Shown here: positions 1-64,000 of the stretch, piece by piece
How the letters are laid out: the number at the start of each line of letters is the position of its first letter
How positions within the stretch are numbered: the stretch's first letter is position 1
Notes under the pieces: model-generated
The model's database searches: none
Told to the model about the DNA's origin: nothing
What the model saw: only the letters and a program-made list of their open reading frames with translations
Source of the DNA: a bacterium
GTDB taxonomy: Bacteria; JAJVIF01
DNA: 64,000 nucleotides
Direction: 5' to 3'
Assembly (NCBI GenBank): GCA_022072165.1
Contig: JAJVIF010000001.1
Location: forward strand, 1,258,598-1,322,597
Program-made: the position numbers and the translations under genes

Positions 1-674
1 AGTACATCGTGCCGGTCTACTCCATGAAGAACTCCAGCGGCACCGACCCGGTCTTCTACAAACCCGACACCACCCAGGTGAACAACTACTTCTCCCACGC
101 CTACATCGAGGCGGTCAACATGCCGAACGGCTTTGGTGGGATGACCTACCTCTCCCCGCTGAACCTCTCAGTGACCGACCAGTTCAACTATGTTGAAACC
201 ACCGGGAACTACGCTGCACCGGCGGAGAAGTACAGCCAGACTCCCCACGGGCAATTCTGTGGTGGCATCGACCGGTACTCTTCCAGCGGCACCATCGGAC
301 TCTGGACCGGGTCCTATAACCCCTCCAAAGTCCCCCCGACCGGCGTCGGCCTGAACGACAAGCCCTACAACACCCGGAACTATTTTACAGTCGCCACCGG
401 CCGCATCAAAGACCTCTGGAGCGGTGGGACCTACACCGAGCTCATCAACCATGTCTTTGTCCACGAGATGGGGCATTCCCTGGGACTCCCCCACAACAGT
501 TCCAGCACCACCGGTAATCCGCAACTCTCCAAGCATGGCAGCAATGGTATCGGGATCATGGCGCCAGCGACCGGTCCCGGGGTGTCACACCTTTTCACCC
601 TGTCCGAACTCCAGTTCCTGAGAGGCGCGGATACGGTCGACTCGGTGATCTATCGCGGCCCGTACTACGAGTAG
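1..674 (+). CDS. Zinc metalloprotease, metzincin-like (5' partial, runs off the window start)
   Basis: The ORF is open to the window edge. The HEMGHSLGLPH motif (HExxHxxGxxH zinc site) lies at about nt 463-495. Gly/Ser/Thr-rich secreted-type sequence. Confidence 0.6.
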   Translation, partial: YIVPVYSMKNSSGTDPVFYKPDTTQVNNYFSHAYIEAVNMPNGFGGMTYLSPLNLSVTDQFNYVETTGNYAAPAEKYSQTPHGQFCGGIDRYSSSGTIGLWTGSYNPSKVPPTGVGLNDKPYNTRNYFTVATGRIKDLWSGGTYTELINHVFVHEMGHSLGLPHNSSSTTGNPQLSKHGSNGIGIMAPATGPGVSHLFTLSELQFLRGADTVDSVIYRGPYYE

Positions 675-710
675 CTCCCCAGATGCCCGGAGTGCGCTAC
701 GCTATGGCGC

Positions 711-1883
711 GTGGCACCCCAGGGAAGTAAAAGCGGGAAATCTGGGAAGTCCGGGAAGTCGGGCTCCAAAGGCTCCAGCAGTACGAAGGGTCCCCTGACC
801 CAGCGGATGGAGTCCGTGAAAGTCGATGCCCGGGACAATGTCCCGCGCACCGACGACTCTGCGGGACCGCTGATCTTCTTCCTGGTGCTGGTCTTTTTCG
901 CAGTCGGTGCAGTCGCCTGGCACTATTTCTCCCGCCTCATCGCCCCGGCTCCCCCGCCGGCCACTGTGGTCCCGACCGACACCGAACTCATCCAGGCTCC
1001 CGCGACCACCCTCCCCCTGGCGGTGCCATCGGCATCGGTCGTCACGAGCTTTGGCTACGACGACAGCGGGCGGTATCTGGTCCCCCTGCAGTCCACCGCT
1101 TCGGCGGACCCGGTCGCGACACTGAAAGCCCAGCTCAACGCGCTGGATCCGGCACCCGGCATTGAGCGGCTGCTCCCTGGCCAGACCCAGCTCCGTGACC
1201 TCCGACGCGAAGGCTCGCTGGTCCTCTGTGATCTCCCAGCGGAGCTGTTCGAACTCCTCCCTGGCGAAGGGGCCGCTCATGGGTTGCTGGAAGCCCTGAC
1301 CCATGCCATCACCGGCCTCGAAGGGGTCACCAAAGTGCAGTTTTTGATCGATGGGCAGGTCGAAGAAACCACTGAAGGGGGCATCGCTCTGGGAGAACCC
1401 TGGACTGTCCGCAATCCGCTGAACGTCATTGACGGGGGGCGGACAGGCACCGCCACCGGCACCTACTACTTTCTCGACGACACCAGCCGCTGGCTGGTGC
1501 CCGTGACACTGTCGTATTCCCCCGGCACTGCACCGTTGCGCTCCCGTCTCAATCGACTCATGGAAGGGCCACCCGCAGGCTCTGACCTGAAAAGCGTCAT
1601 TCCACCGCAACTCTCCCTCGAGAGCATCGAGTACGACAACGCCACCAGCACGCTCGGCCTCGCCTGGACAACCACAGAGCCACCGCAATCCTGGGGACTC
1701 TTCGACCCGCCCCACATGATGCAGGCGATACTCCGGACACTCAGCGAGGCAACTCCCATCCGGTCGGTCTGGATGACCATCAACGGCCAGGATGTCTGGA
1801 CAGTCGAGAGCTTCGCTCAGCACAAGTCCGCCATCAGCCAGTACCAGCTGATCAATCCAGTGAGTCCGCCAGCTACGCCGTAG
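711..1883 (+). CDS. Membrane-anchored GerMN-domain protein with an N-terminal KSG repeat
   Basis: GTG start, N-terminal (KSG)n, one TM helix (LIFFLVLVFFAVGAVAW), then two GerM-like motifs (YLVPLQS... and YYFLDDTSRWLVPVTLSY). The start codon is uncertain (alternative Met at 807). Confidence 0.5.
   Translation: MAPQGSKSGKSGKSGKSGSKGSSSTKGPLTQRMESVKVDARDNVPRTDDSAGPLIFFLVLVFFAVGAVAWHYFSRLIAPAPPPATVVPTDTELIQAPATTLPLAVPSASVVTSFGYDDSGRYLVPLQSTASADPVATLKAQLNALDPAPGIERLLPGQTQLRDLRREGSLVLCDLPAELFELLPGEGAAHGLLEALTHAITGLEGVTKVQFLIDGQVEETTEGGIALGEPWTVRNPLNVIDGGRTGTATGTYYFLDDTSRWLVPVTLSYSPGTAPLRSRLNRLMEGPPAGSDLKSVIPPQLSLESIEYDNATSTLGLAWTTTEPPQSWGLFDPPHMMQAILRTLSEATPIRSVWMTINGQDVWTVESFAQHKSAISQYQLINPVSPPATP
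729..764 (+). repeat. Coding 9-nt tandem repeat (AAR-TCN-GGN) x4 giving KSGKSGKSGKSG
   Basis: aaaagcggg / aaatctggg / aagtccggg / aagtcgggc read directly; in frame with the 711 ORF. Confidence 0.7.
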
Positions 1884-3078
1884 TGGTCCCCGGTGCCGGG
1901 GGGGCCAGATTAAACAGCGCCCAGGCATCCTCTTTGAGACGCAGCACAACGAAGTGTGTCACCTGCGGCTGACTGATCCCCTCTTCCATCAGATAGTGCT
2001 CCAGCCCCGGGCAGGCCCAGGTCAGGGTGTCATCAGGATTCACACGTCGAATGCGGGTCTTCAGCGGACGCAGCTTCAGATTTTTCACCGGTGTAAACGG
2101 CAGGATCGGCACGACATCCCAGACCGTAAAGGCCGGCTCCCGTGGGAGTAAGGGCAGGATGGTGTCCGCTGCACCGACCGCGATCGGCGTGTAGCGATCC
2201 CGGAAGTCCTGGTATTCCTGCCAGGCTTTGGGAGTCCGTTCCAGCACTGGCAGCCCTTCGAGTGCGATCATCCAGTCGGCCCGCACACTGGCGAGATACT
2301 CCGCATCCCGCGCCCGTCGATCTGCTTCCTTCACCTCCAGTTCGATCAGTCGTCGGAGTCGACGCTCCAGCCGGGATCCCAGGCTTCCCCGCTCGCTGTC
2401 CGGCAGATCCGCAGCTGCCAGCTGGGACAACGCGGCTTCGATCTCGCTCCGACTGTCGCTGTACACCGCGAGTCGGACCTCAATCGCCGACCACCAGGCG
2501 GGCATCGGCCCCGCAGCGAGCAGGACTTCCCGGGCGCTGTTCAGCCAGTCACGAATGATGGGATAGACGATCCACTCCGGGGCTACGGCGCGTTCCACGG
2601 CGGCCTGCGGCCAGCCCTGATCCGCCAGCCAGCGATTCCCGGAGGCGAAGAGGAGGTCGCGATGCACGGCGAAACGCTCCGCCGTGATCAGAGCGACCCG
2701 GTCGCGCTTCAGCTTGGTGGCATACGCGCTCAGCGGTACTCGTCGCTTGAGCGCGAACAGACGCAGCATCTCCAGCAGCAGGCTCATGCAATCAACAGGA
2801 GAATGGTGCAAATGCTGGCAGGTCGCCTCGAAGGCCCGGATGGCGCGCGGAATCTGACTATTCCGGACATACAGCAACGGAAAGAGGGGGTACTGCCCGA
2901 AATCCGCCACCTGCGCCTGGAGCTGGGATCGCCAGGCGGCTTCCAGCGCCGGGTTCCAGACCGCGTGGCCGTTCCCCTGCGCCATCAGCTCGACCAGCGC
3001 CTCCGCCTCGCAGACCCGCTGCTCTTCCACCAGAAATGTCAGGGTTGCTGGCAACAGCGTGGTAGCCGTCCGTGGCAT
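1873..3078 (-). CDS. Hypothetical protein (402 aa)
   Basis: Long ORF, with an ATG found at 3076-3078 (MPRTATTLL...). No recognisable motif. Converges on and overlaps the GerMN gene 3' end by 11 nt. Confidence 0.4.
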   Translation of the reverse strand: MPRTATTLLPATLTFLVEEQRVCEAEALVELMAQGNGHAVWNPALEAAWRSQLQAQVADFGQYPLFPLLYVRNSQIPRAIRAFEATCQHLHHSPVDCMSLLLEMLRLFALKRRVPLSAYATKLKRDRVALITAERFAVHRDLLFASGNRWLADQGWPQAAVERAVAPEWIVYPIIRDWLNSAREVLLAAGPMPAWWSAIEVRLAVYSDSRSEIEAALSQLAAADLPDSERGSLGSRLERRLRRLIELEVKEADRRARDAEYLASVRADWMIALEGLPVLERTPKAWQEYQDFRDRYTPIAVGAADTILPLLPREPAFTVWDVVPILPFTPVKNLKLRPLKTRIRRVNPDDTLTWACPGLEHYLMEEGISQPQVTHFVVLRLKEDAWALFNLAPPAPGTTTA

Positions 3079-3278
3079 GCCGCGTCCTCCGTCCGATACT
3101 GCTGAAGTTTCTGCCGGACAGCCCCTCCGATCAGGGCAGCCTCTCCTCCGACCCACTGAAAGCGGGCCGGAAGCTCTACCATAGTATCGGGAGCATTCAG
3201 TCGAATTAACCCCCGGAACAGAAAACTCCAGCCGTCGTCTGATGCTCTGTCACCTACTAGTCAGCCGGAGCCCCGCCC

Positions 3279-4241
3279 GTGATCCGACTTTCCCGCTTCA
3301 TTTGGCCCCTCGTGGGGCTGTTGAGCCTCCTGTTGATGCTGCAGGCCAATGCCGGCAGCGGTGGACTTCTCCGTGGAGCAAAGGCCCCCACTCCAGGCGC
3401 GGGCACCACCCGGGAGTCGCTGACCATCGATGGTCGACAGCGGACCTATCTCGTCCACTTGCCCCGGGGATATGACGGCTCCGAGCCCCTCCCGCTGGTC
3501 CTGGTCTTCCACGGCGGGGGCGGTTCCGGTCCGAACGCTGAAACGATGAGCCAGTTCAGCCCCAAAGCGGATCGCGAGCACTTCATCGTGGTGTACCCCG
3601 AGGGGACCAATCGTCGCCACACCGACAAACTGTTGACCTGGAACGCCGGGCAATGCTGTGGCTATGCCGCAGACGCCCAGGTCAATGATGTCGGCTTCAT
3701 TCGAACTCTCCTCGACACACTGACCCGGCAATACGCCGTTGACCCCGCCCGGATCTATGCCACTGGGCTCTCCAATGGCGGGGCGATGACGCATCGACTG
3801 GGCCTGGAGCTCAGCGACCGGCTGGCGGCAATCGCGCCGGTCGGAGCGCCGGGAGAAGTCGTGGGGAAAGCAGGGGGTCAGCCCATCTCAGTGCTCATCA
3901 TCCACGGCACCGAGGATCAGCATGTCCCGGTCGCCGGTGGAGTGGGCCGCAAGTCCGTGGCAAAGCTGGTCTGGACCCCGCTCGCGGATACCGTGGCGTA
4001 CTGGGTTCAGGCAAGCCATGCCACGACTCCGCCCCGTATCACGGAAACCAGCATCCTGCGCAAAGAGGAATACCCTGCCAGCGCCAGGGGAGAGGACGTC
4101 ATGCTGGTCCTGGTAAAGGGGCTTGGGCATACCTGGCCTGGCGGAGTCGCGGGCTGGAAAGGCGCGGATGAACCGGGGACCGCCTTCAACGCCACCGATT
4201 TCATCTGCGAATTCTTCTGGGACCACCCGAAGCGTCACTAA
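3279..4241 (+). CDS. Secreted alpha/beta-hydrolase esterase, PHB-depolymerase (LpqC-like) family
   Basis: Signal peptide, then LVLVFHGGGGSG, the GLSNGG nucleophile elbow and IHGTEDQHVP. GTG start. Confidence 0.7.
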   Translation: MIRLSRFIWPLVGLLSLLLMLQANAGSGGLLRGAKAPTPGAGTTRESLTIDGRQRTYLVHLPRGYDGSEPLPLVLVFHGGGGSGPNAETMSQFSPKADREHFIVVYPEGTNRRHTDKLLTWNAGQCCGYAADAQVNDVGFIRTLLDTLTRQYAVDPARIYATGLSNGGAMTHRLGLELSDRLAAIAPVGAPGEVVGKAGGQPISVLIIHGTEDQHVPVAGGVGRKSVAKLVWTPLADTVAYWVQASHATTPPRITETSILRKEEYPASARGEDVMLVLVKGLGHTWPGGVAGWKGADEPGTAFNATDFICEFFWDHPKRH

Positions 4242-4413
4242 CCCGGAGATCAGGCGTCGGCCTGCGGGAACTTCCGTGCTGGCATGACGTCTCATGCACA
4301 AAAAGCACCGTCGGGCAGCAATGGTCGACGGGTTCCCGGGCTCCCTGGTGCCAGACAGGGGGCCCTCCTTGCGTTGGGGGGAACCAGGCTGGCAGCAGGA
4401 GATGTGTGCAGGG

Positions 4414-4896
4414 CTAGTGCAGACTCTGCAAGGTGCCATCGTGGGGATGGACCTGCCCATCCCGGCCCGTGGTCCCCTCCAGATGGGCGATGCGGGCTTC
4501 CAGCGACTCCAGCTGTCCGTTGATGATGCCAAGCACCTGATCGACAAGCTGATTGACGATAGCAGGGCGTTCCAGCGCGGCCTGGATCATCTGGGTGAGA
4601 GCTTCACGCAGCAGGTGATCGGAGGGTGTCCCGGGAACAGCACGATGCAGTCTGGTCTCCTCGGGCATCAGGAGCGCCCCATCGGTCTGCTCATCGATGA
4701 ACTCTTTGAGGGGACAGTCCAGCACTTCGGCGATCCGCTGGAGCGCTTTGAGGCTGGGGAACTCCTCCCCCCGTTCAATGGCGGAGATGTACCCCTGTGA
4801 GAGTCCGGCGGCTTCCGCCAGCTTCTTCTGGGTCCACATTTTTCCTCGGGAAAAGCGAGCGCGGCGCACTTTGTCGCCGATTGCATGGGTGTCCAC
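4414..4896 (-). CDS. XRE-family HTH transcriptional regulator
   Basis: HTH_3 motif QKKLAEAAGLSQGYISAIERGEEFPSLKALQRIAEVL. In-frame GTG at 4894-4896 preceded by AGGAGGG 7 nt upstream. The ORF track extends to 4998. Confidence 0.7.
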   Translation of the reverse strand: MDTHAIGDKVRRARFSRGKMWTQKKLAEAAGLSQGYISAIERGEEFPSLKALQRIAEVLDCPLKEFIDEQTDGALLMPEETRLHRAVPGTPSDHLLREALTQMIQAALERPAIVNQLVDQVLGIINGQLESLEARIAHLEGTTGRDGQVHPHDGTLQSLH

Positions 4897-4997
4897 CTGA
4901 CCACCCTCCTTGCGCCTGTTGTTGTTATCCGGGGAGACCAGTAGTGGCCTGGAGTGTCGTCTGGTATCCCGTGCGCCTACTGCGAGGGAGGGTAGCA

Positions 4998-5150
4998 ATG
5001 GGGGCCACTAAAAGCAACACTATAGAGAGAGTCGCTGCTATGTACGACTTCGAGATGCGAGGCCAAAATCCGCTCAAATGCCGATTCTGGCTACACATCC
5101 GATGTCAGGTGTGTGGTCAAAAATGCCCTAATCTTTGTCAGGACTTCTGA
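4998..5150 (+). CDS. Small Cys-rich ORF (50 aa) divergent from the XRE regulator, AT-rich
   Basis: ATG at 4998 with GGGAGGG 6 nt upstream. Protein MGATKSNTIERVAAMYDFEMRGQNPLKCRFWLHIRCQVCGQKCPNLCQDF. Codons are A/T-ending, atypical for this genome. It is the in-frame tail of the 4797..5150 track ORF. Confidence 0.3.
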   Translation: MGATKSNTIERVAAMYDFEMRGQNPLKCRFWLHIRCQVCGQKCPNLCQDF

Positions 5151-5169
5151 GATCAATCACGTATTATGT

Positions 5170-7146
5170 CTACTCCTGGTCCTCCTGCTGTTCGGGTTCC
5201 CCCGACTCATCCCCCTCGCTTTTGGGCTCGCGTTCCTCATCAGTGGATGCTGGCTCCCCGGACTCGGGCTTCTTCGCTTCTTCCTCGGCAGCGCTCCCCG
5301 AAGCCGGAACGTCCTTTGACTCACCCGCTACTGCGCCTGCCGAGCCTTCCGCTGCTGGGGCTTCCGGTGCTTCTTCCGCAACGTTGGGATCCCGCAGCGT
5401 ATGCGCACTTTCGCCGGGCAGGGGACTTAAGGTGACACCTCCCTCGATGTCGCTCGGCTTTTGATCATCGGTGTTCACGATCAGTGCACTTTCGACATGC
5501 CCATACGCCTCGAACACATCGCTGGAAAGATGCAGGATCCCCAGGTCCGCCAGCACCATCTGCTTGTCGCGTCGACGCATCTGCACTTCGCCGGTGAGTG
5601 TCAGCTGGTCGCTGCCCTTCTCGTAACTGATGGCGTCGGCCCGGCTCCACTGGTGGGGCTGCCGCATCCGGACATTCCCCTCCGCTTCGAGATCTTCGGT
5701 GTCCAGGCGTACCACCACGCGCTCGGCCCAGCCTTCTGCTGGACGACGCGCGTCTTCTTTGACCTTCTCGTCCTCATCGGGCTCGATGACCTCATAGGTG
5801 AAGAGCCAGTCGCCACTCGTCTGCTGCCCCCAGACTGCGCCTTCAGCGATCAGCACCTGGCCTCCATACTCGCTTGGTGGAATCGCTTCGAGGTCTGTGG
5901 CTTCGGCCGAAGGGTTCCCCTCCTCATCCACAAACGCCCCCGGCTGGAACGTGATGCCCTGTTCCCGGACCTGCTCCGGTGTGAGATGCACCGTTTCCTG
6001 GCCCACCAGCATGATGGCTGGCGGGGCGTCGGCGGGGTCCTCCCACACGCGGGGGGAGTCATCCAGGATGACTTTGGCCGCCTTCGCTTCTTTATCGGCC
6101 TGTTTCCAGTGGACCGCCCCATCGAAGTGGGTCAGCTTCCGGTGCTCCTCATGTAGCAGCTTGTCGCAGGTGAGCGTACTGGCCACTGCCAGCAGTGCTT
6201 TGAGGAGCTTAGAGTCTCTCTTTTCCACCAGATCGTGGGTGTAGAGCCATTGGCCATCGACCTGCCAGAGTTCCACGGCCCCATCCATGACCAGTTGCTC
6301 ATCGGGAGTTTTAACGTAGTGAATATCCCGGGCTTTGGCGGTCCGCCCTTCCTGGACGATGGTCGCGACTCCGGGAGTCTCCGGCTCGACCCACAGATGG
6401 AACTCTTTCGTCCCCCACCAGTAGTGCAGGTTGTCCCCGGTGAGGGTGGTCTCCCGCTCCCGGAGGGCGTTTTCCAGTTTTTGACGTCGCGAGGGCTTCG
6501 CCGGCAGGGGCTTCGGTTGCTTGGCATACACCAGGGCTTTGACCGCCCCAACAGCGGTCATTTTCTTCACGTCATCGGAATACTCCAGGGTCAGGTCGAG
6601 CGTGTTCAACACGCCATCCTTGCTCTCGACCTCTACCCCCCCCTCGCCCCAGAACATCGCGACTTCATGCTTTTCATCCAGGAATCCCTGAGCCGCCCGG
6701 ACAATGGTGTCTTCGTAAGTAACCACGACATTCCCTTCGAGGGTCACCAGTTCCTCAACCCGGTCCTGGATGATCAGGTCAGCCTGGATGTCGGCGAACT
6801 TCGTCCCTGGTCGCGCCTGGATCGTGACATTGGGAGGCGGCGGCAGGGGCCCGGGCATGGCTGAAGGGTCGAAGAAGATTTCAGGATCCAGCGATGGGAG
6901 GTCGCTCAGATTGGGGAGCGGCGGACCTGCGATCCCCTCCCGGGACTCTTGATACGTGATCGCCGGGGGGGTGTACGGCGGCGGCACCGTCTGATCAGGC
7001 GTCACTTCCGCCTCCACCTCTGGAGTGGTTTCGTCTTGCTCCTCCGATTCCAGCGGCTCAATGAGCCCCTGACCATAAGCCGCTCCCAGCGGCAGATGGA
7101 GGGCCAGGCAGAGGAGACTCAGCGACAGGGGGAGGCGACGCATCAC
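5170..7146 (-). CDS. Large secreted OstA/LptA-like domain protein with an acidic C-terminal tail (658 aa)
   Basis: Signal peptide. LptA-like beta-jellyroll pattern (ADLIIQDRVEELVTLEGNVVVTYEDTIVRAAQGF...). C-terminal E/D/K-rich tail. 4-nt overlap with the upstream gene. Confidence 0.45.
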   Translation of the reverse strand: MMRRLPLSLSLLCLALHLPLGAAYGQGLIEPLESEEQDETTPEVEAEVTPDQTVPPPYTPPAITYQESREGIAGPPLPNLSDLPSLDPEIFFDPSAMPGPLPPPPNVTIQARPGTKFADIQADLIIQDRVEELVTLEGNVVVTYEDTIVRAAQGFLDEKHEVAMFWGEGGVEVESKDGVLNTLDLTLEYSDDVKKMTAVGAVKALVYAKQPKPLPAKPSRRQKLENALRERETTLTGDNLHYWWGTKEFHLWVEPETPGVATIVQEGRTAKARDIHYVKTPDEQLVMDGAVELWQVDGQWLYTHDLVEKRDSKLLKALLAVASTLTCDKLLHEEHRKLTHFDGAVHWKQADKEAKAAKVILDDSPRVWEDPADAPPAIMLVGQETVHLTPEQVREQGITFQPGAFVDEEGNPSAEATDLEAIPPSEYGGQVLIAEGAVWGQQTSGDWLFTYEVIEPDEDEKVKEDARRPAEGWAERVVVRLDTEDLEAEGNVRMRQPHQWSRADAISYEKGSDQLTLTGEVQMRRRDKQMVLADLGILHLSSDVFEAYGHVESALIVNTDDQKPSDIEGGVTLSPLPGESAHTLRDPNVAEEAPEAPAAEGSAGAVAGESKDVPASGSAAEEEAKKPESGEPASTDEEREPKSEGDESGEPEQQEDQE

Positions 7147-8873
7147 TCCTCCTCCCGGGCTTCATCGATCTTGCGGGCGTACTTCTCCGGCATCTCGATG
7201 GTCACTTTACGCGCCTGGTAGACTTCGTACCGCCGGACATCGAGGAACAGCCGCAGTTCATCGGCATCGATCCGCTCCCCCTTGGTGTTGGAGAAGTCGA
7301 CGTTTCCTTTGAGGGTCATCCATTCATCCCGATCGTGATACTCCCCGTATTCCGCCCAGGCCCGCTGGTCCTTCTGGACGACCTTGACCTGCCCGACACA
7401 GTAGAGGTATCCCGGCTCGGTGTAGGACATCGCCGCATCACAGTAGATGGTCGTCGCTTTCCGGGCATCCTCCCGGGCGCGTTCCTCTTCGACATCATCC
7501 AGCATCCCCGCTTTGGCCATCCAGTCGCCGGACGCCTGATGAATCACGACCTCGCCATCGGCTTCCATCACGCCGATTTCGTCGTGATTGATGATGTACC
7601 TGGCGGTCAGCCGCTTGTCCTTTTGGACCGCTTCCACGCCTCCCCAGGCTTCCACCAGTCCCTGCTTCCACCAGACCCGCATCTGATCCCCATAGAGGCT
7701 GGTGGTTTCCTTCGCGATGGCCCGCGCCGCCTTCTTGGCGTCCTTTTTCACCCGGTCTTCCAGCGACTCGGCATAAAACAGGACATCCTGGCGGGGCTCC
7801 AGGCGCTTGGCCTTCATGTCGATGTCCAGCAAATCGGCAAAGAGTCGCTTGTTCTTTTGCCAGGCGAAGACCTGCCGCTCGCGACGTTCAATCAGAGGCT
7901 GCGGAATCAGGGGGCCATAGAAGCGATCGATTTCCTCAGCGGATTTCTCCTGCCCTGCCAGGTACTCTTCGACCGCCTCCAGCTCCACCATCAGCGGGTT
8001 GCGATTTTTGTTCTCCGGCCGCAGGAGCCGCTGACTCGCGGGCTGGAACGCCCCGATCCGCCAGCGACGCAGCGCGGTGGCGGGGACATAGGGGTAGCAG
8101 GTCGCCTGGCGGGTGGTCTTGTCGTAGTAGACATACTCTGCGGCCACCCAGAGCCCTGCTTTGTCGTCGTCTTCGCCCGGTTTGGCGTCTTCAGGGTCCA
8201 GAATCCCTTCACGGGTCAGCAGATTCGGACGCTCGATTCCCCGCAGATACATCCGGACCGACCCGATGAACTCCAGGTGCGTGAGATCCCGGTCAGCGTA
8301 GAGGGAGTCCGCGATGATGTGATTCTCCTCAATCCGCATATCGACTGCGCCTGGACAGCGCAGTTCCTCGGTGTTTTCGTACCACGTCAGGTGGTTTGTC
8401 AGGAGGCGGGTGCTCCCCTCCCGGTCAATGAGCGACACGTTGTCATAGAGATGCAGCACCTTCACACGATTCTCAAATGCTGCCCGGTCCGCCTGTCCCG
8501 TGAGGTTAATCTGCCCATCCTTGAAGATGTGGAGCTGCTGCAGCGACTCCAGGCGGTTTTCCTGCAGTTCTCCGAACTTCACGGCCTTCACCGAGAAGAC
8601 TTCCCACGTTTTGCCCTTGTCGTCGTAGCCCGCAGCCCGAAGCCGCTCCACCTCGCTGACATCCGTCCGGTCTTCAGTGAAGACTGTTTGCAACTGCTCC
8701 CGGGAGCGGACCGTCGAGAGCCAGATCATCCAGGTCAGACTCCCCAAAATCAGAAACGCCACCAGCCCATCCCGGAGACCAACCAGCCATGGATACCGCC
8801 GCAACAGATCGACCGGCCCGTCATCAGCGGGCGGTTCGATCAGCGGAATCACATGGCGCTGGGTCTCTTCCAT
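7143..8873 (-). CDS. Membrane-anchored LptC/OstA-like protein (576 aa)
   Basis: Single N-terminal TM (LVAFLILGSLTWMIWL) followed by OstA-like strands (VKVLHLYDNVSLIDREG...). Translationally coupled to 5170..7146. Confidence 0.4.
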   Translation of the reverse strand: MEETQRHVIPLIEPPADDGPVDLLRRYPWLVGLRDGLVAFLILGSLTWMIWLSTVRSREQLQTVFTEDRTDVSEVERLRAAGYDDKGKTWEVFSVKAVKFGELQENRLESLQQLHIFKDGQINLTGQADRAAFENRVKVLHLYDNVSLIDREGSTRLLTNHLTWYENTEELRCPGAVDMRIEENHIIADSLYADRDLTHLEFIGSVRMYLRGIERPNLLTREGILDPEDAKPGEDDDKAGLWVAAEYVYYDKTTRQATCYPYVPATALRRWRIGAFQPASQRLLRPENKNRNPLMVELEAVEEYLAGQEKSAEEIDRFYGPLIPQPLIERRERQVFAWQKNKRLFADLLDIDMKAKRLEPRQDVLFYAESLEDRVKKDAKKAARAIAKETTSLYGDQMRVWWKQGLVEAWGGVEAVQKDKRLTARYIINHDEIGVMEADGEVVIHQASGDWMAKAGMLDDVEEERAREDARKATTIYCDAAMSYTEPGYLYCVGQVKVVQKDQRAWAEYGEYHDRDEWMTLKGNVDFSNTKGERIDADELRLFLDVRRYEVYQARKVTIEMPEKYARKIDEAREEE

Positions 8874-9092
8874 GCGGTGGTCTGACGCCTTCGCTCCCTC
8901 CTGCGGAGCATTCTAACGAGGCCCGGAGGCAGCGGCACCTCTGAGCTTATGTAGCTTAGGCAATAGGAGGGCCAGAATCAGCGGGACGTTCAGCAGTTGC
9001 TGGCCTCTTCCTGTGCCGGTACCCATGGGAAAGCCCCCACCGTTACGCGATGGGGGCTGGAAGGTGTCGTGGCGGGACTCCGTGGGACGTTG

Positions 9093-9431
9093 CTAGGCGG
9101 CGTAGCTCGCCATCGCCTGCTCTTCGGTGTCGTAAATCTGGAACACCTTATTCAGCCGGGTGAGCTGGAAGATGTTCTTGACCTCATCCTGAGGACCCCA
9201 CATCCGCAAGTCGCCATTCTGGCGGGTCGCGAGTTTGAGGCCACTCACGAGCACCCCAAGGCCAGCGGAGTCGAGATAGGAGATGTCAGACAGGTTCACC
9301 AGGACGCGGTGATAGCCGGAGTTGATCTTCTCCATGAGGCGTTCTTTGAGGTCGGGAGCCGCCTTCGCATCGAGCTCGCCCTTGATATCGAAGATCAGGA
9401 CGGTTTCGTGCTCACGGGTAGCGATGTCCAT
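9093..9431 (-). CDS. STAS-domain anti-sigma-factor antagonist (SpoIIAA/RsbV-like)
   Basis: MDIATREHETVLIFDIKGELDAKAAPDLKE...LSDISYLDSAGLGVLV, with the conserved phospho-Ser context DSAGLG. Confidence 0.75.
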   Translation of the reverse strand: MDIATREHETVLIFDIKGELDAKAAPDLKERLMEKINSGYHRVLVNLSDISYLDSAGLGVLVSGLKLATRQNGDLRMWGPQDEVKNIFQLTRLNKVFQIYDTEEQAMASYAA

Positions 9432-9481
9432 ACGTACGAGTCCTCCTTGCAGGGTCCCTGACAGCACACAGCAGGCCAGCG

Positions 9482-10402
9482 CTACTGCAGCTTGAGTTGC
9501 GATCCGGTGGAGCCGCCCAACATGATCATCATGAAGAGCTCCCCGATGACCTCATCAGCGGTCTTGGGGACCGGCTGGCCGGTGGTCATCGTCTGGGCAC
9601 CAGTCTCCGCGCTGGAAATCAGTTCCAGCTTGACCTGGTTCGCGCCACCGACCGCCTGACCGGACATGTTGGCCACGACTTTGGCGACAGGCAGCAGCGG
9701 AATAGTGTCGTGCAGATTGATGTGCACGTTACCTGCGCCGCCGGTGTCGCTGTAGTCCGCATGCCAGAACGGACTGTCATTAAATATCCCGGCCGGGACC
9801 TGCACTTTTTCCTTCCCGGTCCGCCAGTCGAAGGTGCCACTTGGTTCGGGAATCGTCGCGGGCTTCCCATCGGGAGTCATTTCCCCAACGGCGATGGCTG
9901 TTCCCTGCTTGGCGAGGTCTTTGAAAGAGACTTCATAGAGGGGCTGGCCCATGACCTGGAACTGAAATCGCTGCACCATGCTGGAAACAGGGTCCGGGCT
10001 GAGTTTCTGCACGCCATCGATGGCCTTTTTCCAGGCGGCATCATCGGTCTGGGTGGTCAGGAAGCGGAGGGTGAAACCACCAACGTAGGGCGCGATGGAC
10101 TGCCCCATGCTCCCTCCCGGATTGGTGAAGTTCCACTCGTACCAGTACGCCCCCCCTTCTTCACCGGTCAGGGCGAGGCGGACATCCAGCTGGAGGGTCC
10201 CCTGCTGGCCGGCATCCCAGGTCAGACGATGAGTCGCCTGCTGCCCAACTTTCCATGCCTTGGTCTGCGGGAAGACCATCCCGGACTTCAGAGCATCAAA
10301 AATTCCGGCTTTCGTCGCCGGTTCGGCAGACACCGGACCGCCCAACAGGCTGATCAGCCCACTCAGGGCCAGGATCCCAGTCATCCGGGAAAGTGATCGC
10401 AT
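9482..10402 (-). CDS. Secreted hypothetical protein
   Basis: Met followed by a signal peptide (MRSLSRMTGILALSGLISLLGG), with GGAG upstream. The start coordinate is +/-1 because of a hand-indexing ambiguity. Confidence 0.45.
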   Translation of the reverse strand: MRSLSRMTGILALSGLISLLGGPVSAEPATKAGIFDALKSGMVFPQTKAWKVGQQATHRLTWDAGQQGTLQLDVRLALTGEEGGAYWYEWNFTNPGGSMGQSIAPYVGGFTLRFLTTQTDDAAWKKAIDGVQKLSPDPVSSMVQRFQFQVMGQPLYEVSFKDLAKQGTAIAVGEMTPDGKPATIPEPSGTFDWRTGKEKVQVPAGIFNDSPFWHADYSDTGGAGNVHINLHDTIPLLPVAKVVANMSGQAVGGANQVKLELISSAETGAQTMTTGQPVPKTADEVIGELFMMIMLGGSTGSQLKLQ

Positions 10403-10502
10403 GGTGTCAGACTCCTTTGGTACCTCGGCAGATGTCGTGCCCGCCGCCAACTGTCAGCGCGGGGCGTCAAGTATACGTTCCGCCCTGTCAGGTGGAACGT
10501 CC

Positions 10503-12464
10503 CTAAGACTCCATTACTGCCGCCGACGTTGAACCCTGACGGGGGGGCAGGAGCGGCGCTGCCAGGTCTGGCAGGTACTTGGTCAACACGATGTGATTCG
10601 TGCCGGCCCCAAACTCCACCTGGTCCATCATCTGGCAGGTCAAAAAAATGCCCCGACCGCCATTTTCCTGCAAATGTTCGGTGGCCCGGGGGTCCTTCAA
10701 CGCCAGCGGGTCATAGCCGAGCCCCTGATCCTGGATGCTTAGGCGCAGACACCCCGGCTCCAGCAGGAGCTGGACCGCTATCGGGCGGCTGGCATCCCCC
10801 TGATGCCCGTGCCGGAAGGCGTTGGTCAGGACCTCATCGAGAGCCAGTCTGACCTGATACTGGATATGGTCAGAAATCCCGCGCGACGCCAGCCGCATCC
10901 GGAGGGTGTCCGCGAACAGCCCGAAGTCGGTGGGATAGAGCAGGCGCTCCTCCCGGACACCAATCGTGCAGCGGAGCAGCCATCCCCCCGCCCCACCAAG
11001 CTCCCCGACCACCTGTCGCAGGACATCCCAGTGCTGATGCGGAAAGGCCTGGGGGAGCCCCTGTAACTGATCGCGCACTGATTCGGCACTGCCGGGCTCG
11101 CCTGACGGGAGAATGCAGAAGCCCTCTCCTGGCAGCGCTTCCTGCTGCCAGACCTGCAGCACAGGACAACCGTGGGCGAGGTAGAGGGTCCGGTCGGGTA
11201 CCAGCGGCTGCCAGCTGCGACGCCGATGGGTCCAGGCGGAGAGGCCGACCGGGCCGAGTCCCGCGCATTCCATCGTTCGCCAGTCCGCTGAGAGGCGACC
11301 GGCGAGAATCCACCCCGGAAAGCCATCGGCCCGGGGCAACAGACAGGTGGAAATGAGTTCCTGCAGGACCTCCGGCACGGGGGTCAGTGGCCCGAGTCCG
11401 GCCCGGAGTCGTTGCGCGACTTCCCGCACCCAGGGCATCCATTCCTCATGACCCGCAGGGACCCCCACATGAATAAAGCCCTGCACTCCGCCCCCTAGGG
11501 GCCACCAGTCCTGCACCAGCGAGGTACCGGTGGTCACCGGCAACGCCTGGATGGTCCAGGGACCGGTCCAGAGCGATGGCGCGAGGGTTTGCTCCAGCGC
11601 TGGCGGTCCGGCCTGCATGAACGGCACGAGTTGTGAACTCGCCAGGTCCGCGCGCATGACGTCCTGGAAGAGGCATTCCACTAAAAGCCCCCCCCGCTCC
11701 AGCAGCCGACCACTCAGGATGACCGAAATGGCGGTGTCTCCGCGGCGATACTCCGCCCCCCGGCGGAACGGCTGCGGCTGCCCGAGCATCCCCTGCAGGA
11801 GACTGCGGGTGGCGTGGTCGAAGGGGAGTGTCAGCAGGGAGCGTCCACAGATGGTCAGCGGCTCCAGCTGGAGTCCCTCAGCCGCACTGGGATTGATGTG
11901 CCTGACAGTCAGATCGGCGTCACACAGGAGGAGTCCATGCTGGAGGGCTTCCGCCAGTGACTCCCAGGTGCGCAGATGGAGCGCACTCGGCACAGGGGCC
12001 GGTCGCGACACCATCGCCTCCTGCGCCGCCCGCAGCCGCAGATCCAGCGGATGGCCGCTCGCGGCGAGGGTGTGACCTGTGTGCGCGAGGTAGAGGACCA
12101 GGAGCTGTGTCGGGTCCCGGTCAGAGTCGAGACGGAGGATGAGGAGTTGCGGTTGCTCCGCACGCCGTCCCGGGAGGGCGAATCGACGCGGCGTGGCGGG
12201 CATCGGGAGCGGCCAAGTGAAGCGACGATCGTGGCTCGCCCGGGTCCAGAACTCCGGCAACCATTGCTCAATGAGGTCGGGGCTCAGGCCGCTTTGCGCG
12301 AAGAAGCGGTCATCGGGCAGGGGAATGAGGTCCGTGCCGAAGCCGCTCCGGGAAAGGAGCAGTCCGGTCTCGGCCTCGACTGCCGCGAGGAGTTGCACCA
12401 CCCGCGCTGGGGAGAGTCCCAACGCACCGGACAGGGGTCCGGCGGTCCCTGGCTCAGAGGTCAT
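10503..12464 (-). CDS. Multidomain partner-switching regulator: PAS domain, central degenerate region, and C-terminal HATPase_c anti-sigma-type Ser kinase
   Basis: C-terminal GHKL motifs (VLTNAFRHGH ... DQGLGYD ... GGRGIFL). PAS-like block LLLCDADLTVRHINPSAAEGL. Start chosen at the ATG at 12462-12464; the track ORF extends to 12671. Confidence 0.55.
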   Translation of the reverse strand: MTSEPGTAGPLSGALGLSPARVVQLLAAVEAETGLLLSRSGFGTDLIPLPDDRFFAQSGLSPDLIEQWLPEFWTRASHDRRFTWPLPMPATPRRFALPGRRAEQPQLLILRLDSDRDPTQLLVLYLAHTGHTLAASGHPLDLRLRAAQEAMVSRPAPVPSALHLRTWESLAEALQHGLLLCDADLTVRHINPSAAEGLQLEPLTICGRSLLTLPFDHATRSLLQGMLGQPQPFRRGAEYRRGDTAISVILSGRLLERGGLLVECLFQDVMRADLASSQLVPFMQAGPPALEQTLAPSLWTGPWTIQALPVTTGTSLVQDWWPLGGGVQGFIHVGVPAGHEEWMPWVREVAQRLRAGLGPLTPVPEVLQELISTCLLPRADGFPGWILAGRLSADWRTMECAGLGPVGLSAWTHRRRSWQPLVPDRTLYLAHGCPVLQVWQQEALPGEGFCILPSGEPGSAESVRDQLQGLPQAFPHQHWDVLRQVVGELGGAGGWLLRCTIGVREERLLYPTDFGLFADTLRMRLASRGISDHIQYQVRLALDEVLTNAFRHGHQGDASRPIAVQLLLEPGCLRLSIQDQGLGYDPLALKDPRATEHLQENGGRGIFLTCQMMDQVEFGAGTNHIVLTKYLPDLAAPLLPPRQGSTSAAVMES

Positions 12465-12677
12465 CCGTGTCCTGCTGGCGAAGCGCATGCGCCTGTGTGG
12501 GATGCGGTACGGCGGTAGCTGGTGGGGATACGCGCCCCAGTATAAGTTCGATGAGGCCCAGTGTGCATTCTTTTGACACACCCGGCCGAGGTCGCTGCCA
12601 CCCGGAGAGTCAGTGCAAGAACTGCGCCCAAACTGGACGTCGCTGCTGGCGGCTGGGGTCTGCTGCCGCAAAGAGAC

Positions 12678-13340
12678 TTAAAGCAGATAAAACGCCATCG
12701 CAGCGGCTCCCAGGGGGATGAGCAGATTGTCCGTACCACGCAGCGCGACGGCTTCCAGCAGGGTCGACCCCACGGCAATGACAGTCGCGGCGATGGTCCG
12801 GTCCAGGAGGGGCTGCCCGGGGAGTTCCAGGGACAGGACCGTCATAGTCGCGAGGAACGCGAAGAGGTACATCGCGAAGCTCCCCTCCAGGCTCCGCTCT
12901 TCACCAAAGACCCGGTACTTCAGACGCCCATAGCGACGTCCGATGATCGCTGCAAAGGCATCCCCCCAGGCGAGCACGAAGAGACCGATCATCGCCGGTG
13001 CCCGCTGGTCGGCGTCCCAGAAGGCCAGCAGCAGGATCACGAAACTGACAGGGAAGAGGATGGTCCCCAGATTGCCGGTCTCGGATTCCTCAATCGCCGC
13101 GAAGAACTTCAGCTTGTAGCTCGCGAAATTGATTCCGATGAACAGCGCTGGCAACACCACCGCCCAGCGGACATCCGTAAAGAGATGAAAGGTCGGCCAG
13201 ATCCAGGTCCCGATGGCGATGTGCACGAACTTCCGGGTGAAGTCGCCGGGGAGTTTGAGCCACGCCCGGACCCCTTCCGCGATGGTCAGCACCAGCGCGA
13301 CATAGCCCAGCGACAGGAGAAAGGCGACCGGGTTCGACAT
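12678..13340 (-). CDS. Polyprenol/phytol kinase (VTE5/dolichol-kinase-like, CTP-dependent) family membrane protein
   Basis: Multi-TM protein with the TRKFVHI motif and a WGDAFAAIIGRRYG block. Start taken at Met MSNPVAFLL; the track uses a TTG at 13394. Confidence 0.55.
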   Translation of the reverse strand: MSNPVAFLLSLGYVALVLTIAEGVRAWLKLPGDFTRKFVHIAIGTWIWPTFHLFTDVRWAVVLPALFIGINFASYKLKFFAAIEESETGNLGTILFPVSFVILLLAFWDADQRAPAMIGLFVLAWGDAFAAIIGRRYGRLKYRVFGEERSLEGSFAMYLFAFLATMTVLSLELPGQPLLDRTIAATVIAVGSTLLEAVALRGTDNLLIPLGAAAMAFYLL

Positions 13341-13393
13341 GACTGCTGGATAGTACCCCCCCTCGCCCTGCCACCCGGCTATACTCCGTCGCA

Positions 13394-13942
13394 ATGACCG
13401 CAGGACTCCCCCTCAATCGCATCCTGATAGTGCAGGCGGACCTGCTCAAAATCGCGGCGAGTGCCATTGTGAATGCTGCCAACACCGAACTCTGGCTGGG
13501 GGGTGGAGTCGCGGGGGCGATTGCTGCTGCGGGCGGACCGCAGATCGAAGCGGATGCCATGACCCAGGGTCCTATCGCACCCGGTGCCGCTGTGATCACC
13601 CGGAGCGGCCACCTGGGCAAGGAGGGCATCCTCTACGTCATCCATGCCGCCACCATGGAACCGGGCAGCCCCTCCTCCCCCGAACTCATCGCCAAAGCGA
13701 CCTTCAGCGCTCTTGAGCTGGCGACCCAGAAACGACTCCCCAGCGTCGCCTTCCCCGCACTGGGCACTGGTGTGGGGGGGGTCGCATTGCCCGATTGCGC
13801 CATGGCAATGCTCACCACCATGCAGAGCTATCTGAGCAGCAACGCCTACCCCAAGCTCGTACACATCGCCTGCTGGAATCAGGATGCACTACAGGCCTTT
13901 CGGGCAATCGCACAGAGTCTGACCGCTGGACCTCCATCATGA
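13394..13942 (+). CDS. Macro-domain protein (ADP-ribose / O-acetyl-ADP-ribose processing)
   Basis: IVQADLLKIAASAIVNAANTELWLGGGVAGAI and a PALGTGVGG-type phosphate-binding loop. Classic macro-domain signatures. Confidence 0.8.
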   Translation: MTAGLPLNRILIVQADLLKIAASAIVNAANTELWLGGGVAGAIAAAGGPQIEADAMTQGPIAPGAAVITRSGHLGKEGILYVIHAATMEPGSPSSPELIAKATFSALELATQKRLPSVAFPALGTGVGGVALPDCAMAMLTTMQSYLSSNAYPKLVHIACWNQDALQAFRAIAQSLTAGPPS

Positions 13943-16608
13943 GCCGCTGGCGCTGGCTCCTGCCGATCCTGCTGCTGGCTCTCCTGGTCCTGCCCGCCAT
14001 CGGTCAGCCGGGGGGGGAATCAGCCGAAGACGTGGCTGATGTTGCGGAGTCGGAAGTGGCAGATCCTGCGCCGGAAATCCTGGACCCCAATATTCAGATC
14101 CAGGTGAATGAAGACCTGTTGGGGCTCATCAGAGCTGGACAGACTTTTCCGATCGTCGTGGAGCTCACCACCCTCGAAAAACCGATCAATGGGATGCTCG
14201 AGATCCATCTGCCGGGCGAGCCCATGATGCAGTTGCCGTTGAGCCTCGCGCCTCCTGCGACGCACCGGCAAGTCTTTATCGGACGGCAGCAACCGCAGGC
14301 CATGAACTACAACCCGATGAGCGGTACCAGTGGTTCCGCTCCACCTCGCCTGACGATCATCCTGCGGGCAGGCAACCGTATCCTGGTGCGACGTCAGGTG
14401 GAGCTGAGCGTCAATCAGGGGGGCGTGCAGTGGGGCGAGCTGACCAGCCAGATTCCGCTGCTACAAGTCGCCGCCGGCGTGCTGCAGGTCGAGACGCCTC
14501 TCAATGGCATGACTCCCGAACGGCTGATGGAAGAACTGACCCGGGAGCGCTACGACCCCAGTGCCAGTAATCCGGCATCTGTGCCGACCGCCAGCTTGCC
14601 GATGAGCCAGGACCCGCCATTGGTCCAGGGCTTGCCGGCCGGCGGCTTCGCCATCCCCGGGGCCTATGGCGGTTTCGATCTGCTCTATCTGCATGGGGTC
14701 GACCCACGCCTCTGGTCGGCAGAGCATCAGGCGACCCTACAGGATTGGGTACTGCAGGGGGGCGTCCTCCTGCTGCATCCCGGGTCCGCGGTGGACTGGA
14801 ACCCCTGGAGCCTGGTGGGACTGACGCCTGAGGGGCGGGTGCCCGCCAGTGAACGCCCGGTCGGGTCCATCGCCGCCCTGGGCGACTTTCTCAGCACGCC
14901 GACGCCGATCCCCAGTTTGCAAACCGAGCGCTACACCCTCCCCGCATCGATGCGTCCGCTGGTGCTGGCCGAGGATGGCGCGCCGCTCCTGGGCTGGCAA
15001 CCCTATGGCCGGGGCTGCATCGTGGCTTGTACTATTGACCTGCTCCATCCGGAGTTGCGGGGCTGGCCGGACCTCCCTGCGGTCCTTCAGTGGATGGCCG
15101 ACTGGGGCGCTTCCCACCGCCTCACGACCGACCAGTCCCCTGGCTTGCAGGCGGCGATGCTACTGGGGCAGTCCGGATACTCTCCCTACGGGTACTACCG
15201 AACCCCTCAACCCGGACCGTCGGCTGCACTCGCGCTGCCTGTCTTAGGCTACGCCACCACCTACCAGGCATCACACGGCATACGACCTGCGCAGTACTTT
15301 CTCGGCGCGTATCTCGTGTTGCTGATCGTGACACTGCCCCTGCTGCGCAGCCGCAGCTCCTGGCGTCCGCTGACCACCCTCTGGGGCGTGGCGATGCTTT
15401 CCAGTCTGATCATGAGTCCCATCATCCAGCCACAGCCGATCCAGTGGCGGGCGGGGTCGGTGCGGTTGGGCGGCCCGGAAATGGTGCGGCAGCAGCCGAC
15501 TGCCATCGAACTCTATGCCCACCGGGGGCAATACGACTCCCGATTCCAGTTGCCAGATGCTGTCACTGCCCCCCGGCCGATACCGGGGGGCATCAGGCTC
15601 GCGCCCCGAGTTGGTGAGTTTGGCGAGGGGCTGACCACCGCCCCCAATCAGTATCAACTGCGGCTCCAGTCTCCCTCCCGACTGGAGGCCCTGACCCTCC
15701 CGATCTGGATGCGCATGACCCTGGAGGATGTGAAGCCGCCAGTCGCCGGCACACCGGGGTTCACCGCCCAGCTGGTCTCCATAGGCGAAGCGCCGCCTGC
15801 CGTACAGATCGACATCACAGACCCCACATTCAAACCGAATGCGCTGTACGCGCTGGCGGGACAGGGACGGTCGCTGATTTCCTGCCGGGTGGCTCTCAAA
15901 GACGTGTTTGTCCCAAGCCAGACCTGGCCCCTTGAGTTAGAGCGCCAGGATCGCGGAAGCGTGGACCAGCCCGAAGCGGTGGACTATGACTCCCAACGCT
16001 ACTGGTGGGAGCATCAGACTCCCGCATGGTCGATCGCTTCCGGCAACACCGTGAGTACAGAACAGCGGAAGCGCCTCGAGTGGCTCAACAGCTATGCCAG
16101 CGCCTTCACGCCCTGGGTGACACATCTGGGAGGGCTGGTGGTAGTCCTGGCCAGGCTGCCGGACCCCGAGTCCGGGGAGTTGCCAGACATTCGCATCTGG
16201 TTGGATTCATCAGCCTCATCGGTCGCCAGTAGTAACCCATTGGTCCGTCTGGGCTGGTCGCATCAAGTGTTGTTGGAGACGGTCGGCTCGGCGCTTCAGC
16301 TCCGCATGGAACCGGGGGGCATCCTGATGTGGCACACCGAGTCCCCGATGGCAGACTCGGTGGTTCTGAGTCTGACGCTGAACGACGATCCTGCATCGGT
16401 CGTGCTCGAAGCCTGGCGACCAGCGAGTGGCTGGAGCATGGTCGCGCCTCTCCCGATCACCTACGAAGACCGGGCGCGCTTTCCGGTCGGGACCAGTGGG
16501 AGTGCTGAAGCCCCGACGCTCTATCGGATCCGGGCGCTCCGGCCAACACAAATCACAAACCTGCAGTTCACCGACCTTGGCTATCCCGCTTTGGACTCCC
16601 CCGAATGA
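13939..16608 (+). CDS. Large secreted/membrane hypothetical protein (889 aa), paralog of 17378..19804
   Basis: ATG at 13939 overlaps the macro-domain stop (ATGA). Signal peptide, then a mid-protein LQDWVLQGGVLLLHPG motif, two or more TM helices near aa 500-560, and a large C-terminal domain. Confidence 0.55.
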   Translation: MSRWRWLLPILLLALLVLPAIGQPGGESAEDVADVAESEVADPAPEILDPNIQIQVNEDLLGLIRAGQTFPIVVELTTLEKPINGMLEIHLPGEPMMQLPLSLAPPATHRQVFIGRQQPQAMNYNPMSGTSGSAPPRLTIILRAGNRILVRRQVELSVNQGGVQWGELTSQIPLLQVAAGVLQVETPLNGMTPERLMEELTRERYDPSASNPASVPTASLPMSQDPPLVQGLPAGGFAIPGAYGGFDLLYLHGVDPRLWSAEHQATLQDWVLQGGVLLLHPGSAVDWNPWSLVGLTPEGRVPASERPVGSIAALGDFLSTPTPIPSLQTERYTLPASMRPLVLAEDGAPLLGWQPYGRGCIVACTIDLLHPELRGWPDLPAVLQWMADWGASHRLTTDQSPGLQAAMLLGQSGYSPYGYYRTPQPGPSAALALPVLGYATTYQASHGIRPAQYFLGAYLVLLIVTLPLLRSRSSWRPLTTLWGVAMLSSLIMSPIIQPQPIQWRAGSVRLGGPEMVRQQPTAIELYAHRGQYDSRFQLPDAVTAPRPIPGGIRLAPRVGEFGEGLTTAPNQYQLRLQSPSRLEALTLPIWMRMTLEDVKPPVAGTPGFTAQLVSIGEAPPAVQIDITDPTFKPNALYALAGQGRSLISCRVALKDVFVPSQTWPLELERQDRGSVDQPEAVDYDSQRYWWEHQTPAWSIASGNTVSTEQRKRLEWLNSYASAFTPWVTHLGGLVVVLARLPDPESGELPDIRIWLDSSASSVASSNPLVRLGWSHQVLLETVGSALQLRMEPGGILMWHTESPMADSVVLSLTLNDDPASVVLEAWRPASGWSMVAPLPITYEDRARFPVGTSGSAEAPTLYRIRALRPTQITNLQFTDLGYPALDSPE

Positions 16609-17321
16609 ACCGGGCTGCTGCGACCCGACTCGACCAGGTGCTCGGTGATCCGGCGCTGAGCCTGCTGCTGGTGCTCTTTGTGCTGGTGGGCTACCTGATC
16701 GTCCGGGTCCCCTGGGTGGACATGCAGGACGCGACGCAGACCACTGGGCTGGACTGGATCATGCGCCCCGTGCTCATGCCTGATCAGCGATCAGGCGATG
16801 GCTCACTGACTGGCGCAGTTCTGCTCTTGCAGGGACTTATCTGCGGGATGCTCCTGCTGCTGCGGGGCGCCGCCTTGCAGCTGCCAGGGGACATCCCGAC
16901 TCGCGCGGGAACTCTTCAGCAGCGCGCCATGTCCGACCTGTGGCTCCTGATCGCGATCAGCCTCGGTCTGGGCTTGCTGCTCTTTCCGGTGGTCTGGGTC
17001 GGGCAGCCGGGCGACGCGGAGGCAGCCTGGCAACATTGGTGGCCTCTGCAAACGGCCCTGCTGGGTCAGGCCGCGACGCTGTCCTGCTGGGTCATTCTCT
17101 GGTACGCCCCTCGTCCCGCCCGATTGTTCCAGTACCTCGGTGCCTGGCTGGGGATGGTGGCCCTGACTGTTCTCTGGCTCCAGCAGGCCCTCCCTGAGAG
17201 CGGGGCCGGCGCGGACTGGCTGGTGCCGACTGTCGGATTGCCCCTCGCCCTGGGACTCGCCTGCTACCTGAAGTGGTCGCACTGGCAACTCTCGACTCCT
17301 TCGGAGTCCCGCCTGCCGTGA
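16605..17321 (+). CDS. Polytopic membrane protein, hypothetical
   Basis: ATGA overlap with the upstream gene and about 6 hydrophobic segments. Confidence 0.5.
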   Translation: MNRAAATRLDQVLGDPALSLLLVLFVLVGYLIVRVPWVDMQDATQTTGLDWIMRPVLMPDQRSGDGSLTGAVLLLQGLICGMLLLLRGAALQLPGDIPTRAGTLQQRAMSDLWLLIAISLGLGLLLFPVVWVGQPGDAEAAWQHWWPLQTALLGQAATLSCWVILWYAPRPARLFQYLGAWLGMVALTVLWLQQALPESGAGADWLVPTVGLPLALGLACYLKWSHWQLSTPSESRLP

Positions 17322-17377
17322 CCGATCACCCCTCCCCTGCCACGCCAGAGCGGAGCAGACCTTGGCATACTCTCAGG

Positions 17378-19804
17378 ATGCCGCGTTGTCTGACCGCACG
17401 ACTGCTGACGCTCTGCTTCCTCCTGTGCAGCAGCCTGTTGTTTGCGCCAGCCGTGCTGGCGCAGGGCGATGGCGCATCCGGGGTGGAAGAGACCGAAGCC
17501 ACCGCGGCGACCGATGCCAGTGGCGCGTTCCGGATGCAGGTGGAGGTCCCCTTCGGGACCGCCCGGCAGGAGAGCGTGAATCATCTGGTGGTCCTGCTGG
17601 AGAATGCCGGGCCCGATTTCTCCGGGACACTGATCCTGAGTACGGTGAGCTGGATTCCGCACACCCAGTATTTCCAGCAGGTCGAACTGGCTTCCGGCAC
17701 CACCAAGCGGTTCACTTTTAATGCCTTCGAAGGGACCCAGCCATCGTTCCAGGCGATCCTGCTCGACAGCCAGGGCAACGAAGTCTTGCGGCAACCGGTG
17801 ACGCCCTTCGCCAGCGCTTCCAGCGATGTGCAGATGGTGCAGTTGGGAGGGCATCGGTCGGACTTCGCCGCGCTTCAGGGCGACAGCCTGGCCCTGCGGA
17901 TGAGCATCGCGGATCTCATCGATGATGCGGGCGCGATCAAGAACAGCTTCGCCCTCTCCGCGATGCAGATGCAGGAGCCGGACATTCCGCTCCTCGCGTA
18001 CCGATACCTCCCGCCAGAAGCCCTCCCCTCGCAGTTGCTGGACCTGCTGGGGCTCAATCTCATCGCCATCGACCTGGGACAGTGGCAACGCCTGGCTCCC
18101 GCCCAGCAGGAGCTGCTCACCAGCTATGTCCGGTTCGGCGGACGCCTCCTCCTGTATCCAGCGCTGGATTATGGGTACCCCAATCAGACTCTGGAGCATA
18201 CTTTGCTGCCGGTGCCTCTGGAAGTCGGTTTCGACCCGGCAGCGCCGGCTGACTTAAGCGGGATGCTGGCACTCTTTCCGCAATGGCGCGGATCGCCTGA
18301 TCGTCCACTCCGCTTCCTGCGACCGAAATCCCCACCAGCGGAAGCTGAGCTACTCCTTTCCAGACTTTCCTTTCCTGGTGGTCGCACCCTCCTGCTGAGC
18401 CGCCCGGAGGGCTTCGGACGTGTCGCGCTGCTCACTATGCAACCAGCCCTCCTGAGTGATGGGGCGGGGGGCGACAAGTATCTGATGCAATTGCTGGACC
18501 GGACCGGGCTCCTGGAATCGAGCGGGGTCCAGTTCTATCGCTCCGGGACCGGAGGGTTCAGTATGGGGAGTGGCGCGGTACGTCCACGGGGACGTTTCTG
18601 GCGCGCCGCAACTCCCCGCTTCAATTTCTGGCTGGCGAACTACGCCCAGGCCATGAATCCCGGCAGCTTTCGCCCGTTTAGGGGAACGCAATCGACCTTC
18701 AGACTCACCGCAGTCCCCCTCGCTTTTCTGCAACAGGAAGGCTGGAAATTGCTGATCTGGGGGGTGCTGGTCGCGGGAGTAATGCAGCTGATCGTGACCG
18801 TGCGACGTCGCATACCCCTGGTCTGGCTCGCCCTGCCGCTGGCCGCTGCCCTCTTCGTGCTGACCTTCACCCCGGTCGCCGTACAGATCGAGACCCCGTA
18901 CCGCTACGAGGCCTGGAACATTCTCCGCTTCCCCGGGACCGGAAGTCAGGCGTTCCTCGCCTCAGCGTCCTGGGTAGCGAATCTCTCGCGCCACGGGACG
19001 CCGCAGGTCCTGAGCAGCACCCAGAGTGACTTCTTCTTCGATGAGTTTGTCTATCGCGATGACCCGCTGTTCCGGTCGGCGGTGCCGCAGGATTACCCGA
19101 CTGTCCAGCATCGCCAGGGCGCGACTCCGGCCATCGTGCAGCTGCAGCCGCATCTGCTCGGCGATCCCCGGCTCCTGCTGGGATGGGGTCCGGTCACCAC
19201 GGATGGCCAGCTCTCAGGCGTGATGCGAGTGAACGGTCCCGATCAGGGAGTCCAGCTGGTGCTGACCAATGACACCCCCTGGCCAGTCCGCGGAGGGCTC
19301 CTTCTGCTGGAGAGCGAGTATCTCTACATCGAAGGGGCGGCAGTTCCGGCGGTCCCGGCCGGTGACAGCATCACGATCACGCTTGATCCCAAAGCAGTGA
19401 CCTACCGGCTGGATCAGACCACCAAGCGGCACATGCCGACGCCCATCTTCGATTTGCCCATTCGTGATCTGCCGCAGATCCTGCGGGGCTGGGCGTATGA
19501 GCAGTCGCAGGTGCTGTATGAGGAGGTGCGGCTGCAACAGGACCTGGAGTTCACCAAACCCACTCCCGAGCACACCTTCCTGCCGACTGAAGCCCTGTTT
19601 GTCGGTGAGCTCGAGGGGGGCGTGTTGCCCCTGGAACTGGATGGCCGGACGCCCGAGGGGCGACGCTTCACGCTGGCGACCTGTCCGGTCCGGATCGAAT
19701 GGCATCCCGCGCTCGGATTACGTCAGCCTCCCTTCACCTGGGAGTACTACCCCGGAGGGGCAGCGACTGTCCTGGAGCGCTTTCCTGCAGAGCGTCGGGA
19801 GTAA
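17378..19804 (+). CDS. Large secreted/membrane hypothetical protein (808 aa), paralog of 13939..16608
   Basis: ATG at 17378 with a signal peptide (LLTLCFLLCSSLLFAPAVLA). LTSYVRFGGRLLLYPA motif analogous to the upstream paralog. TM helices near aa 470-520. Confidence 0.55.
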   Translation: MPRCLTARLLTLCFLLCSSLLFAPAVLAQGDGASGVEETEATAATDASGAFRMQVEVPFGTARQESVNHLVVLLENAGPDFSGTLILSTVSWIPHTQYFQQVELASGTTKRFTFNAFEGTQPSFQAILLDSQGNEVLRQPVTPFASASSDVQMVQLGGHRSDFAALQGDSLALRMSIADLIDDAGAIKNSFALSAMQMQEPDIPLLAYRYLPPEALPSQLLDLLGLNLIAIDLGQWQRLAPAQQELLTSYVRFGGRLLLYPALDYGYPNQTLEHTLLPVPLEVGFDPAAPADLSGMLALFPQWRGSPDRPLRFLRPKSPPAEAELLLSRLSFPGGRTLLLSRPEGFGRVALLTMQPALLSDGAGGDKYLMQLLDRTGLLESSGVQFYRSGTGGFSMGSGAVRPRGRFWRAATPRFNFWLANYAQAMNPGSFRPFRGTQSTFRLTAVPLAFLQQEGWKLLIWGVLVAGVMQLIVTVRRRIPLVWLALPLAAALFVLTFTPVAVQIETPYRYEAWNILRFPGTGSQAFLASASWVANLSRHGTPQVLSSTQSDFFFDEFVYRDDPLFRSAVPQDYPTVQHRQGATPAIVQLQPHLLGDPRLLLGWGPVTTDGQLSGVMRVNGPDQGVQLVLTNDTPWPVRGGLLLLESEYLYIEGAAVPAVPAGDSITITLDPKAVTYRLDQTTKRHMPTPIFDLPIRDLPQILRGWAYEQSQVLYEEVRLQQDLEFTKPTPEHTFLPTEALFVGELEGGVLPLELDGRTPEGRRFTLATCPVRIEWHPALGLRQPPFTWEYYPGGAATVLERFPAERRE

Positions 19805-19825
19805 ATGCGTAGTTGGTGGGAAAAC

Positions 19826-19902
19826 TGGCGCGCCAGGCAGGACTCGAACCTGCGACCATCGGCTTAGAAGGCCGGTGCTCTATCCAACTGAGCTACTGGC
19901 GC
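19826..19902 (-). tRNA. tRNA-Arg (anticodon TCT)
   Basis: The reverse complement reads GCGCCAGTAGCTCAGTTGGATAGAGCACCGGCCTTCTAAGCCGATGGTCGCAGGTTCGAGTCCTGCCTGGCGCGCCA. Cloverleaf elements are present, the anticodon loop is CTTCTAA, and the T-loop is GGTTCGAGTCC. Coordinates are +/-1. Confidence 0.85.
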
Positions 19903-19921
19903 GAATCAGAATTGGCACTGT

Positions 19922-20215
19922 TTAATGCGCCGGGGGTCTGGGCGCGCCACCGTGGGATTCCAGTGAGGGCTTGTACCGCTTAATATCGGTGGACTGGCAG
20001 TGCGGACAGGCCATAGAGGCGGCGGCACCGACACCCATCAGCAGGGTGATGACCCCAATGATGAGGAGCACAATCCCAATCCAGGCCGGCAGGCTCTTGA
20101 GCGCCAGGAGCAGCACCAGCCCCCCAACCAGCAGCAGTCCACCAGTGACCTTTTCGCTTTTCCCCGCGTTGTTTTCTCCCTGCCAGCCGCAGTTCAGGCA
20201 GTGCATCCAGGACAT
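19922..20215 (-). CDS. Small membrane protein with two CxxC zinc-ribbon-like pairs flanking two TM helices
   Basis: CLNCGW at the N-terminus and CPHCQS at the C-terminus, with two hydrophobic helices between them. Confidence 0.4.
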   Translation of the reverse strand: MSWMHCLNCGWQGENNAGKSEKVTGGLLLVGGLVLLLALKSLPAWIGIVLLIIGVITLLMGVGAAASMACPHCQSTDIKRYKPSLESHGGAPRPPAH

Positions 20216-20283
20216 GCTCAGACACTCCTTACGGGGTCGCTGCTCACTGAGGTCGATTATAGAAGCCCAGTTGCGGGCAGGGC

Positions 20284-21501
20284 TCAGGGCGCGACTTCGA
20301 TAAAGGCAATACGGAACGCCCGGAGGTCATCGAGGCTGGTGCGGCTGTCGAGATCCGCAGGCTGTCGCTGATCCGAGACCGTCACCAGCAACGGGTAACG
20401 CCCGGCAAGCGGGACCTCGAAGGGGACCGCGAAGGTCCAGACGCGGGGACTGGCGAGGGTTCCCAGGCCCGTCGTGGTGCTCGGCGCGTCGTCATAGAGG
20501 AAGATCACCGGGACTTCCAGCGTGACCCCGCCCAGCCCACCTAAACCCTTGGCAGGATTCAGCCCGGCAGGATTGCTGAGATTGGGGAAGTTGGCATCGG
20601 TGAAGAAGCCCGCCTGCCAGTCCATGGCGGTAACCCGGATCGTGAGGTTGCTCGGTGCGCCAACCTGGACCGGCCCCCCTTCGATGGCGACAGTCACGCT
20701 GAAGGGCTCGTCCTGATGCCCCTCGGGCAGGAAGTAGACCGGGTTGGCTGTCCCTCCAGGGAGTTCCGGGTCCCGGTCATCGGCAGCGACCACATAGCTC
20801 GCTTCCAGCACCATCCGGAGCGTGAAGGGGCTGGATGACGGAGGCACGATGAGCATCCGCTGTTCATCCCATTGCCCGTAGGCCATCCGGTGATCCGGAA
20901 TCATCGCGCCGATCGCGACCGGGTCCGGGTTGTCTTCGGTAAAGAACGGAATGAACGGGTGGACGGTCGCCCGGAAGAGGCCGGGAATGCGTTCGGTGTA
21001 GTGGGTGGTGTACCCCACCGCGTTCGTGATGATCTGGGCATTCGTGGCAATGATGCCGTTTGCACCAGGGGGTGTTTCGTTGAACGCCTCCGCTCCCAGA
21101 GAGACCAGGACAATCGCCCGGACATCAAAGACGTCGTATTGCTTCCGTGGAAAGGTGTCCGGGAAGGGATGCCGTAACCTGAAGTCCACGGCGATCTCCT
21201 GCTGCGGGGTCAATGCGATTCGTCGGGCCTGGAAGCAGTCGAAGCAGATCGGATGCAAGGTCGCGCCGAGATCCAGCAGCAGCTCATCGCCGATCCCCTG
21301 CACCTGCTGGACCCGGGTGAGATCCACCGTCAGTGACTCCGGGTCGATGGTCAGGTCGTACTCCCCCAGCACCGCAGGACGATTGGCGACCTCGGCATCG
21401 AACACTCGGGCAGCAGGAACGCTGGGGAGGCCGGATTGGGCGCAGCCAGCCAGCAGGGCTCCGAGCATCAGTCCAGCCAGGGGAAGCAGGGAAGAACGCA
21501 T
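20284..21501 (-). CDS. Lipoprotein, hypothetical
   Basis: Signal peptide with lipobox LLAGC. Confidence 0.5.
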   Translation of the reverse strand: MRSSLLPLAGLMLGALLAGCAQSGLPSVPAARVFDAEVANRPAVLGEYDLTIDPESLTVDLTRVQQVQGIGDELLLDLGATLHPICFDCFQARRIALTPQQEIAVDFRLRHPFPDTFPRKQYDVFDVRAIVLVSLGAEAFNETPPGANGIIATNAQIITNAVGYTTHYTERIPGLFRATVHPFIPFFTEDNPDPVAIGAMIPDHRMAYGQWDEQRMLIVPPSSSPFTLRMVLEASYVVAADDRDPELPGGTANPVYFLPEGHQDEPFSVTVAIEGGPVQVGAPSNLTIRVTAMDWQAGFFTDANFPNLSNPAGLNPAKGLGGLGGVTLEVPVIFLYDDAPSTTTGLGTLASPRVWTFAVPFEVPLAGRYPLLVTVSDQRQPADLDSRTSLDDLRAFRIAFIEVAP

Positions 21502-21616
21502 AGGTCGATTCTACTCCCCTGCGTTGCTGGAGACTCGCCAGCAACAGCCCCCTACAAAACAAGAACCCATCTGCCTGAGCAGATGGGTCGCTGGAAGTGG
21601 GTGCCAGGCTGCTGGA

Positions 21617-22960
21617 CTAAAGAATCCGACGCGCCGTCACATAACCCTTGTCGTAATAGGGATCGCTCAGGGAGTCGATCTGGACTTTGCGGCCCCGGGT
21701 GCTGGCATGGACAAACTGGTTGTTGCCGATGTAGATCCCCACATGGCTGATCCCTGGACGGGTCGTGTGGAAGGCTATGACATCGCCTGGCTGGAGTTCA
21801 CTCCGTTTCACGGCCTGCCCGACCTTGGCCTGCGCCTTGGAGTTATGCGGCAGGTTGTGGCCGAAGTTTTTGTAGACTGCCAGCACGAAGCCGGAGCAGT
21901 CCACGCCTTTGGTGAGGCTCTCCCCCGCCCAGACATATCGGGTGCCGAGGTGGGAGACGGCGAACTTGGCGACCCGCTGTCCCAGGGTGCTGTTGCGGCT
22001 GGGGAGGTCGTTTTTGCTGCGGGTGTTGTCCTGCGCCGCCGCGATCCGGTCGCGCTGGGCATCGAGAGTGTTGCTGGGGATGACGATCTTCTGCCCGGCA
22101 GCGAGGACATCACGGGTCCCGATGCGGTTGGCCGAGAAGATCGCCTGACGGGTCGTGCGGTACTTCACCGCGAGGTGAGAGACGGTGTCGCCGCTCTCCA
22201 CCACATGCACCACATCGCCCTCGGGCAGGAATCCTTCATCGACGGCCGTGGAGCTCTCCAGGGAGAGGATCCCGCCGATCGGTGCCTGGGCATCGATGTC
22301 GGCTGCCGCGAAGCGGACCTTGCCTTCTCCTTCGCCGGGGATCAGCAGTGCCTGTCCTGGCATCAGCACCTGGCTAAGACTGATCCGGTTGTGCCGGGCC
22401 AGATCCTCCACCTGGATGCCGTACTTCTTGGCGACGGTCCAGAGGGACTCGCCCTTCACCAGGGTATGGCTCACCGGGTCGGGATTCGGGTCCAGCTGCT
22501 CGATGGCAGCGGCCGTCTCCACCGGAATCCGAAGCACCAGTCCCACCTTGATCATGCTGCGCTCGGTCAGGCCGTTGGCCTCCAGCAACTCCAGGAGGGA
22601 AATCTCGTGGGCTTCAGCGATCTGGGAGAGGGTGTCGCCCTTGCGGACCTGGTACTCGACTGTCTCTTGCGTGGGAGTGGTGGTGGCGGGGGACTCGCTT
22701 CCCGCTACCGGGATGGTGAGTTGCTGCCCAATGTGCAGCACCGAGTCCGCCTTCAGATTGTTGGCGGCCAGCAGTGACTCCACCGGGACACCAAACTTGC
22801 GGGAAATGGTCCAGGGGTTATCACCGGACTTGACCGTGTAGGTCACGGATGCGGCGAGGGCAGCGCCCGTCAGCAGCATCGTGCAGAGGCCCCAACTGCA
22901 GAGGGCTCGCCCCAGGTGGGCTGGCCGCAGTGCGCGGAGGTAGCGTGCGAAGCGGATCAT
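21617..22960 (-). CDS. LysM-repeat NlpC/P60 peptidoglycan endopeptidase
   Basis: Multiple LysM motifs (YTVKSGDNPWTISRKFGV..., YQVRKGDTLSQIAEAH...). C-terminal NlpC/P60 catalytic region (DCSGFVLAVY ... HVGIYIG). ATG verified at 22958-22960. Confidence 0.8.
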   Translation of the reverse strand: MIRFARYLRALRPAHLGRALCSWGLCTMLLTGAALAASVTYTVKSGDNPWTISRKFGVPVESLLAANNLKADSVLHIGQQLTIPVAGSESPATTTPTQETVEYQVRKGDTLSQIAEAHEISLLELLEANGLTERSMIKVGLVLRIPVETAAAIEQLDPNPDPVSHTLVKGESLWTVAKKYGIQVEDLARHNRISLSQVLMPGQALLIPGEGEGKVRFAAADIDAQAPIGGILSLESSTAVDEGFLPEGDVVHVVESGDTVSHLAVKYRTTRQAIFSANRIGTRDVLAAGQKIVIPSNTLDAQRDRIAAAQDNTRSKNDLPSRNSTLGQRVAKFAVSHLGTRYVWAGESLTKGVDCSGFVLAVYKNFGHNLPHNSKAQAKVGQAVKRSELQPGDVIAFHTTRPGISHVGIYIGNNQFVHASTRGRKVQIDSLSDPYYDKGYVTARRIL

Positions 22961-23102
22961 AGACAGCGTGTGACTCCTTCTCGTAGTCCCCCGGTCAGGG
23001 GAGGTCCCATGCCGGTCACATGGCGGGACCCCGATGACAGCCTGCCCCGAATGCGGGGCTGCGGCGGAAAACCGTAACACCCACCCCCCGGAGTCGCAAC
23101 CA

Positions 23103-23128
23103 GTCAATGTGAGTTTCGTTACATTGAC
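23103..23128. promoter_or_regulatory. Perfect inverted repeat GTCAATGT-N10-ACATTGAC in a divergent intergenic region
   Basis: Read directly. Lies between the NlpC/P60 start (22960, minus strand) and the 23376 plus-strand gene. Confidence 0.25.
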
Positions 23129-23375
23129 GTGATCCCGAAGAAACGTACAGCAGCAGGCTCACGGCATGATCCGTGCTTTGTCTGCCGGGGCCGATGTCTG
23201 AGTCTCCCCTCCGGAATCCGCTATTGATGCGGCTGAGCGGGCCATTTGTCACTTGTGAGAGTGACACCGCTCGCTACGGCTGCGCCCTCAGCCCGCCTGC
23301 TTCCGCAGAAAACGCCCAAACCGACTTTTCGTGAAAGAAGGCGCAAGGATCACGGAATCCCCCTCACCGCCGGTC

Positions 23376-25343
23376 ATGTCGCGTGCTCTGATCCGCTGGG
23401 GACTCCCCGGCGGCCTCCTGGCGCTCGCCTGCTGGATCATCGCGCTGCTGCCTCCGAGGGGCAGCGGCATCCTCGCGAGCCCGCCCTTCGCCCTGCCCCT
23501 CGACTCCGGGGGAGTCCTCCTCCAGCTACGGACCACAGTCCCGGAATTGCTCCTCGCGCTGGCGATCATCTCCCTCCTTGGCACTCTCATCGGACTGAGC
23601 GTCAGGATTCCTGACACTCCCTGGGAGCGTCACTCCTTCGCTGGCGGCGTCCTGACCCTGGCGGCGAGCAGTTTCGGGGTGCTGATCCTTATAGGTATGC
23701 AGCGGCATCTCACCCTGCATTCCAATGCGTACGACCTCGGCATCTTTACGCAGACCTTCGCGAATCTTGCGGCCGGACGCGGGCTGCAGTCGTCGATCCG
23801 CGGGCTGGATCACATGCTGGCGGATCATGCCCTCTTCACCTGGTGGGCCTTCGCACCCCTTTTTCGCCTGTGGCCCGATGCCCGGCTGCTCATCCTTCTG
23901 CAGGGACTGCTGCTAATGCTGGCCTGCTGGCCCCTCTGGTTACTGGCGCGTTCCCGGCTCTCGAGTGCCGGTGCTTCACTGGTGGTGCTGACCTATGCTG
24001 CCTCACCTATCCTGCACTGGTTCGGGCTCTTCGATGTTCACGAACATGCGCTGACCCCGGTCCTGGCGTTCGCCCTGGTCTGGTGCTGGGAGCAGCGCCA
24101 CTGGGGATGGGTCTGGGTTTGGGGACTGCTCTGGCTGGGGGTCAAAGAAGAAGTCGGCATCGTGTTATGCGCACTGGGACTGCTGCTGGCGTGGCGGGAC
24201 CCCGAGGGACGCGGGCACGGACTCGGTCTGGCGGTCGTGGCTTTCAGCTGGCTGCTGCTTTACACGCTGGTGATCCAGCCCGCGTTCCGGGCTGACCAGA
24301 CGTATTACTACGTCCATCGCTACGCCTGGCTGGGGGATTCGATGGGCGAGATCCTCCGGACCCTGCTGACTCGTCCGGATCGCTGGCTCCCCCGCTTCTT
24401 TGATCTGCGTCCCTGGTTCTTTGTGGGGCTCCTGCTCCTTCCACTGGCGTTGCTGCCACTGCGAGGCTGGCGCTGGTTGCTGGTGATGGTCCCGACGTTC
24501 TTCTACTCGGTTCTCTCCAACGAGCCGCTGCAAACCTCCATCTATGCCCAGTACACCGCGCCGTATGTGCCATTCCTGTTCATGGCGCTGCTCGAAGGAC
24601 TCGCGACTCCGGGTCCTGGCACCCTCACGGCCGACCGGGGAGCCGCACTGGCAGCGAGCCTGACGCTCGCGACCTCGCTGGTGTTCAGCCCCCTCCCGTG
24701 GGGACGCCCGGACATGCGGGTCGCCTGGCTCCGGGATCCCGTTGTTACCCCCGATCGACTGACGGAACTCCTGCGCTTAGCCCAGTCGGATTCCGCTATG
24801 CCTGCGCTGCTTTCCAGTCATCTGGTGCCTCATGTGGCGACCTTGCCCAACGTGCAGGTCGCGACCATGACCGCTCTGCAGAAGATGGCGCCATCACCCG
24901 GCAGCACCCCGTGGATCCTGTTCGACCCGGTCCGGATGAAGTCCGCCGAGGAGCGGGAAGCGATGGTCTGGCTCCACACGGACACCCTGCCAGATACGGC
25001 AGACGCGACTCCTGCCCCACGGCACCTGGAGCCTGGGGAAGTACAGATACACCTGACACCCCAGGGATGGGCGCTGACAGAGCCCCGGATCTCCGATGCG
25101 GCAGGGCCGCATCGGATGCTGGTGGGATGGCGAGGTCCCCTCACACGCCGGAATCTGTCGCATGTCATTCCGCTGGTGGAGATCGCGGGGATGCCGAGCT
25201 GGGTGGAAGCAGAGTTCCCCGGGGTCCCGCCCGACACGCTGGCGGTCGTCACGGTTCCCGGATCCTGGCGCCTCTCGCCTGAAGAATGGCTCCTGGATCA
25301 TTGGGATCTGTGGGCTCCCCCGCTGATCGCAGCGCCGCAGTAG
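23376..25343 (+). CDS. Polytopic membrane protein, DUF2079-like (putative glycosyl/arabinosyl-transferase fold)
   Basis: More than 10 TM segments. NAYDLGIFTQTF block with long extracytoplasmic loops. Start set at the Met at 23376. Confidence 0.45.
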   Translation: MSRALIRWGLPGGLLALACWIIALLPPRGSGILASPPFALPLDSGGVLLQLRTTVPELLLALAIISLLGTLIGLSVRIPDTPWERHSFAGGVLTLAASSFGVLILIGMQRHLTLHSNAYDLGIFTQTFANLAAGRGLQSSIRGLDHMLADHALFTWWAFAPLFRLWPDARLLILLQGLLLMLACWPLWLLARSRLSSAGASLVVLTYAASPILHWFGLFDVHEHALTPVLAFALVWCWEQRHWGWVWVWGLLWLGVKEEVGIVLCALGLLLAWRDPEGRGHGLGLAVVAFSWLLLYTLVIQPAFRADQTYYYVHRYAWLGDSMGEILRTLLTRPDRWLPRFFDLRPWFFVGLLLLPLALLPLRGWRWLLVMVPTFFYSVLSNEPLQTSIYAQYTAPYVPFLFMALLEGLATPGPGTLTADRGAALAASLTLATSLVFSPLPWGRPDMRVAWLRDPVVTPDRLTELLRLAQSDSAMPALLSSHLVPHVATLPNVQVATMTALQKMAPSPGSTPWILFDPVRMKSAEEREAMVWLHTDTLPDTADATPAPRHLEPGEVQIHLTPQGWALTEPRISDAAGPHRMLVGWRGPLTRRNLSHVIPLVEIAGMPSWVEAEFPGVPPDTLAVVTVPGSWRLSPEEWLLDHWDLWAPPLIAAPQ

Positions 25344-25391
25344 CCCGACTGCCCGACGGGCCAGCGCCGGTTGGCGGGTACACTCCACGAC

Positions 25392-26222
25392 ATGCTTCTG
25401 GCAGTCCTCGGTGATGTCCACGGCAACTTCCAGCTCGCCGCTGCCCTCCTGCAGGGGTGGATGGAAGTCCATGGCCAGCCCCTGAACGCCTGCCTGCAGG
25501 TCGGCGACCTGATGCCGAATCGGGACGCCATGGACATGGAGTTCTCAGCCGCGCAGGAGAAGAAGTACCGCTACCCCGGGGACTTCGCCCGGTACTGGTC
25601 CGGGGAACTCCGCTTCCCGTGCCCACTCCTCTTCATTGGGGGGAACCACGATCCCTGGAACTGGCTGGATGAAACCCTGACGGGCGGCTGGCTCACTGAC
25701 TGGCTCTACTACCTCGGCCGAGCGACCTCTACGGAGCATGAGGGCCTCAATATCTGCGCGCTCTCGGGGATTTATCACCCGAAGAAAAGTCTCGTCCCTG
25801 ATCGCAATCTGATGCCGCCGGCCCATACCGCATCCGACCGGAAGTCCTTCACCTATTTTGTGGAGGGGGAGATGGAGAGCCTGATCGAGCATCAGAAGAC
25901 CGATGTCCCCTGCGATGTCCTGCTCCTGCATGACTGGCCCGCCGGTCTGGATCGCCGGAGCTTCATCGGGAATCCCCTGTCGCGACGGCTGATCCTGGAG
26001 ATCGGACCCCGCCGGACGTTCTGCGGTCACATGCACCGCTACGAACAGGGATATGTCGGGGGGTACCCGGTGGTCTGCCTGAATGCGGTGAACGGTCCGG
26101 GGGATGATGCCGGCGTTGGACGGGGCCACCCGCTTTATGTCTTCGATCCGGCGGACCCGGAGTCTGGTGCGCCCTGGACCCCACCGCCGGGGCTGCTGGC
26201 GTCTTTGGGTGGTGTACGCTGA
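25392..26222 (+). CDS. Calcineurin-like metallophosphoesterase
   Basis: GDVHGN ... GGNHD ... GHMH motifs. Confidence 0.65.
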   Translation: MLLAVLGDVHGNFQLAAALLQGWMEVHGQPLNACLQVGDLMPNRDAMDMEFSAAQEKKYRYPGDFARYWSGELRFPCPLLFIGGNHDPWNWLDETLTGGWLTDWLYYLGRATSTEHEGLNICALSGIYHPKKSLVPDRNLMPPAHTASDRKSFTYFVEGEMESLIEHQKTDVPCDVLLLHDWPAGLDRRSFIGNPLSRRLILEIGPRRTFCGHMHRYEQGYVGGYPVVCLNAVNGPGDDAGVGRGHPLYVFDPADPESGAPWTPPPGLLASLGGVR

Positions 26223-26260
26223 GTCCTGCTGCCTGACCATCGCTTCCGGAAGGTGCCCTC

Positions 26261-26701
26261 ATGCCCCAGCCTGTCCCTGATACCGGCCACCCCTTCGATG
26301 ATCTGGTCGCGCTGATGGCCACGTTGCGCCATCCGGAGGGGGGCTGTCCCTGGGATCTGGAGCAGACCCTGGAGTCGCTGAAGCCCTATGTCCTGGAAGA
26401 AGCCCAGGAAGTGGTGGATGCCATCGACAGCGGCGACCGGGAAGAACTGATGGGAGAAATCGGCGATCTGATCTTCGAGGCGGTCTTCCTCGCGCAGCTC
26501 CTGGCGGAGGAAGGAACTTTCAGCATCCAGGACTCCCTGCGGCATATGAAAGCCAAGATGGTGCGTCGACATCCCCATGTCTTTGGCGAGGGGGAGGCCC
26601 AGACCCCGGCGGATGTCATGCGGACCTGGGCAGAAATCAAGGCACAGGAAAAGGCAGACAAGGCCGCCCGTGACGCGGGGAAATCCGGAGGGTCTGCCTG
26701 A
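26261..26701 (+). CDS. mazG: MazG-family nucleoside triphosphate pyrophosphohydrolase
   Basis: EEAQEVVDAI ... EIGDLIFEAVFLAQL EExxE/D motifs. Confidence 0.8.
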   Translation: MPQPVPDTGHPFDDLVALMATLRHPEGGCPWDLEQTLESLKPYVLEEAQEVVDAIDSGDREELMGEIGDLIFEAVFLAQLLAEEGTFSIQDSLRHMKAKMVRRHPHVFGEGEAQTPADVMRTWAEIKAQEKADKAARDAGKSGGSA

Positions 26702-27726
26702 TGCCCTGGCTGTACCTGGCGCAGGCGTCCGGTGAAAACACCAGTCCGGAAAGTGCCCTGCTCAGCATTAACTGGAATCTGGTGCTGTTTAACCTGACCA
26801 CCCACAGCCTCCGGATTCTGCTGATTTTGGTGCTGACCACGGGCGGCTTGTGGCTCCTCCGACGCATCTTTCGCCGCCTCGGGCTCCGGGATAACGCGTT
26901 CGAGCTGAGCAAGGCCGATGATCGCGTACGTCGCACCAGCACGATCCTCCGACTGACCTACACCTTCATCCTTGTGGTCGCCTGGCTCATTTCGGGCCTG
27001 ACGATCCTGAGTCTGCTGGGCATCAACATCACACCTCTTCTTGCCGGTGCCGGGGTGGTCGGTATTGCTCTCGGCTTCGGTGCCCAGAGTCTGGTGCAGG
27101 ACATCATCGCCGGGCTCTTCATCCTCCTGGAAGAAAAAGTGAGGGTCGGGGATGTCCTACAGGTGAATGGTGTCACCGGGGTGGTGGAGCGGCTCGATTT
27201 GCGGACCCTGACCCTGCGGGACTTCAACGGCGATGCCCATTTCATACAGTGGGGCAAGCTGGACCGGGTGACCAATCTGACACTTCACTGGTCGCGGATG
27301 ATGATCGAAGTCAGCGCGCCGTATGACGCCGAGCCGGACCAGGTCATCACCGTACTGCAGGCGACCGCGCTGTCGCTCCATGATGATCCGGAATGGACCG
27401 ATTACTTTCTGGAAGAACCCCAGGTGCTCGGCATCACCAATCTGGCGGACTCCGCGATCGTCTATCGCATTACCTGCCGGGTCCGGGCCAGCTATCAGTG
27501 GACCCTCGCCCGGGAGTTACGGCGTCGTGTCTGGTATGGCTTCCGGGATGCAGGTCTGAGCTTTCCCTTCCCGCAACAAACTCAGTCCTTCGATGCCAGC
27601 ACCCCCCTGCGCATTCAGGTACTGGAGGGTGAGGCCGAAGGCCTGCTGGCACGTCCCACGCCCGCGCACGATGCCACGTCGCGTCCGGCACCGGTGGTCG
27701 ATCAGATTCCCGAAAGCGTGGACTAG
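26701..27726 (+). CDS. Mechanosensitive ion channel, MscS family
   Basis: TM3 pore helix GAGVVGIALGFGAQSLVQDIIAGLFILLE followed by a beta-domain VRVGDVLQVNGVTGVVERL. Confidence 0.8.
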   Translation: MPWLYLAQASGENTSPESALLSINWNLVLFNLTTHSLRILLILVLTTGGLWLLRRIFRRLGLRDNAFELSKADDRVRRTSTILRLTYTFILVVAWLISGLTILSLLGINITPLLAGAGVVGIALGFGAQSLVQDIIAGLFILLEEKVRVGDVLQVNGVTGVVERLDLRTLTLRDFNGDAHFIQWGKLDRVTNLTLHWSRMMIEVSAPYDAEPDQVITVLQATALSLHDDPEWTDYFLEEPQVLGITNLADSAIVYRITCRVRASYQWTLARELRRRVWYGFRDAGLSFPFPQQTQSFDASTPLRIQVLEGEAEGLLARPTPAHDATSRPAPVVDQIPESVD

Positions 27727-29105
27727 CGGATCTCGGAGTCCGAGAGCGAAAAGATGTCGGGTTCGTCACTGATGATTGGCGCTGCTTCGACGGGTAGCTT
27801 CAGACGGGACTGAGTGGTCCGGGAGACGGGGGACCATGAGGCCAGTCCACTACTTCCTGCCACGATGACTTCGTCCCAGCCATCGCCATCCATGTCACAG
27901 GCCCCGAGGGAAGCGACGCCCTCCAGGATGCCGGGTTGATGCAGTTCGAGCGCCACAGGCTCTGTCGCTGTTGGCATGGTCACCAGTGCCAGCCAGGTTT
28001 CGCTCCCCACGCGGAGGGCGAGGGCGAGTTGCGGTCCGGCAGCTCCGGGCAGCGCCCTGATCCAGGTAGCCCCCTTGAGTGCGGCATTCCAGGGGAAGGT
28101 CAGGTCCAGTGCCTGCTGCGGCTTGCCAGCTGCATCGAGCCGCAGGGTGGTCAGATGGGTTTTTGGCGGAGTCCCTTTAGGATCGGTCCAGAGAAAATGC
28201 ACACCCGGTGCGCGGGAGTCAGCGGGGAGGAGCGTGATGTCATTGCCTCGTCCCACTGGTGCGTTCTCGAAGAAGCCCTTGTCATTGAGTCGCTGGGCCC
28301 AGAGTTGCTGCCGGTAGCTCTCCTGCGGAAACGACCGCAGGCTCACGAGTTGCGGATTGCCGGTGCCCGTCAGATCGACAGTCTGCAGCGCGAGCATCGG
28401 AACTGGAGTCATCACCAGATCTGGCAGACGTGTCAGCATTCCGCCGCCGGTGGCATCCGCCCGGTACCGGAGCCAGGCATCGGGAGCGGCGGTCGAGCCG
28501 CCGGCATAGCCGCCGAACGATGCGATCACCAGGTCATTGCTGGTCGCGGACGGCAGGAGGCCGGGAAACTCTTTGATGTCCTTCGGGGCATCCTGCTGCA
28601 GGAGGACCTGGGGCGGGGAGTCGGCAAGATTCAGCACTGTCGTACGCATCATCACGGACCCGGCAGTTGGCTTGCGCCCAGAGTACGGCACCTGGGGCCC
28701 CGTGGAAGCCGGATCAAGGGTCACCTGACAGCGGACCAGGAGCTCATCGGCCCGGTCGCCGGTGAGGTCGCCGAGCAGCCAGCTCTCCGGTGTCCCTTCC
28801 AGCAAGAGCGGTGGAGCCAGCGCCCGGAAGCCCCCAGCGCTACCGGACATCCGGTGCACGGCCGTCGCACCGCCTCCAGTGCCCTGGCGTAACGTCCCTT
28901 TCAGGAGCACGAGACACTCGGACCCCGCCGGGGTCTGGCGCGATCTGACTGCCGCTGGAGTCCAGTTGAAATCGGCGTATTGCCCCCGAAAAACCGTGGT
29001 TTCTCCCGATGGGAGCACAGGAGTCCCGGGGTCGAGGACCTCGAACTGTGCACTGGCGGACTGCACCAGCAGCAACAGCAGCAGGAAAGGCAGCAATGGG
29101 CGCAT
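27723..29105 (-). CDS. Secreted FG-GAP/beta-propeller-like repeat protein
   Basis: Signal peptide and a DMDGDGWDEVIVAG integrin-alpha-type repeat. Confidence 0.45.
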   Translation of the reverse strand: MRPLLPFLLLLLLVQSASAQFEVLDPGTPVLPSGETTVFRGQYADFNWTPAAVRSRQTPAGSECLVLLKGTLRQGTGGGATAVHRMSGSAGGFRALAPPLLLEGTPESWLLGDLTGDRADELLVRCQVTLDPASTGPQVPYSGRKPTAGSVMMRTTVLNLADSPPQVLLQQDAPKDIKEFPGLLPSATSNDLVIASFGGYAGGSTAAPDAWLRYRADATGGGMLTRLPDLVMTPVPMLALQTVDLTGTGNPQLVSLRSFPQESYRQQLWAQRLNDKGFFENAPVGRGNDITLLPADSRAPGVHFLWTDPKGTPPKTHLTTLRLDAAGKPQQALDLTFPWNAALKGATWIRALPGAAGPQLALALRVGSETWLALVTMPTATEPVALELHQPGILEGVASLGACDMDGDGWDEVIVAGSSGLASWSPVSRTTQSRLKLPVEAAPIISDEPDIFSLSDSEIR

Positions 29106-29232
29106 GGAAGAAGCGTAGCACTCCCCGTGCCGGGAGAGTGGAGCCGGTGGGGCGGGTTTGTTATTATCCCGGCATCCCCGGGAGCACGCTCAAGCCTGCG
29201 CCGGGAGTCAGGACAAAGGAGCACCGCGAGAC

Positions 29233-29526
29233 GTGCCACGCAATGACTACGAAAGTGCCCTGGGCATGATTGAAACCAAAGGGCTGGTCGGCGCCATTGA
29301 AGCGGCTGACGCTATGGTGAAGGCGGCCCGGGTCACGCTGACCGGCAAAGAAACCATCGGCGGGGGGTATGTGACCGTCTTTGTCCGCGGCGAAGTCGGC
29401 GCGGTCCGGGCAGCCACCGATGCCGGAGCTGCGGCGGCGCAGCGGGTGGGCGAACTGGTGTCCGTCCATGTGATCCCGCGTCCGCACGACGAAGTGGAAA
29501 TGCTCCTCCCCCAGCCCAAGGGCTAG
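29233..29526 (+). CDS. BMC-H shell protein (Pfam00936-type hexamer)
   Basis: [32 protein letters not shown]...[46 protein letters not shown] start with AAGGAG 13 nt upstream. Confidence 0.9.
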
Positions 29527-29544
29527 GCGACGAAGGGACTCCTC

Positions 29545-30117
29545 ATGGCCACAGGACAGGGATCCCAGCCCATGGCGGCGCTGGGCCTCATTGAGACTAT
29601 CGGTGCCGTCGGTGGCATCGAAGCGGCGGATGCTGCGCTGAAAGCAGCCAGGGTCCGGCTGATTGGCAAGGAATACGCCGATGCCGGACTCCACCTGATC
29701 AAGCTGGTCGGCGAAGTAGCGGCGGTCCGTGCGGCGGTGGATGCTGGCGCGGCGGCGGCGCAGCGGGTCGGACAGCTCGCCGGGACCCATGTGATTCCCC
29801 GTCCCGACATCCAACTCGAAGCCTGGATGTTTGCTCCTACCGGCAGCCCCAAAGCGATGGCCTTTACTCGTGCTCCCGAACTTGGCCAGCGTGCCACCGG
29901 GAGTGGCGATGATGATGGGAGCACGGATGAAGCGCCGGCAGCCACTCCTGGCGTGCTCCCAGCAGACTTTGCCGAGCTCCCGGTCCGGGAACTCCGGGGC
30001 GTCGTCCGGACCTTGCCGGATTTCCCGCTCCAGGGACGGCAGGTCTCGACCGCCACCCGCGAACAGTTACTTGATGCCATCCGCGAATGGCAGGCACGTC
30101 CGGGCGCTGGGGGGTAA
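29545..30117 (+). CDS. BMC-H shell protein with a ~95-aa C-terminal extension
   Basis: Canonical BMC domain (AALGLIETIGAVGGIEAADAALKAARVRLIGKE...), then an acidic low-complexity linker and a predicted helical tail. Confidence 0.85.
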   Translation: MATGQGSQPMAALGLIETIGAVGGIEAADAALKAARVRLIGKEYADAGLHLIKLVGEVAAVRAAVDAGAAAAQRVGQLAGTHVIPRPDIQLEAWMFAPTGSPKAMAFTRAPELGQRATGSGDDDGSTDEAPAATPGVLPADFAELPVRELRGVVRTLPDFPLQGRQVSTATREQLLDAIREWQARPGAGG

Positions 30118-30120
30118 GCC

Positions 30121-31659
30121 ATGCCCCTGGACCGCGATCTCGCCTCGATGCAGGAAGTCCGCGATCTGGTCGGACGGGCGGTGGCCGCCCAGCAGCAGAT
30201 GATGGGGCTGGATCAGGCCGCGATTGACCGCATTGTCGAGGCGATGGCAGAAGCGGGATACCGGGCTTCCGCGCAGTTGGGACAGCTCGCCTGGGAAGAG
30301 ACCACCTACGGCAATCCGGGCGACAAGCGGGTCAAGAATGAGTTTGGATCCCGGTCCATCGGCGAAGCGATCCGGGGGATGCGGACCATCGGGTATCTCG
30401 GGGAGCAACCAGCCACCCGGATCCGGGAATTCGCCTGGCCCTATGGGGTCATCGGGGCCATCACTCCGACGACCAATCCCACCAGCACAATCATGTACAA
30501 GGCGATCATCGCCGTGAAGTCGGGCAACGCGCTGGTGGCGTCGCCGCATCCCCATGCGGTCCGCTCCAGTTGCGCCGCCATGGATGTCGTGGGCCGGGCC
30601 GCGGAAGCGGCGGGCCTCCCCAGTGGTGCACTCGGCTGTATCTCGCAGCCGACCATGGCGGGAACCCAGGAGTTGATGCGTCATCCGCAGGTCGATCTGA
30701 TCCTGGCGACCGGCGGCAAGGAGATGGTGAAGGCTGCCTATTCCTCAGGAAAGCCCGCTTATGGAGTCGGGCCGGGGAATGTCCCGGTCTATGTCGACCG
30801 GTCAGCGGATGTCGCCACCGCCGCCCAAAGAATTGTTCAGGGGAAAACCTTCGACTGGGGCACCCTCTGTTCGTCCGAGCAGTGCATCGTCGCGGATCGT
30901 CCCATCGCCGATGCCCTGCGGCGGGCACTGGAAGAAACGGGAGGCTACTTCCTCTCGCCGGAGCAAAAACGGGCGGTGGAGCAGGTCCTCATTGAGCCGA
31001 GCGGCCGGGTGAATGTGAAGCTGATCGGTCATCCTCCACAGGCCATCGCCGAGGCGGCAGGCTTTCGGGTGGAAAGCCAGGTCCGGGCGCTGATTGCGCC
31101 GATCGATGAAGTAGGGCGTCGCGAGCCCCTGTCGCTGGAAAAGCTGTCGCCGGTCCTGGCCTTTACGGTCCGGGAGGGCTGGGAAGCCGGCTGTCATACC
31201 TGCATCGACCTGCTGCATGTGGGAGGCGAGGGGCATACCCTGGGTCTCTACTGCCAGGATGAGCAAATCATCATGGAGTTCGGACTCAAAAAGCCGGTGT
31301 TCCGTATTTGTGTGAATACCCCCACGTCGATCGGTGCGGTGGGCGTCACGACCGGCCTCTTCCCGGCGATGACCCTCGGGTGTGGTGCCCCGGGGGGCAA
31401 CATCACGTCGGACAACATCGGCCCGCAGCATCTCTACAACAAGAAGCGTCTGGCGTTTCATTTGCGCGATGTCGCGCCAGCCGCCGCGCCGTCACCAACG
31501 GCGATGGCTCCAGGACGCCCTGGTCCAGGTGGGGGTTTCTCAGCGGTCACCGCCTGTTCGCCGCTGCATCCCACCGGATGCGACACCTCCAGCTTCCACG
31601 GGCTGACTGAGCGGGACATCGAAGCGATCCTCGCGCAGATGTCCGGCGGACGGCGCTAG
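30121..31659 (+). CDS. CoA-acylating aldehyde dehydrogenase (EutE/PduP-like) with a C-terminal encapsulation-peptide-like extension
   Basis: ALDH fold with catalytic Cys in the GTLCSSEQC context. A Pro/Ala/Gly-rich linker is followed by the amphipathic LTERDIEAILAQMSG at the C-terminus. Confidence 0.85.
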   Translation: MPLDRDLASMQEVRDLVGRAVAAQQQMMGLDQAAIDRIVEAMAEAGYRASAQLGQLAWEETTYGNPGDKRVKNEFGSRSIGEAIRGMRTIGYLGEQPATRIREFAWPYGVIGAITPTTNPTSTIMYKAIIAVKSGNALVASPHPHAVRSSCAAMDVVGRAAEAAGLPSGALGCISQPTMAGTQELMRHPQVDLILATGGKEMVKAAYSSGKPAYGVGPGNVPVYVDRSADVATAAQRIVQGKTFDWGTLCSSEQCIVADRPIADALRRALEETGGYFLSPEQKRAVEQVLIEPSGRVNVKLIGHPPQAIAEAAGFRVESQVRALIAPIDEVGRREPLSLEKLSPVLAFTVREGWEAGCHTCIDLLHVGGEGHTLGLYCQDEQIIMEFGLKKPVFRICVNTPTSIGAVGVTTGLFPAMTLGCGAPGGNITSDNIGPQHLYNKKRLAFHLRDVAPAAAPSPTAMAPGRPGPGGGFSAVTACSPLHPTGCDTSSFHGLTERDIEAILAQMSGGRR

Positions 31660-31672
31660 GGCACCGGGCTCT

Positions 31673-32329
31673 ATGGACCCGCTGCCCGGTATGCTGGAAC
31701 CGAAAGGCTCCTTCGATGCCTGGATGATGGTGAATGGAGCCTACTTAGGGGGTGGGTTCCTCGGACTGATCGCCCTCGTCATTCTCTCTATCGCGATTCT
31801 GAGCTTCCTTGAAATCCGACTCTCCCGGCGGGTGGATAGCAGGATGGAGTTCTATGCCCAGACGGTCGGGGAAGTGTTGAAATCAAAACTGATTGAAGGG
31901 CGCAGTCGCCACGGCACCCGGTACTACGTCCCCGTCATTGAGTATCAGTATCAGGTGGACGGCAAAACCTACAAGAGTCACCGCATTTACCCTGCGGAGT
32001 TCGGCGAGAGTGTCGATAAAGCCTGGGGCGAGCAGCTGGTCGCGAATTTTCCAGTCGGCCTACATTTCATGGTCTACTTCGACCCGGAGCGACCACGAGA
32101 CTGCGTGGTGATCCGCGACCCCTCCATGGTGAAGCGGTCTGTCACCGGCCACCTGGTCATGGGGATCCTGATGGTGATTACCGCTGTCTGGATCATCTGG
32201 GCGGTCTTCACCAAAATCCTGCCCGAGGCGGGGAAGCCGCTGCCGCAGGACTGGTATGGCGAGAATGTGCAGGTGGAATCCCCCTGGACCATGGAACCTG
32301 TGCCGCAAATCTTGCAGCCATCGCCCTGA
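31673..32329 (+). CDS. DUF3592-like membrane protein embedded in the BMC operon
   Basis: Two TM helices flank a beta-rich domain (YYVPVIEYQYQVDGKTYKS...VYFDPERP). Confidence 0.55.
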   Translation: MDPLPGMLEPKGSFDAWMMVNGAYLGGGFLGLIALVILSIAILSFLEIRLSRRVDSRMEFYAQTVGEVLKSKLIEGRSRHGTRYYVPVIEYQYQVDGKTYKSHRIYPAEFGESVDKAWGEQLVANFPVGLHFMVYFDPERPRDCVVIRDPSMVKRSVTGHLVMGILMVITAVWIIWAVFTKILPEAGKPLPQDWYGENVQVESPWTMEPVPQILQPSP

Positions 32330-32390
32330 ACAGGCATCATTCCCCCCAGACGCTGCGAGATCGCAGTCTGCAGTCTGAAAGGACCCCGCC

Positions 32391-32699
32391 ATGACCGCTC
32401 CGCATGAGACCGCCCTCGGACTGGTGGAAACCAAAGGACTCATCGCCGCCATCGAGGCGGCTGATGCGATGGTGAAGGCTGCGCGGGTGACCCTGGTCGG
32501 CAAAGAGAAAATTGGTGCGGGGTTTGTCACGGTCATGGTGCGCGGCGATGTCGGGGCGGTCCGGGCTGCCACAGATGCCGGGGCTGCCGCTGCGGATCGC
32601 GTAGGGCAGCTGGTGTCGGTGCATGTGATTCCGCGTCCGCATGGCGATGTTGAAGAGATCCTGCCGAATCACGGCCAGCCGCCTGCCCCAGCTAAATAG
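32391..32699 (+). CDS. BMC-H shell protein
   Basis: [77 protein letters not shown]. Confidence 0.9.
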
Positions 32700-32701
32700 G
32701 G

Positions 32702-33556
32702 ATGCATGTAGCGACCCTTGGGTCTCCCTGGACAGGGTCAGCACCGCGCCGCAGGTGGCATGTATTCGCACTACTCCTAACCTGCCTCATCACTGGGCCA
32801 GTCAGCGCTGATCCCCTCCCCTTTCCCACCGCCGCAGAACTCGGTCGCACCATTGATCAGTTCAATGGTCCCTGCGGTCATGCCGATGGCGATGGTGTCC
32901 TCTCCGGCACACTCCTCCTGCTGGCCCCCTTGGGGCATCACTTCACTTTCACGGCCACCATCGTCGAGTGCGACTCTATGCAGCGTCGCCCACTGACTGA
33001 ACGGGAAGCGCTGTTTGAATGGCTGGGTGTGTATGACCAGCGTCGGGATGAAGCCTGGACCTGGCTCGCCGACGCGCTGCAATCGCAACCGCAACAGGTG
33101 GGGTCCACCCTGCGTCGTGGGGCACTGATCCTGTTGCTCCAGGAATCCCCGGAACGGGTCGCGCAAATGCGCCCACTGCTGCGTCAGCAGGCTGATCCCG
33201 CCACGATTCGGCTGGCCCTGACCATGGAGGGGGGGCAGTATCTGGACCCCTTCGCCCGAGGACTCGGTCGGGACCTGGATGCCACCGGCACGCTCTATCG
33301 CGCAGCATTTGCTGACCTTGGGATCCTTCCGCTGTGCGACAACTGCCCCTCAGAGCCGCGTGGCACTGATGTGGAACAAGCCTGGGCGTTTATGTTCCTT
33401 TCACTCCACCCGCGTCAGCAACCCCGGGAGCTGCCTGCTCGCCTGGCAGAGAGCTGGTACCGCCCCTATTTGCAGCAATACACCGACGGCTCACTGCTGG
33501 AGCGATCGCTGGCGGCCGTGGTACTCTGGCGGCTGCATCCGACGGAGTCACGCTAA
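32702..33556 (+). CDS. Hypothetical protein (284 aa) translationally coupled inside the BMC operon
   Basis: ATG 3 nt after the BMC-H stop; the next gene's ATG is 3 nt after its own stop. Hydrophobic N-terminal segment and a possible HEAT-like helical repeat region. No recognisable enzyme motif. Confidence 0.5.
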   Translation: MHVATLGSPWTGSAPRRRWHVFALLLTCLITGPVSADPLPFPTAAELGRTIDQFNGPCGHADGDGVLSGTLLLLAPLGHHFTFTATIVECDSMQRRPLTEREALFEWLGVYDQRRDEAWTWLADALQSQPQQVGSTLRRGALILLLQESPERVAQMRPLLRQQADPATIRLALTMEGGQYLDPFARGLGRDLDATGTLYRAAFADLGILPLCDNCPSEPRGTDVEQAWAFMFLSLHPRQQPRELPARLAESWYRPYLQQYTDGSLLERSLAAVVLWRLHPTESR

Positions 33557-33558
33557 CT

Positions 33559-34362
33559 ATGCCCACCTCGCCCTGCGCCTGTGTCGCCCCGCTTCCGGGC
33601 CTGCCGCCGATCCCAATTCGGCGGATACGGGCCTATGCCCAGCTTTCCCGTGAAGCGATGGACGCCCTCTTTGGTCGAGGGAGCACGCTGACAGTGCTCC
33701 GCGATTTGGGTGAGCGTCCGTTCTTTGTCGCGAATCAGCAGATTCGGCTCTGCGGGATCGATGGGAGCACACAGGCGATCTCGGTTGTCGGGCCGATTGC
33801 GGCTATGACAGAGATCGTGCTGAGTCCGCTGGTGGCTGCTGCTGCTCGACTCGCGCCGCCCGTGCGGGTGCCCGGCGATCAGGACGAAACCGATGGGGGC
33901 TGCCTGCGGGGACCGTCGGGGGATTACCACCTGGATGACGGCATCCTGGTGCTCCGGCCACATCTCGTGCTCCCAGCGCAGCTTGCCGCAGCGACTGGGA
34001 TGGCTCAGGGTGATGAAGTCGCGGTCTGGCTGCCAGGAAGCGCGCCAATCGTGCTCCCGCAGGTTCCGTGCATGCTCCGTGATGTCCGGGATCCGGAGAT
34101 GCGCGTGGATGCTGATCTCGCGAACCGGGTGCAAACGCCAGATGGGGCGACCGCCACCGTGCTCCCGCGCCTCAGCGAACCGGTTGCGCCTGGGATCGGG
34201 GGGGTGCATGCCCCGCTGCCGGTCATCACGGAGGCCGATATCGTCAGGGCACACCTCGCTGGCAAGACCCTTCGGGCGGATCAGGGGACCATCGTGACCC
34301 CTGCAGCACAGGAAGCGGACCGGCGGTACCATGTGCTCGTGCCCCCACCAGCGGGGCGGTAA
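33559..34362 (+). CDS. PduL-like phosphotransacylase (PTAC) homolog with diverged metal-site motifs
   Basis: Two-repeat PduL architecture with the LFG motif (AQLSREAMDALFG) and a V(V/L)GP block. The positions of the RHxH motifs read RAYAQ and RPHLV. Confidence 0.6.
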   Translation: MPTSPCACVAPLPGLPPIPIRRIRAYAQLSREAMDALFGRGSTLTVLRDLGERPFFVANQQIRLCGIDGSTQAISVVGPIAAMTEIVLSPLVAAAARLAPPVRVPGDQDETDGGCLRGPSGDYHLDDGILVLRPHLVLPAQLAAATGMAQGDEVAVWLPGSAPIVLPQVPCMLRDVRDPEMRVDADLANRVQTPDGATATVLPRLSEPVAPGIGGVHAPLPVITEADIVRAHLAGKTLRADQGTIVTPAAQEADRRYHVLVPPPAGR

Positions 34363-34387
34363 TCAGGGATCACAGGGAGGCAGTCGC

Positions 34388-34720
34388 ATGTTTCTGGGAC
34401 GCGTGGTGGGGTCAGTCTGGGCCACCAAGAAGACCGAAAGCCTTGAGGGCCTCCGGCTGCTGATCGTGCAACCATTTGATTTGCGGCTCGACCCCAACAC
34501 CGCAGTAGTCGTCGCTGCCGACACTATCGGCGCAGGCGTGGATGAAGTCGTCATCGTCGCCTATGGACGGGCGGCACGGCTGGCGACCGGCAATGTCAAT
34601 GCCGCGTTGGAAGCGGCGGTCGTCGGGATTGTCGATGCGGTGGACCTCCAGCGCCTGGAAGGTGCTCCAGAACTCTCTGCGGCAGCGCAGTCCTTCCTCG
34701 CTCCTCGCTCCCGGAGCTGA
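34388..34720 (+). CDS. BMC-P vertex protein (EutN/CcmL/PduN family)
   Basis: MFLGRVVGSVWATKKTESLEGLRLLIVQP...DTIGAGVDEVVIVAYGRAAR. GGGAGG RBS 9 nt upstream. Confidence 0.8.
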   Translation: MFLGRVVGSVWATKKTESLEGLRLLIVQPFDLRLDPNTAVVVAADTIGAGVDEVVIVAYGRAARLATGNVNAALEAAVVGIVDAVDLQRLEGAPELSAAAQSFLAPRSRS

Positions 34721-34737
34721 GCATCTCCCCCTTCCCT

Positions 34738-34753
34738 TGACTGATTTCAGTCA
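34738..34753. promoter_or_regulatory. Perfect 7-bp inverted repeat TGACTGA-TT-TCAGTCA between the BMC operon and padR
   Basis: Read directly; candidate operator. Coordinates are +/-1. Confidence 0.3.
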
Positions 34754-34786
34754 GGGCTGCGAGGGCAACCTCTAGAGGCTGCGAAA

Positions 34787-34809
34787 GAGGACCGCGAGGT
34801 CCTTTTTTT
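34787..34809 (+). terminator. Rho-independent terminator downstream of the BMC operon
   Basis: GGACC-gcga-GGTCC stem-loop followed by TTTTTTT. Confidence 0.6.
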
Positions 34810-34951
34810 ATGAGATCAGCATCTGGACTTATACCGTTCAAAATGAACTAGTGGTGCGCTACGAAAGCGCTTGTCATTGTGTGCTTTTCAGGGTACAAAG
34901 GAGGTGCTCCGCCCATTAGACACGTCGTAAGTTATCAGGGTCCGTACATCA

Positions 34952-35599
34952 ATGCCGTCACAAGGCCTGTCCAAAAGCGACCGGGGTGATCTCTTGGTGC
35001 TGGGTTTGCTGCAAAGCAGGCCGCGTCATGGTTATGAGTTAAAGCGTCTGCTGGGACAGTCCCTGGCGGGCATCGGACGCCCGGTGGCATCCACGCTGTA
35101 CTACACCCTGAAACGGCTGCACCGGGCGGGGAGCATCACTACTGAGAGTGCCCTCGGACCCACCGGGCAGTTTGCGCCCCGGAGTATCTGGGAAATGACC
35201 GCCACCGGTCGGGGATCGTTGGAGACCCTGTGTCATAAAGCGCTAGACGATCTGACCTGCCCCGCGCCGCTGACCTTCGGGGTCCTGCTGGCTGAAGAAC
35301 GCTCTGCAGCGGAACTGCGCCGGTTGCTGCAACAGCGACATGCCCGTCTGCTCCGCGAAACGCAGCTGCTCGTCAGAGATTCCAACAACCAGGCTGACCG
35401 GTGCCTGATTTCGATGTATCAGCTCTGTCAGCAGCAACTCGGGCTCGAACTGGGATGGATCGATGGCTTGCTGCAGCACCCGGCGATGGGGACACCGGCA
35501 GACCATGGGTCGGAATCTGCACCAGCTGACACGAACTGGCTGGAGGCCTTCGCCCCGCCTTCGCTCGCATGTGCTCCCACCATGTCCGAGGGCCACTAA
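34952..35599 (+). CDS. PadR-family transcriptional regulator with a C-terminal extension
   Basis: LLVLGLLQSRPRHGYELKRLL...STLYYTLKRLHRAGSI winged-helix PadR signature. Preceded by an AT-rich region. Confidence 0.75.
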   Translation: MPSQGLSKSDRGDLLVLGLLQSRPRHGYELKRLLGQSLAGIGRPVASTLYYTLKRLHRAGSITTESALGPTGQFAPRSIWEMTATGRGSLETLCHKALDDLTCPAPLTFGVLLAEERSAAELRRLLQQRHARLLRETQLLVRDSNNQADRCLISMYQLCQQQLGLELGWIDGLLQHPAMGTPADHGSESAPADTNWLEAFAPPSLACAPTMSEGH

Positions 35600-35626
35600 C
35601 CCCGAGGTTGTCGCACTAGTGACGTG

Positions 35627-36931
35627 CTACTCGATGATCTGACTCACACCCTCGACGTCAAACAATTCGGCATCTCCATGGACTCCCTCGGCGAGACGAC
35701 CGGGGGTCCGGAGCACCTTTTGTCCCGCCTGGATTTTGCCGTAGGTGGCAGCCTGCCCCATCCGGGTGAGATCTGCTTCCGCTTTGGCCAAAGGCTCGGA
35801 CATATTCAGGGTTTCGAAGTGCGCCCGGAGGTTGAGGGTCAGGTCCCGGTTGTCCTTCGCGGCTTCCAGCGATGCGAGATAGGTCTCCCGCGCCTCGGCA
35901 TCCCGGCCGAGCCGTTCCTGCATTTCGCCGACCCGCGCCAGGTAGTAGCCGTAGTGCGGCTCCCCAGGCCCCTGCTGCTCCTGCAGTGCTGCCGCTTTCC
36001 TGTAGTGCTCCAGGGCCTGCTCGAAGGTGGCACCGCTGCTGGGATCCCGAGCCTGCAGTTCGGTGACCCAGCCCAGCAGGAAATGCACGTCGGGTCGCTT
36101 CTCCCACTGCTTCTGGCTACCTTCAAGGGCTGTACGAGCCTCGCTGAGGAGACCCTGCTCTTTCGTGGTGTCCCCGGCGGCGCTGGCATCCCGGGCTTCC
36201 CGGAGGCGGGTAATCGCCAGCATCGCGGGATCGGTAATGGCGACCCTGCTGGAGGCGAGGTCTTCCTCCTTCACCTTCTTGCGACCCGCTTCTTTATCGA
36301 ACGGAATGAAGAACGAGTCCGCCTGCACCCGCTCCACATCCCCCTCCAGGGTCTCTTTCTTCACGATGCGGAGAATGTAGTACCCCCCCGAGGGGTCTTC
36401 GATGATGTCCGTGATCTCCCCGACAGGCGTGCTGAAGGCTTCCGCCCGGTACGCCGGCTGAATCTGTCCGGTGGAGAGGAGGTCGACATAGACCTGCGCG
36501 GGTTCGCGATACACCCCATCGATGTACTGGTCGAGGACTTCTGCGGTAGTTGCGCCATCAAGGAGTGCCTGACGCACTTCCCGTGCTCGCTTGAGGGTCA
36601 ATTCCCGGGTATGGGTTACGGCCCTGCTTTTGGAGAACTGGACAGAGGGCTGCTTGTAGACCGCGTTTAGCAGGAGGGTATGGAGAGCGGCCTCGCGAAG
36701 AAAGGCCATCTCTTCGGGGGAGGGGCGGGCGAAGATCCCTTCGGCGTTTCGAATCCGCTTCACTTCAGCATCCACCAGTCGCTCGACTTCCAGGGCGTAG
36801 ATCGGTTCGTTGCCGACCGTGGCAATGACCCGCTCAGGGTTGGTCCCCTGGGAGGTCTGGGGTGCGCCACAGCCCAGTAGTCCAATGGTCAGCAGGAGCA
36901 ACAGGACGGACAAGTGGTGACGGATGCTCAA
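35627..36931 (-). CDS. SurA/PrsA-like peptidyl-prolyl isomerase lipoprotein
   Basis: Lipobox LLGCG. Parvulin-like block FSTPVGEITDIIEDPSGGYYILRIV. C-terminal helical/TPR-like region. Confidence 0.5.
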   Translation of the reverse strand: MSIRHHLSVLLLLLTIGLLGCGAPQTSQGTNPERVIATVGNEPIYALEVERLVDAEVKRIRNAEGIFARPSPEEMAFLREAALHTLLLNAVYKQPSVQFSKSRAVTHTRELTLKRAREVRQALLDGATTAEVLDQYIDGVYREPAQVYVDLLSTGQIQPAYRAEAFSTPVGEITDIIEDPSGGYYILRIVKKETLEGDVERVQADSFFIPFDKEAGRKKVKEEDLASSRVAITDPAMLAITRLREARDASAAGDTTKEQGLLSEARTALEGSQKQWEKRPDVHFLLGWVTELQARDPSSGATFEQALEHYRKAAALQEQQGPGEPHYGYYLARVGEMQERLGRDAEARETYLASLEAAKDNRDLTLNLRAHFETLNMSEPLAKAEADLTRMGQAATYGKIQAGQKVLRTPGRLAEGVHGDAELFDVEGVSQIIE

Positions 36932-37032
36932 GGTAACGGAAGCCTCCCTTTCGATGCCTCACGGAGCAGACAGTGTCCGGACCCGGCGTACGACAGGTCC
37001 ACTCTCCACGCAAGTATGCCCGACACCGCAGG

Positions 37033-38343
37033 TTAACGTCGCAGTCGATTCCAGACCCGCTGCAAGAGTCCGGGCACCGGAGGTGCCTGATCCGGCAGCG
37101 CCGTCAGCGCGCTGCTCCAGGGACCATCAGGATGGAGCGTCAGACCCGCTGCCAGCGACGCCACCAGCGCCTCGCAGGAGGTCTCCCAGGAGTAGTACTG
37201 CTGCAGGACGCTCCAGGGGGGTATCTCGCCCGCTGCGACCTCTTCCAGCGTCGCCAGGACTGCGCCAGCAAAGCCCTCAGGATCACCAGGCAGGGCCACC
37301 GCAGCGACTCCCTGCAGCTCCAGCTGACGACCCAACGGGTCCTCGCCGCTCACGACCAGACGCCGGCTATGCCGTACCGCTTCCAGATACCGGGTCCGGT
37401 GGCTGCAGGTGGCTTCCGGGCTCGGCCGATGCGCACTGATATGGAGAATCGCCCCCTCCGCGACCGCCGGCCAGTCGGCAGCGGGAATCCAGTCGAGCAG
37501 GTGGACCCGGTCCTGCAGCGCGGCTGAAGCGACCAACTCACGCGCTGCATCAGCCATCGCTGCTTCCGGACCTGCTGCATGGGGTGAGTCGAGTCCGGGG
37601 AGGAGGAGATGGAGCGCGGGCTGCTCTTCCCAGATGGTGGGCATCGCCTGGATGACCAGCAGGGGGTCCATCCAGGGCCAGAGGCCCCCACTCCAGAGGA
37701 GATAGGGCGTGGTGGCCGGAAGGCCGAGGCGGTCGAGGAGCGTAATTCGTGGTGCCGGATCGGGAAGTGCTTCCAGCGGGGAGATGCCATACGGACACCA
37801 GAGGACCCGGTCGTGACTTCCCCAGTCAGTATGGAGACTGGGGCTCACCCGCCCCAGGAGTGTGAGGAGCCCCAACAGCCAGGCTTCCTGCGCCTCGTTG
37901 GAAGCCAGCCAGTAATCCCCAGCACTGACCGCCCGGGCCATGGCCCAGGCCTGCAATTTCGTGACCTGACGGACTTCATCGGCGGGGTGTCCCTGCAACA
38001 ACGCCGCCGTCTCCAGCGGAAAGGGTGCGGTGCAGTCAATGACCCGGGGACAGGGGAGGTCAAACACGCTCTGTTCCCGCAGGGCAGCCTGCGCTGGCAA
38101 GAGGATGCCGACGTAGTGACCCGCTCTGGCCTGCAGCGCGGCGAGGTCGAAGGGGTGCCAGGTGATGAGAGGGCTTGGGGGTGGGGAGTCGCCGTCGTAC
38201 CAGCCTTCAATGGGAACACCGGCGGCAGCGAGCTGCTGCGCGATCGCGAGAGAACGTCGCGCCGGACCAGCCATGCGGGGTCCGAAGGGGTCAGCGGCCA
38301 GGAGTCCGAAGGGGCGGGCATCCATGGGGGGGAACGCTAGCAC
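37033..38343 (-). CDS. Glycosyltransferase, GT4/group-1-like
   Basis: C-terminal Glycos_transf_1-like pattern (LEAVRHSRRLVVSGEDPLGRQLELQGVAAVALPGDPEGFAGAVLATLEE). Confidence 0.45.
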   Translation of the reverse strand: MLAFPPMDARPFGLLAADPFGPRMAGPARRSLAIAQQLAAAGVPIEGWYDGDSPPPSPLITWHPFDLAALQARAGHYVGILLPAQAALREQSVFDLPCPRVIDCTAPFPLETAALLQGHPADEVRQVTKLQAWAMARAVSAGDYWLASNEAQEAWLLGLLTLLGRVSPSLHTDWGSHDRVLWCPYGISPLEALPDPAPRITLLDRLGLPATTPYLLWSGGLWPWMDPLLVIQAMPTIWEEQPALHLLLPGLDSPHAAGPEAAMADAARELVASAALQDRVHLLDWIPAADWPAVAEGAILHISAHRPSPEATCSHRTRYLEAVRHSRRLVVSGEDPLGRQLELQGVAAVALPGDPEGFAGAVLATLEEVAAGEIPPWSVLQQYYSWETSCEALVASLAAGLTLHPDGPWSSALTALPDQAPPVPGLLQRVWNRLRR

Positions 38344-38465
38344 AGGCGAATTGGCGCTGGGGGGGGTCGGATTTTCGCCTGCTGGGCCTTGACAGGCCCC
38401 GCCCTTATTGTATTATTGCCCTAGTACACTCAGTCAAAGCAGGTTCCGCAGACAGGAGACACCGC

Positions 38466-39095
38466 ATGACTACCCTCGCACTCTCGCTTGCTCCCCGCCG
38501 GTCGCTGCTCGCCGGGGGACCCACGGATGACCAGTTGGTCAGCGCGGCTCGTCAGGGACGGGCCGAGGCGTTCGATGCCCTGTTAAGCCGCCACCACCAG
38601 ACCGCCAGGGCGATCGCGGGCCGGATCCTTCACCGGGATACGGCGGGGCTGGAGGATGTCCTGGCCGAGGCGGCCTGCCGCGCCTGGGTCCACCTCCCCC
38701 GGCTGCGGGATGGGGTCCGGTTCCGGTCGTGGTACTGCACCATTGTCCGCAACGCGGCTCTCGATTTCGCCTACAAGGTGGGCCGGGAGCGGGGTCCGGT
38801 GGGCCACGACGATTCCGGGGAACTCCCGGAGTTCTGGTGGGATCGCCTGGAGTCCCAGTCCCTCTCGCCGATGGAGTCGCTGGAGCAGACCGAGACCCTG
38901 TCGCTGCTGCAGCAGGCGCTGGGAGACCTGGAGCCCCTCTACGCCATCCCGGTGCGACGCCGCTGCCTGGAGGAGGCGTCGTATCAGGAAATCGCCCGGG
39001 AGCTCGACAAGCCGGTGGGGACGGTCAAGAGCCTGGTCCACCGGGGGAAGGCGCTGATCGAGCAGCGACTCCGGGAGCAGCATGTGCTGCTGTAG
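38466..39095 (+). CDS. ECF-subfamily RNA polymerase sigma-70 factor
   Basis: Region 2 (AEAFDALLSRHHQTARAIAGRIL...) and region 4 (YQEIARELDKPVGTVKSLVHRGKALIEQ). ATG verified at 38466. Confidence 0.8.
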   Translation: MTTLALSLAPRRSLLAGGPTDDQLVSAARQGRAEAFDALLSRHHQTARAIAGRILHRDTAGLEDVLAEAACRAWVHLPRLRDGVRFRSWYCTIVRNAALDFAYKVGRERGPVGHDDSGELPEFWWDRLESQSLSPMESLEQTETLSLLQQALGDLEPLYAIPVRRRCLEEASYQEIARELDKPVGTVKSLVHRGKALIEQRLREQHVLL

Positions 39096-39196
39096 CGGTA
39101 CAATCCAGTGTCCTACTCTCTCCTGTCAATGACAGGAGCTTTTGTTACATCCCGGCGCAGCAGAAGCTGCTGTGACCATCTCCTGCAGGAGCCTGT

Positions 39197-39592
39197 ATGC
39201 CATCCATCGACCGTCTGGCACTCCGCCTGGATCTGCGAGGGCATACCCCGATTTTCGTGCAGTTGGTTGACGGGATTAAGTACCACATTGCCACAGGCGG
39301 GTTGGTGCCCGGCGACCAGCTCCCACCAGTCCGGCGGCTGGCCGATCATCTTGGGATCAACCCTAACACGGTCGATCGGGCGTATCAGGAGCTGATTCGC
39401 CTGCAACTGGCAGAGTCTCAGCATGGGCGTGGGACATTCATTACCGGGACCCTGCCGCCGGAGACGCCCCCCAAGGACCGGGAAGCGCGTCGAGACGCCG
39501 CAATCCGCGACCTCGTGACCTCTCTCTCGGAGCTGGGCTTCAGCAAAACGGAGATTTTGACGGCGGTGATTCAGCAGCTGCATCTGGAGTAG
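39197..39592 (+). CDS. GntR-family (YtrA-like, short) transcriptional regulator
   Basis: PIFVQLVDGIKYHIATGGLVPGDQLPPVRRLADHLGINPNTVDRAYQELIRLQLAESQHGRGTFI winged HTH, with only ~45 aa C-terminal to it. Confidence 0.7.
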   Translation: MPSIDRLALRLDLRGHTPIFVQLVDGIKYHIATGGLVPGDQLPPVRRLADHLGINPNTVDRAYQELIRLQLAESQHGRGTFITGTLPPETPPKDREARRDAAIRDLVTSLSELGFSKTEILTAVIQQLHLE

Positions 39593-39683
39593 CGGTCCCC
39601 ACTCCCCCTCTTGATTGCCCATATGTATCAGGTCACCGGTACAATATTAACCTTCGCGCTTCACACGCCGTATACTCCCTCCA

Positions 39684-40664
39684 ATGTCCGCCGACCTCGC
39701 CCGCTTCGCCATTCCGGTCACGACCCCGGCCGATCCGGGGGCCTGGCGGGATGATCCGTTTCTCTGGGGCATCGAAGCACTTGCGCTGACCAACGGGACC
39801 GGGGTCCCGTCTGATTCTTTGCTGCGCCTCCTGGGAGGCGGAGCCTTTGTGTTCGCGGCTTGCATTAGCTGTTGTCCCTACTGGTGGCTTGGGGCAGGGA
39901 AGGCACGACGCCGTTATGCCCTGGGGACCGCTTTGGGATGGAACATCACGCACATCACCGCCGATGGGACACAAGCTGCCTACGAAGCGCTCCTGAAGGG
40001 TCCCCTGACCCAGGAACTGACCTTTGGGCGCGCCCTGCTGGCCTACGGGGGCTGGCCCGGCGAAGCGCAGTATCACTGGGGTCTGGTGACCGCCACCGCC
40101 GAGGGGCATTGTCCTGCGGGACTCACCCCCTTCACCGGCGAGGAACTCGTCGTGATGCCCAGCTGGCCCTATCGCCTGGTGCTGGCGGACCCGGTGGGGC
40201 AGCCGGTGCCGCCCCTCGCCGCGACACTGGAGCAGGCACTGAGCGATGCGTCGCGGCACTGGGACGACGTAGTGGGGCAGGAGGCTGGCGATGCCGCCCC
40301 GGAATCGCAGTGGCATTCTGGTGCGGCGGCGCTGCAGATCCTGCAGAAGCGGCTGGCCAGGCAGGACCCGTTCTGTGATCAGTGCGCAGACTCCTCGTGC
40401 CTGTCGGCGCTGATTCAGGGGTGGGCCGCGAACCTGAAGCAGGGAAGCGCATGTCTTATAGCGGCAGATGCGGTGCTGCAGGCACCAGAACTGACGAACC
40501 TCGCCAGCGACTGGCGCACGATGGGGGAAGACCTGCAGTCCGCAGCAACAGTTCCAGCCGATCCAGGCGCACTGGCACGAGTGGTGGATCGCTGGAGTGA
40601 GATGTACACCGAGTGCAGAGCCCGTCTGGACACCTGGCTTCAGACACGGGCAGGAGGTGAATGA
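39684..40664 (+). CDS. Hypothetical protein, Cys-rich
   Basis: Clear ORF, first in a coupled trio with the AKR and NUDIX genes. No motif recognised. Confidence 0.4.
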   Translation: MSADLARFAIPVTTPADPGAWRDDPFLWGIEALALTNGTGVPSDSLLRLLGGGAFVFAACISCCPYWWLGAGKARRRYALGTALGWNITHITADGTQAAYEALLKGPLTQELTFGRALLAYGGWPGEAQYHWGLVTATAEGHCPAGLTPFTGEELVVMPSWPYRLVLADPVGQPVPPLAATLEQALSDASRHWDDVVGQEAGDAAPESQWHSGAAALQILQKRLARQDPFCDQCADSSCLSALIQGWAANLKQGSACLIAADAVLQAPELTNLASDWRTMGEDLQSAATVPADPGALARVVDRWSEMYTECRARLDTWLQTRAGGE

Positions 40665-41668
40665 TGCGATACGTGCAGTTGGGACGCACTGGACTCTCCA
40701 CCAGTGAAATCGGATTCGGTGCCTGGGCCATCGGCGGCAATCAGTACGGCAACTCCTATGGCCACACCGATGATGTCACGAGCAAGGCCGCTGTTCATGC
40801 GGCCCTGGAGTGCGGCATCAACTTCTTTGATACCGCCGATGTGTATGGCTACGGCCATTCCGAGGAGGTCCTGGGAGCAGCCCTCAAGGGAGCCGACTTT
40901 GGACTCCCCCCCATCATCGCGACCAAAGTGGGCGGCAATTTTTATCAGGGCCAGACGCGGATGGACTTCAGTCCGGACTATCTCCGCTTCGCAGTCGACC
41001 AGTCGTTGCGCCGGTTGCAGATCGACCGGATCGATCTCTATCAGTTGCATAACCCCAGCGCTGAGATCATCGCGGCGGGCGCGGTCATCGACACCCTCGA
41101 GGAGCTGCAGGCTGCCGGCAAGATCGGACACATTGGCGTGTCGGTGTTCACGCCGGACGAGGCGATGGCCTGTCTTGGGGATGACCGGGTCGCATCGATT
41201 CAGCTGGTCTACAACCTGCTGCGACGGGAGATGGAGTCGCAGGTCCTCGAAACCGCGCAATTGCGCCATGTGGCCATCATTGCCCGGGAGCCGCTGGCCA
41301 ACGGGTTCCTGGCGGGACGCCGGTCGCCGCAGGACGAGTTTGAGCCTGGCGACATCCGGTACTCGATGCCGGCGGGGTACAAATCGCAGCTGGCGGGAGC
41401 GGCCGCCTATGTCCGGGAGGTTCTGGAAGCCATCGATGGGCCACAGGGAGTCCGGACGCTGGCGCAGGTTGCCCTGCAGTTCGTGATTCGCCATCCTGCG
41501 GTGAGCGTGGTGATCCCGGGGGCAAAGAAGGCCAGCCAGGTGATCGAAAATGCCCATGTCAGCGACCTTGGTCCGCTGGAAGGGGCCTTCATCACCTCCC
41601 TCTTCGGTCCGGACTACCAGCAGGCGGACCCAGCCCAAAAGCCCTATCAGGAGCTCCCCATCGCATGA
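40661..41668 (+). CDS. Aldo/keto reductase
   Basis: MRYVQLGRTGLSTSEIGFGAWAIGG...INFFDTADVYGYGHSEEVLG and IIATKVG motifs. Confidence 0.85.
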   Translation: MMRYVQLGRTGLSTSEIGFGAWAIGGNQYGNSYGHTDDVTSKAAVHAALECGINFFDTADVYGYGHSEEVLGAALKGADFGLPPIIATKVGGNFYQGQTRMDFSPDYLRFAVDQSLRRLQIDRIDLYQLHNPSAEIIAAGAVIDTLEELQAAGKIGHIGVSVFTPDEAMACLGDDRVASIQLVYNLLRREMESQVLETAQLRHVAIIAREPLANGFLAGRRSPQDEFEPGDIRYSMPAGYKSQLAGAAAYVREVLEAIDGPQGVRTLAQVALQFVIRHPAVSVVIPGAKKASQVIENAHVSDLGPLEGAFITSLFGPDYQQADPAQKPYQELPIA

Positions 41669-42108
41669 CAGCAGCTATCGAAGTGATTGCCCGGGCCGTG
41701 ATACAGCGCGAAGGACATGTACTGCTGACACGACGGGTCGGGGGGAGCTATGTCTTTCTGCCGGGAGGACACATCGAGCCGGGCGAAGCAGCGGTGACCG
41801 CCCTGGTCCGGGAGATCGACGAAGAACTGGGAACGCAACTCGACGTCCGGCGCTTTTTGGGGGTCGTTGAGCACCAGTACAGCCGCGGCGACACCACCAC
41901 ACACGAGGTGAATCTGCTCTTTGAGGGGAGTGCTCCGGCGCTCCCCTTCCCTGCTTCCCCGGAAAGCCGGGAGCCCCGATTCGAGTTTTGGTGGGAGCGT
42001 GTCGATGGCCTGGCCGAGTGCGGGCTGGAACCCTCTGTACTTCGGGACGATCTGGCGACGTGGCTCTTCGCACAAGGAGCAGGGCGCTTCGGCAGCACTC
42101 TGCGGTAG
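41665..42108 (+). CDS. NUDIX hydrolase
   Basis: NUDIX box GGHIEPGEAAVTALVREIDEELG. Confidence 0.75.
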   Translation: MTAAIEVIARAVIQREGHVLLTRRVGGSYVFLPGGHIEPGEAAVTALVREIDEELGTQLDVRRFLGVVEHQYSRGDTTTHEVNLLFEGSAPALPFPASPESREPRFEFWWERVDGLAECGLEPSVLRDDLATWLFAQGAGRFGSTLR

Positions 42109-42110
42109 CG

Positions 42111-42545
42111 TCAGTCGTCTGCGACGTCGGTGGTATCGCGCTGAAACACCGAGCGAGCCTCCGGCAGCACTTCCCGACGGGGCTGGACCAGCAAAATGGT
42201 CATCAGACCGATGACCCCGAAGGTCGCGAGCCAGAAGAGTCCCGGTTGTCGCCAAAAGAGGCTGAGTCCAGAAACCCAGGCGGTGGCACTGAGGAGCAAT
42301 AGCTGTACTTCTACCCGGAGTTGCGTCGTGGCCTCCGGGTCCGTGAGCAGACGTCGCAATCGACGAGTCGCCAGCCCCAGCGTCAGTATCACGATCCCCA
42401 ACGCGACCCAGTCACCGGGCGTCACGCTCTGGGCGGAGAGCATCGGGAACTGCAGCCGGACCCCTGCCGCCACGATGGCGGCGTTGAGAAGGCCGACCTG
42501 CCCCCACCAGCGTCCATCTTTGGCAGCAGTAGACTGTGTCTGCAC
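42111..42545 (-). CDS. Small membrane protein, hypothetical
   Basis: GTG-start ORF with 3-4 TM segments. Its start abuts the divergent ATG at 42546, so the true start is uncertain. Confidence 0.3.
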   Translation of the reverse strand: MQTQSTAAKDGRWWGQVGLLNAAIVAAGVRLQFPMLSAQSVTPGDWVALGIVILTLGLATRRLRRLLTDPEATTQLRVEVQLLLLSATAWVSGLSLFWRQPGLFWLATFGVIGLMTILLVQPRREVLPEARSVFQRDTTDVADD

Positions 42546-43775
42546 ATGAGCCCCCGTCGCCTCCCATTATTGCTGCTCTGCTGCTGGCTGGGGCTGCCGG
42601 GGACCGGAGCGACCGCGCCCCCGCCGGTGGAGGTCACGATGGCAGCGACCATCGTCCGCGAACAGGGGGCTTCGGGCATGGCAGAGTCGTTTCTGACGCT
42701 CGTGAGTCTGGATCAGCAGCCCCATACGTTCAGCGTGATGCTGCCACCGGATCAGACCCTCACCCCGATCGTCTGGACTTTCCGGGGCTGGTGGACCAGC
42801 GAGGAAATCACCCACGCGGAGCAGCTGCAGCTCGCGCTCCGCACAGAACAGGCGACCTTACGACAGCTGGACCATCAGCGCTGGATCGTCATCGGCGCCA
42901 TCGCCCCCGCACTCTGGCCGGTCGCGGCGGGCTACGGCAGCGTGCTGGCGCATCCGCAGAGCGCTGAACTGGGGATGCAGCCCTACGAGTTGCCGTTCGA
43001 GTTGTACTACAACCCCGTGCCGGAAACAGAACAGGCCGACGAGGCACTGACCCTCGCCGAGGACCCTACGCGGCCGGGTCACTGGCAGGTGACACTGCGT
43101 CCTTCGCCCCTGGCAACACCGCTGTCGGGGCTGGGGCTCCGGGTGCAGCATCCCGCCGATGCCGTGCCTTCGCTGCTGATGACCAGCCACGATGGAACGG
43201 AACTGGCGACTCCGATGCCCCTGCCGGTCCGGTTCCAGCGCATCTATGGCGCCTCCGGGGAGCATCAGGAACACAGGTGGCATCAGTCAGGGATCCGTCA
43301 GCTGGAGCACCTGCTGGCCGCCTGGGAGAGTGGGTCCACCGCGAGCCTGACTTCGGTCAGTCTGCCTCAGGATGCCCTATTGCTCTACCGGGGCCATGAG
43401 GGACCCGGAATGCCCATCCAGGTGGTCGGCGACAGGCTGCCACGATGGTGGAGTCCGGGATTCGTGTTGTGCATAGGGCTGATGATCGCCCTGGGCGGGG
43501 GGTGGCTGCTGACCGCGCAGTCTGCGACGGTATCCACTGGCACACGATGGCTGAAGCTGGCCTTGGGCTGGCTGGCAGGCTGGGGTGTCGCGGTGCTGGG
43601 GTTCCCCCTCTTCGGACTCGGTTTCCTGGCGGGGGCTGCAGTGACCGACCAGTACTGGGCACGTCAGGGACTGGGAGGAGCCTCCTGGGGACGGTGGCTC
43701 GGGCTGGTGGGTCTCTGGCTCCTGCTCAGCGCATTGGCGTTGCCGCTTTTACTGACCCAAAGCCTGCTTTCTTAA
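42546..43775 (+). CDS. Secreted protein with C-terminal TM helices, hypothetical
   Basis: Signal peptide MSPRRLPLLLLCCWLGLPGTGA and a Trp/Gly-rich C-terminal membrane segment. Confidence 0.45.
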   Translation: MSPRRLPLLLLCCWLGLPGTGATAPPPVEVTMAATIVREQGASGMAESFLTLVSLDQQPHTFSVMLPPDQTLTPIVWTFRGWWTSEEITHAEQLQLALRTEQATLRQLDHQRWIVIGAIAPALWPVAAGYGSVLAHPQSAELGMQPYELPFELYYNPVPETEQADEALTLAEDPTRPGHWQVTLRPSPLATPLSGLGLRVQHPADAVPSLLMTSHDGTELATPMPLPVRFQRIYGASGEHQEHRWHQSGIRQLEHLLAAWESGSTASLTSVSLPQDALLLYRGHEGPGMPIQVVGDRLPRWWSPGFVLCIGLMIALGGGWLLTAQSATVSTGTRWLKLALGWLAGWGVAVLGFPLFGLGFLAGAAVTDQYWARQGLGGASWGRWLGLVGLWLLLSALALPLLLTQSLLS

Positions 43776-43870
43776 AGGGAACCGAACGGTTATGGCGGTT
43801 GCGGGAAGGCCCTGAAACGCGCACACTACGGGGGTTACTGCCAGATGTCAGTGCTGAGACGCTGACGCTG

Positions 43871-44956
43871 TTGTCAGGATCACAGGAAAGGCCGGGCAAA
43901 CAGGTCGTGCTGGTACTGCTGGCGGCTCACGCCACAGAAGCCGACATCGCGCAGGCCATCGCGACCCTGGAGGGTCGGGGTGCCAGTGTGCAGCCCCTCC
44001 AGCATGGAGGGCAGACCTGCCTGCTGGTGACCGGCCTGCCGCCGGGGACCTCCCAGTCGGGGCTGGGTGCCCTGGCGGGAGTCGAGCAGGTCCTCCCAGT
44101 CACCCGACCGTATGTCCTCGCCAGCCGGACCTTTACCACGGAAAACTCGATAGTCCCGGTTGGTGGACTCCCGGTCGGTGGCCCGGGCTTGCTGGTGGTG
44201 GCGGGTCCCTGCGCGGTGGAAAGCCGGGCGCAGACACTCACCGTTGCTGATGGTGTTTCGCGCGATGGAGCACAAGCGCTCCGGGGGGGGGCGTACAAGC
44301 CACGGACATCCCCCTACTCCTTCCAGGGACTTGGCCCCGAGGGGCTGGAGATTCTCGCTGAAGCCCGGGCCCGTACGGGGCTGCGGATCATCACGGAAGC
44401 GATGGATCAGGAGCAGCTCGATCTGGTCGCGCCGGTGGCGGATGCGGTCCAGATCGGGGCGCGCAATATGCAGAACTTTCCGCTGCTCAAGGCGTGCGGG
44501 GAGATCGGGAAGCCGGTCGTGCTGAAGCGTGGGATGTCGGCGACTCTCACCGACTGGCTTTTGGCGGCGGAGTACATCCTCGACGCGGGGAATCCGCATG
44601 TGATTTTGTGTGAGCGGGGCATCCGGACCTTTACGGATCACAGTCGCAACACCCTCGACCTGTCGATCATCCCGGCGGCGAAGGCGGAGACGCACCTCCC
44701 GGTGATCGTGGACCCCTCCCATGCCACCGGGCGACGCCTGCTCGTGCCGGCCATGGCCCGGGCGGCGATCGCCGCGGGGGCTGATGGCCTGCTGATTGAA
44801 GTGCATGGGAATCCGTCAGAAGCGCAGTCCGATGGCGAGCAGGCGATTCTGCCAGCAGAGTTTCGGGCTTTAATGCGCGATCTGGAGTCCCTGGCTCCGT
44901 TGCTGGGACGGCATCTGCTGCCAGCCCCAGTAGCCCTCCCCGCTCCGGCGGAGTAG
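43871..44956 (+). CDS. 3-deoxy-7-phosphoheptulonate (DAHP) synthase, class I-beta with an N-terminal regulatory domain
   Basis: Catalytic-barrel motifs (LLVVAGPCAVES, KPRTSPYSFQG, IVDPSH). The N-terminal ~80 aa form an ACT/FL-like extension. The start is uncertain (TTG 43871 or GTG 43907; there is no in-frame ATG). Confidence 0.75.
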   Translation: MSGSQERPGKQVVLVLLAAHATEADIAQAIATLEGRGASVQPLQHGGQTCLLVTGLPPGTSQSGLGALAGVEQVLPVTRPYVLASRTFTTENSIVPVGGLPVGGPGLLVVAGPCAVESRAQTLTVADGVSRDGAQALRGGAYKPRTSPYSFQGLGPEGLEILAEARARTGLRIITEAMDQEQLDLVAPVADAVQIGARNMQNFPLLKACGEIGKPVVLKRGMSATLTDWLLAAEYILDAGNPHVILCERGIRTFTDHSRNTLDLSIIPAAKAETHLPVIVDPSHATGRRLLVPAMARAAIAAGADGLLIEVHGNPSEAQSDGEQAILPAEFRALMRDLESLAPLLGRHLLPAPVALPAPAE

Positions 44957-44971
44957 CATCTTCCGCTGTTC

Positions 44972-46153
44972 ATGGACTGCTCCATCATCATCCCCAACTT
45001 CAACGGTCGGCATGTGCTCGGCACCTGCCTGGCTGCGCTGTATGAACAGACCAGCACCCGGCTGATCGAACGGGAAATCATTGTGGTGGACAACGGGTCC
45101 ACCGATGATTCACGTCAGTTCGTGACGGCGGAGTACCCGGAAGTCTCGGTCATCAGCCTGCCGCGAAACACCGGCTTCACCGGGGGCATCGCCGCCGGCG
45201 TGGAGGCGGCTCGGGGCGACACGCTGGTCTTCCTCAACAACGACACGCGTCCGGACTTTGTCTGGCTGGAATCGCTCCTGCAGCCGCTGCGGGATCCGGC
45301 AGTGGCAGCAGTCGGGAGCCTGATGCTGAATGCGTCGGAGGAAGCGATTGATTTCGCAGGCGGGACCGCCAATCTCTTTGGGTGGGGCTTTCAGCAGGGA
45401 CATGGCACTCCCGCGCCGGTGGCAGAGCCAGAGGCAGCACCGGTCCCGATGCTCTTTGTCTGCGGCGGAGCGATGGCGGTACGCCGCCCCGTGTACCAGC
45501 AGGTGGGGGGCTTTGATGGGGAGTACTTCGCCTTTTTCGAGGATGTCGACCTGGGGTGGCGACTGAATCTCGCCGGACACCGGGTGGTGTTGGCCCCGGC
45601 ATCCCGGGTAGCGCATCAGCAGTCGCATACGGCGAAGCAGATGCCGAAATCGCTCCGGACCTTCCTCATCGAGCGCAATGCCTTCACGACAATGGTGAAG
45701 AATCTCTCCGAGGCCAATCTGCACCGGCTCCTTCCCTGGGCGACCGCGCTGCTACTGGAGCGGAGCCTGCTGGATCTGGGGATCGAGCGGGATCGGCTCT
45801 TTGCTGGTCGCTGGGGAGATGAGATTTTCAGCCGGGGGAGTCGCAGCGCTGCGGAATCGCTCGCGGAAGGAATGTCCCGCATCGAGGAAAGCAGCAAACG
45901 GCTCGTGAAGGAGTCGCTCCTGGGCGAAGGGAATCAGACGGAGCGGGGACAGGGACGACTCCTGGCGCTGCAGGCGGTCTTCCGACGCTGGCCGTATTGG
46001 TTGTCGCGACGGGCCGAGATCCAGGGATTGCGGCAGGTGGGGGATCGTCAGCTTTTTCCGTTGATGAAGGACCTCCTGCGTCCCCCCCTGGGACATCCGC
46101 GTGAGCAGGAACTACTGGATCAGCTTGCAGCTCTCCTCCGGAGCGGGGAATGA
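44972..46153 (+). CDS. Glycosyltransferase family 2
   Basis: CSIIIPNFNGRHVLGTCL ... IVVDNGSTDDS ... DxD-like FFEDVD. Confidence 0.75.
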   Translation: MDCSIIIPNFNGRHVLGTCLAALYEQTSTRLIEREIIVVDNGSTDDSRQFVTAEYPEVSVISLPRNTGFTGGIAAGVEAARGDTLVFLNNDTRPDFVWLESLLQPLRDPAVAAVGSLMLNASEEAIDFAGGTANLFGWGFQQGHGTPAPVAEPEAAPVPMLFVCGGAMAVRRPVYQQVGGFDGEYFAFFEDVDLGWRLNLAGHRVVLAPASRVAHQQSHTAKQMPKSLRTFLIERNAFTTMVKNLSEANLHRLLPWATALLLERSLLDLGIERDRLFAGRWGDEIFSRGSRSAAESLAEGMSRIEESSKRLVKESLLGEGNQTERGQGRLLALQAVFRRWPYWLSRRAEIQGLRQVGDRQLFPLMKDLLRPPLGHPREQELLDQLAALLRSGE

Positions 46154-46833
46154 CGCAGGCACCGCCGCCGGACCCGATGGACTATGCGGCGGCAGCCGAA
46201 GAAATTACGCCCCGCGCGTTGCCGCCGGGCGACCCGGTCGCGACCACCGAGGATGCCGAGCCGGAGATTCCGCTGGAGCTGGTGTTGCGTCCCGCGCCGC
46301 GCATCGCGCCATCGATGCTCTGGGGCGGATTGCTGACACTGAGCGTGCTCATAGCGTTGCCCTTGCTGATGCGGCTACCGGTCTGGCAAACACGTCGGGT
46401 CTCCTCAGCCGAACAACAGGCGCTGGCCGGACTCCGCTCGCTGGGTGCCGCGCAGGAGGCGTATGCGTCACGGCGCGCGGAACAGAGCTACGCCTCGCGG
46501 GAAGGCTTGCGGATCGCCGGGCTGTTTCCGGAGCCAGCGATTCGGGACTTACGGAGCGGCGGATACAGTCTGGCCTACTGGAACGCGTGGCCTGCGCTCT
46601 GGGTCGACAGTGGGATGAGTCCGGCGTCGGTGGCTCCGGGGACGCCCTGGCGCTCCCGGACGAGGGTGCGTCCTGCGACCTACACGATTGTCGCGCTCCC
46701 GCCACCGCGCAACCGCACCGGACTGCGGACTTTCGCCCTCTGTTCGGATGGGGTCCTGCGGGTGGCGGACCGGTCACTCCCCCACTTCGAGAATGCCTGT
46801 GACTGGCCAGTGCTCCCCCCGGCTTCCCGGTAG
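46150..46833 (+). CDS. Hypothetical membrane-anchored protein
   Basis: ATGA overlap with the GT2 gene; one TM (LWGGLLTLSVLIALPLLM). Confidence 0.4.
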   Translation: MTQAPPPDPMDYAAAAEEITPRALPPGDPVATTEDAEPEIPLELVLRPAPRIAPSMLWGGLLTLSVLIALPLLMRLPVWQTRRVSSAEQQALAGLRSLGAAQEAYASRRAEQSYASREGLRIAGLFPEPAIRDLRSGGYSLAYWNAWPALWVDSGMSPASVAPGTPWRSRTRVRPATYTIVALPPPRNRTGLRTFALCSDGVLRVADRSLPHFENACDWPVLPPASR

Positions 46834-46839
46834 AATCGG

Positions 46840-47076
46840 GTGATGGGCGATCCGCGCTGGGCCTGGTTGCATGGGGTGGGCTGGACGCTGCTGGCGATGG
46901 GGGGCACCCTCTGGCTGCTGCTGGAGATTGCGGGAGTTCCGGGGCAGCAGGGACGGGTCCTGCGGGTGATTTTTGCCGGTCTGACGTTGCTGGGGCTGGT
47001 GATGCTGGGGGTTTACTTCGGCGTCAATCCGGGCCACACCCCGCTGGATCAGGTCGCGATGCTCATGGTGCGCTGA
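46840..47076 (+). CDS. Small two-TM membrane protein, hypothetical
   Basis: 78-aa ORF with two hydrophobic helices. Confidence 0.3.
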   Translation: MMGDPRWAWLHGVGWTLLAMGGTLWLLLEIAGVPGQQGRVLRVIFAGLTLLGLVMLGVYFGVNPGHTPLDQVAMLMVR

Positions 47077-47124
47077 CTCTGGGAGTTGGGGAGCCTGGGA
47101 GCGGCTCTGCTAGGCTAGGGCGTT

Positions 47125-49239
47125 ATGAGTGAACGCCCTGCCCCGACCGGTCTCGATGCCCTCTTTGCCCCCCGGGGAGTCGCCATCATCGGCGCTTCCC
47201 GCGAAGAACACACCATCGGTCGGGAGATTCTGGAGAATCTGATTGGCGCGGGATTCCAGGGACCGATTTTCCCGGTGAATCCCAAGGCTCCCTGGGTCAA
47301 CAGCCTCAAGTGCTACCCCTCCGTGACCACCATTCCCGACCCGGTGGATCTCGCCATCATCGTGGTGCCATGCGTCCATGTCCCGGGCGTATTGCGCGAA
47401 TGCGGGCAGCAGGGGATCCGGGGGGCAGTGATTATCTCCAACGGCTTCAAAGAGGTGGGAGGCGAGGGCATCGCCCGGGAAGAGGAACTGCTGGCGATCG
47501 CGGCGGAATATGGCATCCGGCTGATTGGTCCGAACTGCATGGGGATTCTGAACATGGACCCCGCCATCGGGCTGAATGCATCGTTTGCCAAAGCCGTCCC
47601 GACCCCGGGTGCGGTGGGCTTTATGTCGCAGTCCGGAGCGCTCGGCGAAACGATTCTGAATGTCGCGGAAGATCTGGGCCTGGGACTGGCCCAGTTTGTC
47701 AGTCTCGGCAACATGGCCGATGTCGATGGGCTGGAGCTGCTGGAGTACTGGGGCAAAAATCCCGACATCCGGCTCGTGATGATGTATCTCGAGCAGCTGA
47801 GTGAGCCGCATCGCTTCATCGACATCGCGAGTCAGGTGACACGCCACAAGCCGGTGGTGGTGGTGAAGGCCGGACGCTCCCCCCAGGGGGCCCGGGCGGT
47901 AGCCTCGCATACCGGGAGTCTGGCGGGCAGTGACGTCGGACGAGTCCATCTGTTCGAGCAGTGCGGCGTACTACGGGCAGAGCGGATGGAGGAACTCTTC
48001 GACATCGGGATGCTGCTGGTGAGTCAGCCCCTCCCCCGGGGGAATCGGGTCGGGATCGTGACAAACAGTGGTGGTCCCGGGATTCTGGCTACCGACGCCC
48101 TCATCGCAAACGGCCTCCAGGTCTCGCCGCTGAGTCCCCGGACCCGGGACAATCTGCGTCTGCGGGTCCCGACAGGGGCCTCGCTGAATAATCCCGTCGA
48201 CCTCACCGCTGGCGCGACTTCGCAGCATTTCCGCCTCGCCATCGAAGCGCTGCTGCAGGACCCGCTTATCGACATCCTCATGGTTGTCTTCATCAGTCCG
48301 GTGATGCTAAATGCGGCCGAAGTGGCGGACTATATCGTGCAGGGCGCGGGAGTCACCGACAAGCCCGTGGTGACTGTCTTTATGAACGAACGGCAGGGCG
48401 AAGACGCGGTGCGTCGGCTGCAACAGGCCGGGATCCCCAACTATCGCTTCCCGGAGTCGGCAGCCCGGGCGCTGGCAAGTCTGACCTGGTACGCCGACTA
48501 TCTGTCCCAGCCTGCAGGAGAGCGTCGGGCTTTCGACTTTGATGTCCCGGCGCTCAAAGCCCTGCTGGCGCAGGCGGCACCCGATGGCTGGCTGCCGTTT
48601 GATCTCGCCATGGAGTTACTGGGCCTTATCGGTATTCCGACGGTTCGGTCCCGGTTCGTGGACCGGGAGGCTGCGCCACCGCCCGAGGGAGCGTATACCG
48701 TGGTGCTGAAAACCATCAGCCCCAAGTTACAGCACAAGTCCGACGCGGGGGGAGTCGTAGTGGGAATTGCCGATGCCGCGCACTGGACCACCGCATTAGC
48801 GGCCATGCACGAACGCTTGCGGCAGGCGGGCCTCCAGCCGGCGGACTACCGGATTCTGGAACAGGAGCAGGTACCCGGCGGCGAAGAGATCATCATCGGT
48901 GTCAGTCGGGAAGACTCGCTGGGGCATCTGATCATGTTTGGGCTGGGGGGGACTACGGTCGAAGTCCTGAAGGATGTCGTCTTCCGGCTGCATCCCCTCA
49001 CGACCCTGCAGGCAGCCAAGATGGTCCGGGAGATTCAGGGACTTCCTCTGCTCACCGGGTTCCGGGGCCGGACTCCGACGGACCTGGACTTTGCCGAGGA
49101 ACTCCTGTTACGGGTCAGCGCCCTGCTGGAAGTCTGCCCGGAGATTGTGGAACTGGACCTGAATCCGTTCATGCTGACCGACCAGGCGGCAAGCAGCCGG
49201 GCGGTGGATGTCCGTCTCCGGGTGGCGACGAGCGAGTAA
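47125..49239 (+). CDS. Acetyl-CoA synthetase (ADP-forming), fused alpha/beta (NDP-forming acyl-CoA synthetase)
   Basis: CoA-binding N-terminus (VAIIGASREEHTIGREIL), ligase-CoA domain (GPNCMGILN) and a C-terminal ATP-grasp domain. Confidence 0.8.
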   Translation: MSERPAPTGLDALFAPRGVAIIGASREEHTIGREILENLIGAGFQGPIFPVNPKAPWVNSLKCYPSVTTIPDPVDLAIIVVPCVHVPGVLRECGQQGIRGAVIISNGFKEVGGEGIAREEELLAIAAEYGIRLIGPNCMGILNMDPAIGLNASFAKAVPTPGAVGFMSQSGALGETILNVAEDLGLGLAQFVSLGNMADVDGLELLEYWGKNPDIRLVMMYLEQLSEPHRFIDIASQVTRHKPVVVVKAGRSPQGARAVASHTGSLAGSDVGRVHLFEQCGVLRAERMEELFDIGMLLVSQPLPRGNRVGIVTNSGGPGILATDALIANGLQVSPLSPRTRDNLRLRVPTGASLNNPVDLTAGATSQHFRLAIEALLQDPLIDILMVVFISPVMLNAAEVADYIVQGAGVTDKPVVTVFMNERQGEDAVRRLQQAGIPNYRFPESAARALASLTWYADYLSQPAGERRAFDFDVPALKALLAQAAPDGWLPFDLAMELLGLIGIPTVRSRFVDREAAPPPEGAYTVVLKTISPKLQHKSDAGGVVVGIADAAHWTTALAAMHERLRQAGLQPADYRILEQEQVPGGEEIIIGVSREDSLGHLIMFGLGGTTVEVLKDVVFRLHPLTTLQAAKMVREIQGLPLLTGFRGRTPTDLDFAEELLLRVSALLEVCPEIVELDLNPFMLTDQAASSRAVDVRLRVATSE

Positions 49240-49242
49240 CGA

Positions 49243-50181
49243 TCAGACTCCGGCTTTGCGGGTCGGTTCCTTGTCACTGGCTTTGTCTTTCTTCTTCTTC
49301 GCGGCGGAGTCCTTCTTCGACTGTTCAGCCGACTTGCGGGCCTGACGCTCGAGTTCCATGAAATCCGGGTACTGGTAAGTGAAGGCGGACTCAGGCGGAG
49401 TCGGATTGAGGAAGCGGACCAGCGACTCCTGGTCATAGTTCGCCACGAAGGCATCGACACGTTTCGCCCGGTCTTTCGATGGCGGGTGCGAGTGCAGGTA
49501 CTTCAGGATTCCGAGACTCTTTTCCTTTTCGGCTAGGAGGCGCAGGAAGTCAGCCATGGCGTCGGGGTCATAGCCAGCTTCCGTGGCGAGAATCACGCCA
49601 TAGCGATCGGCCTCGGTTTCCTGATCCTGCGAGTAGTCTGCGGTGAGGTAACTCTCCGTGAGGGCCGCGACATACTGCGCATCCTTCCCAAGCCGCTTGC
49701 CGAACAGCAGGTCGAGGGCTGTGAATGCAAGAGCCTGTCGCAGCACCTTTTCGACACGCCGGAAGGCGTGAAGCTCTGACAGGTGGCCGAGCTCGTGGCC
49801 AATCACCGCCGCCAGCAAATCATCGTTTTTCCCCACGGCATCCAGCAGCCCCCGGGTGACGTAGATGTGGCCGCTGGGGAGTGCAAAAGCGTTGATTTCC
49901 TCCATGTCCAGGACCTGAAAGGCGAAGACGGTCCCTTCCTGGTACTTCGCGAGCTTTGCCAGCCTGTCGCCGATGCGACGCACCCGGGCCTGCGCCTGGG
50001 CGTTGGGGTAAAGACCCTCTTTTTTCTCGATTTCCTTCGCCGCATCGCGACCGGCGGCACGAACCTCGCCTTTCCCGACCAGGCTTTTCGCTTCGGCAGA
50101 TGGCACCAGCACCAGCAGGCTGCAGAGCAGCAAGAGGGTCAGTCGACCTGTCCTGCCCAAGGCTGTTGCGATCCGGATCAT
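49243..50181 (-). CDS. M48-family zinc metallopeptidase (BepA/HtpX-like)
   Basis: AVIGHELGHL HExxH motif, a signal peptide and a Lys-rich C-terminal tail. ATG verified at 50179-50181. Confidence 0.75.
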   Translation of the reverse strand: MIRIATALGRTGRLTLLLLCSLLVLVPSAEAKSLVGKGEVRAAGRDAAKEIEKKEGLYPNAQAQARVRRIGDRLAKLAKYQEGTVFAFQVLDMEEINAFALPSGHIYVTRGLLDAVGKNDDLLAAVIGHELGHLSELHAFRRVEKVLRQALAFTALDLLFGKRLGKDAQYVAALTESYLTADYSQDQETEADRYGVILATEAGYDPDAMADFLRLLAEKEKSLGILKYLHSHPPSKDRAKRVDAFVANYDQESLVRFLNPTPPESAFTYQYPDFMELERQARKSAEQSKKDSAAKKKKDKASDKEPTRKAGV

Positions 50182-50228
50182 GGGGCACCTCCTGTCAGGC
50201 ACTCAGACACTGTGTAGCGCGTTCCGGC

Positions 50229-50819
50229 TCATTCCTGCGGCGGGACATCCCGCCAGCGTCGGCCGATCTGATGCGGCAGCCTCAGGAGGTCGAGCACCCG
50301 GGCCACGATGGTGTCCGCGAGGTCATCGATGGACTCCGGATGGTGATAGAACCCCGGGGCGGCCGGGACAATGGTGGCACCGGCCTCCGCCAGGGTCAGC
50401 AGATTGCGCAGATGGATTTTGTTGAAGGGCGTTTCCCGGGGGACCAGAATCAGGGGGCGCTGCTCTTTGAGCATGACATCCGCAGCGCGTCCGATGAGAT
50501 CCGCGCTGATGCCGGCCGCGATCTGCCCCACATGTCCCATGCTGCAGGGAATCACCACCATGCCTTCGGCTTCAAAGGACCCTGATGACGGACCGGCCCA
50601 CATGTTGCCTGGTTTGTGAGTCAGCAGACGGGGATAGTCGTAAATCCAGCGCTGGTGTTCCGGCGAACACTCGTAGGCGAGGACCTGCTCGCCGACCGTG
50701 CTCAGGATCAGATGAATTTCACCGTCGTAGCAATCTGCGAGGGCACGCATGAAGCGGGCGGCATAGATACTGCCGGACGCGCCAGTGATCCCCACCACGA
50801 GCCGTCGGGCCTGGCTCAT
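50229..50819 (-). CDS. ubiX: UbiX-family flavin prenyltransferase
   Basis: VVGITGASGSIYAARF ... MVVIPCSMG motifs. Confidence 0.85.
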   Translation of the reverse strand: MSQARRLVVGITGASGSIYAARFMRALADCYDGEIHLILSTVGEQVLAYECSPEHQRWIYDYPRLLTHKPGNMWAGPSSGSFEAEGMVVIPCSMGHVGQIAAGISADLIGRAADVMLKEQRPLILVPRETPFNKIHLRNLLTLAEAGATIVPAAPGFYHHPESIDDLADTIVARVLDLLRLPHQIGRRWRDVPPQE

Positions 50820-51613
50820 GACAACATCGCCTCGCTGACGGCGGGCGGCACATAGTGCGCGTCGGGTTTGCGCCCGACATGGAGCGTGGCGACTCCGAGG
50901 AACTGGTCTTCGATCTGAAGCTCCACAAGGCCGGCCTGCTCCATCAGCTGCCCCAGCTCCTGGGGGCTGAGGAACGACTCCACCGAGGCGGAGAGGTAGC
51001 GATAGGCTCCGGCATCAGGCGCGACCAGTCGGGCGATGACCGGCAGGATGTGGTGGGTATAGAGGTCGGTGCAACGACGGCGGAAGGTGCGGGGCTGGCG
51101 CATGAATTCGAGGATGCAGACATGTCCGCCAGGCCGACAGACCCGGGCCATTTCCGCGACTCCCCGGGCGGTGTCTGAGACGTTCCGGATCCCAAACGCG
51201 ACAGACACGGCTTCGAATGTGTTGTCGGCGAAGGGAAGTTCCAGCAGATTTGCCTTTACGAACTCTGTCCGGTCGGTGTAGCCGAGTTGTCCGGCTTTCT
51301 GAGTCGCCCGATCCAGCATGGCCGCTGAGAAGTCAATGCCGACTCCCCGGAGGGTGTAGGCGGTCTGGCGCATGAACTCGAACAGGACATCCCCGGTGCC
51401 GGTAGCGCAGTCCAGGACCTGCCCCGTTTCGCCGACTGCCGCAAGTTCCACGAGGCGACGTCGCCAGGCGACATCCAGCGAACCGGAGAGGACCCGGTTG
51501 AGGAAGTCGTACCGGGGGGCAACCCGGTCGAACATCGCCTCAATGTCGCTGTCGGCCTTCTGGAGGTTCCGCGCAACATCGGTGGGGGCCTGGTTGGTCG
51601 ACGTGAGAGCCAT
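50816..51613 (-). CDS. ubiE: UbiE/MenG-family class I SAM methyltransferase
   Basis: MFDRVAPRYDFLNRVLSGSLDVAWRR and VLDCATGTGD motif I. 4-nt overlap with ubiX. ATG verified at 51611-51613. Confidence 0.75.
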   Translation of the reverse strand: MALTSTNQAPTDVARNLQKADSDIEAMFDRVAPRYDFLNRVLSGSLDVAWRRRLVELAAVGETGQVLDCATGTGDVLFEFMRQTAYTLRGVGIDFSAAMLDRATQKAGQLGYTDRTEFVKANLLELPFADNTFEAVSVAFGIRNVSDTARGVAEMARVCRPGGHVCILEFMRQPRTFRRRCTDLYTHHILPVIARLVAPDAGAYRYLSASVESFLSPQELGQLMEQAGLVELQIEDQFLGVATLHVGRKPDAHYVPPAVSEAMLS

Positions 51614-51726
51614 GTGCAGAAATGAGTGTAGCAGGGTGCGCGAAAGGCTAGGGTGCATTAAGGGTGCTTAAGCGAGGAGCCCACTGGGAGTCGATGTTGT
51701 AGTGATACGCGACAGCGGAGGCGGGC

Positions 51727-52692
51727 ATGAGTCGGCGGGCAGACATCCTGAAAAAAATCACGCAGGTGCCACGCCTGCCGGTGGCCGCCATCGAAGCACT
51801 GAAAGCGCTGCAGGACCCCGACAACTCCGTGGATGCCGTGGTCCCGACGCTGGCTCATGATCCTGGACTGACCGCCGCGATTCTGCGAGTCGCGAACTCC
51901 GCGGCTTTTGCCGGGCAGCGGGAATGTACGGTCCTGCGGGATGGGTTGCTCCGCTTAGGGAATGAGCGGGTCCGTCAGGTGCTCGTCCGGGCGGGCCTCG
52001 GACCGGGAGCGCAAAAACCACTTGTCGGCTATGGCCTCGCCCCAGGCGAACTCCTGGAGCATTCGATGCTGGTGGCACGGGGCGCGGTCGCGCTGGGGAA
52101 GCTCCTGGGGACCCCGGTTGCGCCGGCGGTCTTCACCGCCGGCCTCCTGCACAACATCGGCAAGATGGTGTTGGGGACCTGGATGGACGTGGATGGAGTG
52201 GCGATTCGTCACCTGGCAGAAGCGGAGCGTCTGACGTTTGATGAAGCTGAGCGGATGGTGCTGGGGATCGATCACGCGGAGGTTGGGGCGGTGCTGCTGG
52301 AGTCCTGGGGGATCCCGGATGAGATCGTGACTGCCGTCCGGTGGCATCACCTGCCGGAGCGGGGTCCGGAGCCTCGACTGGCGGCCCGTCTGATCCATCT
52401 GGCGGACAGCGTCGTGATCCACGAGGGGGTCGGTGCAGGGGTCGACGGGGAGTTTTATCCCCCCTGCTCGGAGACCGTGGAAGCACTGCGATTTACGCCA
52501 TCCGTGGCGCAGGAACTCGCACGGGATTTACGGGCGGATCGAAAGCGTCTTGGACGGATGTTCGGCTTTGCGACCCCGACTCAGACACAGGTCGAGGTCG
52601 TTGATCCGGAAGAGGATGACAATGTGGCGACTGCCGAACGGGGTCCGGTCATGATGCAGCGACTGCTGGGCTTCATGTTCGCCCGGAAGTAG
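51727..52692 (+). CDS. HDOD-domain signalling protein
   Basis: LPRLPVAAIEALKALQDPDNSVDAVVPTLAHDPGLTAAILRVANSAAF ... HNIGKMVL. Confidence 0.75.
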   Translation: MSRRADILKKITQVPRLPVAAIEALKALQDPDNSVDAVVPTLAHDPGLTAAILRVANSAAFAGQRECTVLRDGLLRLGNERVRQVLVRAGLGPGAQKPLVGYGLAPGELLEHSMLVARGAVALGKLLGTPVAPAVFTAGLLHNIGKMVLGTWMDVDGVAIRHLAEAERLTFDEAERMVLGIDHAEVGAVLLESWGIPDEIVTAVRWHHLPERGPEPRLAARLIHLADSVVIHEGVGAGVDGEFYPPCSETVEALRFTPSVAQELARDLRADRKRLGRMFGFATPTQTQVEVVDPEEDDNVATAERGPVMMQRLLGFMFARK

Positions 52693-52697
52693 CGACT

Positions 52698-54278
52698 CTA
52701 GAGCCCCAGGTCCCGCAGCAACGCTTCCGCTTTGGCGCGGGCGGCGGGTGGCAGGGTCATTGGCGCGGGCCAGTCACGGACCACTCCCTCCCCTGGCCAT
52801 TTGTTGGTGGCATCGATGCCCATTTTGGTCCCGAGGCCAAAGTACGGCGCGGCATGGTCGAGGACATCGAGGGGTCCCTCGATGATCATGGCGTCACGAC
52901 CGGGAGAGGTATGTGCCCCAATGCGAAAGAGGACCTCGCTGATGTCCTGGACATCGCAGTCAGCGTCCACCACGACGATGTACTTCGAGAACATCATCTG
53001 CCCAAGTCCCCAGAGGCAGCTCATGACCTTTTTGGCGTGCCCGGGGTAGGCCTTCTTAATGCTGACGAAGACGAAGTTGTGGAACACCCCTTCCCAGGGG
53101 AGGTGCATATCGACGACTTCAGGCAACTGGACCCGCAGGAGCGGCAGGAAAATCCGCTCGGTGGCTTTGCCCAGCCAGCAGTCCTCCATGGGGGGCTTGC
53201 CCACGACTGTACTGAGGTAGATGGGGTCTTTGCGCCGCATGATGCCAGTGACATGAAAGACCGGATAGGGCTCCGGCAGGGTGTAGTAGCCGGTGTGGTC
53301 GCCGAAGGGCCCTTCGATACGCTCTTCATCGAGACTTACATAGCCTTCCAGCACCATTTCGGCATGGGCTGGGACCTCGACATCGATCGTCGCGCACTTC
53401 ACGAGCTCCACCGGCGACTTGCGAATGAAACCCGCCAGCAGGAGTTCATCGATGCCATTGGGGAGGGGCGCTGAGGCGGAGTAAATGGTGGCGGGGTCGC
53501 CGCCGATGACACAGGCGACCTCCATGCGATCTTTGCCCAGCTCGCGCAGGGAGCGGTATTGCTCCGCGCCTCCCTTGTGCCGATGCCAGTGCATCCCCGT
53601 CGTCTGACCATCGTAGACCTGCATCCGGTAGAGCCCGACATTGCGATGGCCGCTGGCCGGGTCGTGACTGTAGATGCCGCCGAACGTGATAAAGCGTCCG
53701 CCATCTTCGGGCCAGCATTTCAGCACCGGCAGCCGCAGGAGGTCGGGCTTGGAGTCGATGACTTCTTTCACCGGCCCATCTTTGACAAGCTTGGGCGGGA
53801 ACTGCGCCATCTGCGCCAGCTTCGGAAGCATCTTGAGCTTTTCGAGGAAACCTTTGGGCAGGTCGGGGACCAGCATTCCCTGGATCTCGGCAGCGATCTC
53901 GTTCATGTCGGTGGTGCCGAGCGCCCAGTTCATCCGGCGGGAGTTTCCAAAGGTGTTCATCAGCACCGGCATGTCGTAGCCCGGGACATTCTCAAAAAGG
54001 AGGGCTTTGCTCGCCTCCCCGCGCTTGTTCATCAGGTCGGTGATTGCCGTGATTTCCAGGTCGTTGGAAACTGGTGCTGTGATGCGGACCAGTTCTCCCT
54101 CGGCTTCCAGCAGCTTCAGGAAGTCCCGCAGATCTTTGTAGCGCAGATCGGTTTTGGTGGAGGGGGGAGTCGCGCCTCGCAGGGGCCGGAGGAGCCGGCC
54201 ATCGACCTGTTCGGGAGCGGTCCCCTGGCCGGGAGTGAAGCGGTAGTCGGGCAGCGCTGGAGCAGTTGGAGCAGTCAT
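52698..54278 (-). CDS. ubiD: UbiD-family (prenylated-FMN dependent) decarboxylase
   Basis: UbiD-family blocks (RFITFGGIYSHDPASGHRNVGLYRMQV ... EGPFGDHTGYY). Confidence 0.85.
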   Translation of the reverse strand: MTAPTAPALPDYRFTPGQGTAPEQVDGRLLRPLRGATPPSTKTDLRYKDLRDFLKLLEAEGELVRITAPVSNDLEITAITDLMNKRGEASKALLFENVPGYDMPVLMNTFGNSRRMNWALGTTDMNEIAAEIQGMLVPDLPKGFLEKLKMLPKLAQMAQFPPKLVKDGPVKEVIDSKPDLLRLPVLKCWPEDGGRFITFGGIYSHDPASGHRNVGLYRMQVYDGQTTGMHWHRHKGGAEQYRSLRELGKDRMEVACVIGGDPATIYSASAPLPNGIDELLLAGFIRKSPVELVKCATIDVEVPAHAEMVLEGYVSLDEERIEGPFGDHTGYYTLPEPYPVFHVTGIMRRKDPIYLSTVVGKPPMEDCWLGKATERIFLPLLRVQLPEVVDMHLPWEGVFHNFVFVSIKKAYPGHAKKVMSCLWGLGQMMFSKYIVVVDADCDVQDISEVLFRIGAHTSPGRDAMIIEGPLDVLDHAAPYFGLGTKMGIDATNKWPGEGVVRDWPAPMTLPPAARAKAEALLRDLGL

Positions 54279-54317
54279 GCCCCGAGTATATGGGCAGAGT
54301 CGCGCGGGGGTGACTGG

Positions 54318-55493
54318 CTAGCCGCCAGCTTTGAGCGCTGCGATGCCGGGAAGCTCGAGTCCGGCGAGGAGTTCGAGCGACGCGCCGCCGCCGGTCGAAA
54401 GATGGGTGAAGCCATCGGCGACCCCCGCCTGATGGATCGCCGCAAGGCTGTCCCCGCCGCCTGCAACAGCGGTCGCATCACCATCAGCGATACGTCGCGC
54501 CAGTTCCAGGGTCCCTTCCGCGTACTGGGGATTCTCAAAGACACCCACTGGGCCGTTCCAGAAAATCGTCGTGGCTTCCGAGAGGATGTCGGAAAACTTT
54601 TCGATCGTCTCAGGCCCGATGTCGAAGCCGGCGAGGGAATCCGGGATCTGGTCCGCCGGGTGGACGCCGACGGCGGGTTCTTTGAGGGAGGTCCCGCAGA
54701 CTGCGTCATCTGGCAGGAAGATCAGCTTGCCCCGCATCTCACTCTCGTTCAGAAACGCCATGGCATCCTCGAGGGCATCGGCTTCGACCAGGCTCTTGCC
54801 GACCGCCCCCCCCTCGGCCTTTATGAAAGTGAAAGCCATCGCTCCCCCGATGAGAAGCTGGTCTGCACGGATCAACAGATTGCGGAGAATCGGGAGCTTG
54901 TCTGAAACTTTGGATCCACCGACCAGCGCCACAAACGGGCGATCTTCCACGCCGAGGTTCAGCAGGCGCGAGAGCTGCTCAACTTCGTCGAAGAGCAGAA
55001 AGCCGGGGTATGAGGGCAGCAGATGGGCGATGCCGACAATCGACGCGGCGGGTCGATGGGCGGTGCCGAACGCATCATTGACATAGGCAGTGGCGAGTCG
55101 CGCCAGGAGCGCGGCGAAGGCGGGATCGTTCTTCTCTTCACCCGGATGAAAGCGGAGATTTTCGAGCAGGACGATCCCGCTCGCGGGAAAACCCTCGGCG
55201 AACGGATCAGCATCCACATAATCGGTGATGAGGGGGACCTCACATCCCAGGAGAGTCGCGAGATGGGCGGCGACCGGGGCGAGGGATAGGGTCGGGTCCA
55301 CCCCCTTGGGGCGTCCGAGATGACTGGCGAGGACGACCTGGCAGCCCTGGTCACGGAGGGCCCGGAGGGTCCGGAGCGAGGAGGTAATACGGGTGTCATC
55401 GGTGATGACCCCATCGCTGAGCGGGACGTTGAGGTCGGCGCGGAGGAAGACGCGCTGTCCGTGAAGGGCAAGGGTTGCAGGGTCGGTCCACAT
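54318..55493 (-). CDS. pgk: Phosphoglycerate kinase
   Basis: RVFLRADLNVPL ... ASHLGRPKG N-terminal motifs. The length is typical. Confidence 0.9.
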   Translation of the reverse strand: MWTDPATLALHGQRVFLRADLNVPLSDGVITDDTRITSSLRTLRALRDQGCQVVLASHLGRPKGVDPTLSLAPVAAHLATLLGCEVPLITDYVDADPFAEGFPASGIVLLENLRFHPGEEKNDPAFAALLARLATAYVNDAFGTAHRPAASIVGIAHLLPSYPGFLLFDEVEQLSRLLNLGVEDRPFVALVGGSKVSDKLPILRNLLIRADQLLIGGAMAFTFIKAEGGAVGKSLVEADALEDAMAFLNESEMRGKLIFLPDDAVCGTSLKEPAVGVHPADQIPDSLAGFDIGPETIEKFSDILSEATTIFWNGPVGVFENPQYAEGTLELARRIADGDATAVAGGGDSLAAIHQAGVADGFTHLSTGGGASLELLAGLELPGIAALKAGG

Positions 55494-55598
55494 GGCGTGG
55501 GGGAGCGTAGCAGATTGCAGTCAGGACCGGGTCAAGAGATTAGAGATTCATGTCGTAATGGACGACGGTGCTGGCGTGGCAGTCCAGCGGAGGGAGCG

Positions 55599-55979
55599 CT
55601 ATTCCGGCATCAGGGGGATGGCGGCCGCCTGCGTAAGCGCCACCACATGCTCCAGCACCGCAATCAACGGCGACCGATCCTGCCCTTTCCATTGCCGCGT
55701 GCAATACCCCGCGATTTCTGGACCCGGCAGGAAGCCTCGCTCGGCATCATCCACCAGCAGCATCACAGGCTCCATGGCGCTGTCGAGCGACTTCATCCAG
55801 GTCAGGAGCGCCGGGGGCCGACCCTCCGGGTCATACCGAAACACCATCCCCTGCTCCAGCCCACGGACATGCAGGCTGAAGCCCCGGGAAGGGCCGACTT
55901 CCCCTTCGTTGCCGGGTCGGACTTCCAGGTCGTGCGCGACCGCGAACGCCAGACCCCATTCGGTGAGTGTCAGGGTCAT
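55599..55979 (-). CDS. Hypothetical protein
   Basis: ORF between gap and pgk with an ATG at 55977-55979. No motif recognised. Confidence 0.3.
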   Translation of the reverse strand: MTLTLTEWGLAFAVAHDLEVRPGNEGEVGPSRGFSLHVRGLEQGMVFRYDPEGRPPALLTWMKSLDSAMEPVMLLVDDAERGFLPGPEIAGYCTRQWKGQDRSPLIAVLEHVVALTQAAAIPLMPE

Positions 55980-55984
55980 GGTGC

Positions 55985-57025
55985 TCAGGAGGCCGCCGCA
56001 GGAGCACTGGAAGAGAGTGCCTGCTCCACACGTTGGATGTGTTCCAGTGCCCGGATTAGCTGCGCCGTGTAGCCCCACTCGTTGTCGTACCAGGCGAGGC
56101 AGTAGACGAGATGCGGATCGATGATGCTGGTCGACAGGGCATCCACCACCGCCGCCTTGTCGCTCCCCCGGACATCGCTGGAGACAATCGGATCTTCGTT
56201 GAGTTCGAAGAATGATTGCCAGGTTCCATGCGCCTTATCCCGGAACGCATCGTTGATCTGCGACGGCGACTCCACGGGTTCCCGTAACCGGATGGTGCAG
56301 TCAAGGGCCGAGCAGGTCTGGACCGGCACCCGCAACGCAGTCGCATGGAGCTTGCCCGCGAGGTGCGGCAGGATTTCCGCTACCGCTTTGCCGGCCCCGG
56401 ACGAGGTCGGGATGATGTTCGTGGCGGCATTGCGGGCGCGACGCCAGTCTTTGCTGTGGCGGCGATCCAGGATCATCTGGTCGTTGGTGTAGGCATGGAC
56501 AGTCGTGAGGTTGCCGGCTTCGACTCCAAACGCGCTGTCGAGTGCTGCCATCACCGGCACGGCACAGTTGGTGGTGCAACTGGCAGCGCTCACCAGGAAG
56601 TGCTGATCCGGCCGGAAACCTTCGTGATTGATGCCTGGAACCATTGAAAAGTCGACACCCTTCGCAGGCGCGCTGATGAGAACCCGCCGGGCACCCGCCT
56701 GGAGGTACGGCTCCACTTTGTCGCGGCTGTTGAACGCACCGGTGCATTCCAGCACGAGGTCGATGCCCAGCTCGCCCAGGGGGAGGTCGAGGATGTTGCG
56801 GGCTACAAAATGCCGGACCTGATGTCGCCCGATTTGCGTATGACTGTCGCGTGTTCCGCTGATATCGGGGAACGTGCCGTAGTTGGAGTCGTAGCGGATG
56901 AGATGCAGGATCTGCTCGTAGTCGGAGAGATCGTTGACGCCCACGATGTCGACCCCGGGATGGAACGCCAACTGCCGCAGGGCCAGCCGCCCGATCCGCC
57001 CCATACCGTTGACGAAGACACGCAC
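55985..57025 (-). CDS. gap: Glyceraldehyde-3-phosphate dehydrogenase
   Basis: VNGMGRIGR NAD-binding motif and the catalytic-Cys context SAASCTTNC. Confidence 0.9.
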   Translation of the reverse strand: MRVFVNGMGRIGRLALRQLAFHPGVDIVGVNDLSDYEQILHLIRYDSNYGTFPDISGTRDSHTQIGRHQVRHFVARNILDLPLGELGIDLVLECTGAFNSRDKVEPYLQAGARRVLISAPAKGVDFSMVPGINHEGFRPDQHFLVSAASCTTNCAVPVMAALDSAFGVEAGNLTTVHAYTNDQMILDRRHSKDWRRARNAATNIIPTSSGAGKAVAEILPHLAGKLHATALRVPVQTCSALDCTIRLREPVESPSQINDAFRDKAHGTWQSFFELNEDPIVSSDVRGSDKAAVVDALSTSIIDPHLVYCLAWYDNEWGYTAQLIRALEHIQRVEQALSSSAPAAAS

Positions 57026-57084
57026 TGTCGTTACCCCCTGTAGCGGGCCGTCTGAATCGACCGCATTTTCATCTTAGCAAAGGC

Positions 57085-58041
57085 CTATTGCCGGTACCGC
57101 TCATCCTCTTTGGTGAGGTCGCGATCCATCAGGACCGTCTGTGCACCGATTCTGGTGAGGGCCTGCTGCAGCATCCGGGTCATGGTGGGAGCCCGGTGTC
57201 TCCCTCCCGTACAGCCGATGGCAACGGTCAGGCTGAAGCGCCCTTCGGCGATGAACTGGGGCATCAGGAAAGTGATGAACTCGGAGAGATGACGGAGGTA
57301 CTCCTGCGCCACCGGGTCCCGCATGACGTAGTCCTGGACAGCGTCATCGGCCCCTGTAAAGGGCCGCAGTTCTTCGTTGTAGTGGGGATTGGGGAGGGTC
57401 CGGACATCGAATACCAGGTCGGCATCCCGGGGAATGCCTGCTTTGAAGCCGAAGGAGACCAGCCGGACCACCAGCGGGATCGTCGGCTGGTCGGGTCGGA
57501 GGAGCGGGAGGATTTCACCCCGCAGACCGGCCAGCGTTTTGTCGGTGGTGTCGATGGTGAGGGCGGCTTCGGCGCGCAGCTCCTGCAGCAGCTCGCGTTC
57601 CATCTGGATCGCTTCCGGGAGGCTCCGGTCTGGTGCCAGGGGATGGGGACGCCGCGCTTCCTTAAAGCGCCGGACCAGGACATCTTCCTGGGCATCGAGG
57701 AACAGGACCCGGACGTCGTATCCCGCCTCCCTCAGTTCGCGGATTACCCGCATGGCATCCTGGAAAAATTCCCGGCCACGGATGTCGATGCCCAGGGCGA
57801 CACCCTGAATGGCGGAGCCTGCCTGGAACGCGAGTTCGAGAAATTTGTCGATGAGCGGGAGCGGGAGATTGTCGACACAGAAGTAGCCGAGGTCCTCGAA
57901 AATGCGCAGGGCACTCGATTTCCCTGCCCCGGACATCCCCGTGAGCACGAAGATCTGCCGGGGGGCCGCCGCGCCTGCTGCGGGATCTTCGGCGACGGAC
58001 TCCGGAGTCCAGATGGTGGTGCCTGATAACTCCTCGACCAT
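57085..58041 (-). CDS. rapZ: RNase adapter protein RapZ (YvcJ-family P-loop protein)
   Basis: IFVLTGMSGAGKSSALRIFEDLGYFCVDNLP. Confidence 0.85.
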   Translation of the reverse strand: MVEELSGTTIWTPESVAEDPAAGAAAPRQIFVLTGMSGAGKSSALRIFEDLGYFCVDNLPLPLIDKFLELAFQAGSAIQGVALGIDIRGREFFQDAMRVIRELREAGYDVRVLFLDAQEDVLVRRFKEARRPHPLAPDRSLPEAIQMERELLQELRAEAALTIDTTDKTLAGLRGEILPLLRPDQPTIPLVVRLVSFGFKAGIPRDADLVFDVRTLPNPHYNEELRPFTGADDAVQDYVMRDPVAQEYLRHLSEFITFLMPQFIAEGRFSLTVAIGCTGGRHRAPTMTRMLQQALTRIGAQTVLMDRDLTKEDERYRQ

Positions 58042-58174
58042 AGAAGTAGTGTACCGAGAAACCGCCTGAGGTCTCGGGACGGGTGAACCCTCCCTGTAAA
58101 GAGTGGGTCATATATTGCAATTCTGGGTATCCACCGCTGGATGTCCCATCACCCGGTCACTCAGGAGGGTATTG

Positions 58175-58351
58175 ATGCTCCGCTACGCGCTGATCTTTTT
58201 CATCCTCGCCATCGTCGCCGCCATCTTCGGCTTCGCCGGAATCGCAGGGGCGGCAGCCAACATCGCGCAACTGCTCTTCTACATCTTCCTGGTCCTGCTG
58301 CTGATCTCGGTCCTCATGAATCTGGCGGGAGGACGCGCACCAGCCCCCTAG
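58175..58351 (+). CDS. DUF1328/UPF0391-family small membrane protein
   Basis: [56 protein letters not shown] upstream. Confidence 0.7.
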
Positions 58352-58359
58352 TGCGCGCC

Positions 58360-58980
58360 TCACTCCTGCCAGCGGACACCTTCTGCGCGGAGCAGACGCT
58401 GTTTCAGCGGCAGCCCCCCCCCATAGCCTCCCAGCGTGCCATCGGCCTGAATGACGCGATGGCAGGGAACCACCGGCGCGAGCACGTTCGCGCCGTTTGC
58501 GTTGCCCACCGCCCGGGCCGCCTGGGGGCGCCCGATGCGGGAAGCGAGTTCGCCATAGCTGACGGTCGTTCCCCAGGGGATCTGCTTCAGGGTCTGCCAG
58601 ACCTGCTGCTGGAACGGTGTCCCCAGCTGGTAATCGAGCGGCAAGTGAAACGGCTCAGGTACGCCAGTTCCGAAGCGGGCAAATGCCGCCTGGGCCTGCG
58701 CGAACGATGCTGAAACGTGAGCCTCGGGTGCTGCCAGTGGGCCGACGGTCCAGCCAGGAAGTCGTCGGTTGAGCTGCTCCAGCAGGTGGGCCTCGGCCTG
58801 GGACTGCGACTGATCAGCAAAGGCGAAGACCAGGAAGCCTGCAGGCCCCAGGATGGCTCCGCACCACTCCAGAGGCCCGTGCCAGCTGCCCATGATGAGC
58901 AACTGCGACGCGAGCGGATGGCGCGCTCCAGGCGGGGGTGTCAGGGTCCGGCAGGTGAGCGTGGTCGGCGTCATGGTCAT
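58360..58980 (-). CDS. ogt: Methylated-DNA--protein-cysteine methyltransferase
   Basis: VPCHRVI active-site PCHR motif. Confidence 0.75.
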   Translation of the reverse strand: MTMTPTTLTCRTLTPPPGARHPLASQLLIMGSWHGPLEWCGAILGPAGFLVFAFADQSQSQAEAHLLEQLNRRLPGWTVGPLAAPEAHVSASFAQAQAAFARFGTGVPEPFHLPLDYQLGTPFQQQVWQTLKQIPWGTTVSYGELASRIGRPQAARAVGNANGANVLAPVVPCHRVIQADGTLGGYGGGLPLKQRLLRAEGVRWQE

Positions 58981-59011
58981 CCTCCAGTGGAAGTGTGCTG
59001 CGCTGTGGGAA

Positions 59012-62000
59012 TCAGGACTTCCTTGGCGCGGCCTTCCCGGCTGGTTTCCTCCTGGCTGTGGCAGTCGCTTTGGTTGCAGGCGCTTTCGCCTTCGCGACAG
59101 GTTGTTTCGCAGTTCCTGATTTCGCTGCGGCTTTCTTCAGCGCGGCTTTTTCCAGTGCGGCTTTTTTGGCGACTTTCGCGACCCCGTTCGTCGCTGGTGC
59201 CACCTCGCCAGGTTCCGGGACCAGGTCGCCAGTAAAGAGCGCCTCGTTGTTGAAAATGAGCTTCAGGTAGTGGCCGGTGTAGCTGCCATCGACTTCGGCC
59301 ACCTGACGTGGCGTGCCGGTGGCGATGATCTGTCCGCCGCCGGCCCCACCTTCTGGCCCAAGATCAATGACATGGTCGGCATTGGCGATGACATCGAGGT
59401 TGTGCTCGATGACCACAACACTGTTGCCGCGATCCACCAGACGATCCATCACGCCCAGGAGCTTCTGGACATCGAAGTAGTGGAGTCCGGTGGTGGGCTC
59501 ATCGAGGACGTAGAGGATGTCGCCGGTCTTGACCTTGCTTAGCTCGAAAGCAAGCTTCACCCGCTGGGCTTCGCCACCGGAGAGGGTCGTGGCGGGTTGT
59601 CCCAGACGGATATAGCCGAGCCCCACATCGCTGATGACCTGGAACTTCTTGGCAATCGCCGGGATCGTGCTGAAGAACTCCACTGCTTCATCCACGGTCA
59701 GCGCCAGGACCTCGGCAATGCTCTTGCCCCGGTACTTCACTTCCAGGGTTTCCCGGTTGTAGCGCTTCCCCTGGCAGGATTCGCAGACGACATAGACATC
59801 GGGGAGGAAGTGCATCTCGATGCGGAGCACCCCATCGCCTTCGCAGGTCTCGCAACGACCGCCCTTGACGTTGAAGCTGAACCGCCCGGGGGCATAGCCC
59901 CGGACCTTGGCCTCCCGGGTGTTGGTGAAGAGGTCGCGGATTTTGTCGAAGACTTTGGTGTAGGTCGCCGGATTTGACCGGGGGGTACGGCCGATGGGCG
60001 ATTGGTCCACGACAATCACGCCATCCAGCTGCTCCAGTCCTTCGAGCTTTTTGTGCGCCCCCGGACGATCGGTCCGGAGTCCGAAGTGGTGCGCCACGGA
60101 GCGGTAGAGGGTTTCGTTGACCAGGGAGGATTTGCCGGACCCGGACACCCCAGTGACCGCACACAACACTTTGAGGGGAAACTTCGCCGTGACCTGTGCG
60201 AGGTTGTTGTGCGACGCCCCTTTGATGGTGATCCAGCCCTGGGGTTTGCGGTAGGTCTGCCGGTAGAGGTCGCGAATCCCCTTGCCGTACTTGAGATTGA
60301 GGAACCGTCCGGTGGGCGACTCCGGGATCCCCATCAGTTCCGTGGGCGTCCCCGCGCCGACAATCCGACCGCCATGCTCACCCGCCGCCGGTCCCAGGTC
60401 GATGAGATGGTCGGCAGCGAGGATCGTGTCCTCATCGTGCTCCACGACAATGACCGTGTTTCCCAGGTCGCGGAGATTCTTCAGGGTCCGGATGAGCCGG
60501 TCGTTATCCCGTTGATGGAGCCCGATTGTCGGTTCATCCAGGATGTAGAGCACGCCGGTGAGGTTGGACCCAATTTGGGTCGCGAGGCGGATCCGCTGCG
60601 CTTCCCCGCCGGAGAGTGTGGTGGCGTTGCGATGGAGGGTGATGTAGTCGAGGCCGACATCATTGAGGAAAGCAATGCGGTCGCGGATTTCCTTCATCAC
60701 CTGCGACGCGATCTGCATCTTCATCGAGGGGAGCTGGAGGGTATTCACGAACGCCAGGAGCTCCCCAATGGTGCTGCGGGTCATTTCATCGATGTTGAGG
60801 CCTCCCACACGCACCGCGAGGGGGAGGGGCTTCAGGCGGGTTCCCAGACAGGCAGGGCATGGCTTGTCTGCCATGTACTGCTCCAGCACTCCCCGAATGT
60901 AGTCACTGGAGGTTTCCAGAAAACGCTGATTCAGATAAGCGATGACCCCCTCGAACAGGTGGAGCCCCCGACGCCGTTGCCCTGCGGCATTCAGGTAGGT
61001 GAACTTCACCCGGACCGGTTCATCGAGGCCGTAGCAGAGTCGCTGGAAGGACTCCTCCGGCACGTTGTCGAGGGGGGTCTGGGGATCGATGCCGATGACT
61101 TCACCCGCCGCTTCGATCAGCGACTGCAGGTAGCTCCCAGCGCTCCCTTTCCAGGGGAGGAAGCCCCCCTGACTGAGGGAGCGACTCCGGTCGAACACCA
61201 GTTCGGGGTCGATTTCCTGCAGGCTCCCGAGGCCTTTACAGGTCTCGCAGGCACCGTAGGGAGAGTTGAACGAAAAGAGCTTCGGCGTGATTTCCCCGAA
61301 GCTCAGATTGCAGGAGGGGCAGGCGAACTGCTCGGAATAGACCACATCCCGTCCCTCATCGACGAGATGGACATAGAGCAGTCCCTCACCGTACTTCAGG
61401 GCGGTCTCGACCGACTCGGTGAGTCGCTGTTGCTGCTCGGCGTTCAGCGAGAGACGATCCACCACGATTTCGATGTCATGGATGGCATAACGGTCGATCT
61501 TGATGTCATCGGACAGATGATGGATTTTACCGTCGACCCGGACCCGGGAGAAGCCCTCTTTGGTGAGGTCCTGCAGGAGCTGTGTGTAGTTTCCCTTACG
61601 AGCACGGACCACCGGGGCCAGAATCAGCACCTTCGTATCGAGGGGCATCGTGAGAATGTGGTCCACGATTTCCTGCGGACTCTGGGGCGTGATCGGTCGC
61701 TGACAGGCCGGGCAGTGTGGGTCCCCTACTCTGGCGAACAACAGGCGGAGATAGTCGTAGATCTCGGTGACGGTCCCGACTGTCGAGCGGGGGTTCCGGC
61801 TGGAGGCTTTTTGGTCAATGGAAATCGCCGGTGAGAGCCCATCGATGAAATCGACATCCGGCTTGTCCATCTGCCCCAAAAACTGCCGGGCGTAGGAAGA
61901 GAGGGACTCGACATAGCGCCGCTGGCCCTCCGCATAGATGGTGTCGAACGCCAGGGAGGACTTGCCGGACCCCGAAAGTCCGGTGATGACGACCAGCTGG

Positions 62001-62083
62001 TCGCGGGGGATATCGACATCGACGTTTTTGAGGTTGTGCTGCCGCGCCCCCCGTACCGAAATGACCTGCTTACCCGGTGTCAT
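59012..62083 (-). CDS. uvrA: Excinuclease ABC subunit A with a Lys/Ala-rich C-terminal tail
   Basis: Two ABC ATPase modules ([20 protein letters not shown]) and zinc-finger Cys clusters. The last ~55 aa are [17 protein letters not shown]...APRKS. Confidence 0.95.
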
Positions 62084-62233
62084 GTCTGCGGTCCCCTTTT
62101 GGCAGCCTGTTGGCCAATCTGCGAGTCTACCAGTCAGGCTTCCCTGCAGTGACGCGGTGAGGAGGTCGCGTGTTACGCTACCTTCTGCCGGTGGACTCGG
62201 GGACGCATCATACTAAACATCTGTAACCCTGGC

Positions 62234-64000
62234 ATGACCCTCCTTCGGGGCTCCGCTTGCGGGGCCTGCATCCTACTGTTCGCTCTGTTGCTGCTGGCCC
62301 CGGCCAAGGGAGCGAGTGCGCCATTGCCTGCGCCTCCCGCCGACCTCGCCGCCCGATTTGCGCCGGTCGTGCCGTATCTCGCGCCGCTGTATGGCCCCTG
62401 CGCGACCAGGGTCCTGCAGGTCCGTGAGGACCGCCTCTATCTGGAAGAAGTGCCGGGAGTTCAGCCAGGGGATCTCTTCGCGATTTATCCGCCGGGGACC
62501 ATTCTGCTGGGACCGCAAGCCACGCAGCCCCGACCCGACGCTCTCACAACAATCCGGGTGATGAGAACTACTGAAGGTGTCGTGGAGGCCCTTTTTGATG
62601 GGGATCCGACAGCAGTGCCGACCTTCGCGCCCGCGCTGCGGGTACTGACAGGTCGTGCTCTGGCGGTGGTCTGGACACCCCCGCCCGCCGAACTCGCGCC
62701 GCTGGTCGAACACTGGCGACTCACACATCATCTCTATGACCAGTTACTGGCGACTGTCCCGATTCCCCTCACTTCGCAGTCGCCGCCGGATGCTCTGCCA
62801 GATCAGGTGCCATCGCACCCTGCGCTGGTGCAACTCCCTGCCACCGAACAACTCCTGGTGACTCCGGAGGCTGGCGGATTGCTGCTGCGCTGGTCATCGG
62901 CCTATGTCGACTCGCAGCCGCCGCTGCGACTCGCTCTGCCCCTGCGCGATGTCCGCCTGACACCCCTCTACGATGCGTTGCCCGGCTCCTCCTGGGCCGG
63001 GGAGTCCCTGCAAGGGGCGGTTTCCTATCGGCTTCCGACACCGATCTGCGACTGCACCGACTCCGCGCCTTCAGCTCCAGATGACAGCTTCTGGTGTCTG
63101 ACCCCGGTGAGCCTGATCCGGCTCCGCCTGGAACATGCGCGGCTGTCGGTGACCGGGCACTGGCCGCTCGACCTGCCCCAGGAACCACCGTATGGAAGGC
63201 AAGGAGCGGGTCTGCTTCGCTGGGTGCCTTCCAGAGAGGGCGACCTCCTCCTGGTGCATCGTGGCCAGGGCGGTGCCGGGCAACTCTGGCGCTGGACCGG
63301 TTCGACTGTGCGGTGGGAACGGGAATTCGAAGGGATTCCGCTCCCGGCGCCTCACGGCATGGATACAGTCAGCACAGCGCAGGATGGAAGCGGTGCTGGT
63401 CGCTTTCATCGGCCTGCCGCGTATGCGACAGCCCTCCTGTCGCCGTTGCGGGGAGTGGTAGCGGATGCGTCGGTGCAGGTTGGGGTTGATGGCACCGGCA
63501 CGTTGCGACTGACCCAACCTGATGGCACGCGCGCTGAAACCAGAGCGGGGGGCTTTAGCGGTCCCGTGCTGCTGACTTCCACGATGCTGTATGCCGCGAC
63601 CGGTCAGGCCGTGATGCGATATCCCCGGAATGCCGAGGGACGTCCACAGGATGCAGGACAACGGTCGGTGCAGCTGCCAGGCTGGCCAGTGGCCCTCTGG
63701 CAGGCGAACGACATGCTTTGGGCGCTGGTGACACGACCTGGCGGAGATCAGCTCCTCGTGCAGGTGCCACAGGAGGGATGGTCGGCTCCCGGCAGGTCCT
63801 CCCAGGCATCGGGGTGGCCGACTCCTGGAGGGGTCGGGCGGCTGGGACTCGCGACTGATCGACTTGATCTGACACCCGAAGGAGCGCTGACCCCGGATGA
63901 GCGCCGTCTGACAAGCGCGCTCTACGACACTCCGGCGCAGTTGTTGCCGGATGGCAAGACCTGGCCCCTCGCAGCCGTACAGATCAGTCGCAATTCAGCA
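62234..64000 (+). CDS. Secreted hypothetical protein (3' partial, runs off the window end; absent from the supplied ORF track)
   Basis: ATG at 62234 followed by the signal peptide MTLLRGSACGACILLFALLLLAPAKGASA. By manual translation the frame stays open to the window end. Confidence 0.45.
   Translation, partial: MTLLRGSACGACILLFALLLLAPAKGASAPLPAPPADLAARFAPVVPYLAPLYGPCATRVLQVREDRLYLEEVPGVQPGDLFAIYPPGTILLGPQATQPRPDALTTIRVMRTTEGVVEALFDGDPTAVPTFAPALRVLTGRALAVVWTPPPAELAPLVEHWRLTHHLYDQLLATVPIPLTSQSPPDALPDQVPSHPALVQLPATEQLLVTPEAGGLLLRWSSAYVDSQPPLRLALPLRDVRLTPLYDALPGSSWAGESLQGAVSYRLPTPICDCTDSAPSAPDDSFWCLTPVSLIRLRLEHARLSVTGHWPLDLPQEPPYGRQGAGLLRWVPSREGDLLLVHRGQGGAGQLWRWTGSTVRWEREFEGIPLPAPHGMDTVSTAQDGSGAGRFHRPAAYATALLSPLRGVVADASVQVGVDGTGTLRLTQPDGTRAETRAGGFSGPVLLTSTMLYAATGQAVMRYPRNAEGRPQDAGQRSVQLPGWPVALWQANDMLWALVTRPGGDQLLVQVPQEGWSAPGRSSQASGWPTPGGVGRLGLATDRLDLTPEGALTPDERRLTSALYDTPAQLLPDGKTWPLAAVQISRNSA

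Follow-up and report, generated by a model that had tools for sequence, protein, structure and literature searches.

What is a macro domain, a cytoplasmic module associated with ADP-ribose, doing at the head of an operon whose other products are exported or embedded in the membrane? The question is raised by four consecutive genes on the forward strand of the 64,000-nucleotide stretch of bacterial DNA analysed here (the window): macro (13394..13942), encoding a cytoplasmic macro-domain protein of 182 aa without a signal peptide; big1 (13939..16608, 889 aa); a gene for a polytopic membrane protein of 238 aa (16605..17321; TM protein); and big2 (17378..19804, 808 aa). The first-pass annotation had described this set with these lengths, and the open reading frames agree with it. 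Its description of all the junctions as overlaps or near-overlaps stands in part: ORF coordinates give true 4-nt ATGA overlaps at macro/big1 and big1/TM protein, whereas TM protein and big2 are separated by a 56-nt gap. Eight nucleotides 5′ of the macro ATG lies a TATACT hexamer resembling a -10 element (13380..13385, + strand), which is unchanged when the up220/macro intergenic regions of loci L001, L002 and L006 and that of the window are aligned. It probably serves as the promoter of an operon transcript with no leader or a very short one, starting at ~13392-13394; a further, internal start is possible ahead of big2. Macro would then be the first gene of the transcript, translationally coupled to big1, and judging from this arrangement it should be co-expressed with its operon partners.

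The annotation had made its case dependent on the cassette being conserved, and the same four genes do recur in five independent loci: the window, L001, L002, L005 and L006 (the sole addition from a metagenome search, L086, is a duplicate of L002). Macro is the first gene and runs into big1 by a 4-nt overlap in all five. The proteins have diverged very unevenly. Identity between cassette loci is just 24-37% for big1, and for the TM protein 24-29% by alignment or 29-34% by local alignments; macro is 70-73% identical against 29-37% for big1 and the TM protein, and evolves far more slowly than its operon partners. The five genomes are syntenic well outside the cassette, with the upstream block shared in L001, and the locus lies within conserved chromosomal synteny alongside housekeeping envelope genes, with no compositional anomaly. 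The four-gene operon is a genuine, conserved and lineage-specific unit of a rare, unclassified bacterial lineage.

The macro protein matches Pfam Macro at 92.3 bits (E 2.6e-26), above the cut-off of 22, and carries the ADP-ribose-binding motifs NAAN (27-30), GGGVAGAI (36-43) and GTGVGG (124-129); NAAN and the glycine-rich loops are kept in all orthologs, four of them full-length and one a C-terminal fragment. Its nearest solved structure is TTHA0132 (2dx6, E 9e-27), and its closest relatives, such as TTHA0132, YmdB and DR_2288, are ordinary stand-alone proteins of housekeeping type. Against the NCBIfam models for ADP-ribose-binding and O-acetyl-ADP-ribose deacetylase proteins it stays below the equivalog cut-offs (105 bits against 246). 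The catalytic Asp/His dyad of MacroD is absent, with Ala at both positions (GGGVAGAIAAA). The Asp-to-Ala substitution is also found in TTHA0132 and in Af1521, which is active (PMC5413906). These features identify macro, by its motifs, as a MacroD-like domain of the Af1521/TTHA0132 subtype, and its product as an ordinary cytoplasmic ADP-ribose binder or hydrolase of that type, with predicted activity. It shares with this group the Pfam match, NAAN, the glycine-rich loops and an Ala where MacroD has its Asp, and differs in standing in an operon with exported GldG-like proteins, a context that our literature searches did not encounter.

The identity of these exported proteins emerged at the level of profiles. 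Searched directly, neither large protein reaches a Pfam or NCBIfam threshold; in Pfam big1 has no match and big2 just GLMA_2nd at E 0.13. The two large proteins had been proposed to be paralogs. Pairwise BLASTP between them is blank, so the paralogy is visible at profile level only: with hhalign, big2 matches the big1 profile with 64% probability (E 6.7e-5), collinear over residues 11-370 and 14-362, and both match one common family profile, A3, built from the full 30-sequence family alignment. The big1 profile (A1) does so at 99.9% (E 1.9e-32, ~600 columns) and the big2 profile (A2) at 99.6% (E 5.7e-25, 613 columns). A1 also retrieves ~50 DUF7408 proteins from 1.84 billion representatives, and relatives match Pfam as DUF4350 (P0002, 1.8e-6; P0007, 0.0098) or DUF7408 (P0003, 0.071). 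GldG/ABC_transp_aux models of Pfam and NCBIfam are matched neither by the window proteins nor by ten relatives. Since A3 offers no conserved stretch as a query, the genome contigs were searched with A5, a 10-sequence Chloroflexia subset; the big1 profile search of genome contigs returned zero matches, the source genome itself being unmatched as well. Literature searches for DUF7408 and the accessions yielded nothing specific. These comparisons show big1 and big2 to be very diverged paralogs of the DUF7408/DUF4350 family, a GldG-like family of amidotransferase fold, with the same architecture.

In big1 this architecture comprises a signal peptide, an N-terminal beta-sandwich, a GATase1/ThuA/GIFT-like domain, a TM hairpin and two C-terminal beta-domains; big2 likewise runs from a signal peptide through a beta-sandwich, a GATase1-like region and a TM hairpin to C-terminal domains. 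The GATase1-like domain of big1 (14620..15114, + strand; residues ~228-392) holds YGRG and the motif LQDWVLQGGVLLLHPG (nt 14737-14784, + strand; residues 267-282), whose counterpart in big2 is LTSYVRFGGRLLLYPA (nt 18116-18163, + strand; residues 247-262). The two align with each other and with the sole invariant GG of the whole family. The annotation had singled out this GGxLLL motif in mid-protein and likened it to GATase1-like or ThuA-like folds; both the motif and the fold suggestion, on comparison of the GG-motif domain, proved correct. Among 125 family sequences, only G274, G275 and G359 are invariant, Cys360 being variable even inside the six-member big1 family, and no class I glutamine amidotransferase Cys-His-Glu triad is conserved, so the domain likely serves in binding or as a scaffold and is not catalytic. 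The structure model is of big1 and derives from an alignment dominated by distant relatives.

The predicted signal peptides and internal TM helices were also recovered, as a hydrophobic, signal-like N-terminal segment and a two-helix hairpin in each large protein. The big1 hairpin (15283..15414, + strand; residues ~449-492) is supported by hydropathy (helices 451-469/478-496), by helices of the structure model (449-471 and 476-492) and by an alignment block, and its short, basic, cytoplasmic loop reads RSRSSWRP; that of big2 (nt 18746-18868, + strand; residues 457-475/479-497) was located by hydropathy. Nearly all of big1 and big2 lies outside the cytoplasmic membrane, with the hairpin as the hold. 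At the C-terminus of big1, a jelly-roll beta-sandwich (16132..16572, + strand; residues ~732-878) gives Foldseek domain-level matches to CBM29, CBM86, the GnT-IVa lectin domain and APC10, with TM-scores on the target of 0.32-0.49; in this model the resemblance to carbohydrate-binding or galactose-binding-like modules is suggestive only.

Comparison with the wider family reveals how far the locus departs from the canonical arrangement. The Chloroflexota proteins of DUF7408 (PF24157) and DUF4350 (PF14258) share with big1 and big2 the domain order over ~600 columns, the signal peptide and TM-hairpin topology, and the invariant WV..GG.L and G.G motifs. In 79 Chloroflexota loci the family gene adjoins an ABC ATPase and an ABC-2 permease, and one family protein is fused to an ABC ATPase, although some other members have no ABC neighbours. 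Those operons hold one family copy, whereas here there are two paralogs per operon. Relative to them the window lacks the ABC ATPase, the ABC-2 permease and a ~555-aa fourth protein (big2 was considered as its counterpart and rejected). The hairpin motif GPxNY...LRRxxRxExAWxTIP, strongly conserved across the family and facing the cytoplasm, is shown by alignment to be lost in both big1 and big2. It has gained the macro gene, which is missing from all 79 loci, and the novel TM protein. Neither the operon nor the 64-kb window contains an ABC ATPase or ABC-2 permease, a weak ABC match at 59012-62083 being UvrA. In two Chloroflexota loci, L004 and L089, the family operon continues into MoxR-DUF58-BatA, the association of 'Bat'-type systems that was described for archaeal DUF4350 with MoxR-DUF58-BatA/vWA, a predicted secretion or membrane-remodelling complex (Makarova et al. 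2015, PMC5898192). The window has no MoxR, DUF58 or vWA gene, as judged by phmmer with the MoxR, DUF58 and BatA queries of L004 and L089 against all window ORFs.

Two other known groups invite comparison. The GldG/ABC_transp_aux proteins (GldAFG; GIFT domain of GldG, IFT52 and OST48) differ in that no model match and no ABC partner is found here; GldG, moreover, has terminal TM anchors and not a central hairpin. The ThuA-like, STM3548 and Planctomyces GATase1-like proteins (2gk3, 3rht, 1t0b) are small, soluble and single-domain, at 10-19% identity, whereas the GATase1-like domain in the window is one module of an exported membrane protein of 800-900 aa. The TM protein has no Pfam or NCBIfam family and is confined to the macro-led cassette. 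It shows four hydropathy peaks above threshold, or ~6 TM segments by eye, and a conserved L(R/G)DP motif in an N-terminus that is probably cytoplasmic. It was also considered as a degenerate ABC-2 permease (GldF/NosY-like), which was rejected on hhalign probabilities of 0.1-0.2% against canonical-operon permeases and the lack of a Pfam match.

We propose that the core of the operon derives from the GldG-like protein that accompanies ABC-2 exporters as an auxiliary component, duplicated here and without the ABC genes. Operon structure suggests that big1, big2 and the TM protein may form a hetero-oligomeric complex, anchored in the inner membrane and facing the periplasm, which would bind or organise an envelope polymer without using ATP of its own. 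A glycan would be the likeliest polymer, because of the CBM-like jelly-roll at the C-terminus and the envelope-related neighbours. We give about an even chance to this explanation as a whole, in which an ABC-less, duplicated GldG-like envelope operon carries macro as an ordinary, co-regulated ADP-ribose protein.

The strong, recurrent association of family members with ABC ATPase and ABC-2 permease genes, gene fusion included, allows another reading, in which big1 and big2 still serve an ABC-2 exporter of a surface polymer or lipid. The window covers 64 kb and the contig extends over at least 1.88 Mb, so that genes for the partner transporter could lie in another part of the genome. However, both paralogs have lost the hairpin motif, and nothing else in the canonical protein can reach a transporter from inside; no ABC transporter gene occurs within 64 kb, the absence of ABC neighbours has precedent in the family, and the intervening TM protein is not detectably an ABC-2 permease. 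We consider such a distant exporter possible, but unlikely. Anti-phage defence or a toxin-antitoxin system of the DarTG type, with macro reversing toxic ADP-ribosylation, draws on a weak match of macro to DarG (PADLOC, 2.3e-7; NCBIfam, 2.5e-6, 27 bits against a cut-off of 250). This conflict system is effectively refuted: a full-length DarG with a DarT partner was sought and the weak macro-domain match alone was found, there is no DarT, ART or sirtuin partner, the other three proteins match no PADLOC model, macro is nearest to housekeeping MacroD-like proteins, and the syntenic, compositionally unremarkable setting among housekeeping envelope genes speaks against it.

The annotation had tied macro to an envelope-spanning machine, and it is right about the linkage, which places both in one operon in 5/5 loci, while functional coupling is hypothetical. 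At its strongest, such coupling would make macro an integral cytoplasmic subunit in the place of the ABC ATPase, docked on the TM protein and linking an ADP-ribose or NAD-derived signal, or the reversal of ADP-ribosylation, to the periplasmic proteins. In every cassette locus macro keeps its exact 4-nt overlap with big1, despite the drift of big1 to 24-37%, which could mean a real functional link; the canonical ATPase and the cytoplasmic hairpin motif have both gone, and this cassette alone has the new polytopic TM protein, whose conserved N-terminal L(R/G)DP motif is probably on the cytoplasmic side. Against this, none of the 79 Chloroflexota loci has macro, its nearest relatives are stand-alone, the contrast between 70-73% and 29-37% identity is unlike the pattern expected of tight interaction partners, and, as the five genomes are syntenic beyond the cassette, common descent and not selection may have kept the genes together. 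Nor are macro domains known to transduce energy. A subunit role is doubtful, and it is improbable that macro has replaced the ABC ATPase such that a NAD+/ADP-ribose signal, or de-ADP-ribosylation of the TM protein or hairpin loops, controls a periplasmic polymer-handling scaffold. A physical or mechanistic link between macro and the envelope proteins is less likely than the simple co-regulation of our preferred explanation.

The locus is an unusual form of a known but uncharacterised envelope system, unusual because the ABC exporter that partners the GldG-like protein elsewhere is missing here. DUF7408/DUF4350/GldG-like proteins are widespread and uncharacterised, and are now placed firmly in ABC-2 exporter operons; in this rare lineage the transporter genes are gone, the family protein is duplicated and a macro gene is translationally coupled. 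It therefore offers a natural comparison for the role of the GIFT-type domain without a transporter, and for the question of whether envelope biogenesis is ever coupled to ADP-ribose metabolism. Should macro be co-transcribed and nothing more, the locus adds modestly to an uncharacterised family; if macro does replace the ATPase, a GIFT-domain system would for the first time connect ADP-ribose signalling with the assembly of the envelope.

The two large proteins of the cassette, big1 (889 aa; 13939-16608, +) and big2 (808 aa; 17378-19804, +), each start with a hydrophobic, signal-like segment, have an internal TM helix pair with a short basic loop in between, and carry the (L/V)xxxVxxGGxLLLxP (GG) motif quoted in the first-pass annotation (big1 residues 267-282, big2 residues 247-262). 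BLASTP detected no similarity between them, and three-sequence profiles (big1 11-370, big2 14-362) aligned collinearly, with the GG motifs in register, at a probability of only 64%. Few relatives emerged from a word-indexed search. When the big1 profile was run exhaustively with HMMER against 1.84 billion cluster representatives, true family members fell into just six clusters. The scan also yielded ~50 distant proteins (~800 aa) that align to the GG-motif region and carry Pfam DUF7408 and/or DUF4350; a close relative, P0002, matches DUF4350 itself at 1.8e-6. Both big1 (99.9%, E 1.9e-32, 584 columns) and big2 (99.6%, E 5.7e-25, 613 columns) matched a profile built from 30 of the distant sequences. 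Since both match one family profile, they are distant paralogs sharing one architecture, which bears out the paralogy first supposed, the blank BLASTP result notwithstanding.

The AlphaFold model of big1, built on a 125-sequence alignment, is usable (pLDDT 78.3, pTM 0.82) and comprises, in order, a signal helix, a beta-sandwich (~45-170), an alpha/beta domain (~228-392), juxtamembrane helices, a TM hairpin (449-492) and two beta-domains. Its structural match list contains STM3548 (2gk3, 15.1), a Planctomyces GATase1-like protein (3rht, 15.1), a ThuA-like protein (1t0b, 14.2), the IFT52 N-domain (GIFT; 5fms, 12.6) and OST48 (6s7o_G, 10.0). Foldseek concurs with this list, and the initial guess of a GATase1/ThuA-like fold for the motif region thus proved correct; for the C-terminal jelly-roll, Foldseek also gave weak matches of CBM/lectin-like type. 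The Cys-His-Glu triad is not conserved in the family alignment, where invariance is limited to both glycines of the GG motif and one in YGRG; the GATase1-like domain is therefore non-catalytic. DUF4350 was previously tied to GldG via HHpred by Makarova et al. (PMC5898192).

In the wider DUF7408 family, the gene is typically found with an ABC-2 transporter. At loci L003, L004 and L089 the genes after it encode an ABC ATPase, an ABC-2 permease and a further protein of 550-620 aa, with MoxR-DUF58-BatA next in L004 and L089; in P0141 the DUF7408 protein is fused to an ABC ATPase, and an ABC-2 permease gene comes next. Scanning GTDB species genomes produced 267 matches, of which the best 80, all from Chloroflexota, represent 79 distinct loci. 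Among the 81 family loci (these 79 from the best 80 of 267 matches, plus L003 and L004), an ABC gene is present in 71, the others apparently being truncated contigs, and a macro gene in none. Local gene-order analysis recovered the order DUF7408 - ABC - permease(s) - ~555-aa protein at nearly every family locus with downstream DNA; family members P0139 and P0137 are without ABC neighbours. The Chloroflexota protein heads a very regular operon with one or two ABC-2 permeases, and its conserved ~555-aa protein is without a Pfam family. The literature searched yielded no description of this operon.

The cassette departs from this arrangement. A search of every six-frame ORF in the 64-kb window detected no ABC transporter ATPase, ABC-2 permease, MoxR, DUF58 or BatA; the sole ABC-like match, and the window's only ABC-type ATPase, is UvrA (1023 aa; 59012-62083, -). 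The polytopic TM protein (238 aa; 16605-17321, +) received no Pfam or NCBIfam family assignment and lacks profile similarity to ABC-2 permeases (probability 0.1-0.2%). On the cytoplasmic face of the hairpin, canonical family members strongly conserve a motif (Y..iGPxNY..LrR..R.E..AW.TiP) that has been lost from the lineages of both big1 and big2 (family alignment A6, big1 residues ~445-500). No other part of the canonical protein faces the cytoplasm; we infer that this loop is the transporter contact there, and that its loss accompanies that of the ABC genes.

ORF analysis recovered the four genes, all on one strand and with exactly the sizes first claimed, headed by the macro gene (182 aa; 13394-13942, +). 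Of the tight junctions described, macro/big1 and big1/TM are indeed ATGA 4-nt overlaps, but TM/big2 is a 56-nt gap. All four loci that span the intergenic region have an invariant TATACT hexamer 8 nt 5' of the macro start codon; it fits a putative leaderless-type promoter and marks macro as the transcript's first gene. A similar CATACT hexamer (within 17362-17377, +), 7 nt before the big2 start codon in the 56-nt gap, could be an internal promoter of this type. No terminator-like sites above chance occur inside the cassette, and a tRNA-Arg(TCT) (19826-19902, -) converging on big2 22 nt past its stop forms the 3' boundary. GC content is flat throughout the window (61-66%), giving no sign of foreign DNA.

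The cassette is conserved, its gene order being common to five independent loci (L086, which came from the metagenome scan, is a duplicate of the L002 lineage). The order macro - big1 - TM protein - big2 is the same in L001 and L002, and in the short contigs L005 and L006 as far as they extend; all 5 loci retain the 4-nt overlap of macro with big1. The source is a MAG (1.88-Mb contig, NCBI locus tags around GEEBNDBF_01085-01087). A search of the GTDB species-representative collection did not recover its big1 gene, many of the window's proteins lack a Pfam family, and the lineage looks poorly sampled.

Synteny breaks 3' of big2 (the tRNA in the window versus a DAHP-synthase-like gene in L001) and holds upstream in L001; in the short L002 contig only the 220-aa gene fits upstream. 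This gene (12678-13340, -) is divergent from macro, 53 nt apart, and encodes a polytopic membrane protein with 73-84% identity in L001 and L002 and no Pfam match, whose motif AWGDAFAAIIGRRYG may be reminiscent of the phytol/dolichol-kinase (VTE5/SEC59/DGK1) family; on the minus strand, a TACCAT-like box directly precedes the start of this gene. Also kept upstream in L001 are a 722-aa protein with a C-terminal, anti-sigma-kinase-like HATPase_c_2 domain (10503-12671, -) and a STAS-domain protein (9093-9467, -), which look like a partner-switching regulatory pair, and an LptC-like gene. Two large LPS-transport-like proteins (5170-8873, -; 576 aa, LptC + LptA/OstA-like, and 658 aa, LptD_N-like repeats) indicate a diderm organism, one whose Lpt components are unusual fusions. 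Just downstream of the cassette lie two further envelope-related genes, for a peptidoglycan hydrolase combining NlpC/P60 with four LysM repeats (21617-23107, -) and a 670-aa DUF2079 membrane protein (23331-25343, +).

The macro protein passes Pfam Macro, lacks a signal peptide and is closest to TTHA0132 (E 9e-27), followed by PARP14 macro 1 and E. coli YmdB-type O-acetyl-ADP-ribose deacetylases, with DR_2288, MacroD1/2 and Af1521 lower. NAAN and both glycine-rich loops are present, with Ala at the MacroD Asp position; the same substitution occurs in TTHA0132 and in Af1521, which is active (PMC5413906). Similarity to DarG is domain-level only, and PADLOC returned no matches for the other cassette genes. 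Strict coupling suggests that the macro protein may act on or with the envelope proteins, but three things speak against such a link: it is lineage-restricted; the genomes share broad synteny, so that conserved linkage says less about function; and rates of change are very different, sharply so between the window and L001 (identity 73% for the 220-aa protein, 70% macro, 62% LptC-like, 45% big2, 34% TM protein, 32% big1). A role as their cytoplasmic partner is improbable.

The protein kinds (Pfam DUFs, macro domain) are known already; new are the setting of DUF7408 in ABC-2 operons, documented over the 81 loci (best 80 of 267 matches plus L003 and L004), a paralog pair without ABC genes that has lost the hairpin motif, a novel 238-aa partner protein and the macro coupling. 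A duplicated GldG-like module without ABC genes, joined by a novel membrane protein, is the best-supported reading. In such a module, big1, big2 and the TM protein would together form a non-catalytic scaffold, anchored in the inner membrane and facing the periplasm, whose target may be an envelope polymer; this envelope setting fits the neighbouring LptC/LptA-like, LysM-NlpC/P60, DUF2079 and divergent 220-aa genes. The macro gene, co-transcribed and translationally coupled with the envelope genes, encodes a predicted housekeeping-type hydrolase.

Follow-up and report, generated by a model that had tools for sequence, protein, structure and literature searches.

We asked whether an unusual gene cluster in a 64-kb stretch of DNA (analysed whole, and called the window here) encodes a metabolosome, and what its less familiar proteins may contribute. 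The original prediction described eight co-directional, tightly spaced genes for a metabolosome-type microcompartment, followed by a palindrome, a terminator and a PadR regulator. It took the PduL-like gene for a phosphotransacylase (PTAC), and two further genes as candidates for novel cargo or accessory components.

Composition and conservation of the operon

The predicted arrangement was confirmed (Table 1). The profile-HMM comparison with PF00936, PF03319, PF00171 and PF06130 was run, and each claimed domain scored well over its gathering threshold. Given these scores and the presence of the catalytic cysteine in the aldehyde dehydrogenase (AldDh), it is practically certain that the region is a bacterial microcompartment (BMC) operon of the metabolosome type. 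The intergenic gaps across the eight genes are 2–61 nt, which, together with the ribosome-binding site (RBS) and the terminator, points to a single transcription unit.

Table 1. Features of the locus and their positions in the window.
Feature	Position	Strand	Basis and remarks
460-aa protein, predicted exported	27723..29105	-	Divergently transcribed
RBS AAGGAG and GTG start of first shell gene	29216..29235	+	RBS 11 nt 5' of GTG at 29233
Operon, eight genes	29233..34720	+	Three BMC-H, one BMC-P, AldDh, DUF3592, PduL homologue, 284-aa protein
BMC-H 1	29233..29526	+	PF00936, 101.7 bits; standard hexamer shell protein, KAAR and PRPH motifs
BMC-H 2 with C-terminal extension	29545..30117	+	PF00936, 81.8 bits, residues 12-87
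Acylating (CoA-dependent) AldDh	30121..31659	+	Aldedh PF00171, 79.8 bits
DUF3592 inner-membrane protein, two predicted TM segments	31673..32329	+	PF12158, 54.5 bits
BMC-H 3	32391..32699	+	PF00936, 101 bits; standard hexamer shell protein
284-aa protein, predicted exported	32702..33556	+	Rare new family; Sec-type signal peptide, alpha-solenoid core (model)
PduL-fold protein, putative pseudoenzyme	33559..34362	+	PTAC PF06130, 86.5 bits
BMC-P, pentamer vertex protein	34388..34720	+	EutN_CcmL PF03319, 96.4 bits
Hairpin, palindrome and intrinsic terminator	34735..34812	+	Hairpin 34735-34756; palindrome 34765-34782; stem-loop with T7 run 34784-34812; kept in L088
Palindrome GTTCAAAATGAAC, candidate PadR operator	34836..34848		104 nt upstream of padR
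PadR-family transcriptional regulator	34952..35599	+	PF03551, 46 bits
ADP-forming acyl-CoA synthetase (ACD)	47125..49239	+	Domain architecture; possible downstream partner, by inference only

The same gene order was found in five independent metagenome contigs (L001, L002, L003, L088 and L089), with orthologue identity down to 35–45%, indicating that the arrangement is not due to chance. The architecture is kept across lineages in which the AldDh is only 72% identical, and the AAGGAG RBS and GTG start are kept in L088 and L002. All operon genes are under purifying selection (dN/dS 0–0.22 at dS 0.13–0.52) and contain no internal stops or frameshifts.

The shell is supplied by three BMC-H proteins and one BMC-P. 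Amino-acid identity to L088 is 100% for BMC-H 1 (dS 0.125) and for BMC-P (dS 0.39); the latter is missing the C-terminal DFIRPGG tail of its relatives. BMC-H 3 scored 135.7 bits against the NCBIfam EutM model NF012018 (cutoff 133). BMC-H 2 has a divergent pore loop (YADAGL), PRPD where the others have PRPH, and an extension of about 100 aa with no match in Pfam. This extension ends in a conserved domain of about 40 aa (LPVRELR...QLLDAIREWQ), and L002 retains the domain but not the linker. A tblastn search of the 64-kb window with the locus proteins found no further BMC-H or BMC-P gene. Since a tandem-domain BMC-T protein would carry the same PF00936 domain, the predicted lack of BMC-T and the single BMC-P both hold for the window. 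Also as predicted, no signature enzyme, alcohol dehydrogenase or acetate kinase was found within it; a riboswitch search found none.

The terminator (GAGGACC-GCGA-GGTCC, then T7) closes the operon 3' of the BMC-P gene. The palindrome GTTCAAAATGAAC has no second perfect copy in the 64-kb window and is kept in L088, L001 and L089 amid otherwise diverged spacers. The padR gene adjoins the locus in the same three contigs and lies nearby in L002.

The aldehyde dehydrogenase and the PduL homologue

The AldDh scored 532 bits to NCBIfam TIGR02518 and 466 bits to the acetylating acetaldehyde dehydrogenase 5J78. Its catalytic cysteine, which had been called unambiguous, is Cys250 within FDWGTLCSSEQ. Among the cargo, only this AdhE-N/EutE-like enzyme has kept its active site intact. 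It carries a C-terminal extension of about 60 aa, in which a Pro/Ala/Gly linker is followed by an invariant CSPxHPxGC motif and then by a helix (LTExDIEAILAQM), a putative encapsulation peptide (EP). The last 35 aa do not vary between orthologues whose overall identity is 72–78%, and the dN/dS of the gene is 0.05. The hydrophobic moment of the helix is modest, 0.37 versus 0.47–0.76 for two known encapsulation peptides. The AldDhs of EUT2, GRM6, FRAG5, FRAG8 and ACI, which have C-terminal targeting regions, and of MIC3 are built in a similar way, with a flexible linker after the core enzyme and then a short conserved module at the C-terminus. The MIC3 module is a domain of about 40 aa with four cysteines and no EP, whereas in our locus two cysteines (CSPxHPxGC) are directly followed by the EP-like helix. 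Judged by position and sequence pattern alone, the conserved helix may target the AldDh to the lumen.

The PduL homologue aligns with Rhodopseudomonas palustris PduL (5CUO/5CUP), the archetype of PF06130, over 168 residues (E 2.7e-20), and 5CUO was the only significant structural match of its low-confidence model. In rPduL numbering, all three Zn1 ligands are substituted (H48Y, H50Q and E109V), as are the Zn2 ligands H159 and H204 (H159V and H204R), the phosphate contacts R103 and S127 (R103A and S127P), and R194 (R194M). H157 alone is retained among the six Zn ligands; the other five, as well as R103, S127 and R194, are now residues unable to ligate metal. The ligand loss was agreed by two independent alignments (HMMER against 5CUO, and MAFFT). 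All metal ligands have been described as "absolutely conserved" in PduL homologues (PMC4784909). Five of the six ligands are kept in L003 and all six in the canonical relatives L004, L007 and P0018; by these alignments, the loss is lineage-specific. An N-terminal motif, CxC-PLPGLPPIP, and a C-terminal one, VITEADIV...TIVTPAAQEAD, are also present in the protein, and the gene is under purifying selection (dN/dS 0.14). We read it as a conserved pseudoenzyme and not as a working phosphotransacylase. It is very probably inactive as a PTAC, and a working PTAC is not credible with a single Zn ligand left and R103 and S127 lost. The protein could use other residues for different chemistry.

Carboxysomes use non-catalytic enzyme homologues as organisers, such as the gamma-carbonic-anhydrase-like domain of CcmM. 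As with these CcmM-like homologues, an enzyme fold is kept in a BMC locus under selection, with its catalytic residues lost. The PduL-fold protein would no longer form acyl-phosphate; it would stay on in a non-catalytic role, as a structural partner or scaffold that possibly still binds CoA or acyl-CoA. To our knowledge, a scaffolding role has been shown for no PduL. A full-text literature search combining PduL with pseudoenzyme retrieved Axen 2014 alone; that paper cites the concept and contains the word a single time, within the title of a review in its references.

Predicted envelope proteins in and beside the operon

Signal peptides and membrane topology were assigned by eye and from simple hydropathy rather than with a trained predictor. 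The 284-aa protein, which has no Pfam or NCBIfam family, begins with RRR followed by VFALLLTCLITGPVSA↓DP. Its Sec-type signal (a hydrophobic core and an AxA↓D/E site) is conserved in every full-length member of its family, and the protein is most probably exported. The family comprises 9 members only among 1.84 billion representative proteins. All members with readable context sit in the same locus type between BMC-H and PduL, joined by 2-nt gaps or 4-nt overlaps, in relatives only 36–45% identical. Conserved residues include C58, C90, C212, C215 and H60; three of the four cysteines are absent from paralogue A in L003. The structural model shows, in its confident part, a plain alpha-solenoid, and none of its structural neighbours is enzyme-like.

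The DUF3592 protein has TM segments at residues 28–46 and 161–179; their flanks are rich in Lys/Arg on the side of the domain, and the tails are acidic. This charge distribution predicts an N-out, C-out topology with the domain in the cytoplasm, an orientation that we slightly favour. Its dN/dS is 0.13. Related loci contain 0–3 copies; L002 has none, indicating that the system can do without it. Because of the signal peptide of the one and the two TM segments of the other, the 284-aa and DUF3592 proteins would be cell-envelope proteins and are unlikely to be lumen cargo, a role that the original prediction had considered for them. The label of accessory component remains fair for both; the exclusive, translationally coupled position of the 284-aa gene in this locus type strongly supports it for that protein.

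The divergently transcribed 460-aa protein (N-terminus MRPLLPFLLLLLLVQSASA↓Q) has a faint FG-GAP-like repeat, with an FG-GAP_3 score under threshold. This neighbour is also present in L088 and, at 41% identity, in L002, where the other flank differs. We regard it as a candidate associated component.

Relation to catalogued types and possible function

The locus matched no locus type described in the Sutter 2021 supplement, and PF12158 and PadR are not in its table of BMC-associated families. The incomplete-core types MIC7 and HO are alike in clustering PF00936 and PF03319 shell genes with a PF00171 AldDh, and in lacking both an alcohol dehydrogenase and any recognisable signature enzyme that would generate the aldehyde. 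However, they have BMC-P triplets, BMC-T and an N-terminal EP on the AldDh, whereas our locus has a single BMC-P, lacks BMC-T and has its AldDh extended at the C-terminus. MUF2, MUF3 and PVM-type loci likewise co-encode an AldDh and a PF06130 protein with several BMC-H paralogues, and one BMC-H of MUF2 also bears an uncharacterised C-terminal extension. Those types, unlike our locus, carry a class II aldolase, in some cases together with acetate kinase, and have BMC-P triplets, N-terminal EPs and a PduL that is presumably catalytic. A dead PduL, an exported solenoid and DUF3592 are mentioned for none of the described types. Among GTDB species representatives, no AldDh exceeds 55% identity; the closest, at 55%, come either from KSB1 MAGs, where the AldDh is paired with a PduL but no shell genes accompany them, or from Chloroflexi loci that contain three BMC-P genes. 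We classify the locus as a metabolosome with an incomplete core, of a type missing from the published catalogue and restricted to its host lineage, an uncultured diderm. The earlier interpretation thus stood in part, as an uncatalogued incomplete metabolosome, but not in its working PTAC or its cargo unknowns.

The missing parts could lie in satellite loci beyond the window, and the locus would then be an ordinary metabolosome whose PduL still works and whose envelope genes are passengers. A signature enzyme (e.g., a class II aldolase), more BMC-P or BMC-T, and an alcohol dehydrogenase would be encoded there. Satellite loci do hold aldolase, AldDh or a BMC-P triplet in many catalogued types (HO, ACI, MIC3, MUF2 and FRAG), the visible genome is 64 kb only, and the PduL of L003, the most distant relative, is nearly canonical. 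We nevertheless consider this explanation unlikely: the 284-aa gene, exclusive to the locus type and wedged between BMC-H and PduL, fits a passenger poorly, and the non-ligating replacements in PduL extend to five of six Zn ligands, R103, S127 and R194. It is very improbable that a formerly complete metabolosome is decaying here and no longer forms a functional organelle. The degenerate PduL active site, the single BMC-P without its tail and the lack of BMC-T in the window would agree with decay, but no gene has a frameshift, an internal stop or a dN/dS above 0.22, the shell proteins are 100% identical to those of L088 despite dS of 0.13–0.39, and the architecture is retained where the AldDh is just 72% identical.

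The 284-aa protein might instead be lumen cargo, either the missing signature enzyme or a metal or redox protein using the four cysteines and one histidine, its hydrophobic N-terminus being an unusual encapsulation signal and not a secretion signal. Its gene is placed between one for a shell protein and one for a core enzyme, apparently translationally coupled to both, the Cys and His residues are conserved, and uncharacterised Cys-rich proteins are noted in ACI, BUF2 and MUF2. This is quite improbable, given that the N-termini have the tripartite n/h/c Sec layout with a conserved AxA↓D/E site and do not show the charge and amphipathicity of known encapsulation peptides, that the solenoid model resembles no enzyme, and that the L003 paralogue dispenses with most of the cysteines.

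We favour, as rather probable, the reading that one operon encodes a minimal aldehyde-oxidising microcompartment of an uncatalogued type in an uncultured diderm lineage. The lumenal AldDh would turn short-chain aldehyde, CoA and NAD+ into acyl-CoA. With a PduL homologue that lacks PTAC activity, the acyl-CoA would be processed outside the shell; a dead PTAC leaves the recycling of CoA and NAD+ within the shell unexplained. The likeliest enzyme for the acyl-CoA may be the ADP-forming acyl-CoA synthetase encoded nearby, which in L002 has an orthologue (75% identical) immediately next to the BMC locus; this adjacency in a single relative is the basis of the link, and we propose the routing tentatively. 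As an ACD gives ATP and free CoA in one step, PTAC and acetate kinase would be dispensable. The aldehyde-generating enzyme may be encoded elsewhere in the genome, or absent, with aldehyde arriving from outside. Together with the DUF3592 protein(s), and perhaps with the exported FG-GAP-like neighbour, the exported solenoid protein could form an envelope module that supplies, senses or spatially couples substrate to the compartment. Given the loss of the PduL metal site and the two "unknowns" that appear to encode envelope proteins and not cargo, the locus probably works differently from textbook metabolosomes.

Gene content and conservation of the operon

The open reading frame (ORF) map and the profile searches bore out the eight-gene order of the original prediction. 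In the Pfam profile search, the three PF00936 genes scored 82-102 bits (cutoff 24.5) and the BMC-P gene scored 96.4 bits against PF03319 (cutoff 25), so all of the shell proteins passed the HMM check. With these PF00936 and PF03319 genes, the locus almost certainly qualifies as a bacterial microcompartment (BMC) locus. The intergenic gaps in the operon are 2-61 nt, and the GTG start at 29233 has an AAGGAG ribosome-binding site ahead of it. A hairpin, a palindrome and then a stem-loop with a T7 run (34784-34812) follow BMC-P, with the PadR gene beyond, as had been described. Besides the locus's own, no further shell gene was found within the 64-kb window, in line with the claim of a single BMC-P and no BMC-T. 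The GC content of the locus is in line with that of the remainder of the window.

The extension of the second BMC-H gave no usable match in a lax Pfam scan (E up to 10) and zero matches when it alone was the database query. The BMC-P proteins of four metagenome contigs with a related locus (L001, L002, L003 and L089) share a conserved C-terminal (K/R)DFIRPGG tail; those of the window (34640-34720) and of a fifth contig, L088, stop earlier and lack this tail.

Coordinates of the operon genes and of other features in the window
Feature	Positions	Strand	Profile or remark
BMC-H (first; BMC-H1)	29233-29526		PF00936
BMC-H with ~100-aa C-terminal extension (BMC-H2)	29545-30117		PF00936
Aldehyde dehydrogenase (AldDh)	30121-31659		PF00171
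DUF3592	31673-32329		PF12158
BMC-H (third; BMC-H3)	32391-32699		PF00936
284-aa protein	32702-33556		without Pfam or NCBIfam match
PduL homologue	33559-34362		PF06130
BMC-P	34388-34720		PF03319
Palindrome GTTCAAAATGAAC	34836-34848		GTTCA-N3-TGAAC; 104 nt upstream of padR
PadR regulator	34952-35599		PF03551; downstream of operon
ADP-forming acyl-CoA synthetase (ACD)	47125-49239	+	CoA_binding, Succ_CoA_lig and ATP-grasp_5 domains; 12 kb downstream of operon
460-aa protein	27723-29105	-	divergent from operon
tRNA-Arg(TCT)	19826-19902	-	Rfam
Adjacent 658- and 576-aa proteins	5170-8873	-	LptC and LptA/LptD_N-like domains
Very large ORFs (937, 843, 415, 427 aa)	13795-16608, 17273-19804, 702-3156		no Pfam match at E below 1e-3

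Among the complete contigs, the set of BMC-H, BMC-H with extension, AldDh, BMC-H, 284-aa family, PduL and BMC-P was invariant, and L003 carries two paralogues of the 284-aa family. Between the window and L088, dN/dS was 0 for BMC-H1, BMC-H3 and BMC-P, 0.04 for BMC-H2, 0.05 for AldDh, 0.13 for DUF3592, 0.14 for the PduL homologue and 0.18 for the 284-aa protein. Given these low ratios at a dS of 0.13-0.52 across the locus genes, all of them are kept by selection.

We compared the locus with the survey of BMC locus types of Sutter 2021 (the catalogue). The comparison was made by description and included ACI, ARO, BUF2-3, EUT3, FRAG1-8, GRM6, HO, MIC2-4, MIC6-7, MUF2-3 and SPU1-2, with MIC5 outside it. 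A match to a fully described type was sought and none was obtained; within these descriptions, no type combines three BMC-H, one BMC-P, a C-terminally extended AldDh and PduL without aldolase or BMC-T. PF12158 and PF03551 are missing from the catalogue's HMM table, and neither PF12158 nor the 284-aa family is in its table of BMC-associated families. No alcohol dehydrogenase domain was detected in the locus or the scanned flanks, and no aldehyde-generating signature enzyme in the operon or the scanned window ORFs, as originally noted. The metabolosome core is incomplete, having a PF06130 protein without its catalytic site and no alcohol dehydrogenase in the scanned genes. The naming rule of Axen 2014 assigns it to the descriptive class "metabolosome with an incomplete core", which fits the earlier reading. 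Since the best AldDh match among 185,579 GTDB species representatives was 55% identical and a GTDB pattern scan with the 284-aa family gave zero homologues, we argue that the type is absent from the catalogue genomes. The feature is real and probably not yet catalogued, being set apart by description from the types compared; it is no new kind of system.

The aldehyde dehydrogenase and the PduL homologue

The AldDh scored 466 bits against the acetylating acetaldehyde dehydrogenase 5J78, and its Cys250, within FDWGTLCSSEQ, aligned with the catalytic Cys motif of 5J78. This confirmed the proposed acylating enzyme. The score against the TIGR02518 equivalog was 532.3 bits, below the curated cutoff of 620.1. 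Judged by this score, the AldDh is a relative of the TIGR02518 family and not an equivalog, and acetaldehyde cannot be assumed as its substrate because of the shortfall. After a linker, the protein ends in a module of CSPxHPxGC and a helix, LTExDIEAILAQM, which is invariant among the orthologues. The hydrophobic moment of the helix was 0.37, a measure that failed to separate segments like encapsulation peptides (EPs) from non-EP segments. For the AldDh tail and the PduL tail, Pfam scanning at a lax threshold (E up to 10) found nothing usable.

The exact AldDh sequence of the window was present in nine Logan contigs, which derive from four or more sequencing runs. Its GTDB relatives at the 55% level lie either in AldDh-PduL pairs that lack shell genes (KSB1) or in Chloroflexi loci that have three BMC-P genes. 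At four loci of KSB1 and unclassified MAGs (L004, L006, L007 and L008), the AldDh is 54-55% identical and paired with PduL, and no shell gene lies within 10 kb of the pair. This clade's AldDh/PduL pair is therefore not confined to microcompartments.

The prediction of a PduL-like phosphotransacylase (PTAC) held for homology (PF06130, 86.5 bits, cutoff 25; E 2.7e-20 against 5CUO, the Rhodopseudomonas palustris PduL) but not for the catalytic site. According to Erbilgin et al. (PMC4784909), the Zn1 ligands of PduL are His48, His50 and Glu109, the Zn2 ligands are His157, His159 and His204, every metal-coordinating residue is absolutely conserved, and Arg103 and Ser127 position the phosphate. In the window homologue (numbering as in rPduL), only H157 of the six ligands is kept, the others being replaced (H48Y, H50Q, E109V, H159V and H204R). 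R103 is replaced by A, S127 by P and Arg194 by Met. The HMMER alignment to 5CUO and a MAFFT alignment with relatives agree on the ligands.

The identical ligand loss was found in the homologues of L088, L001 and L002 and in the PduL-like protein clusters P0013-P0017. The more distant L003 orthologue keeps 5/6 ligands (H204Q), and the canonical PduLs, namely cluster P0018 and those beside AldDh in the KSB1 MAGs L004 and L007, keep 6/6. Given this distribution and the dN/dS of 0.14, the loss is derived, lineage-specific and selectively maintained. In an AF2 model of the homologue, the only significant PDB neighbour was PduL (TM 0.31-0.43), a fold match that gives weak support, as the model has a low-confidence pLDDT of 55. 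The residue changes make it likely that the PduL homologue is a pseudoenzyme, predicted to be inactive as a PTAC. A full-text literature search for PduL with pseudoenzyme had Axen 2014 as its sole match, and there the term appears a single time, within the title of a review that it cites.

The homologue ends (34160-34362) in a ~40-aa motif, (V/L)ITExD(V/I)...G..L....TI(V/I)TP(A/S)A(Q/R)(D/E). The same motif ends the canonical PduLs beside AldDh in the shell-less KSB1 loci (L004, L007) and starts a 139-aa ORF in the BMC locus of Longilinea arvoryzae (L028 12520-12939). The clade with lost ligands (33559-33630 in the window) has a conserved N-terminal CxC and then PLPGLPPIP, standing in place of the helical N-terminus of the canonical L003 and P0018 proteins.

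The 284-aa family, the DUF3592 protein and the flanking genes

Among 5.8 billion clustered proteins, the 284-aa protein had no more than five homologues, and a profile search gave nine among 1.84 billion representative proteins. The context was readable for six members (L001, L002, L003, L088 and L089), and 6/6 were in the same operon. A scan of JGI metagenomes with the shallow family alignment gave one fragment, in L089.

We called the signal peptide of the family by inspection and hydropathy. Full-length N-termini have a short, usually basic n-region and an unbroken hydrophobic core of 11-15 residues. In every full-length member, the core is followed by a small-x-small site and then an acidic residue, with predicted cleavage (marked by a slash) at VSA/D, LIA/E, VRA/E, ARA/D, ASA/E, IHA/E and HAA/D, in contexts such as PVSA/DP, PASA/EE, PIHA/ED and AHAA/DY. 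A longer start for the L088 homologue, 2 nt after the BMC-H stop, restores a window-like, RR-containing n-region. On these sequence features, the N-terminus is organised as a Sec signal peptide and not as a charged amphipathic EP, and the 284-aa protein is most probably exported, that is, a predicted envelope protein. Inspection also eliminated a lipoprotein (no conserved lipobox Cys), Tat export (RR not kept in relatives) and haem c (no CxxCH motif). The mature protein had no usable match in a lax Pfam scan (E up to 10).

The DUF3592 gene scored 54.5 bits against PF12158 (cutoff 25.3). Its product has two TM segments (28-46 and 161-179), Lys/Arg-rich flanks on the domain side and acidic tails at both ends. 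By the positive-inside rule, these flanks favour, by a modest degree, a predicted topology in which the domain faces the cytoplasm. The original prediction had offered both this and the 284-aa protein as candidate cargo or accessory components; a cargo role is unlikely for either, because the one is a membrane protein and the other carries a Sec-type n/h/c signal in every full-length family member. The locus of L002 has no DUF3592 copy, the window and L088 have one, L001 has two, and L003 has three plus a fragment; where present, the position is always between AldDh and the third BMC-H. The L003 fragment (2767-2973) is truncated to 68 aa and lies among three intact tandem copies. No paper linking DUF3592 to microcompartments was found in a literature search, and papers that mention it call its function unknown or unclear. 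A defence-system reading was dropped after zero PADLOC matches for the DUF3592, 284-aa, 460-aa, PduL-like and PadR proteins.

PadR adjoins the locus in L001, L088 and L089 and is nearby in L002. The palindrome upstream of padR is kept in L088, L001 and L089 amid otherwise diverged spacers. No other perfect copy occurs in the window, and none lies upstream of the BMC operon; the palindrome is probably a PadR auto-operator. Sitting only upstream of padR, it gives no basis for PadR control of the BMC operon. Rfam detected no riboswitch or substrate-linked RNA in the window, the tRNA gene being the sole RNA gene found.

The divergent 460-aa protein carries an evident Sec signal peptide and a weak FG-GAP-like repeat, and is kept in L088 and L002 (41% identity in L002, where the other flank of the locus differs). 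A TolC-like OEP gene lies downstream of the locus in L001, L003 and L089. That of L003 (7309-8787) directly follows BMC-P on the same strand, and the L003 operon may extend into this outer-membrane component. The two Lpt-like proteins of the window are longer than is usual for LPS-transport components. Their LptC/LptA-like genes, together with the TolC-like OEP genes of the relatives, lead us to infer a diderm host. An orthologue of the ACD in L002 (9705-11825; 75% identical) directly adjoins the BMC locus and PadR.

Proposed mechanism and implications

In the mechanism that we propose as the likeliest, the AldDh would be encapsulated through its invariant C-terminal module (CSPxHPxGC and LTExDIEAILAQM) and would oxidise a short-chain aldehyde, yielding acyl-CoA. 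The PduL-fold protein would be non-catalytic, serving as a scaffold or adaptor and possibly still binding CoA. The acyl-CoA would be converted outside the shell, with the ACD as the likeliest enzyme. This routing is put forward tentatively; were the ACD to act on the acyl-CoA, PTAC chemistry would be dispensable, which would explain its loss. The envelope proteins may supply, sense or position the substrate or the compartment. It is also conceivable, albeit unlikely, that the BMC is coupled functionally, perhaps physically, to the cell envelope, with the 284-aa protein, a dedicated Sec-exported alpha-solenoid, and DUF3592, its domain turned to the cytoplasm, as integral parts. The exported solenoid and the DUF3592 protein(s) would then tether the shell to the inner membrane or, alternatively, deliver to it an aldehyde precursor that is generated externally or in the periplasm, and the shell would contain only the AldDh and the PduL-derived pseudoenzyme scaffold.

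Other explanations were weighed against the proposed mechanism. Satellite loci might encode the missing parts and the mechanism be conventional, which we regard as a minor possibility. It is improbable that the 284-aa protein is lumen cargo with a novel targeting signal, as the family's N-termini are organised as Sec signals rather than charged amphipathic EPs. A decaying remnant is the least credible, being contradicted by the low dN/dS of all genes between the window and L088.

BMC classification and chemistry prediction assume a common core of AldDh, PTAC and alcohol dehydrogenase plus a signature enzyme. The locus departs from this core in keeping the PTAC fold while the "absolutely conserved" dimetal site is gone, in having an AldDh without a cofactor-recycling partner, and in embedding two proteins of predicted envelope location amid its shell and core genes. 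A BMC specialist would not expect a dead PduL that is conserved, an exported family confined to a BMC operon, or DUF3592 genes that recur within that operon. The set of three hexamers and one pentamer is an attractive minimal chassis. Should the PduL homologue be a scaffold, it would provide engineered shells with a small natural module for organising cargo, and would challenge the view that CoA recycling in the lumen is obligatory. Should the envelope proteins be genuine partners, the locus would connect a cytoplasmic protein organelle with the membrane or periplasm, and DUF3592 would gain its first functional context. Envelope coupling, if true, would introduce a new principle of BMC organisation and assign DUF3592 its first role.

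Follow-up and report, generated by a model that had tools for sequence, protein, structure and literature searches.

The window analysed here is a stretch of 64,000 nucleotides of bacterial DNA (GCA_022072165.1, JAJVIF010000001.1:1258598–1322597) that carries, on its + strand, a bacterial microcompartment (BMC) operon with the gene order BMC-H, extended BMC-H, acylating aldehyde dehydrogenase (AldDh), DUF3592, BMC-H, the gene under study (the target), PduL and BMC-P. The first BMC-H lies in a mechanically defined ORF at 29158–29526 (PF00936 from residue 34); translation probably starts some 25 codons into this ORF, which would place the gene at about 29233–29526, and its orthologue in the related contig L003 has 97 aa. 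Next come a BMC-H whose C-terminus is extended by ~100 aa (29545–30117; PF00936 covers residues 12–87 of 190) and the core enzyme AldDh (30121–31659; PF00171), the C-terminus of which comprises a linker and an amphipathic helix resembling an encapsulation peptide (LTERDIEAILAQM; helical moment 0.34, mean hydrophobicity 0.06). A DUF3592 protein of 218 aa with two transmembrane helices (31673–32329; PF12158, E = 1.9e-14) and the BMC-H that adjoins the target on its 5' side (32391–32699; PF00936, E = 3.6e-29) complete the upstream part. Downstream of the target are a PduL-type phosphotransacylase (PTAC; 33559–34362; PF06130, E = 2.5e-24) and the last gene of the operon, a BMC-P pentamer protein (34388–34720; PF03319, E = 2.4e-27, domain from residue 20), whose start we set at Met20 of the ORF 34331–34720; the L003 orthologue has 110 aa. 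The shell set therefore consists of three BMC-H and a single BMC-P with no BMC-T, and no signature enzyme was found in the operon, the core enzymes being AldDh and PduL. A terminator-like site was looked for on the + strand within the operon and none was found; a single weak one lies 3' of BMC-P (34856–34870), and a PadR regulator gene follows at 34952–35599. Judging from its gene content, the host is a diderm, since LptC and LptA/LptD_N genes are present in the window at 5170–8873 and outer-membrane OEP genes occur in sister loci.

The target gene (32702–33556, + strand) runs from an ATG at 32702 to a TAA at 33554–33556 and encodes a precursor of 284 aa. Its ATG is separated from the TAG of the adjoining BMC-H (32697–32699) by the 2-nt spacer GG, and its own stop from the PduL ATG at 33559 by the 2-nt spacer CT. 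The earlier note, which placed each start 3 nt after the preceding stop, was right about the tight junctions on both sides; the exact spacers are 2 nt, and the A of each ATG is the third base past the preceding stop. The AGGG that directly abuts the target ATG supplies the only Shine–Dalgarno-like bases there, so that the target is probably initiated by ribosomes that have just terminated on BMC-H, through termination–reinitiation coupling. Upstream of the hydrophobic segment of the target there is no alternative in-frame start codon. Orthologues occur in ten other contigs at identities from 94% down to 28%, and the dN/dS ratio (Nei–Gojobori) is 0.21 against the L003 orthologue (81% identical over the full length) and 0.26–0.36 against orthologues of ~43% identity. 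The GC and GC3 contents agree with those of the adjoining genes, no paralogue was found elsewhere in the window and the antisense ORFs overlapping the target are the usual high-GC artefacts. On these measures, the target is a real gene under purifying selection (dN/dS 0.21) and not a chance ORF.

The target belongs to a small family, with about ten sequences known from about 1.8 billion representatives. With phmmer, run exhaustively against 1.84 billion cluster representatives, we obtained eight matches, and a word-indexed search gave orthologues at 94%, 84%, 83%, 45% and 44% identity; the members added by phmmer are 38–42% identical, apart from one whose partial match is 34% identical (28–29% over the full length). 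The word-indexed searches, with a single sequence as well as with a profile, brought in no other members. The members named below are P0003 in L003 (83% identical to the window protein), P0004 in L001 (45%), P0005 in L002 (44%), P0006 (35%) together with its tandem paralogue P0010 in L004, P0007 in L049, P0008 in L050 (NCBI MAG GCA_039930725.1) and P0009 in L051 (NCBI MAG GCA_035627715.1). A scan of JGI metagenomes added one more locus, the fragmentary contig L052, which has the same gene context (the target followed by PduL, BMC-P, PadR and OEP). Scanning 185,579 GTDB species genomes with the family motifs revealed no relative. A GTDB scan with the PduL alignment of this operon type identified 44 loci, all of ≤33% identity, and an HMM search of the six-frame ORFs of these 44 loci detected a family member in none. 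The target itself matched nothing in Pfam (at E ≤ 0.01) or NCBIfam and a family profile run against PDB sequences had no match below E = 1.5, so that no catalytic family was recognised, in keeping with the previous description of a protein lacking a recognisable catalytic motif; a weak Pfam HEAT_2 match (E = 0.0056) was obtained for one of the 11 members. The shell domains PF00936 and PF03319 were absent from all 11 members at E ≤ 10, which argues against the target being a BMC shell protein.

In all of the carrying contigs the gene order is DUF3592 (zero to three copies), BMC-H, target, PduL and BMC-P, and the BMC-H/target/PduL/BMC-P synteny is strict in the ten other contigs, down to 28–45% identity. 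BMC-H is also the 5' neighbour in L001–L004, L049 (where its stop codon is visible) and L051, and PduL is the 3' neighbour in every locus that reaches that far. The spacer between the BMC-H stop and the target start is 0–15 nt in seven loci, and at the other junction the target stop and the PduL start overlap in L001 and L002 and overlap or abut in related loci, so the tight coupling to shell and core genes proposed in the earlier note extends beyond the window. DUF3592 is present in two copies in L001 and in three in L004 and L051, and is absent from the L002 locus; TolC-like OEP genes lie 3' of the operon in L001, L004, L050 and L052. The target gene was present in every related BMC locus found, a result that carries an ascertainment bias when read as 'always present in this BMC type' because all family loci were retrieved via the target gene itself, and no housekeeping family was matched. 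One could argue on this ground that the target is a functionally unrelated passenger gene, since its tie to the organelle rests on gene context from loci found through it. However, the family occurs nowhere else among the ~1.84 billion representative proteins, its position and tight junctions are kept to 28–45% identity while the flanking genes change, the L004 operon contains a tandem duplication of it, and it is under purifying selection. We therefore regard a passenger as scarcely credible.

Residues 1–36 of the target (32702–32809) form a predicted Sec-type signal peptide with an RRR n-region, the h-region VFALLLTCLITG and the c-region PVSA; the predicted cut lies before DPLPFP, after VSA36. 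The hydrophobic N-terminal segment that had been reported previously is thus present (WHVFALLLTCLITGPVSA, residues 19–36), and it reads as a predicted secretion signal. The Kyte–Doolittle 12-residue maximum of the target is 2.43 at residues 21–32, and its N-terminal helix has a mean hydrophobicity of 0.74 and a helical moment of 0.15. When judged by rule with corrected gene starts, the same three-part layout is found in nine of the nine members that have a 5' end. With a slash for the predicted cleavage, the N-termini are ...APRRRWH-VFALLLTCLITG-PVSA/DPLP in the window protein, ...LRRWWQAVTLLLTCLCTGPLNA/DP in L003, MGLSLRRLSVSIVFVIAMCCAPSLTLVRA/ET in L001, MPALLNWPSGGAALAVPLLLLALLLPARA/DT in L002, MRALCMVLLFLLLALPASA/EE in P0006, MIRALLIVLVLLLPFPIHA/ED in P0010, MLRRLQLLAVLLAVLGVSPVVFA/AP in L049, ...GVLFLLLVLLPASA/AP in L050 and MRPTALGFLLPLLLLPAPAHA/AD in L051. 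Across these nine members the h-regions are 10–13 residues long with Pro or Gly at the end, and have mean Eisenberg hydrophobicities of 0.57–0.95 and helical moments of 0.02–0.16; the small-x-small sites are VSA, LNA, VRA, ARA, ASA, VFA, ASA, AHA and IHA. The n-regions are positive or neutral (that of L002 carries no charge, and at ~45 aa that of L050 is very long), and Lys and Arg are absent from the first five mature residues, so that the mature start is acidic or neutral. By its length, the hydrophobic core of 10–13 residues is too short for a stable membrane span. We strongly infer from this anatomy that the N-terminus is a Sec-type signal peptide and that the protein is exported. The positive n-region and the acidic or neutral residues past the site would place the helical domain outside the cytoplasm, whether the peptide is cleaved or remains uncleaved, and direct contact of the target with the cytoplasmic shell is therefore unlikely.

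Other assignments of the N-terminus fit less well. The Tat consensus S/T-R-R-x-F-L-K is absent; an RR pair occurs in four of the nine members outside the consensus context, P0006, P0009 and P0010 possess a single R, and L002 has none. The lipobox [LVI][ASTVI][GAS]C is not matched either: LLTC in the window protein (residues 25–28) misfits, and Cys28 is conserved among the closest relatives only. Ancillary envelope proteins are known from BMC loci, for example 'cell membrane transporters for substrates' (Sutter et al., 2021; PMC8217296). Like substrate facilitators of the PduF/EutH type, the target is encoded in a BMC operon, is neither shell protein nor core enzyme and is predicted to reside at the envelope. 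Nevertheless, there are clear differences. The first is architectural: the target combines one cleavable-type signal peptide with a soluble 248-aa solenoid and has no polytopic channel, its only hydrophobic segment being short (the best 19-residue Kyte–Doolittle window elsewhere is below 1.1). The second is the lack of homology to transporter families, including any MIP or EutH domain, and a polytopic transporter was rejected. The third is genetic, as the target lies in the operon core between a shell gene and PduL, not at the operon's periphery. We found no precedent in the literature for a soluble exported protein embedded between BMC shell and core genes, and nothing relevant on signal peptides in BMC loci or on membrane-tethered metabolosomes.

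The mature domain (32810–33553) has 248 aa, a pI of 5.2 and the predicted fold of a 12-helix HEAT/ARM-like α-solenoid. The AlphaFold2 model of the window protein (pLDDT 81.2, pTM 0.78) and an independent model of P0006 (pLDDT 83.6, pTM 0.82), built on alignments of only 10–11 sequences (11 for the former), display the same helix pattern. The former is all-helical: its body consists of twelve helices, from which an N-terminal helix of low pLDDT (residues 17–30) is detached, followed by a disordered linker. The best structural matches of the two models are E. coli YibA (1oyz), the CpcE/F phycocyanobilin lyase (5n3u) and designed armadillo proteins, all of them HEAT/ARM solenoids built of stacked helical hairpins. 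A Foldseek search of the PDB had no match below E = 0.1, its top entries being designed armadillo proteins, and profile–profile comparison of parts of the family alignment (hhalign) detected no internal sequence repeat. 'HEAT-like', as the earlier note had suggested, is thus right as a predicted fold class, with membership of the HEAT family unproven.

Three conserved motifs punctuate this domain. The first, G56-P-C58-G-H60 (32867–32881), has the family-wide form [H/N]GPCG[H/N]; every member in which this region is present has C58, and H60 is replaced by N in L050 and deleted in P0010. The second is V88-E89-C90 (32963–32971), in which C90 is invariant, P0010 included. The third, C212-D-N-C215-P-S-E-P-R-G-T (33335–33367), has the family form C212-x(1-2)-C215-P-x-E-P-[RH]-G-[TS], with the CxxC replaced by CxC in L002, L049 and L050. 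The C-terminal helix carries a further strongly conserved motif, RxQAAVV[LI]WRL. In P0010, C58 and C90 are kept and C212 and C215 are both lost, which indicates that the cysteines may be grouped as two independent pairs, C58/C90 and C212/C215. This pairwise retention and loss, together with the CxxC/CxC variability, favours two disulfides or two-Cys motifs and makes a four-Cys Fe–S or zinc cluster less likely. A c-type cytochrome was rejected as there is no CxxCH, the residue after CxxC being P and not H, and a zinc anti-sigma (ZAS) factor was rejected as HxxxCxxC is absent, the residue four before C212 being Ile. The same motifs raise the question of whether the target is an extracytoplasmic enzyme for the missing 'signature' step, with HGPCGH, VEC and CxxCPSEPRGT as a metal or thiol active site that would release or modify a compound, the aldehyde form of which would then be consumed by the AldDh/PduL metabolosome. 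We consider this unlikely: similarity to enzyme families is absent by sequence as well as by fold, H60 is variable, the cysteine pattern fits disulfides equally well and no clue to a substrate emerged.

The genes of a microcompartment operon are taken as a parts list for the organelle, and an unknown gene flanked by shell and core genes is as a rule presumed to encode lumenal cargo or a scaffold. The earlier note reasoned in this way from co-translation to a shell-associated scaffold or cargo organiser. Stated fully, such a protein would be lumenal or shell-bound, its hydrophobic N-terminus would be an unusual targeting peptide and its solenoid would organise AldDh and PduL. Translational coupling of the target between shell and core-enzyme genes in every locus, the typical use of solenoids as protein–protein scaffolds and the restriction of the family to BMC operons all agree with this. 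Moreover, the target resembles PduP, PduD and type I AldDh cargo in having a terminal helix, a flexible segment and a shell-adjacent gene. The likeness ends at the helix itself, which in the target is uniformly hydrophobic with an essentially nil amphipathic moment, and leads into a conserved cleavage-type small-x-small site, past which the residues are acidic. In the encapsulation peptides of Salmonella PduP and PduD, the moment is 0.37–0.71; with the AldDh of this operon, which, unlike the target, has a conventional amphipathic C-terminal helix, the range for comparison is 0.34–0.71 at a hydrophobicity of about 0, versus 0.02–0.16 and 0.57–0.95 in the target family. The conserved C-terminal helix of the target is no better a candidate, as it has a moment of 0.05 and is packed into the fold without a linker, and conserved cysteine pairs are atypical of cytoplasmic structural proteins. 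An encapsulation peptide was thus rejected, and a scaffold role inside or on the shell appears quite improbable; the conserved Sec-type signal speaks against the step from co-translation to shell association.

The note also listed a membrane tether among the possible roles. In that case, the target would be held by an uncleaved signal-anchor and would link the microcompartment to the inner membrane, in line with its single N-terminal hydrophobic segment and with the co-encoded membrane protein DUF3592. However, the core of 10–13 residues ends in Pro or Gly and runs into a cleavage-type site, and the positive n-region would turn the bulk of the domain to the periplasm, away from the shell. The adjoining DUF3592 protein is better suited. 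It has two strong full-length TM helices (residues 28–46 and 161–179), and most DUF3592 copies are rich in Arg and Lys directly past TM1 and have acidic N-terminal tails, from which the positive-inside rule predicts a cytoplasmic DUF3592 domain (~115 residues) with the acidic tails outside. With a cytoplasmic domain and two TM helices, DUF3592, rather than the target, is a plausible membrane tether of the organelle, and we hold a signal-anchor role of the target to be highly improbable. A fixed complex between the two proteins is a hypothesis that the data do not support, as the periplasmic tails of DUF3592 differ widely between loci (39 aa versus 6–8 aa) and L002 encodes no DUF3592. In the literature, DUF3592 is essentially uncharacterised, and we found no link between it and microcompartments.

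The operon resembles the MIC and MUF metabolosomes of the 2021 BMC catalogue in combining AldDh, PTAC/PduL, BMC-H and BMC-P with no signature enzyme. The catalogue descriptions of MIC3, MIC4, MIC6, MIC7, MUF2 and MUF3 include neither DUF3592 nor a signal-peptide protein nor a matching shell set, and DUF3592 does not occur in the supplementary text. As far as these descriptions extend, they set the operon apart as a previously uncatalogued type of metabolosome. The target is a new protein family in a new variant of the metabolosome theme, on the basis of about ten metagenomic sequences.

Taken together, we judge that the target is probably a Sec-exported, most plausibly periplasmic, HEAT-like solenoid that serves as an ancillary component of this uncatalogued metabolosome. 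The precursor would be exported via the Sec pathway and its signal peptide of ~36 residues removed, leaving a 248-residue acidic HEAT/ARM-like α-solenoid in the periplasm or further out; this mature protein would probably be stabilised by, or make functional use of, C58/C90 and C212/C215. Its expression would be locked to that of the shell and core genes through translational coupling. The most likely role is that of a binding or adaptor protein that would deal, at the outer face of the inner membrane, with a substrate or signal of the organelle. The DUF3592 proteins may be its partners there, joined in some relatives by a TolC-like outer-membrane factor. An extension of this reading, which we offer tentatively and with rather low confidence, is a trans-envelope module in which the exported HEAT-like protein, one to three DUF3592 proteins, with their cytoplasmic domains fixed at the inner membrane, and, in some lineages, a TolC-like OEP would wire the microcompartment, physically or functionally, to the envelope. 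Such a module might feed a periplasm-derived substrate, or an aldehyde generated in the periplasm, to a membrane-docked metabolosome, or might export a product.

The most tightly embedded unknown gene of this operon is thus predicted to encode a protein that leaves the cytoplasm, and the operon encodes DUF3592 as another envelope protein, so that the target points to a link between microcompartment and cell envelope. If this is true, the periplasm is where some metabolosome pathways start or are sensed, and a signature enzyme may be missing from BMC types with an 'incomplete core' because their first step, or the capture of their substrate, is extracytoplasmic; DUF3592 would also gain its first context-based functional handle. 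If the module exists as well, this metabolosome would be the first to have an accessory apparatus that is dedicated to it and spans the envelope, and its signature reaction might occur outside the cytoplasm. The target also marks an uncatalogued BMC type in a bacterial lineage with no close relative among the GTDB species genomes, and both the carrying lineage and the BMC type are essentially undescribed. For the UvrA encoded in the window, the best named relatives are from a MAG labelled Planctomycetota (80%, partial) and from MAGs labelled '[bacterium]'.

The DUF3592 two-transmembrane protein encoded within the BMC operon (31673–32329, + strand) is a candidate for the membrane tether of the microcompartment, because the positive-inside rule puts its DUF3592 domain in the cytoplasm, with predicted anchoring in the inner membrane. 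Across the related loci that carry members of the target family (the target being the 284-aa protein encoded between BMC-H and PduL), the operon holds zero to three DUF3592 copies, arranged in tandem (L001 1180–2432, L004 1598–3870 and L051 228–1933). We found no connection between DUF3592 and BMCs in the literature.

Two further products of the operon carry C-terminal tails. In the extended BMC-H (29545–30117, + strand), the BMC domain covers residues 12–87 of 190, and the roughly 100 residues that follow end in a conserved-looking helical segment, LPVRELRGVVRTLPDFPLQGRQVSTATREQLLDAIREWQ. The aldehyde dehydrogenase (30121–31659, + strand) ends in a Pro/Gly-rich linker and an amphipathic helix, LTERDIEAILAQM (moment 0.34); judged from its sequence, this tail is encapsulation-peptide-like, and 'type I' BMC aldehyde dehydrogenases likewise have such a C-terminal tail (Sutter et al., 2021; PMC8217296).

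In the PduL alignment (A3), the window protein (33559–34362, + strand) shows a P-C-A-C motif near its N-terminus and a conserved C-terminal extension of about 60 residues (ITEADIVRAHLAGKTLR...GTIVTPAAQEADRRYHV), which the L002 orthologue lacks; among GTDB species genomes, the nearest PduL is at most 33% identical to it. An ADP-forming acyl-CoA synthetase with CoA_binding, Succ_CoA_lig and ATP-grasp_5 domains is encoded 12 kb downstream in the window (47125–49239, + strand) and adjoins the BMC locus in L002 (9705–11825). This enzyme may provide an ATP-yielding outlet for acyl-CoA made in the organelle.

Divergent from the operon lies the gene for a 460-aa protein (27723–29105, − strand) with weak FG-GAP-like repeats and an N-terminus that, by eye, resembles a signal peptide. 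Unannotated ORFs in L002 (47–1435) and L003 (4960–6342) are comparable to this gene in size and position.

Genes for two large proteins with LptC and LptA/LptD_N domains (5170–8873, − strand) point to an LPS-transport bridge and a diderm envelope. At 658 and 576 aa, both proteins are longer than is usual for Lpt components. In four of the related loci (L001 5827–7344, L004 7309–8787, L050 2530–3074 and L052 2257–3876), BMC-P or PadR is followed by a gene for a TolC-like outer-membrane factor (PF02321). Neither the window nor L003 contains this gene; there, a SurA/TPR-like gene encoded on the other strand comes directly after PadR.

The window's own copy of the target has no exact match among database proteins; the best is 94% identical. 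In L004 the family is duplicated in tandem (4253–5988). The first of the two genes encodes P0010 (301 aa), in which the signal peptide and the C58/C90 pair are retained, the CxxC and His motifs are gone and two insertions have been acquired; P0010 resembles a degenerate partner of the other copy.

For taxonomic comparison we used UvrA (59012–62083, − strand), whose best named relatives include a Planctomycetota-labelled MAG, with 80% identity over a partial match, the others being MAGs labelled '[bacterium]' at 63–79% identity. '[bacterium]' is likewise the only label on the two NCBI MAGs in which a member of the target family is encoded.

What the first reader, a model, noticed from the sequence alone, without database searches (positions are those of the whole stretch)
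33559..34362. PduL-like phosphotransacylase with the metal-binding His motifs apparently replaced
The protein has the two-repeat PduL architecture and the LFG block. At the positions where canonical PduL carries RHxH metal-ligand motifs in each repeat, this protein reads RAYAQLS and RPHLVL. If the alignment holds, the protein may be a catalytically impaired pseudo-enzyme or scaffold inside the compartment, or may use a different active site. Either would be unusual for the acyl-CoA-recycling core enzyme.
Basis: inference. Interest (0 to 1): 0.6.

Follow-up and report, generated by a model that had tools for sequence, protein, structure and literature searches.

The report
PduL homologue without its zinc site
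A bacterial microcompartment operon in an uncultured bacterium encodes a well-folded relative of the coenzyme-A-recycling enzyme PduL that has lost five of its six zinc ligands and its phosphate-binding residues yet is kept by selection, so it probably serves a non-catalytic or new role in the organelle.

Summary
ORF 33559-34362 (+, 267 aa) is a real PduL/PF06130 homologue (86.5 bits). Its model superposes on R. palustris PduL (5CUO) at 1.5 Å.

An ungapped alignment to 5CUO shows five of the six metal ligands replaced: H48Y, H50Q, E109V, H159V and H204R. Only H157 is kept, as H135. Arg103 (now Ala) and Ser127 (now Pro) are also gone. The core holds only two histidines, so shifted ligands are ruled out.

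Of 156 aligned sequences (the 150 best of an exhaustive search of 1.84 billion representatives, plus earlier hits), 137 carry all six ligands. Only this six-cluster clade has lost five.

The gene is not decaying. It is intact in lineages down to 45% identity, dN/dS is 0.17, and its position in a rare operon is fixed: three BMC-H genes, an acylating aldehyde dehydrogenase, DUF3592, a Cys-rich unknown, the PduL-like gene, BMC-P and PadR. Its nearest relative, P0008, sits in the same gene order (short contigs) and still passes NCBIfam's PduL cut-off.

Best reading: a PduL-derived pseudoenzyme kept as a structural or adaptor component of the core. A remodelled acidic pocket with a new function is not excluded. 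Two other PduLs with partial ligand loss sit beside a Pta or a thioesterase gene. This is a new variant of a known kind, of moderate interest.

The parts
33559..34362 (+). PduL-like (PF06130) gene, 267 aa. The fold is intact. Five of six zinc ligands and the phosphate-binding residues are replaced.
33559..33618 (+). N-terminal 20 residues, MPTSPCACVAPLPGLPPIPI. This is a Pro-rich segment with a CxC motif, conserved in 5 of 6 clade members. No amphipathic helix is predicted, so it does not look like a classical N-terminal encapsulation peptide.
   Evidence: alignment A1; DSSP of the model
33634..33642 (+). Y26-A27-Q28, in place of the first H-x-H (H48/H50, Zn1 ligands). The codons are TAT and CAG, each one base away from a His codon.
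33799..33819 (+). A81...E85-I-V87, in place of R103...Q107-x-E109. The phosphate-contacting Arg and the Zn1 Glu ligand are lost. E85 and V87 are invariant in the clade.
33871..33888 (+). P105-G-D-Q-D-E110, a clade-invariant acidic loop that replaces the canonical S127-G-x-L-x-x loop (Ser127 positions phosphate).
33961..33969 (+). H135-L-V137, in place of H157-x-H159. H135 is the only ligand retained and is invariant. H159 is replaced by V or R.
34102..34104 (+). R182, in place of H204 (Zn2 ligand and CoA contact). The position is variable in the clade (R/I/L/W).
34219..34338 (+). C-terminal domain of about 40 aa (VITEADIVRAHLAGK...TIVTPAAQEADRRYHV) behind a low-confidence linker (residues 203-220). 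The same module is found on many canonical PduLs. Its first helix resembles the C-terminal tail of the aldehyde dehydrogenase (LTERDIEAILAQM).
29233..29526 (+). BMC-H shell protein (97 aa), first gene of the operon.
29572..30117 (+). BMC-H shell protein with a conserved C-terminal extension of about 90 aa (181 aa in all).
30121..31659 (+). CoA-acylating aldehyde dehydrogenase (512 aa). The catalytic Cys motif FDWGTLCSSEQ is present, and there is a conserved C-terminal tail, ACSPLHPTGCDTSSFHGLTERDIEAILAQM.
   Evidence: (TIGR02518, 532 bits)
31673..32329 (+). DUF3592 protein (218 aa). It is present in most loci of this type, duplicated in L007 and absent in L009.
32391..32699 (+). BMC-H shell protein (102 aa).
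32702..33556 (+). Unknown protein (up to 284 aa; the start codon is uncertain), always immediately upstream of the PduL-like gene. It has a hydrophobic, signal-peptide-like N-terminus and invariant GPCGH, VEC and CxxCPxE motifs. The family is found only in this locus type.
34388..34720 (+). BMC-P (EutN/CcmL) vertex protein, 110 aa.
34952..35599 (+). PadR-family regulator, present downstream of the operon in every related locus long enough to show it.
47125..49239 (+). ADP-forming acyl-CoA synthetase (704 aa), 12.7 kb downstream. It is the only enzyme seen in the window that could release CoA from an acyl-CoA. The link to the operon is weak here, but in L009 a homologue lies next to PadR.

Best explanation
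The gene encodes a PduL-derived pseudoenzyme.

Shown: it keeps the complete double beta-barrel PduL fold and a C-terminal module behind a flexible linker. The di-zinc site and the cationic residues that hold CoA and phosphate have been erased, and part of that region now carries acidic residues.

Inferred with high confidence: it can no longer carry out the zinc-dependent acyl-CoA + Pi -> acyl-phosphate + CoA reaction.

Shown: it is maintained by purifying selection at a fixed place in a rare microcompartment operon, immediately downstream of a Cys-rich protein found only in this locus type.

Inferred with moderate confidence: it is kept for a non-catalytic job that canonical PduL probably also performs, namely organising or tethering the enzyme core (the aldehyde dehydrogenase and the unknown protein) to the shell. 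The interaction would run through the well-conserved N-terminal half (residues 13-135) and the C-terminal module.

Speculative: CoA release from the acyl-CoA made by the aldehyde dehydrogenase would fall to another enzyme, for example the ADP-forming acyl-CoA synthetase encoded nearby, or to exchange across the shell. That would make the organelle functionally a 'metabolosome with an incomplete core'.
For: - Homology and fold: PF06130 at 86.5 bits. The AlphaFold2 model has pLDDT 88.5 and superposes on 5CUO at rmsd 1.5 Å, TM 0.92.
- Active-site loss: 5 of 6 ligands plus R103, S127, Q107, R184 and R194 are replaced, while structural Gly, Pro and hydrophobic positions are kept. The ligand identities, and the statement that they are absolutely conserved, come from PMC4784909.
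- Curated threshold: the protein scores 89.5 bits against NCBIfam's PduL cut-off of 209. Its nearest relative, P0008, scores 238.6 and retains 5 of 6 ligands plus R103 and S127 (H204 is Gln). P0008 sits in the same gene order, unknown - PTAC - EutN - PadR.
- Not a pseudogene: the ORF is intact in six 90%-identity clusters down to 45% identity, with conserved synteny. dN/dS is 0.17 against L012, compared with 0.055 for the aldehyde dehydrogenase and 0.01-0.03 for shell proteins.
- Site-specific constraint is gone: 7 of 18 former catalytic or CoA-binding positions are invariant in the clade, against a background of 33%. H50, R103, H159, R184, R194 and H204 positions vary. The barrel that carried Zn2 (residues 140-200) is the least conserved part and tolerates a 21-aa insertion and deletions.
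- Independent parallels: P0039 has lost 3 of 6 ligands and lies in a EUT operon that also encodes a Pta-type phosphotransacylase. P0031 has lost the Zn1 site and is followed by an overlapping 4HBT thioesterase gene.
- No substitute nearby: the 64-kb window holds no second PduL, Pta or 4HBT thioesterase, but it does hold an ADP-forming acyl-CoA synthetase.
Against: - No experiment has been done. Inactivity is inferred from residues alone.
- The clade is small, effectively four lineages, so the conservation statistics are weak.
- Several replaced positions are invariant in the clade (Y26, E85, V87, P105), and the PGDQDE loop plus D126-D127 form a strictly conserved acidic patch near the old phosphate site. 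That is what a remodelled ligand- or cation-binding pocket would look like.
- No interaction partner is shown. The scaffold role is argued by exclusion and by analogy.
- No classical amphipathic N-terminal encapsulation peptide is present.
- The acyl-CoA synthetase is 12.7 kb away, separated by unrelated genes, and is adjacent to the locus only in L009.
- I could not inspect model coordinates, so the spatial clustering of the conserved acidic residues is unverified.
Confidence: 0.55

Rival explanations
1. Neofunctionalised enzyme or ligand-binding protein. The old pocket has been rebuilt from Tyr26, Glu85, His135, Asp184 and the acidic PGDQDE / DD loops. It now binds a cation or a cationic substrate, or catalyses a different, zinc-independent reaction such as acyl-CoA hydrolysis or a transfer to another acceptor.
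For: Y26, E85, V87, P105, D107, Q108, D109, E110, D126, D127 and H135 are invariant across lineages that share only 45-57% identity. H48Y, Q107E and E109V recur in the unrelated P0039. The pocket changes from cationic to acidic rather than to random residues.
Against: Half of the former active-site positions drift freely: H50 Q/R, R103 A/V, H159 V/R, R184 A/Q/E, R194 M/L/V and H204 R/I/L/W. Overall invariance at those positions equals background. The barrel forming the other wall of the pocket is poorly conserved and carries indels. H->Y, H->Q and E->V are single-base changes, so their recurrence is mutationally easy. An acidic pocket is ill-suited to CoA thioesters, which carry three phosphates.
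Confidence: 0.2
2. Non-catalytic CoA or acyl-CoA carrier. The protein no longer turns over substrate but still binds CoA and loads a private CoA pool into the compartment during assembly, a role proposed for PduL because it co-purifies with CoA.
For: Erbilgin et al. note CoA captured in the crystal and a possible 1:1 CoA:PduL stoichiometry in the lumen. K70 is conservatively kept as an invariant Arg, L99 as Val, R97 is Arg in 3 of 6 clade members, and N211 is kept in the window protein.
Against: Zn1, which binds the CoA sulfur, is gone. S45->I, H204->R/I/L/W, R103->A and R194->M remove most contacts and positive charge. Acidic residues have been added near the phosphate site.
Confidence: 0.1
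3. It is still a working phosphotransacylase that uses a metal-independent mechanism, functionally like Pta.
For: It occupies the PduL slot of an operon with an intact acylating aldehyde dehydrogenase. No other phosphotransacylase is seen in the 64-kb window.
Against: Both the nucleophile-activating metals and the phosphate-positioning Arg103 and Ser127 are absent. Many described microcompartment types with an aldehyde dehydrogenase lack any PTAC (the MIC, HO and ACI types in the Sutter 2021 supplement), so a PTAC is not obligatory. The rest of the genome is unseen.
Confidence: 0.07
4. A decaying gene, or an artefact of gene calling or alignment.
For: It evolves about three times faster, by dN/dS, than the neighbouring aldehyde dehydrogenase. 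NCBI's record for an identical cluster member calls it a 222-aa 'hypothetical protein'.
Against: The ORF is full length in all six clusters. The N-terminal 45 residues are strongly conserved, which supports the long start. dN/dS is 0.17, the model is confident, and the operon position is fixed.
Confidence: 0.03

Closest known systems
PduL phosphotransacylase (Pfam PF06130 PTAC; structure 5CUO/5CUP, R. palustris; Erbilgin, Sutter & Kerfeld 2016)
   Same: The two-beta-barrel fold is the same (rmsd 1.5 Å). The LFG, GP and G-x-x-G structural motifs are kept, as are His157 and Asp206. The gene lies in a microcompartment operon next to an acylating aldehyde dehydrogenase and a BMC-P gene. The C-terminal ~40-aa module is shared with many canonical PduLs.
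   Different: H48, H50, E109, H159, H204, R103, S127, Q107, R184 and R194 are replaced. There is a new invariant PGDQDE acidic loop. There is no N-terminal amphipathic encapsulation peptide. The protein scores far below NCBIfam's PduL cut-off. It evolves faster than the other cargo and shell proteins of its operon.
P0008, the nearest relative in the same gene order (metagenome contigs L013/L014)
   Same: 34% identity overall, with near-identical REAMDALFG.GS.LTVLR segment and C-terminal domain. The gene order is the same: homologous unknown protein, then PTAC, EutN and PadR.
   Different: P0008 keeps 5 of 6 ligands (only H204 is Gln) together with R103, S127 and R194. It passes the curated PduL threshold (238.6 against 209).
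Pseudoenzyme or scaffold components of carboxysomes (the CcmM gamma-carbonic-anhydrase domain and its RbcS-like repeats). This comparison comes from established knowledge and was not tested here.
   Same: An enzyme fold is kept inside a microcompartment for organising cargo rather than for catalysis.
   Different: The fold, the organelle type and the partners all differ. For the PduL-like protein the scaffold role is only inferred.
[quoted passage not shown] 2021)
   Same: They have an aldehyde dehydrogenase and shell proteins but no working phosphotransacylase and no obvious signature enzyme.
   Different: Here the PTAC gene is still present as a relic. The shell is minimal (three BMC-H, one BMC-P, no BMC-T). 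The operon carries a DUF3592 protein and a lineage-specific Cys-rich protein. None of the new locus types whose descriptions I read matches this combination.

Membership tests
PduL / PTAC (PF06130) | Significant match to the family profile | tested here: met
   Pfam PF06130 at 86.5 bits against a cut-off of 25, covering profile positions 10-173 of 176.
PduL / PTAC (PF06130) | Double beta-barrel fold of 5CUO | tested here: met
   AlphaFold2 model with pLDDT 88.5. Foldseek against 5cuo_A/B gives TM 0.92-0.93 (target-normalised) and rmsd 1.5 Å over 184 columns.
PduL / PTAC (PF06130) | Six metal ligands: H48, H50, E109 (Zn1) and H157, H159, H204 (Zn2). These are described as absolutely conserved. 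| tested here: not met
   Only H157 (H135) is kept. The others are Y, Q, V, V and R.
PduL / PTAC (PF06130) | Phosphate-positioning Arg103 (reported in all homologues) and Ser127 | tested here: not met
   They are A81 and P105 here. In the aligned homologues Arg is 100% and Ser 97% conserved.
PduL / PTAC (PF06130) | CoA-contact residues S45, K70, R97, L99, H204, N211 | tested here: inconclusive
   In the window protein they are I, R, S, V, R and N. Two are conservatively kept and one is kept outright. R97 is Arg in three other clade members.
PduL / PTAC (PF06130) | Curated equivalog or subfamily score (NCBIfam NF011652, phosphate propanoyltransferase) | tested here: not met
   89.5 bits against a cut-off of 209. 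The relative P0008 scores 238.6.
PduL / PTAC (PF06130) | Phosphotransacylase activity | not testable with these tools
   This needs an enzyme assay.
PduL / PTAC (PF06130) | Encoded in a microcompartment locus with an acylating aldehyde dehydrogenase | tested here: met
   Three BMC-H genes, one BMC-P gene and an aldehyde dehydrogenase (TIGR02518-like, catalytic Cys present) lie in one operon.
Pseudoenzyme (operational definition) | Homologue of an active enzyme family with catalytic residues lost but the fold kept | tested here: met
Pseudoenzyme (operational definition) | Maintained by purifying selection across lineages | tested here: met
   dN/dS is 0.17. There are six intact orthologue clusters down to 45% identity, with conserved synteny.
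Pseudoenzyme (operational definition) | Demonstrated lack of the ancestral activity, and a demonstrated new role | not testable with these tools
   This needs biochemistry and genetics.
Catalogued BMC locus types (Sutter et al. 2021: MUF, MIC and others) | Gene content matching a described type | tested here: inconclusive
   None of the new-type descriptions I read in Supplementary Data 2 (parts 1-3 of 6) combines three BMC-H, one BMC-P, an aldehyde dehydrogenase with a C-terminal tail, DUF3592, a Cys-rich unknown, PTAC and PadR. A term search of the supplementary files found no 'PadR' or 'DUF3592'. I did not read parts 4-6 and did not run the catalogue's HMMs.

The most novel reading that the evidence does not exclude
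PduL has a second, non-catalytic function in metabolosome biogenesis, either core nucleation or tethering cargo to the shell. That function is strong enough to keep the protein after catalysis is lost. The dead form arises repeatedly when CoA recycling passes to another enzyme: a Pta in the EUT operon of CP023434.1, a thioesterase next to P0031, and possibly an ADP-forming acyl-CoA synthetase here. This clade would be the end-point of that series, and a natural separation-of-function allele for asking what PduL does besides chemistry. A more radical variant is that the rebuilt acidic pocket is a new cation- or amine-binding or catalytic site specific to this uncharacterised organelle.
Probability: 0.3. 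Interest if true: 0.7.

Novelty: new variant of a known kind. Interest (0 to 1): 0.55.

Why it matters
PduL is regarded as the dedicated CoA-recycling core enzyme of catabolic microcompartments, and its metal ligands are reported as absolutely conserved. A naturally occurring, selected PduL that lacks the site raises two points.

- The PduL fold may do something besides catalysis in the organelle. That is directly testable with this protein, and with the partly degenerate PduL of a complete NCBI genome (CP023434.1).
- It captures an apparent transition from a complete to an incomplete metabolosome core. That bears on the open question of how the many PTAC-less microcompartments recycle CoA.

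There is also a practical consequence. Automatic Pfam-based locus classification would score this operon as having a complete core when it probably does not.

Tried and rejected
- Shifted-ligand alignment: rejected. Three independent alignments agree, and the core has only two histidines.
- Decaying pseudogene: rejected by dN/dS, the intact orthologues and the confident model.
- Dead aldehyde dehydrogenase: I suspected this because Pfam covered only residues 8-272. Rejected, because TIGR02518 aligns over residues 4-453 at 532 bits and the FDWGTLCSSEQ Cys motif is present.
- Organism identity: not obtained. The only named cluster member is 'hypothetical protein [bacterium]'. Rfam found one tRNA only.
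- The search for related loci with alignment A1 failed because no conserved stretch was available.
- The profile search with A1 returned mostly ~350-aa canonical-type PduLs (the few named ones are from Gemmatimonadota) and no new members of the clade.
- C-terminal domain identity: no Pfam match for any of four examples. The only lead is that a canonical PduL's copy matches the C-terminus of TIGR02536, a 'eut_hyp' family.
- Upstream unknown protein: no Pfam or NCBIfam match. The AlphaFold2 model has pLDDT of only 62, and Foldseek against the PDB gave nothing below E=0.4. The afdb50 library was unavailable.
- Literature searches for a PduL pseudoenzyme or an inactive PduL found nothing relevant in the held library.
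- The promoter and terminator scan of the operon was at background level.
- A second PduL, a Pta or a 4HBT thioesterase in the window: none found by tblastn.
Full report
**1. The observation**

It starts at an ATG two bases after the stop of the upstream gene. It matches Pfam PTAC/PF06130 at E=2.5e-24 and 86.5 bits against a cut-off of 25, covering nearly the whole profile. It reaches only 89.5 bits against NCBIfam's phosphate propanoyltransferase model, whose cut-off is 209.

phmmer against all PDB sequences returns one protein, R. palustris PduL (5CUO/5CUP). The alignment is ungapped over 168 residues, with query residue = chain residue + 10. Erbilgin et al. 2016 (PMC4784909) define Zn1 as bound by H48, H50 and E109, and Zn2 by H157, H159 and H204. 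Arg103 and Ser127 position the phosphate. The authors state that the metal ligands are absolutely conserved and that Arg103 is present in all homologues.

Mapping these residues onto the window protein gives:

| rPduL residue | Role | Window protein |
|---|---|---|
| H48 | Zn1 ligand | Y26 |
| H50 | Zn1 ligand | Q28 |
| E109 | Zn1 ligand | V87 |
| H157 | Zn2 ligand | H135 (kept) |
| H159 | Zn2 ligand | V137 |
| H204 | Zn2 ligand, CoA contact | R182 |
| R103 | phosphate | A81 |
| S127 | phosphate | P105 |

The core (residues 18-200) holds only two histidines, H124 and H135. H124 is not conserved among relatives, and no cysteine in the core is conserved. The refuting scenario of ligands at shifted positions is therefore impossible whatever the alignment.

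**2. Is the fold intact?**

Yes. An AlphaFold2 model built on a 54-sequence alignment has mean pLDDT 88.5, with 89-98 across the core. Foldseek against the PDB finds 5cuo_A/B at E~1e-21, target-normalised TM 0.92-0.93 and rmsd 1.5 Å over 184 columns. Nothing else approaches significance.

**3. How unusual is it?**

An exhaustive HMMER search of 1.84 billion representative proteins gave 666 hits at E<=1e-3, and only three at E<=1e-30. I aligned the best 150, the earlier hits and the 5CUO fragment to one profile and read off the six ligand columns.

- 137 of 156 sequences read HHEHHH.
- Most of the rest are truncated.
- Only the window protein and its close relatives (P0001-P0006, six clusters at 90% identity) have lost five ligands: YQVHVR, and xRVHV(I/-) or YQVHR- in the more distant members.

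In the same alignment the canonical family is 85-100% conserved at R47, H48, H50, Q74, G76, R103, Q107, E109, D114, L118, S127, A154, H159, R184, R194, H204 and E209, and the clade has lost all of these. It keeps the structural positions: L59-F60-G61, G100-P101, G128, G140, G143, A165 and D206.

The net change removes positive charge (R103, R184, R194) and adds negative charge (Q107E and an invariant P-G-D-Q-D-E loop in place of S127-G-x-L-x-x).

**4. Is it a live gene?**

Yes.

- Orthologues down to 45% identity are full length. They share the N-terminal PLPGLPPIPIRRIRAY...REAMDALFG block, which settles the start codon against the 222-aa call found in NCBI.
- Against the 89%-identical orthologue on L012, dN/dS is 0.17. 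The comparison values are aldehyde dehydrogenase 0.055, shell proteins 0.01-0.03, the upstream unknown 0.21 and DUF3592 0.18.
- Across deeper lineages the protein is 46-56% identical, where the aldehyde dehydrogenase is 76-78% and shell proteins are 88-90% identical.

The protein is therefore constrained, but much less so than the true enzyme and the shell.

**5. Where is the constraint?**

Within the clade, 33% of core columns are invariant. Of 18 former catalytic or CoA-binding positions, 7 are invariant, which is no enrichment. The H50, R103, H159, R184, R194 and H204 positions drift.

The N-terminal two-thirds (residues 13-135) is well conserved. The part that formed the Zn2 side (140-200) is the most variable, with a 21-aa insertion in P0005 and deletions in P0006. 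This pattern fits loss of the active site with retention of some other surface.

The strictly invariant Y26, E85, V87, P105-GDQDE and D126-D127 are the main reason not to dismiss a rebuilt pocket.

**6. Context**

The gene is the seventh of an eight-gene + strand operon, followed by a regulator:

| Coordinates | Product |
|---|---|
| 29233-29526 | BMC-H |
| 29572-30117 | BMC-H with a conserved C-terminal extension |
| 30121-31659 | CoA-acylating aldehyde dehydrogenase (TIGR02518-like, 532 bits; catalytic Cys motif present; conserved CSPxHPxGC...LTERDIEAILAQM tail) |
| 31673-32329 | DUF3592 protein |
| 32391-32699 | BMC-H |
| 32702-33556 | unknown protein |
| 33559-34362 | PduL-like protein |
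| 34388-34720 | BMC-P |
| 34952-35599 | PadR regulator |

The same order recurs on every related contig: L005-L012 and L018.

The upstream unknown protein has a hydrophobic, signal-peptide-like N-terminus and invariant GPCGH, VEC and CxxCPxE motifs. Its family comprises only six clusters in 5.8 billion proteins, all in this locus type. The locus type is therefore rare. It matches none of the new types described in the parts of the Sutter 2021 catalogue supplement that I read.

The nearest PduL relative, P0008, lies in the same gene order on short contigs: homologous unknown, PTAC, EutN, PadR. It keeps five ligands plus R103 and S127, and it passes the NCBIfam PduL cut-off. The loss therefore most likely happened within this organelle type, from a canonical-looking ancestor.

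**7. What replaces the chemistry?**

The 64-kb window has no second PduL, no Pta and no 4HBT thioesterase. An ADP-forming acyl-CoA synthetase lies 12.7 kb downstream at 47125-49239, and a homologue sits right next to PadR in the most divergent locus, L009. This is suggestive only.

Many catalogued metabolosomes have no PTAC at all, so a PTAC is not obligatory.

**8. Parallels found in passing**

- P0039 reads YHVHSH, with Q107E, E109V and S127N. It lies in a EUT2-type operon of a complete NCBI genome (CP023434.1) that also encodes a Pta-type phosphotransacylase.
- P0031 reads YLAHHH, meaning the Zn1 site is lost and the Zn2 site kept. It is followed by an overlapping 4HBT thioesterase gene on three independent contigs.

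Both keep a PduL-like gene beside another enzyme that can free CoA. This supports the idea that PduL is retained for something other than catalysis. The recurrent H48Y and E109V are single-base changes, so convergence is cheap.

**9. C-terminal module**

Residues 221-260 fold as beta-alpha-beta-alpha behind a low-confidence linker. The module occurs on many canonical PduLs, including P0007, P0008, P0009 and P0011. One such copy matches the C-terminus of the TIGR02536 'eut_hyp' family. Pfam has no model for it. Its first helix (ITEADIVRAHLAG) resembles the aldehyde dehydrogenase's terminal helix (LTERDIEAILAQM). It may therefore be a targeting or assembly element, but this is inference.

**10. 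Verdict**

The most likely account is a PduL-derived pseudoenzyme kept as a structural or adaptor component of a rare, uncharacterised microcompartment. A remodelled acidic binding pocket is the main rival.

I found no report of such a PduL in the searchable literature. I rate it a new variant of a known kind, of moderate interest. Its value lies in offering a natural separation-of-function form of PduL, and a snapshot of a metabolosome core becoming 'incomplete'.

Noticed in passing
L019 8001-8627 (NCBI CP023434.1, GCA_003546865.1): A PduL (P0039) in a EUT2-type operon of a complete genome has lost three of six ligands (H48Y, E109V, H159S) and Ser127. The same operon also encodes a Pta-type (PF01515) phosphotransacylase at L019 12581-13651. 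This could be a tractable system for testing a non-catalytic PduL role.
   Followed up: partly
L015 559-1997 (also L016, L017): PduL P0031 lacks the whole Zn1 site (H48Y, H50L, E109A, S127P) but keeps the Zn2 site. It is followed by an overlapping 4HBT thioesterase gene on three independent metagenome contigs. It groups next to the window clade in a neighbour-joining tree.
   Followed up: partly
window 32702-33556: The protein immediately upstream of the PduL-like gene has no known family. It has a signal-peptide-like hydrophobic N-terminus, which is odd for a lumen protein, and invariant GPCGH, VEC and CxxCPxE motifs that suggest a metal or redox site. Homologues exist only in this locus type (six clusters). 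The AlphaFold model is poor (pLDDT 62) and gave no fold match.
   Followed up: partly
window 31510-31656 (aldehyde dehydrogenase C-terminus): The aldehyde dehydrogenase ends in a strongly conserved tail, ACSPxHPxGCDTxSFHGLTExDIEAILAQM(S/A)G(G/A)RR. That is a Cys/His/Cys mini-motif followed by an encapsulation-peptide-like helix. The PduL-like N-terminus carries a CxC motif and the unknown protein carries four Cys and one His, which hints at metal- or disulfide-mediated core assembly.
   Followed up: no
window 29572-30117: This BMC-H protein has a C-terminal extension of about 90 aa. The distal part, LPVRELRxxVRxLPxFPLQGRQVSxAT, is conserved between the window and L009. It may be an ordered docking domain.
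   Followed up: no
window 31673-32329: A DUF3592 protein is encoded in the middle of the microcompartment operon. It is duplicated in L007 and absent in L009. Its role is unknown.
   Followed up: no
window 47125-49239; L009 9705-11825: An ADP-forming acyl-CoA synthetase (704 aa) lies 12.7 kb downstream of the operon. A homologue is directly adjacent to the PadR gene in the most divergent related locus. It is a possible stand-in for the PTAC plus kinase steps.
   Followed up: partly
window 33559-33693: Public gene calls for identical or near-identical copies (NCBI MCG3151818.1 and one Logan contig) start 45 codons downstream, giving 222 aa, and name the protein 'hypothetical'. The conserved N-terminal 45 residues show that the long form is correct. 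As deposited, the protein is unannotated.
   Followed up: yes
window 34219-34338 and canonical PduLs P0009, P0011, P0007, P0008: A module of about 40 aa, (I/L)TExD(V/I)...G......(I/L)(I/V)TPxAxD, recurs at the C-terminus of many PduLs. It matches the C-terminus of the TIGR02536 ethanolamine-utilisation hypothetical protein family. No Pfam model covers it.
   Followed up: partly
window 39197-42108: A GntR regulator, an unknown 326-aa protein, an aldo/keto reductase and a NUDIX hydrolase form a block. The block stays about 5 kb downstream of the microcompartment operon in L007, L010, L012 and L018, but it does not appear in the 12.6-kb L009 contig. A functional link is unclear.
   Followed up: no
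window 19829-19902 (- strand): A single tRNA gene is the only Rfam match in the 64-kb window.
   Followed up: no
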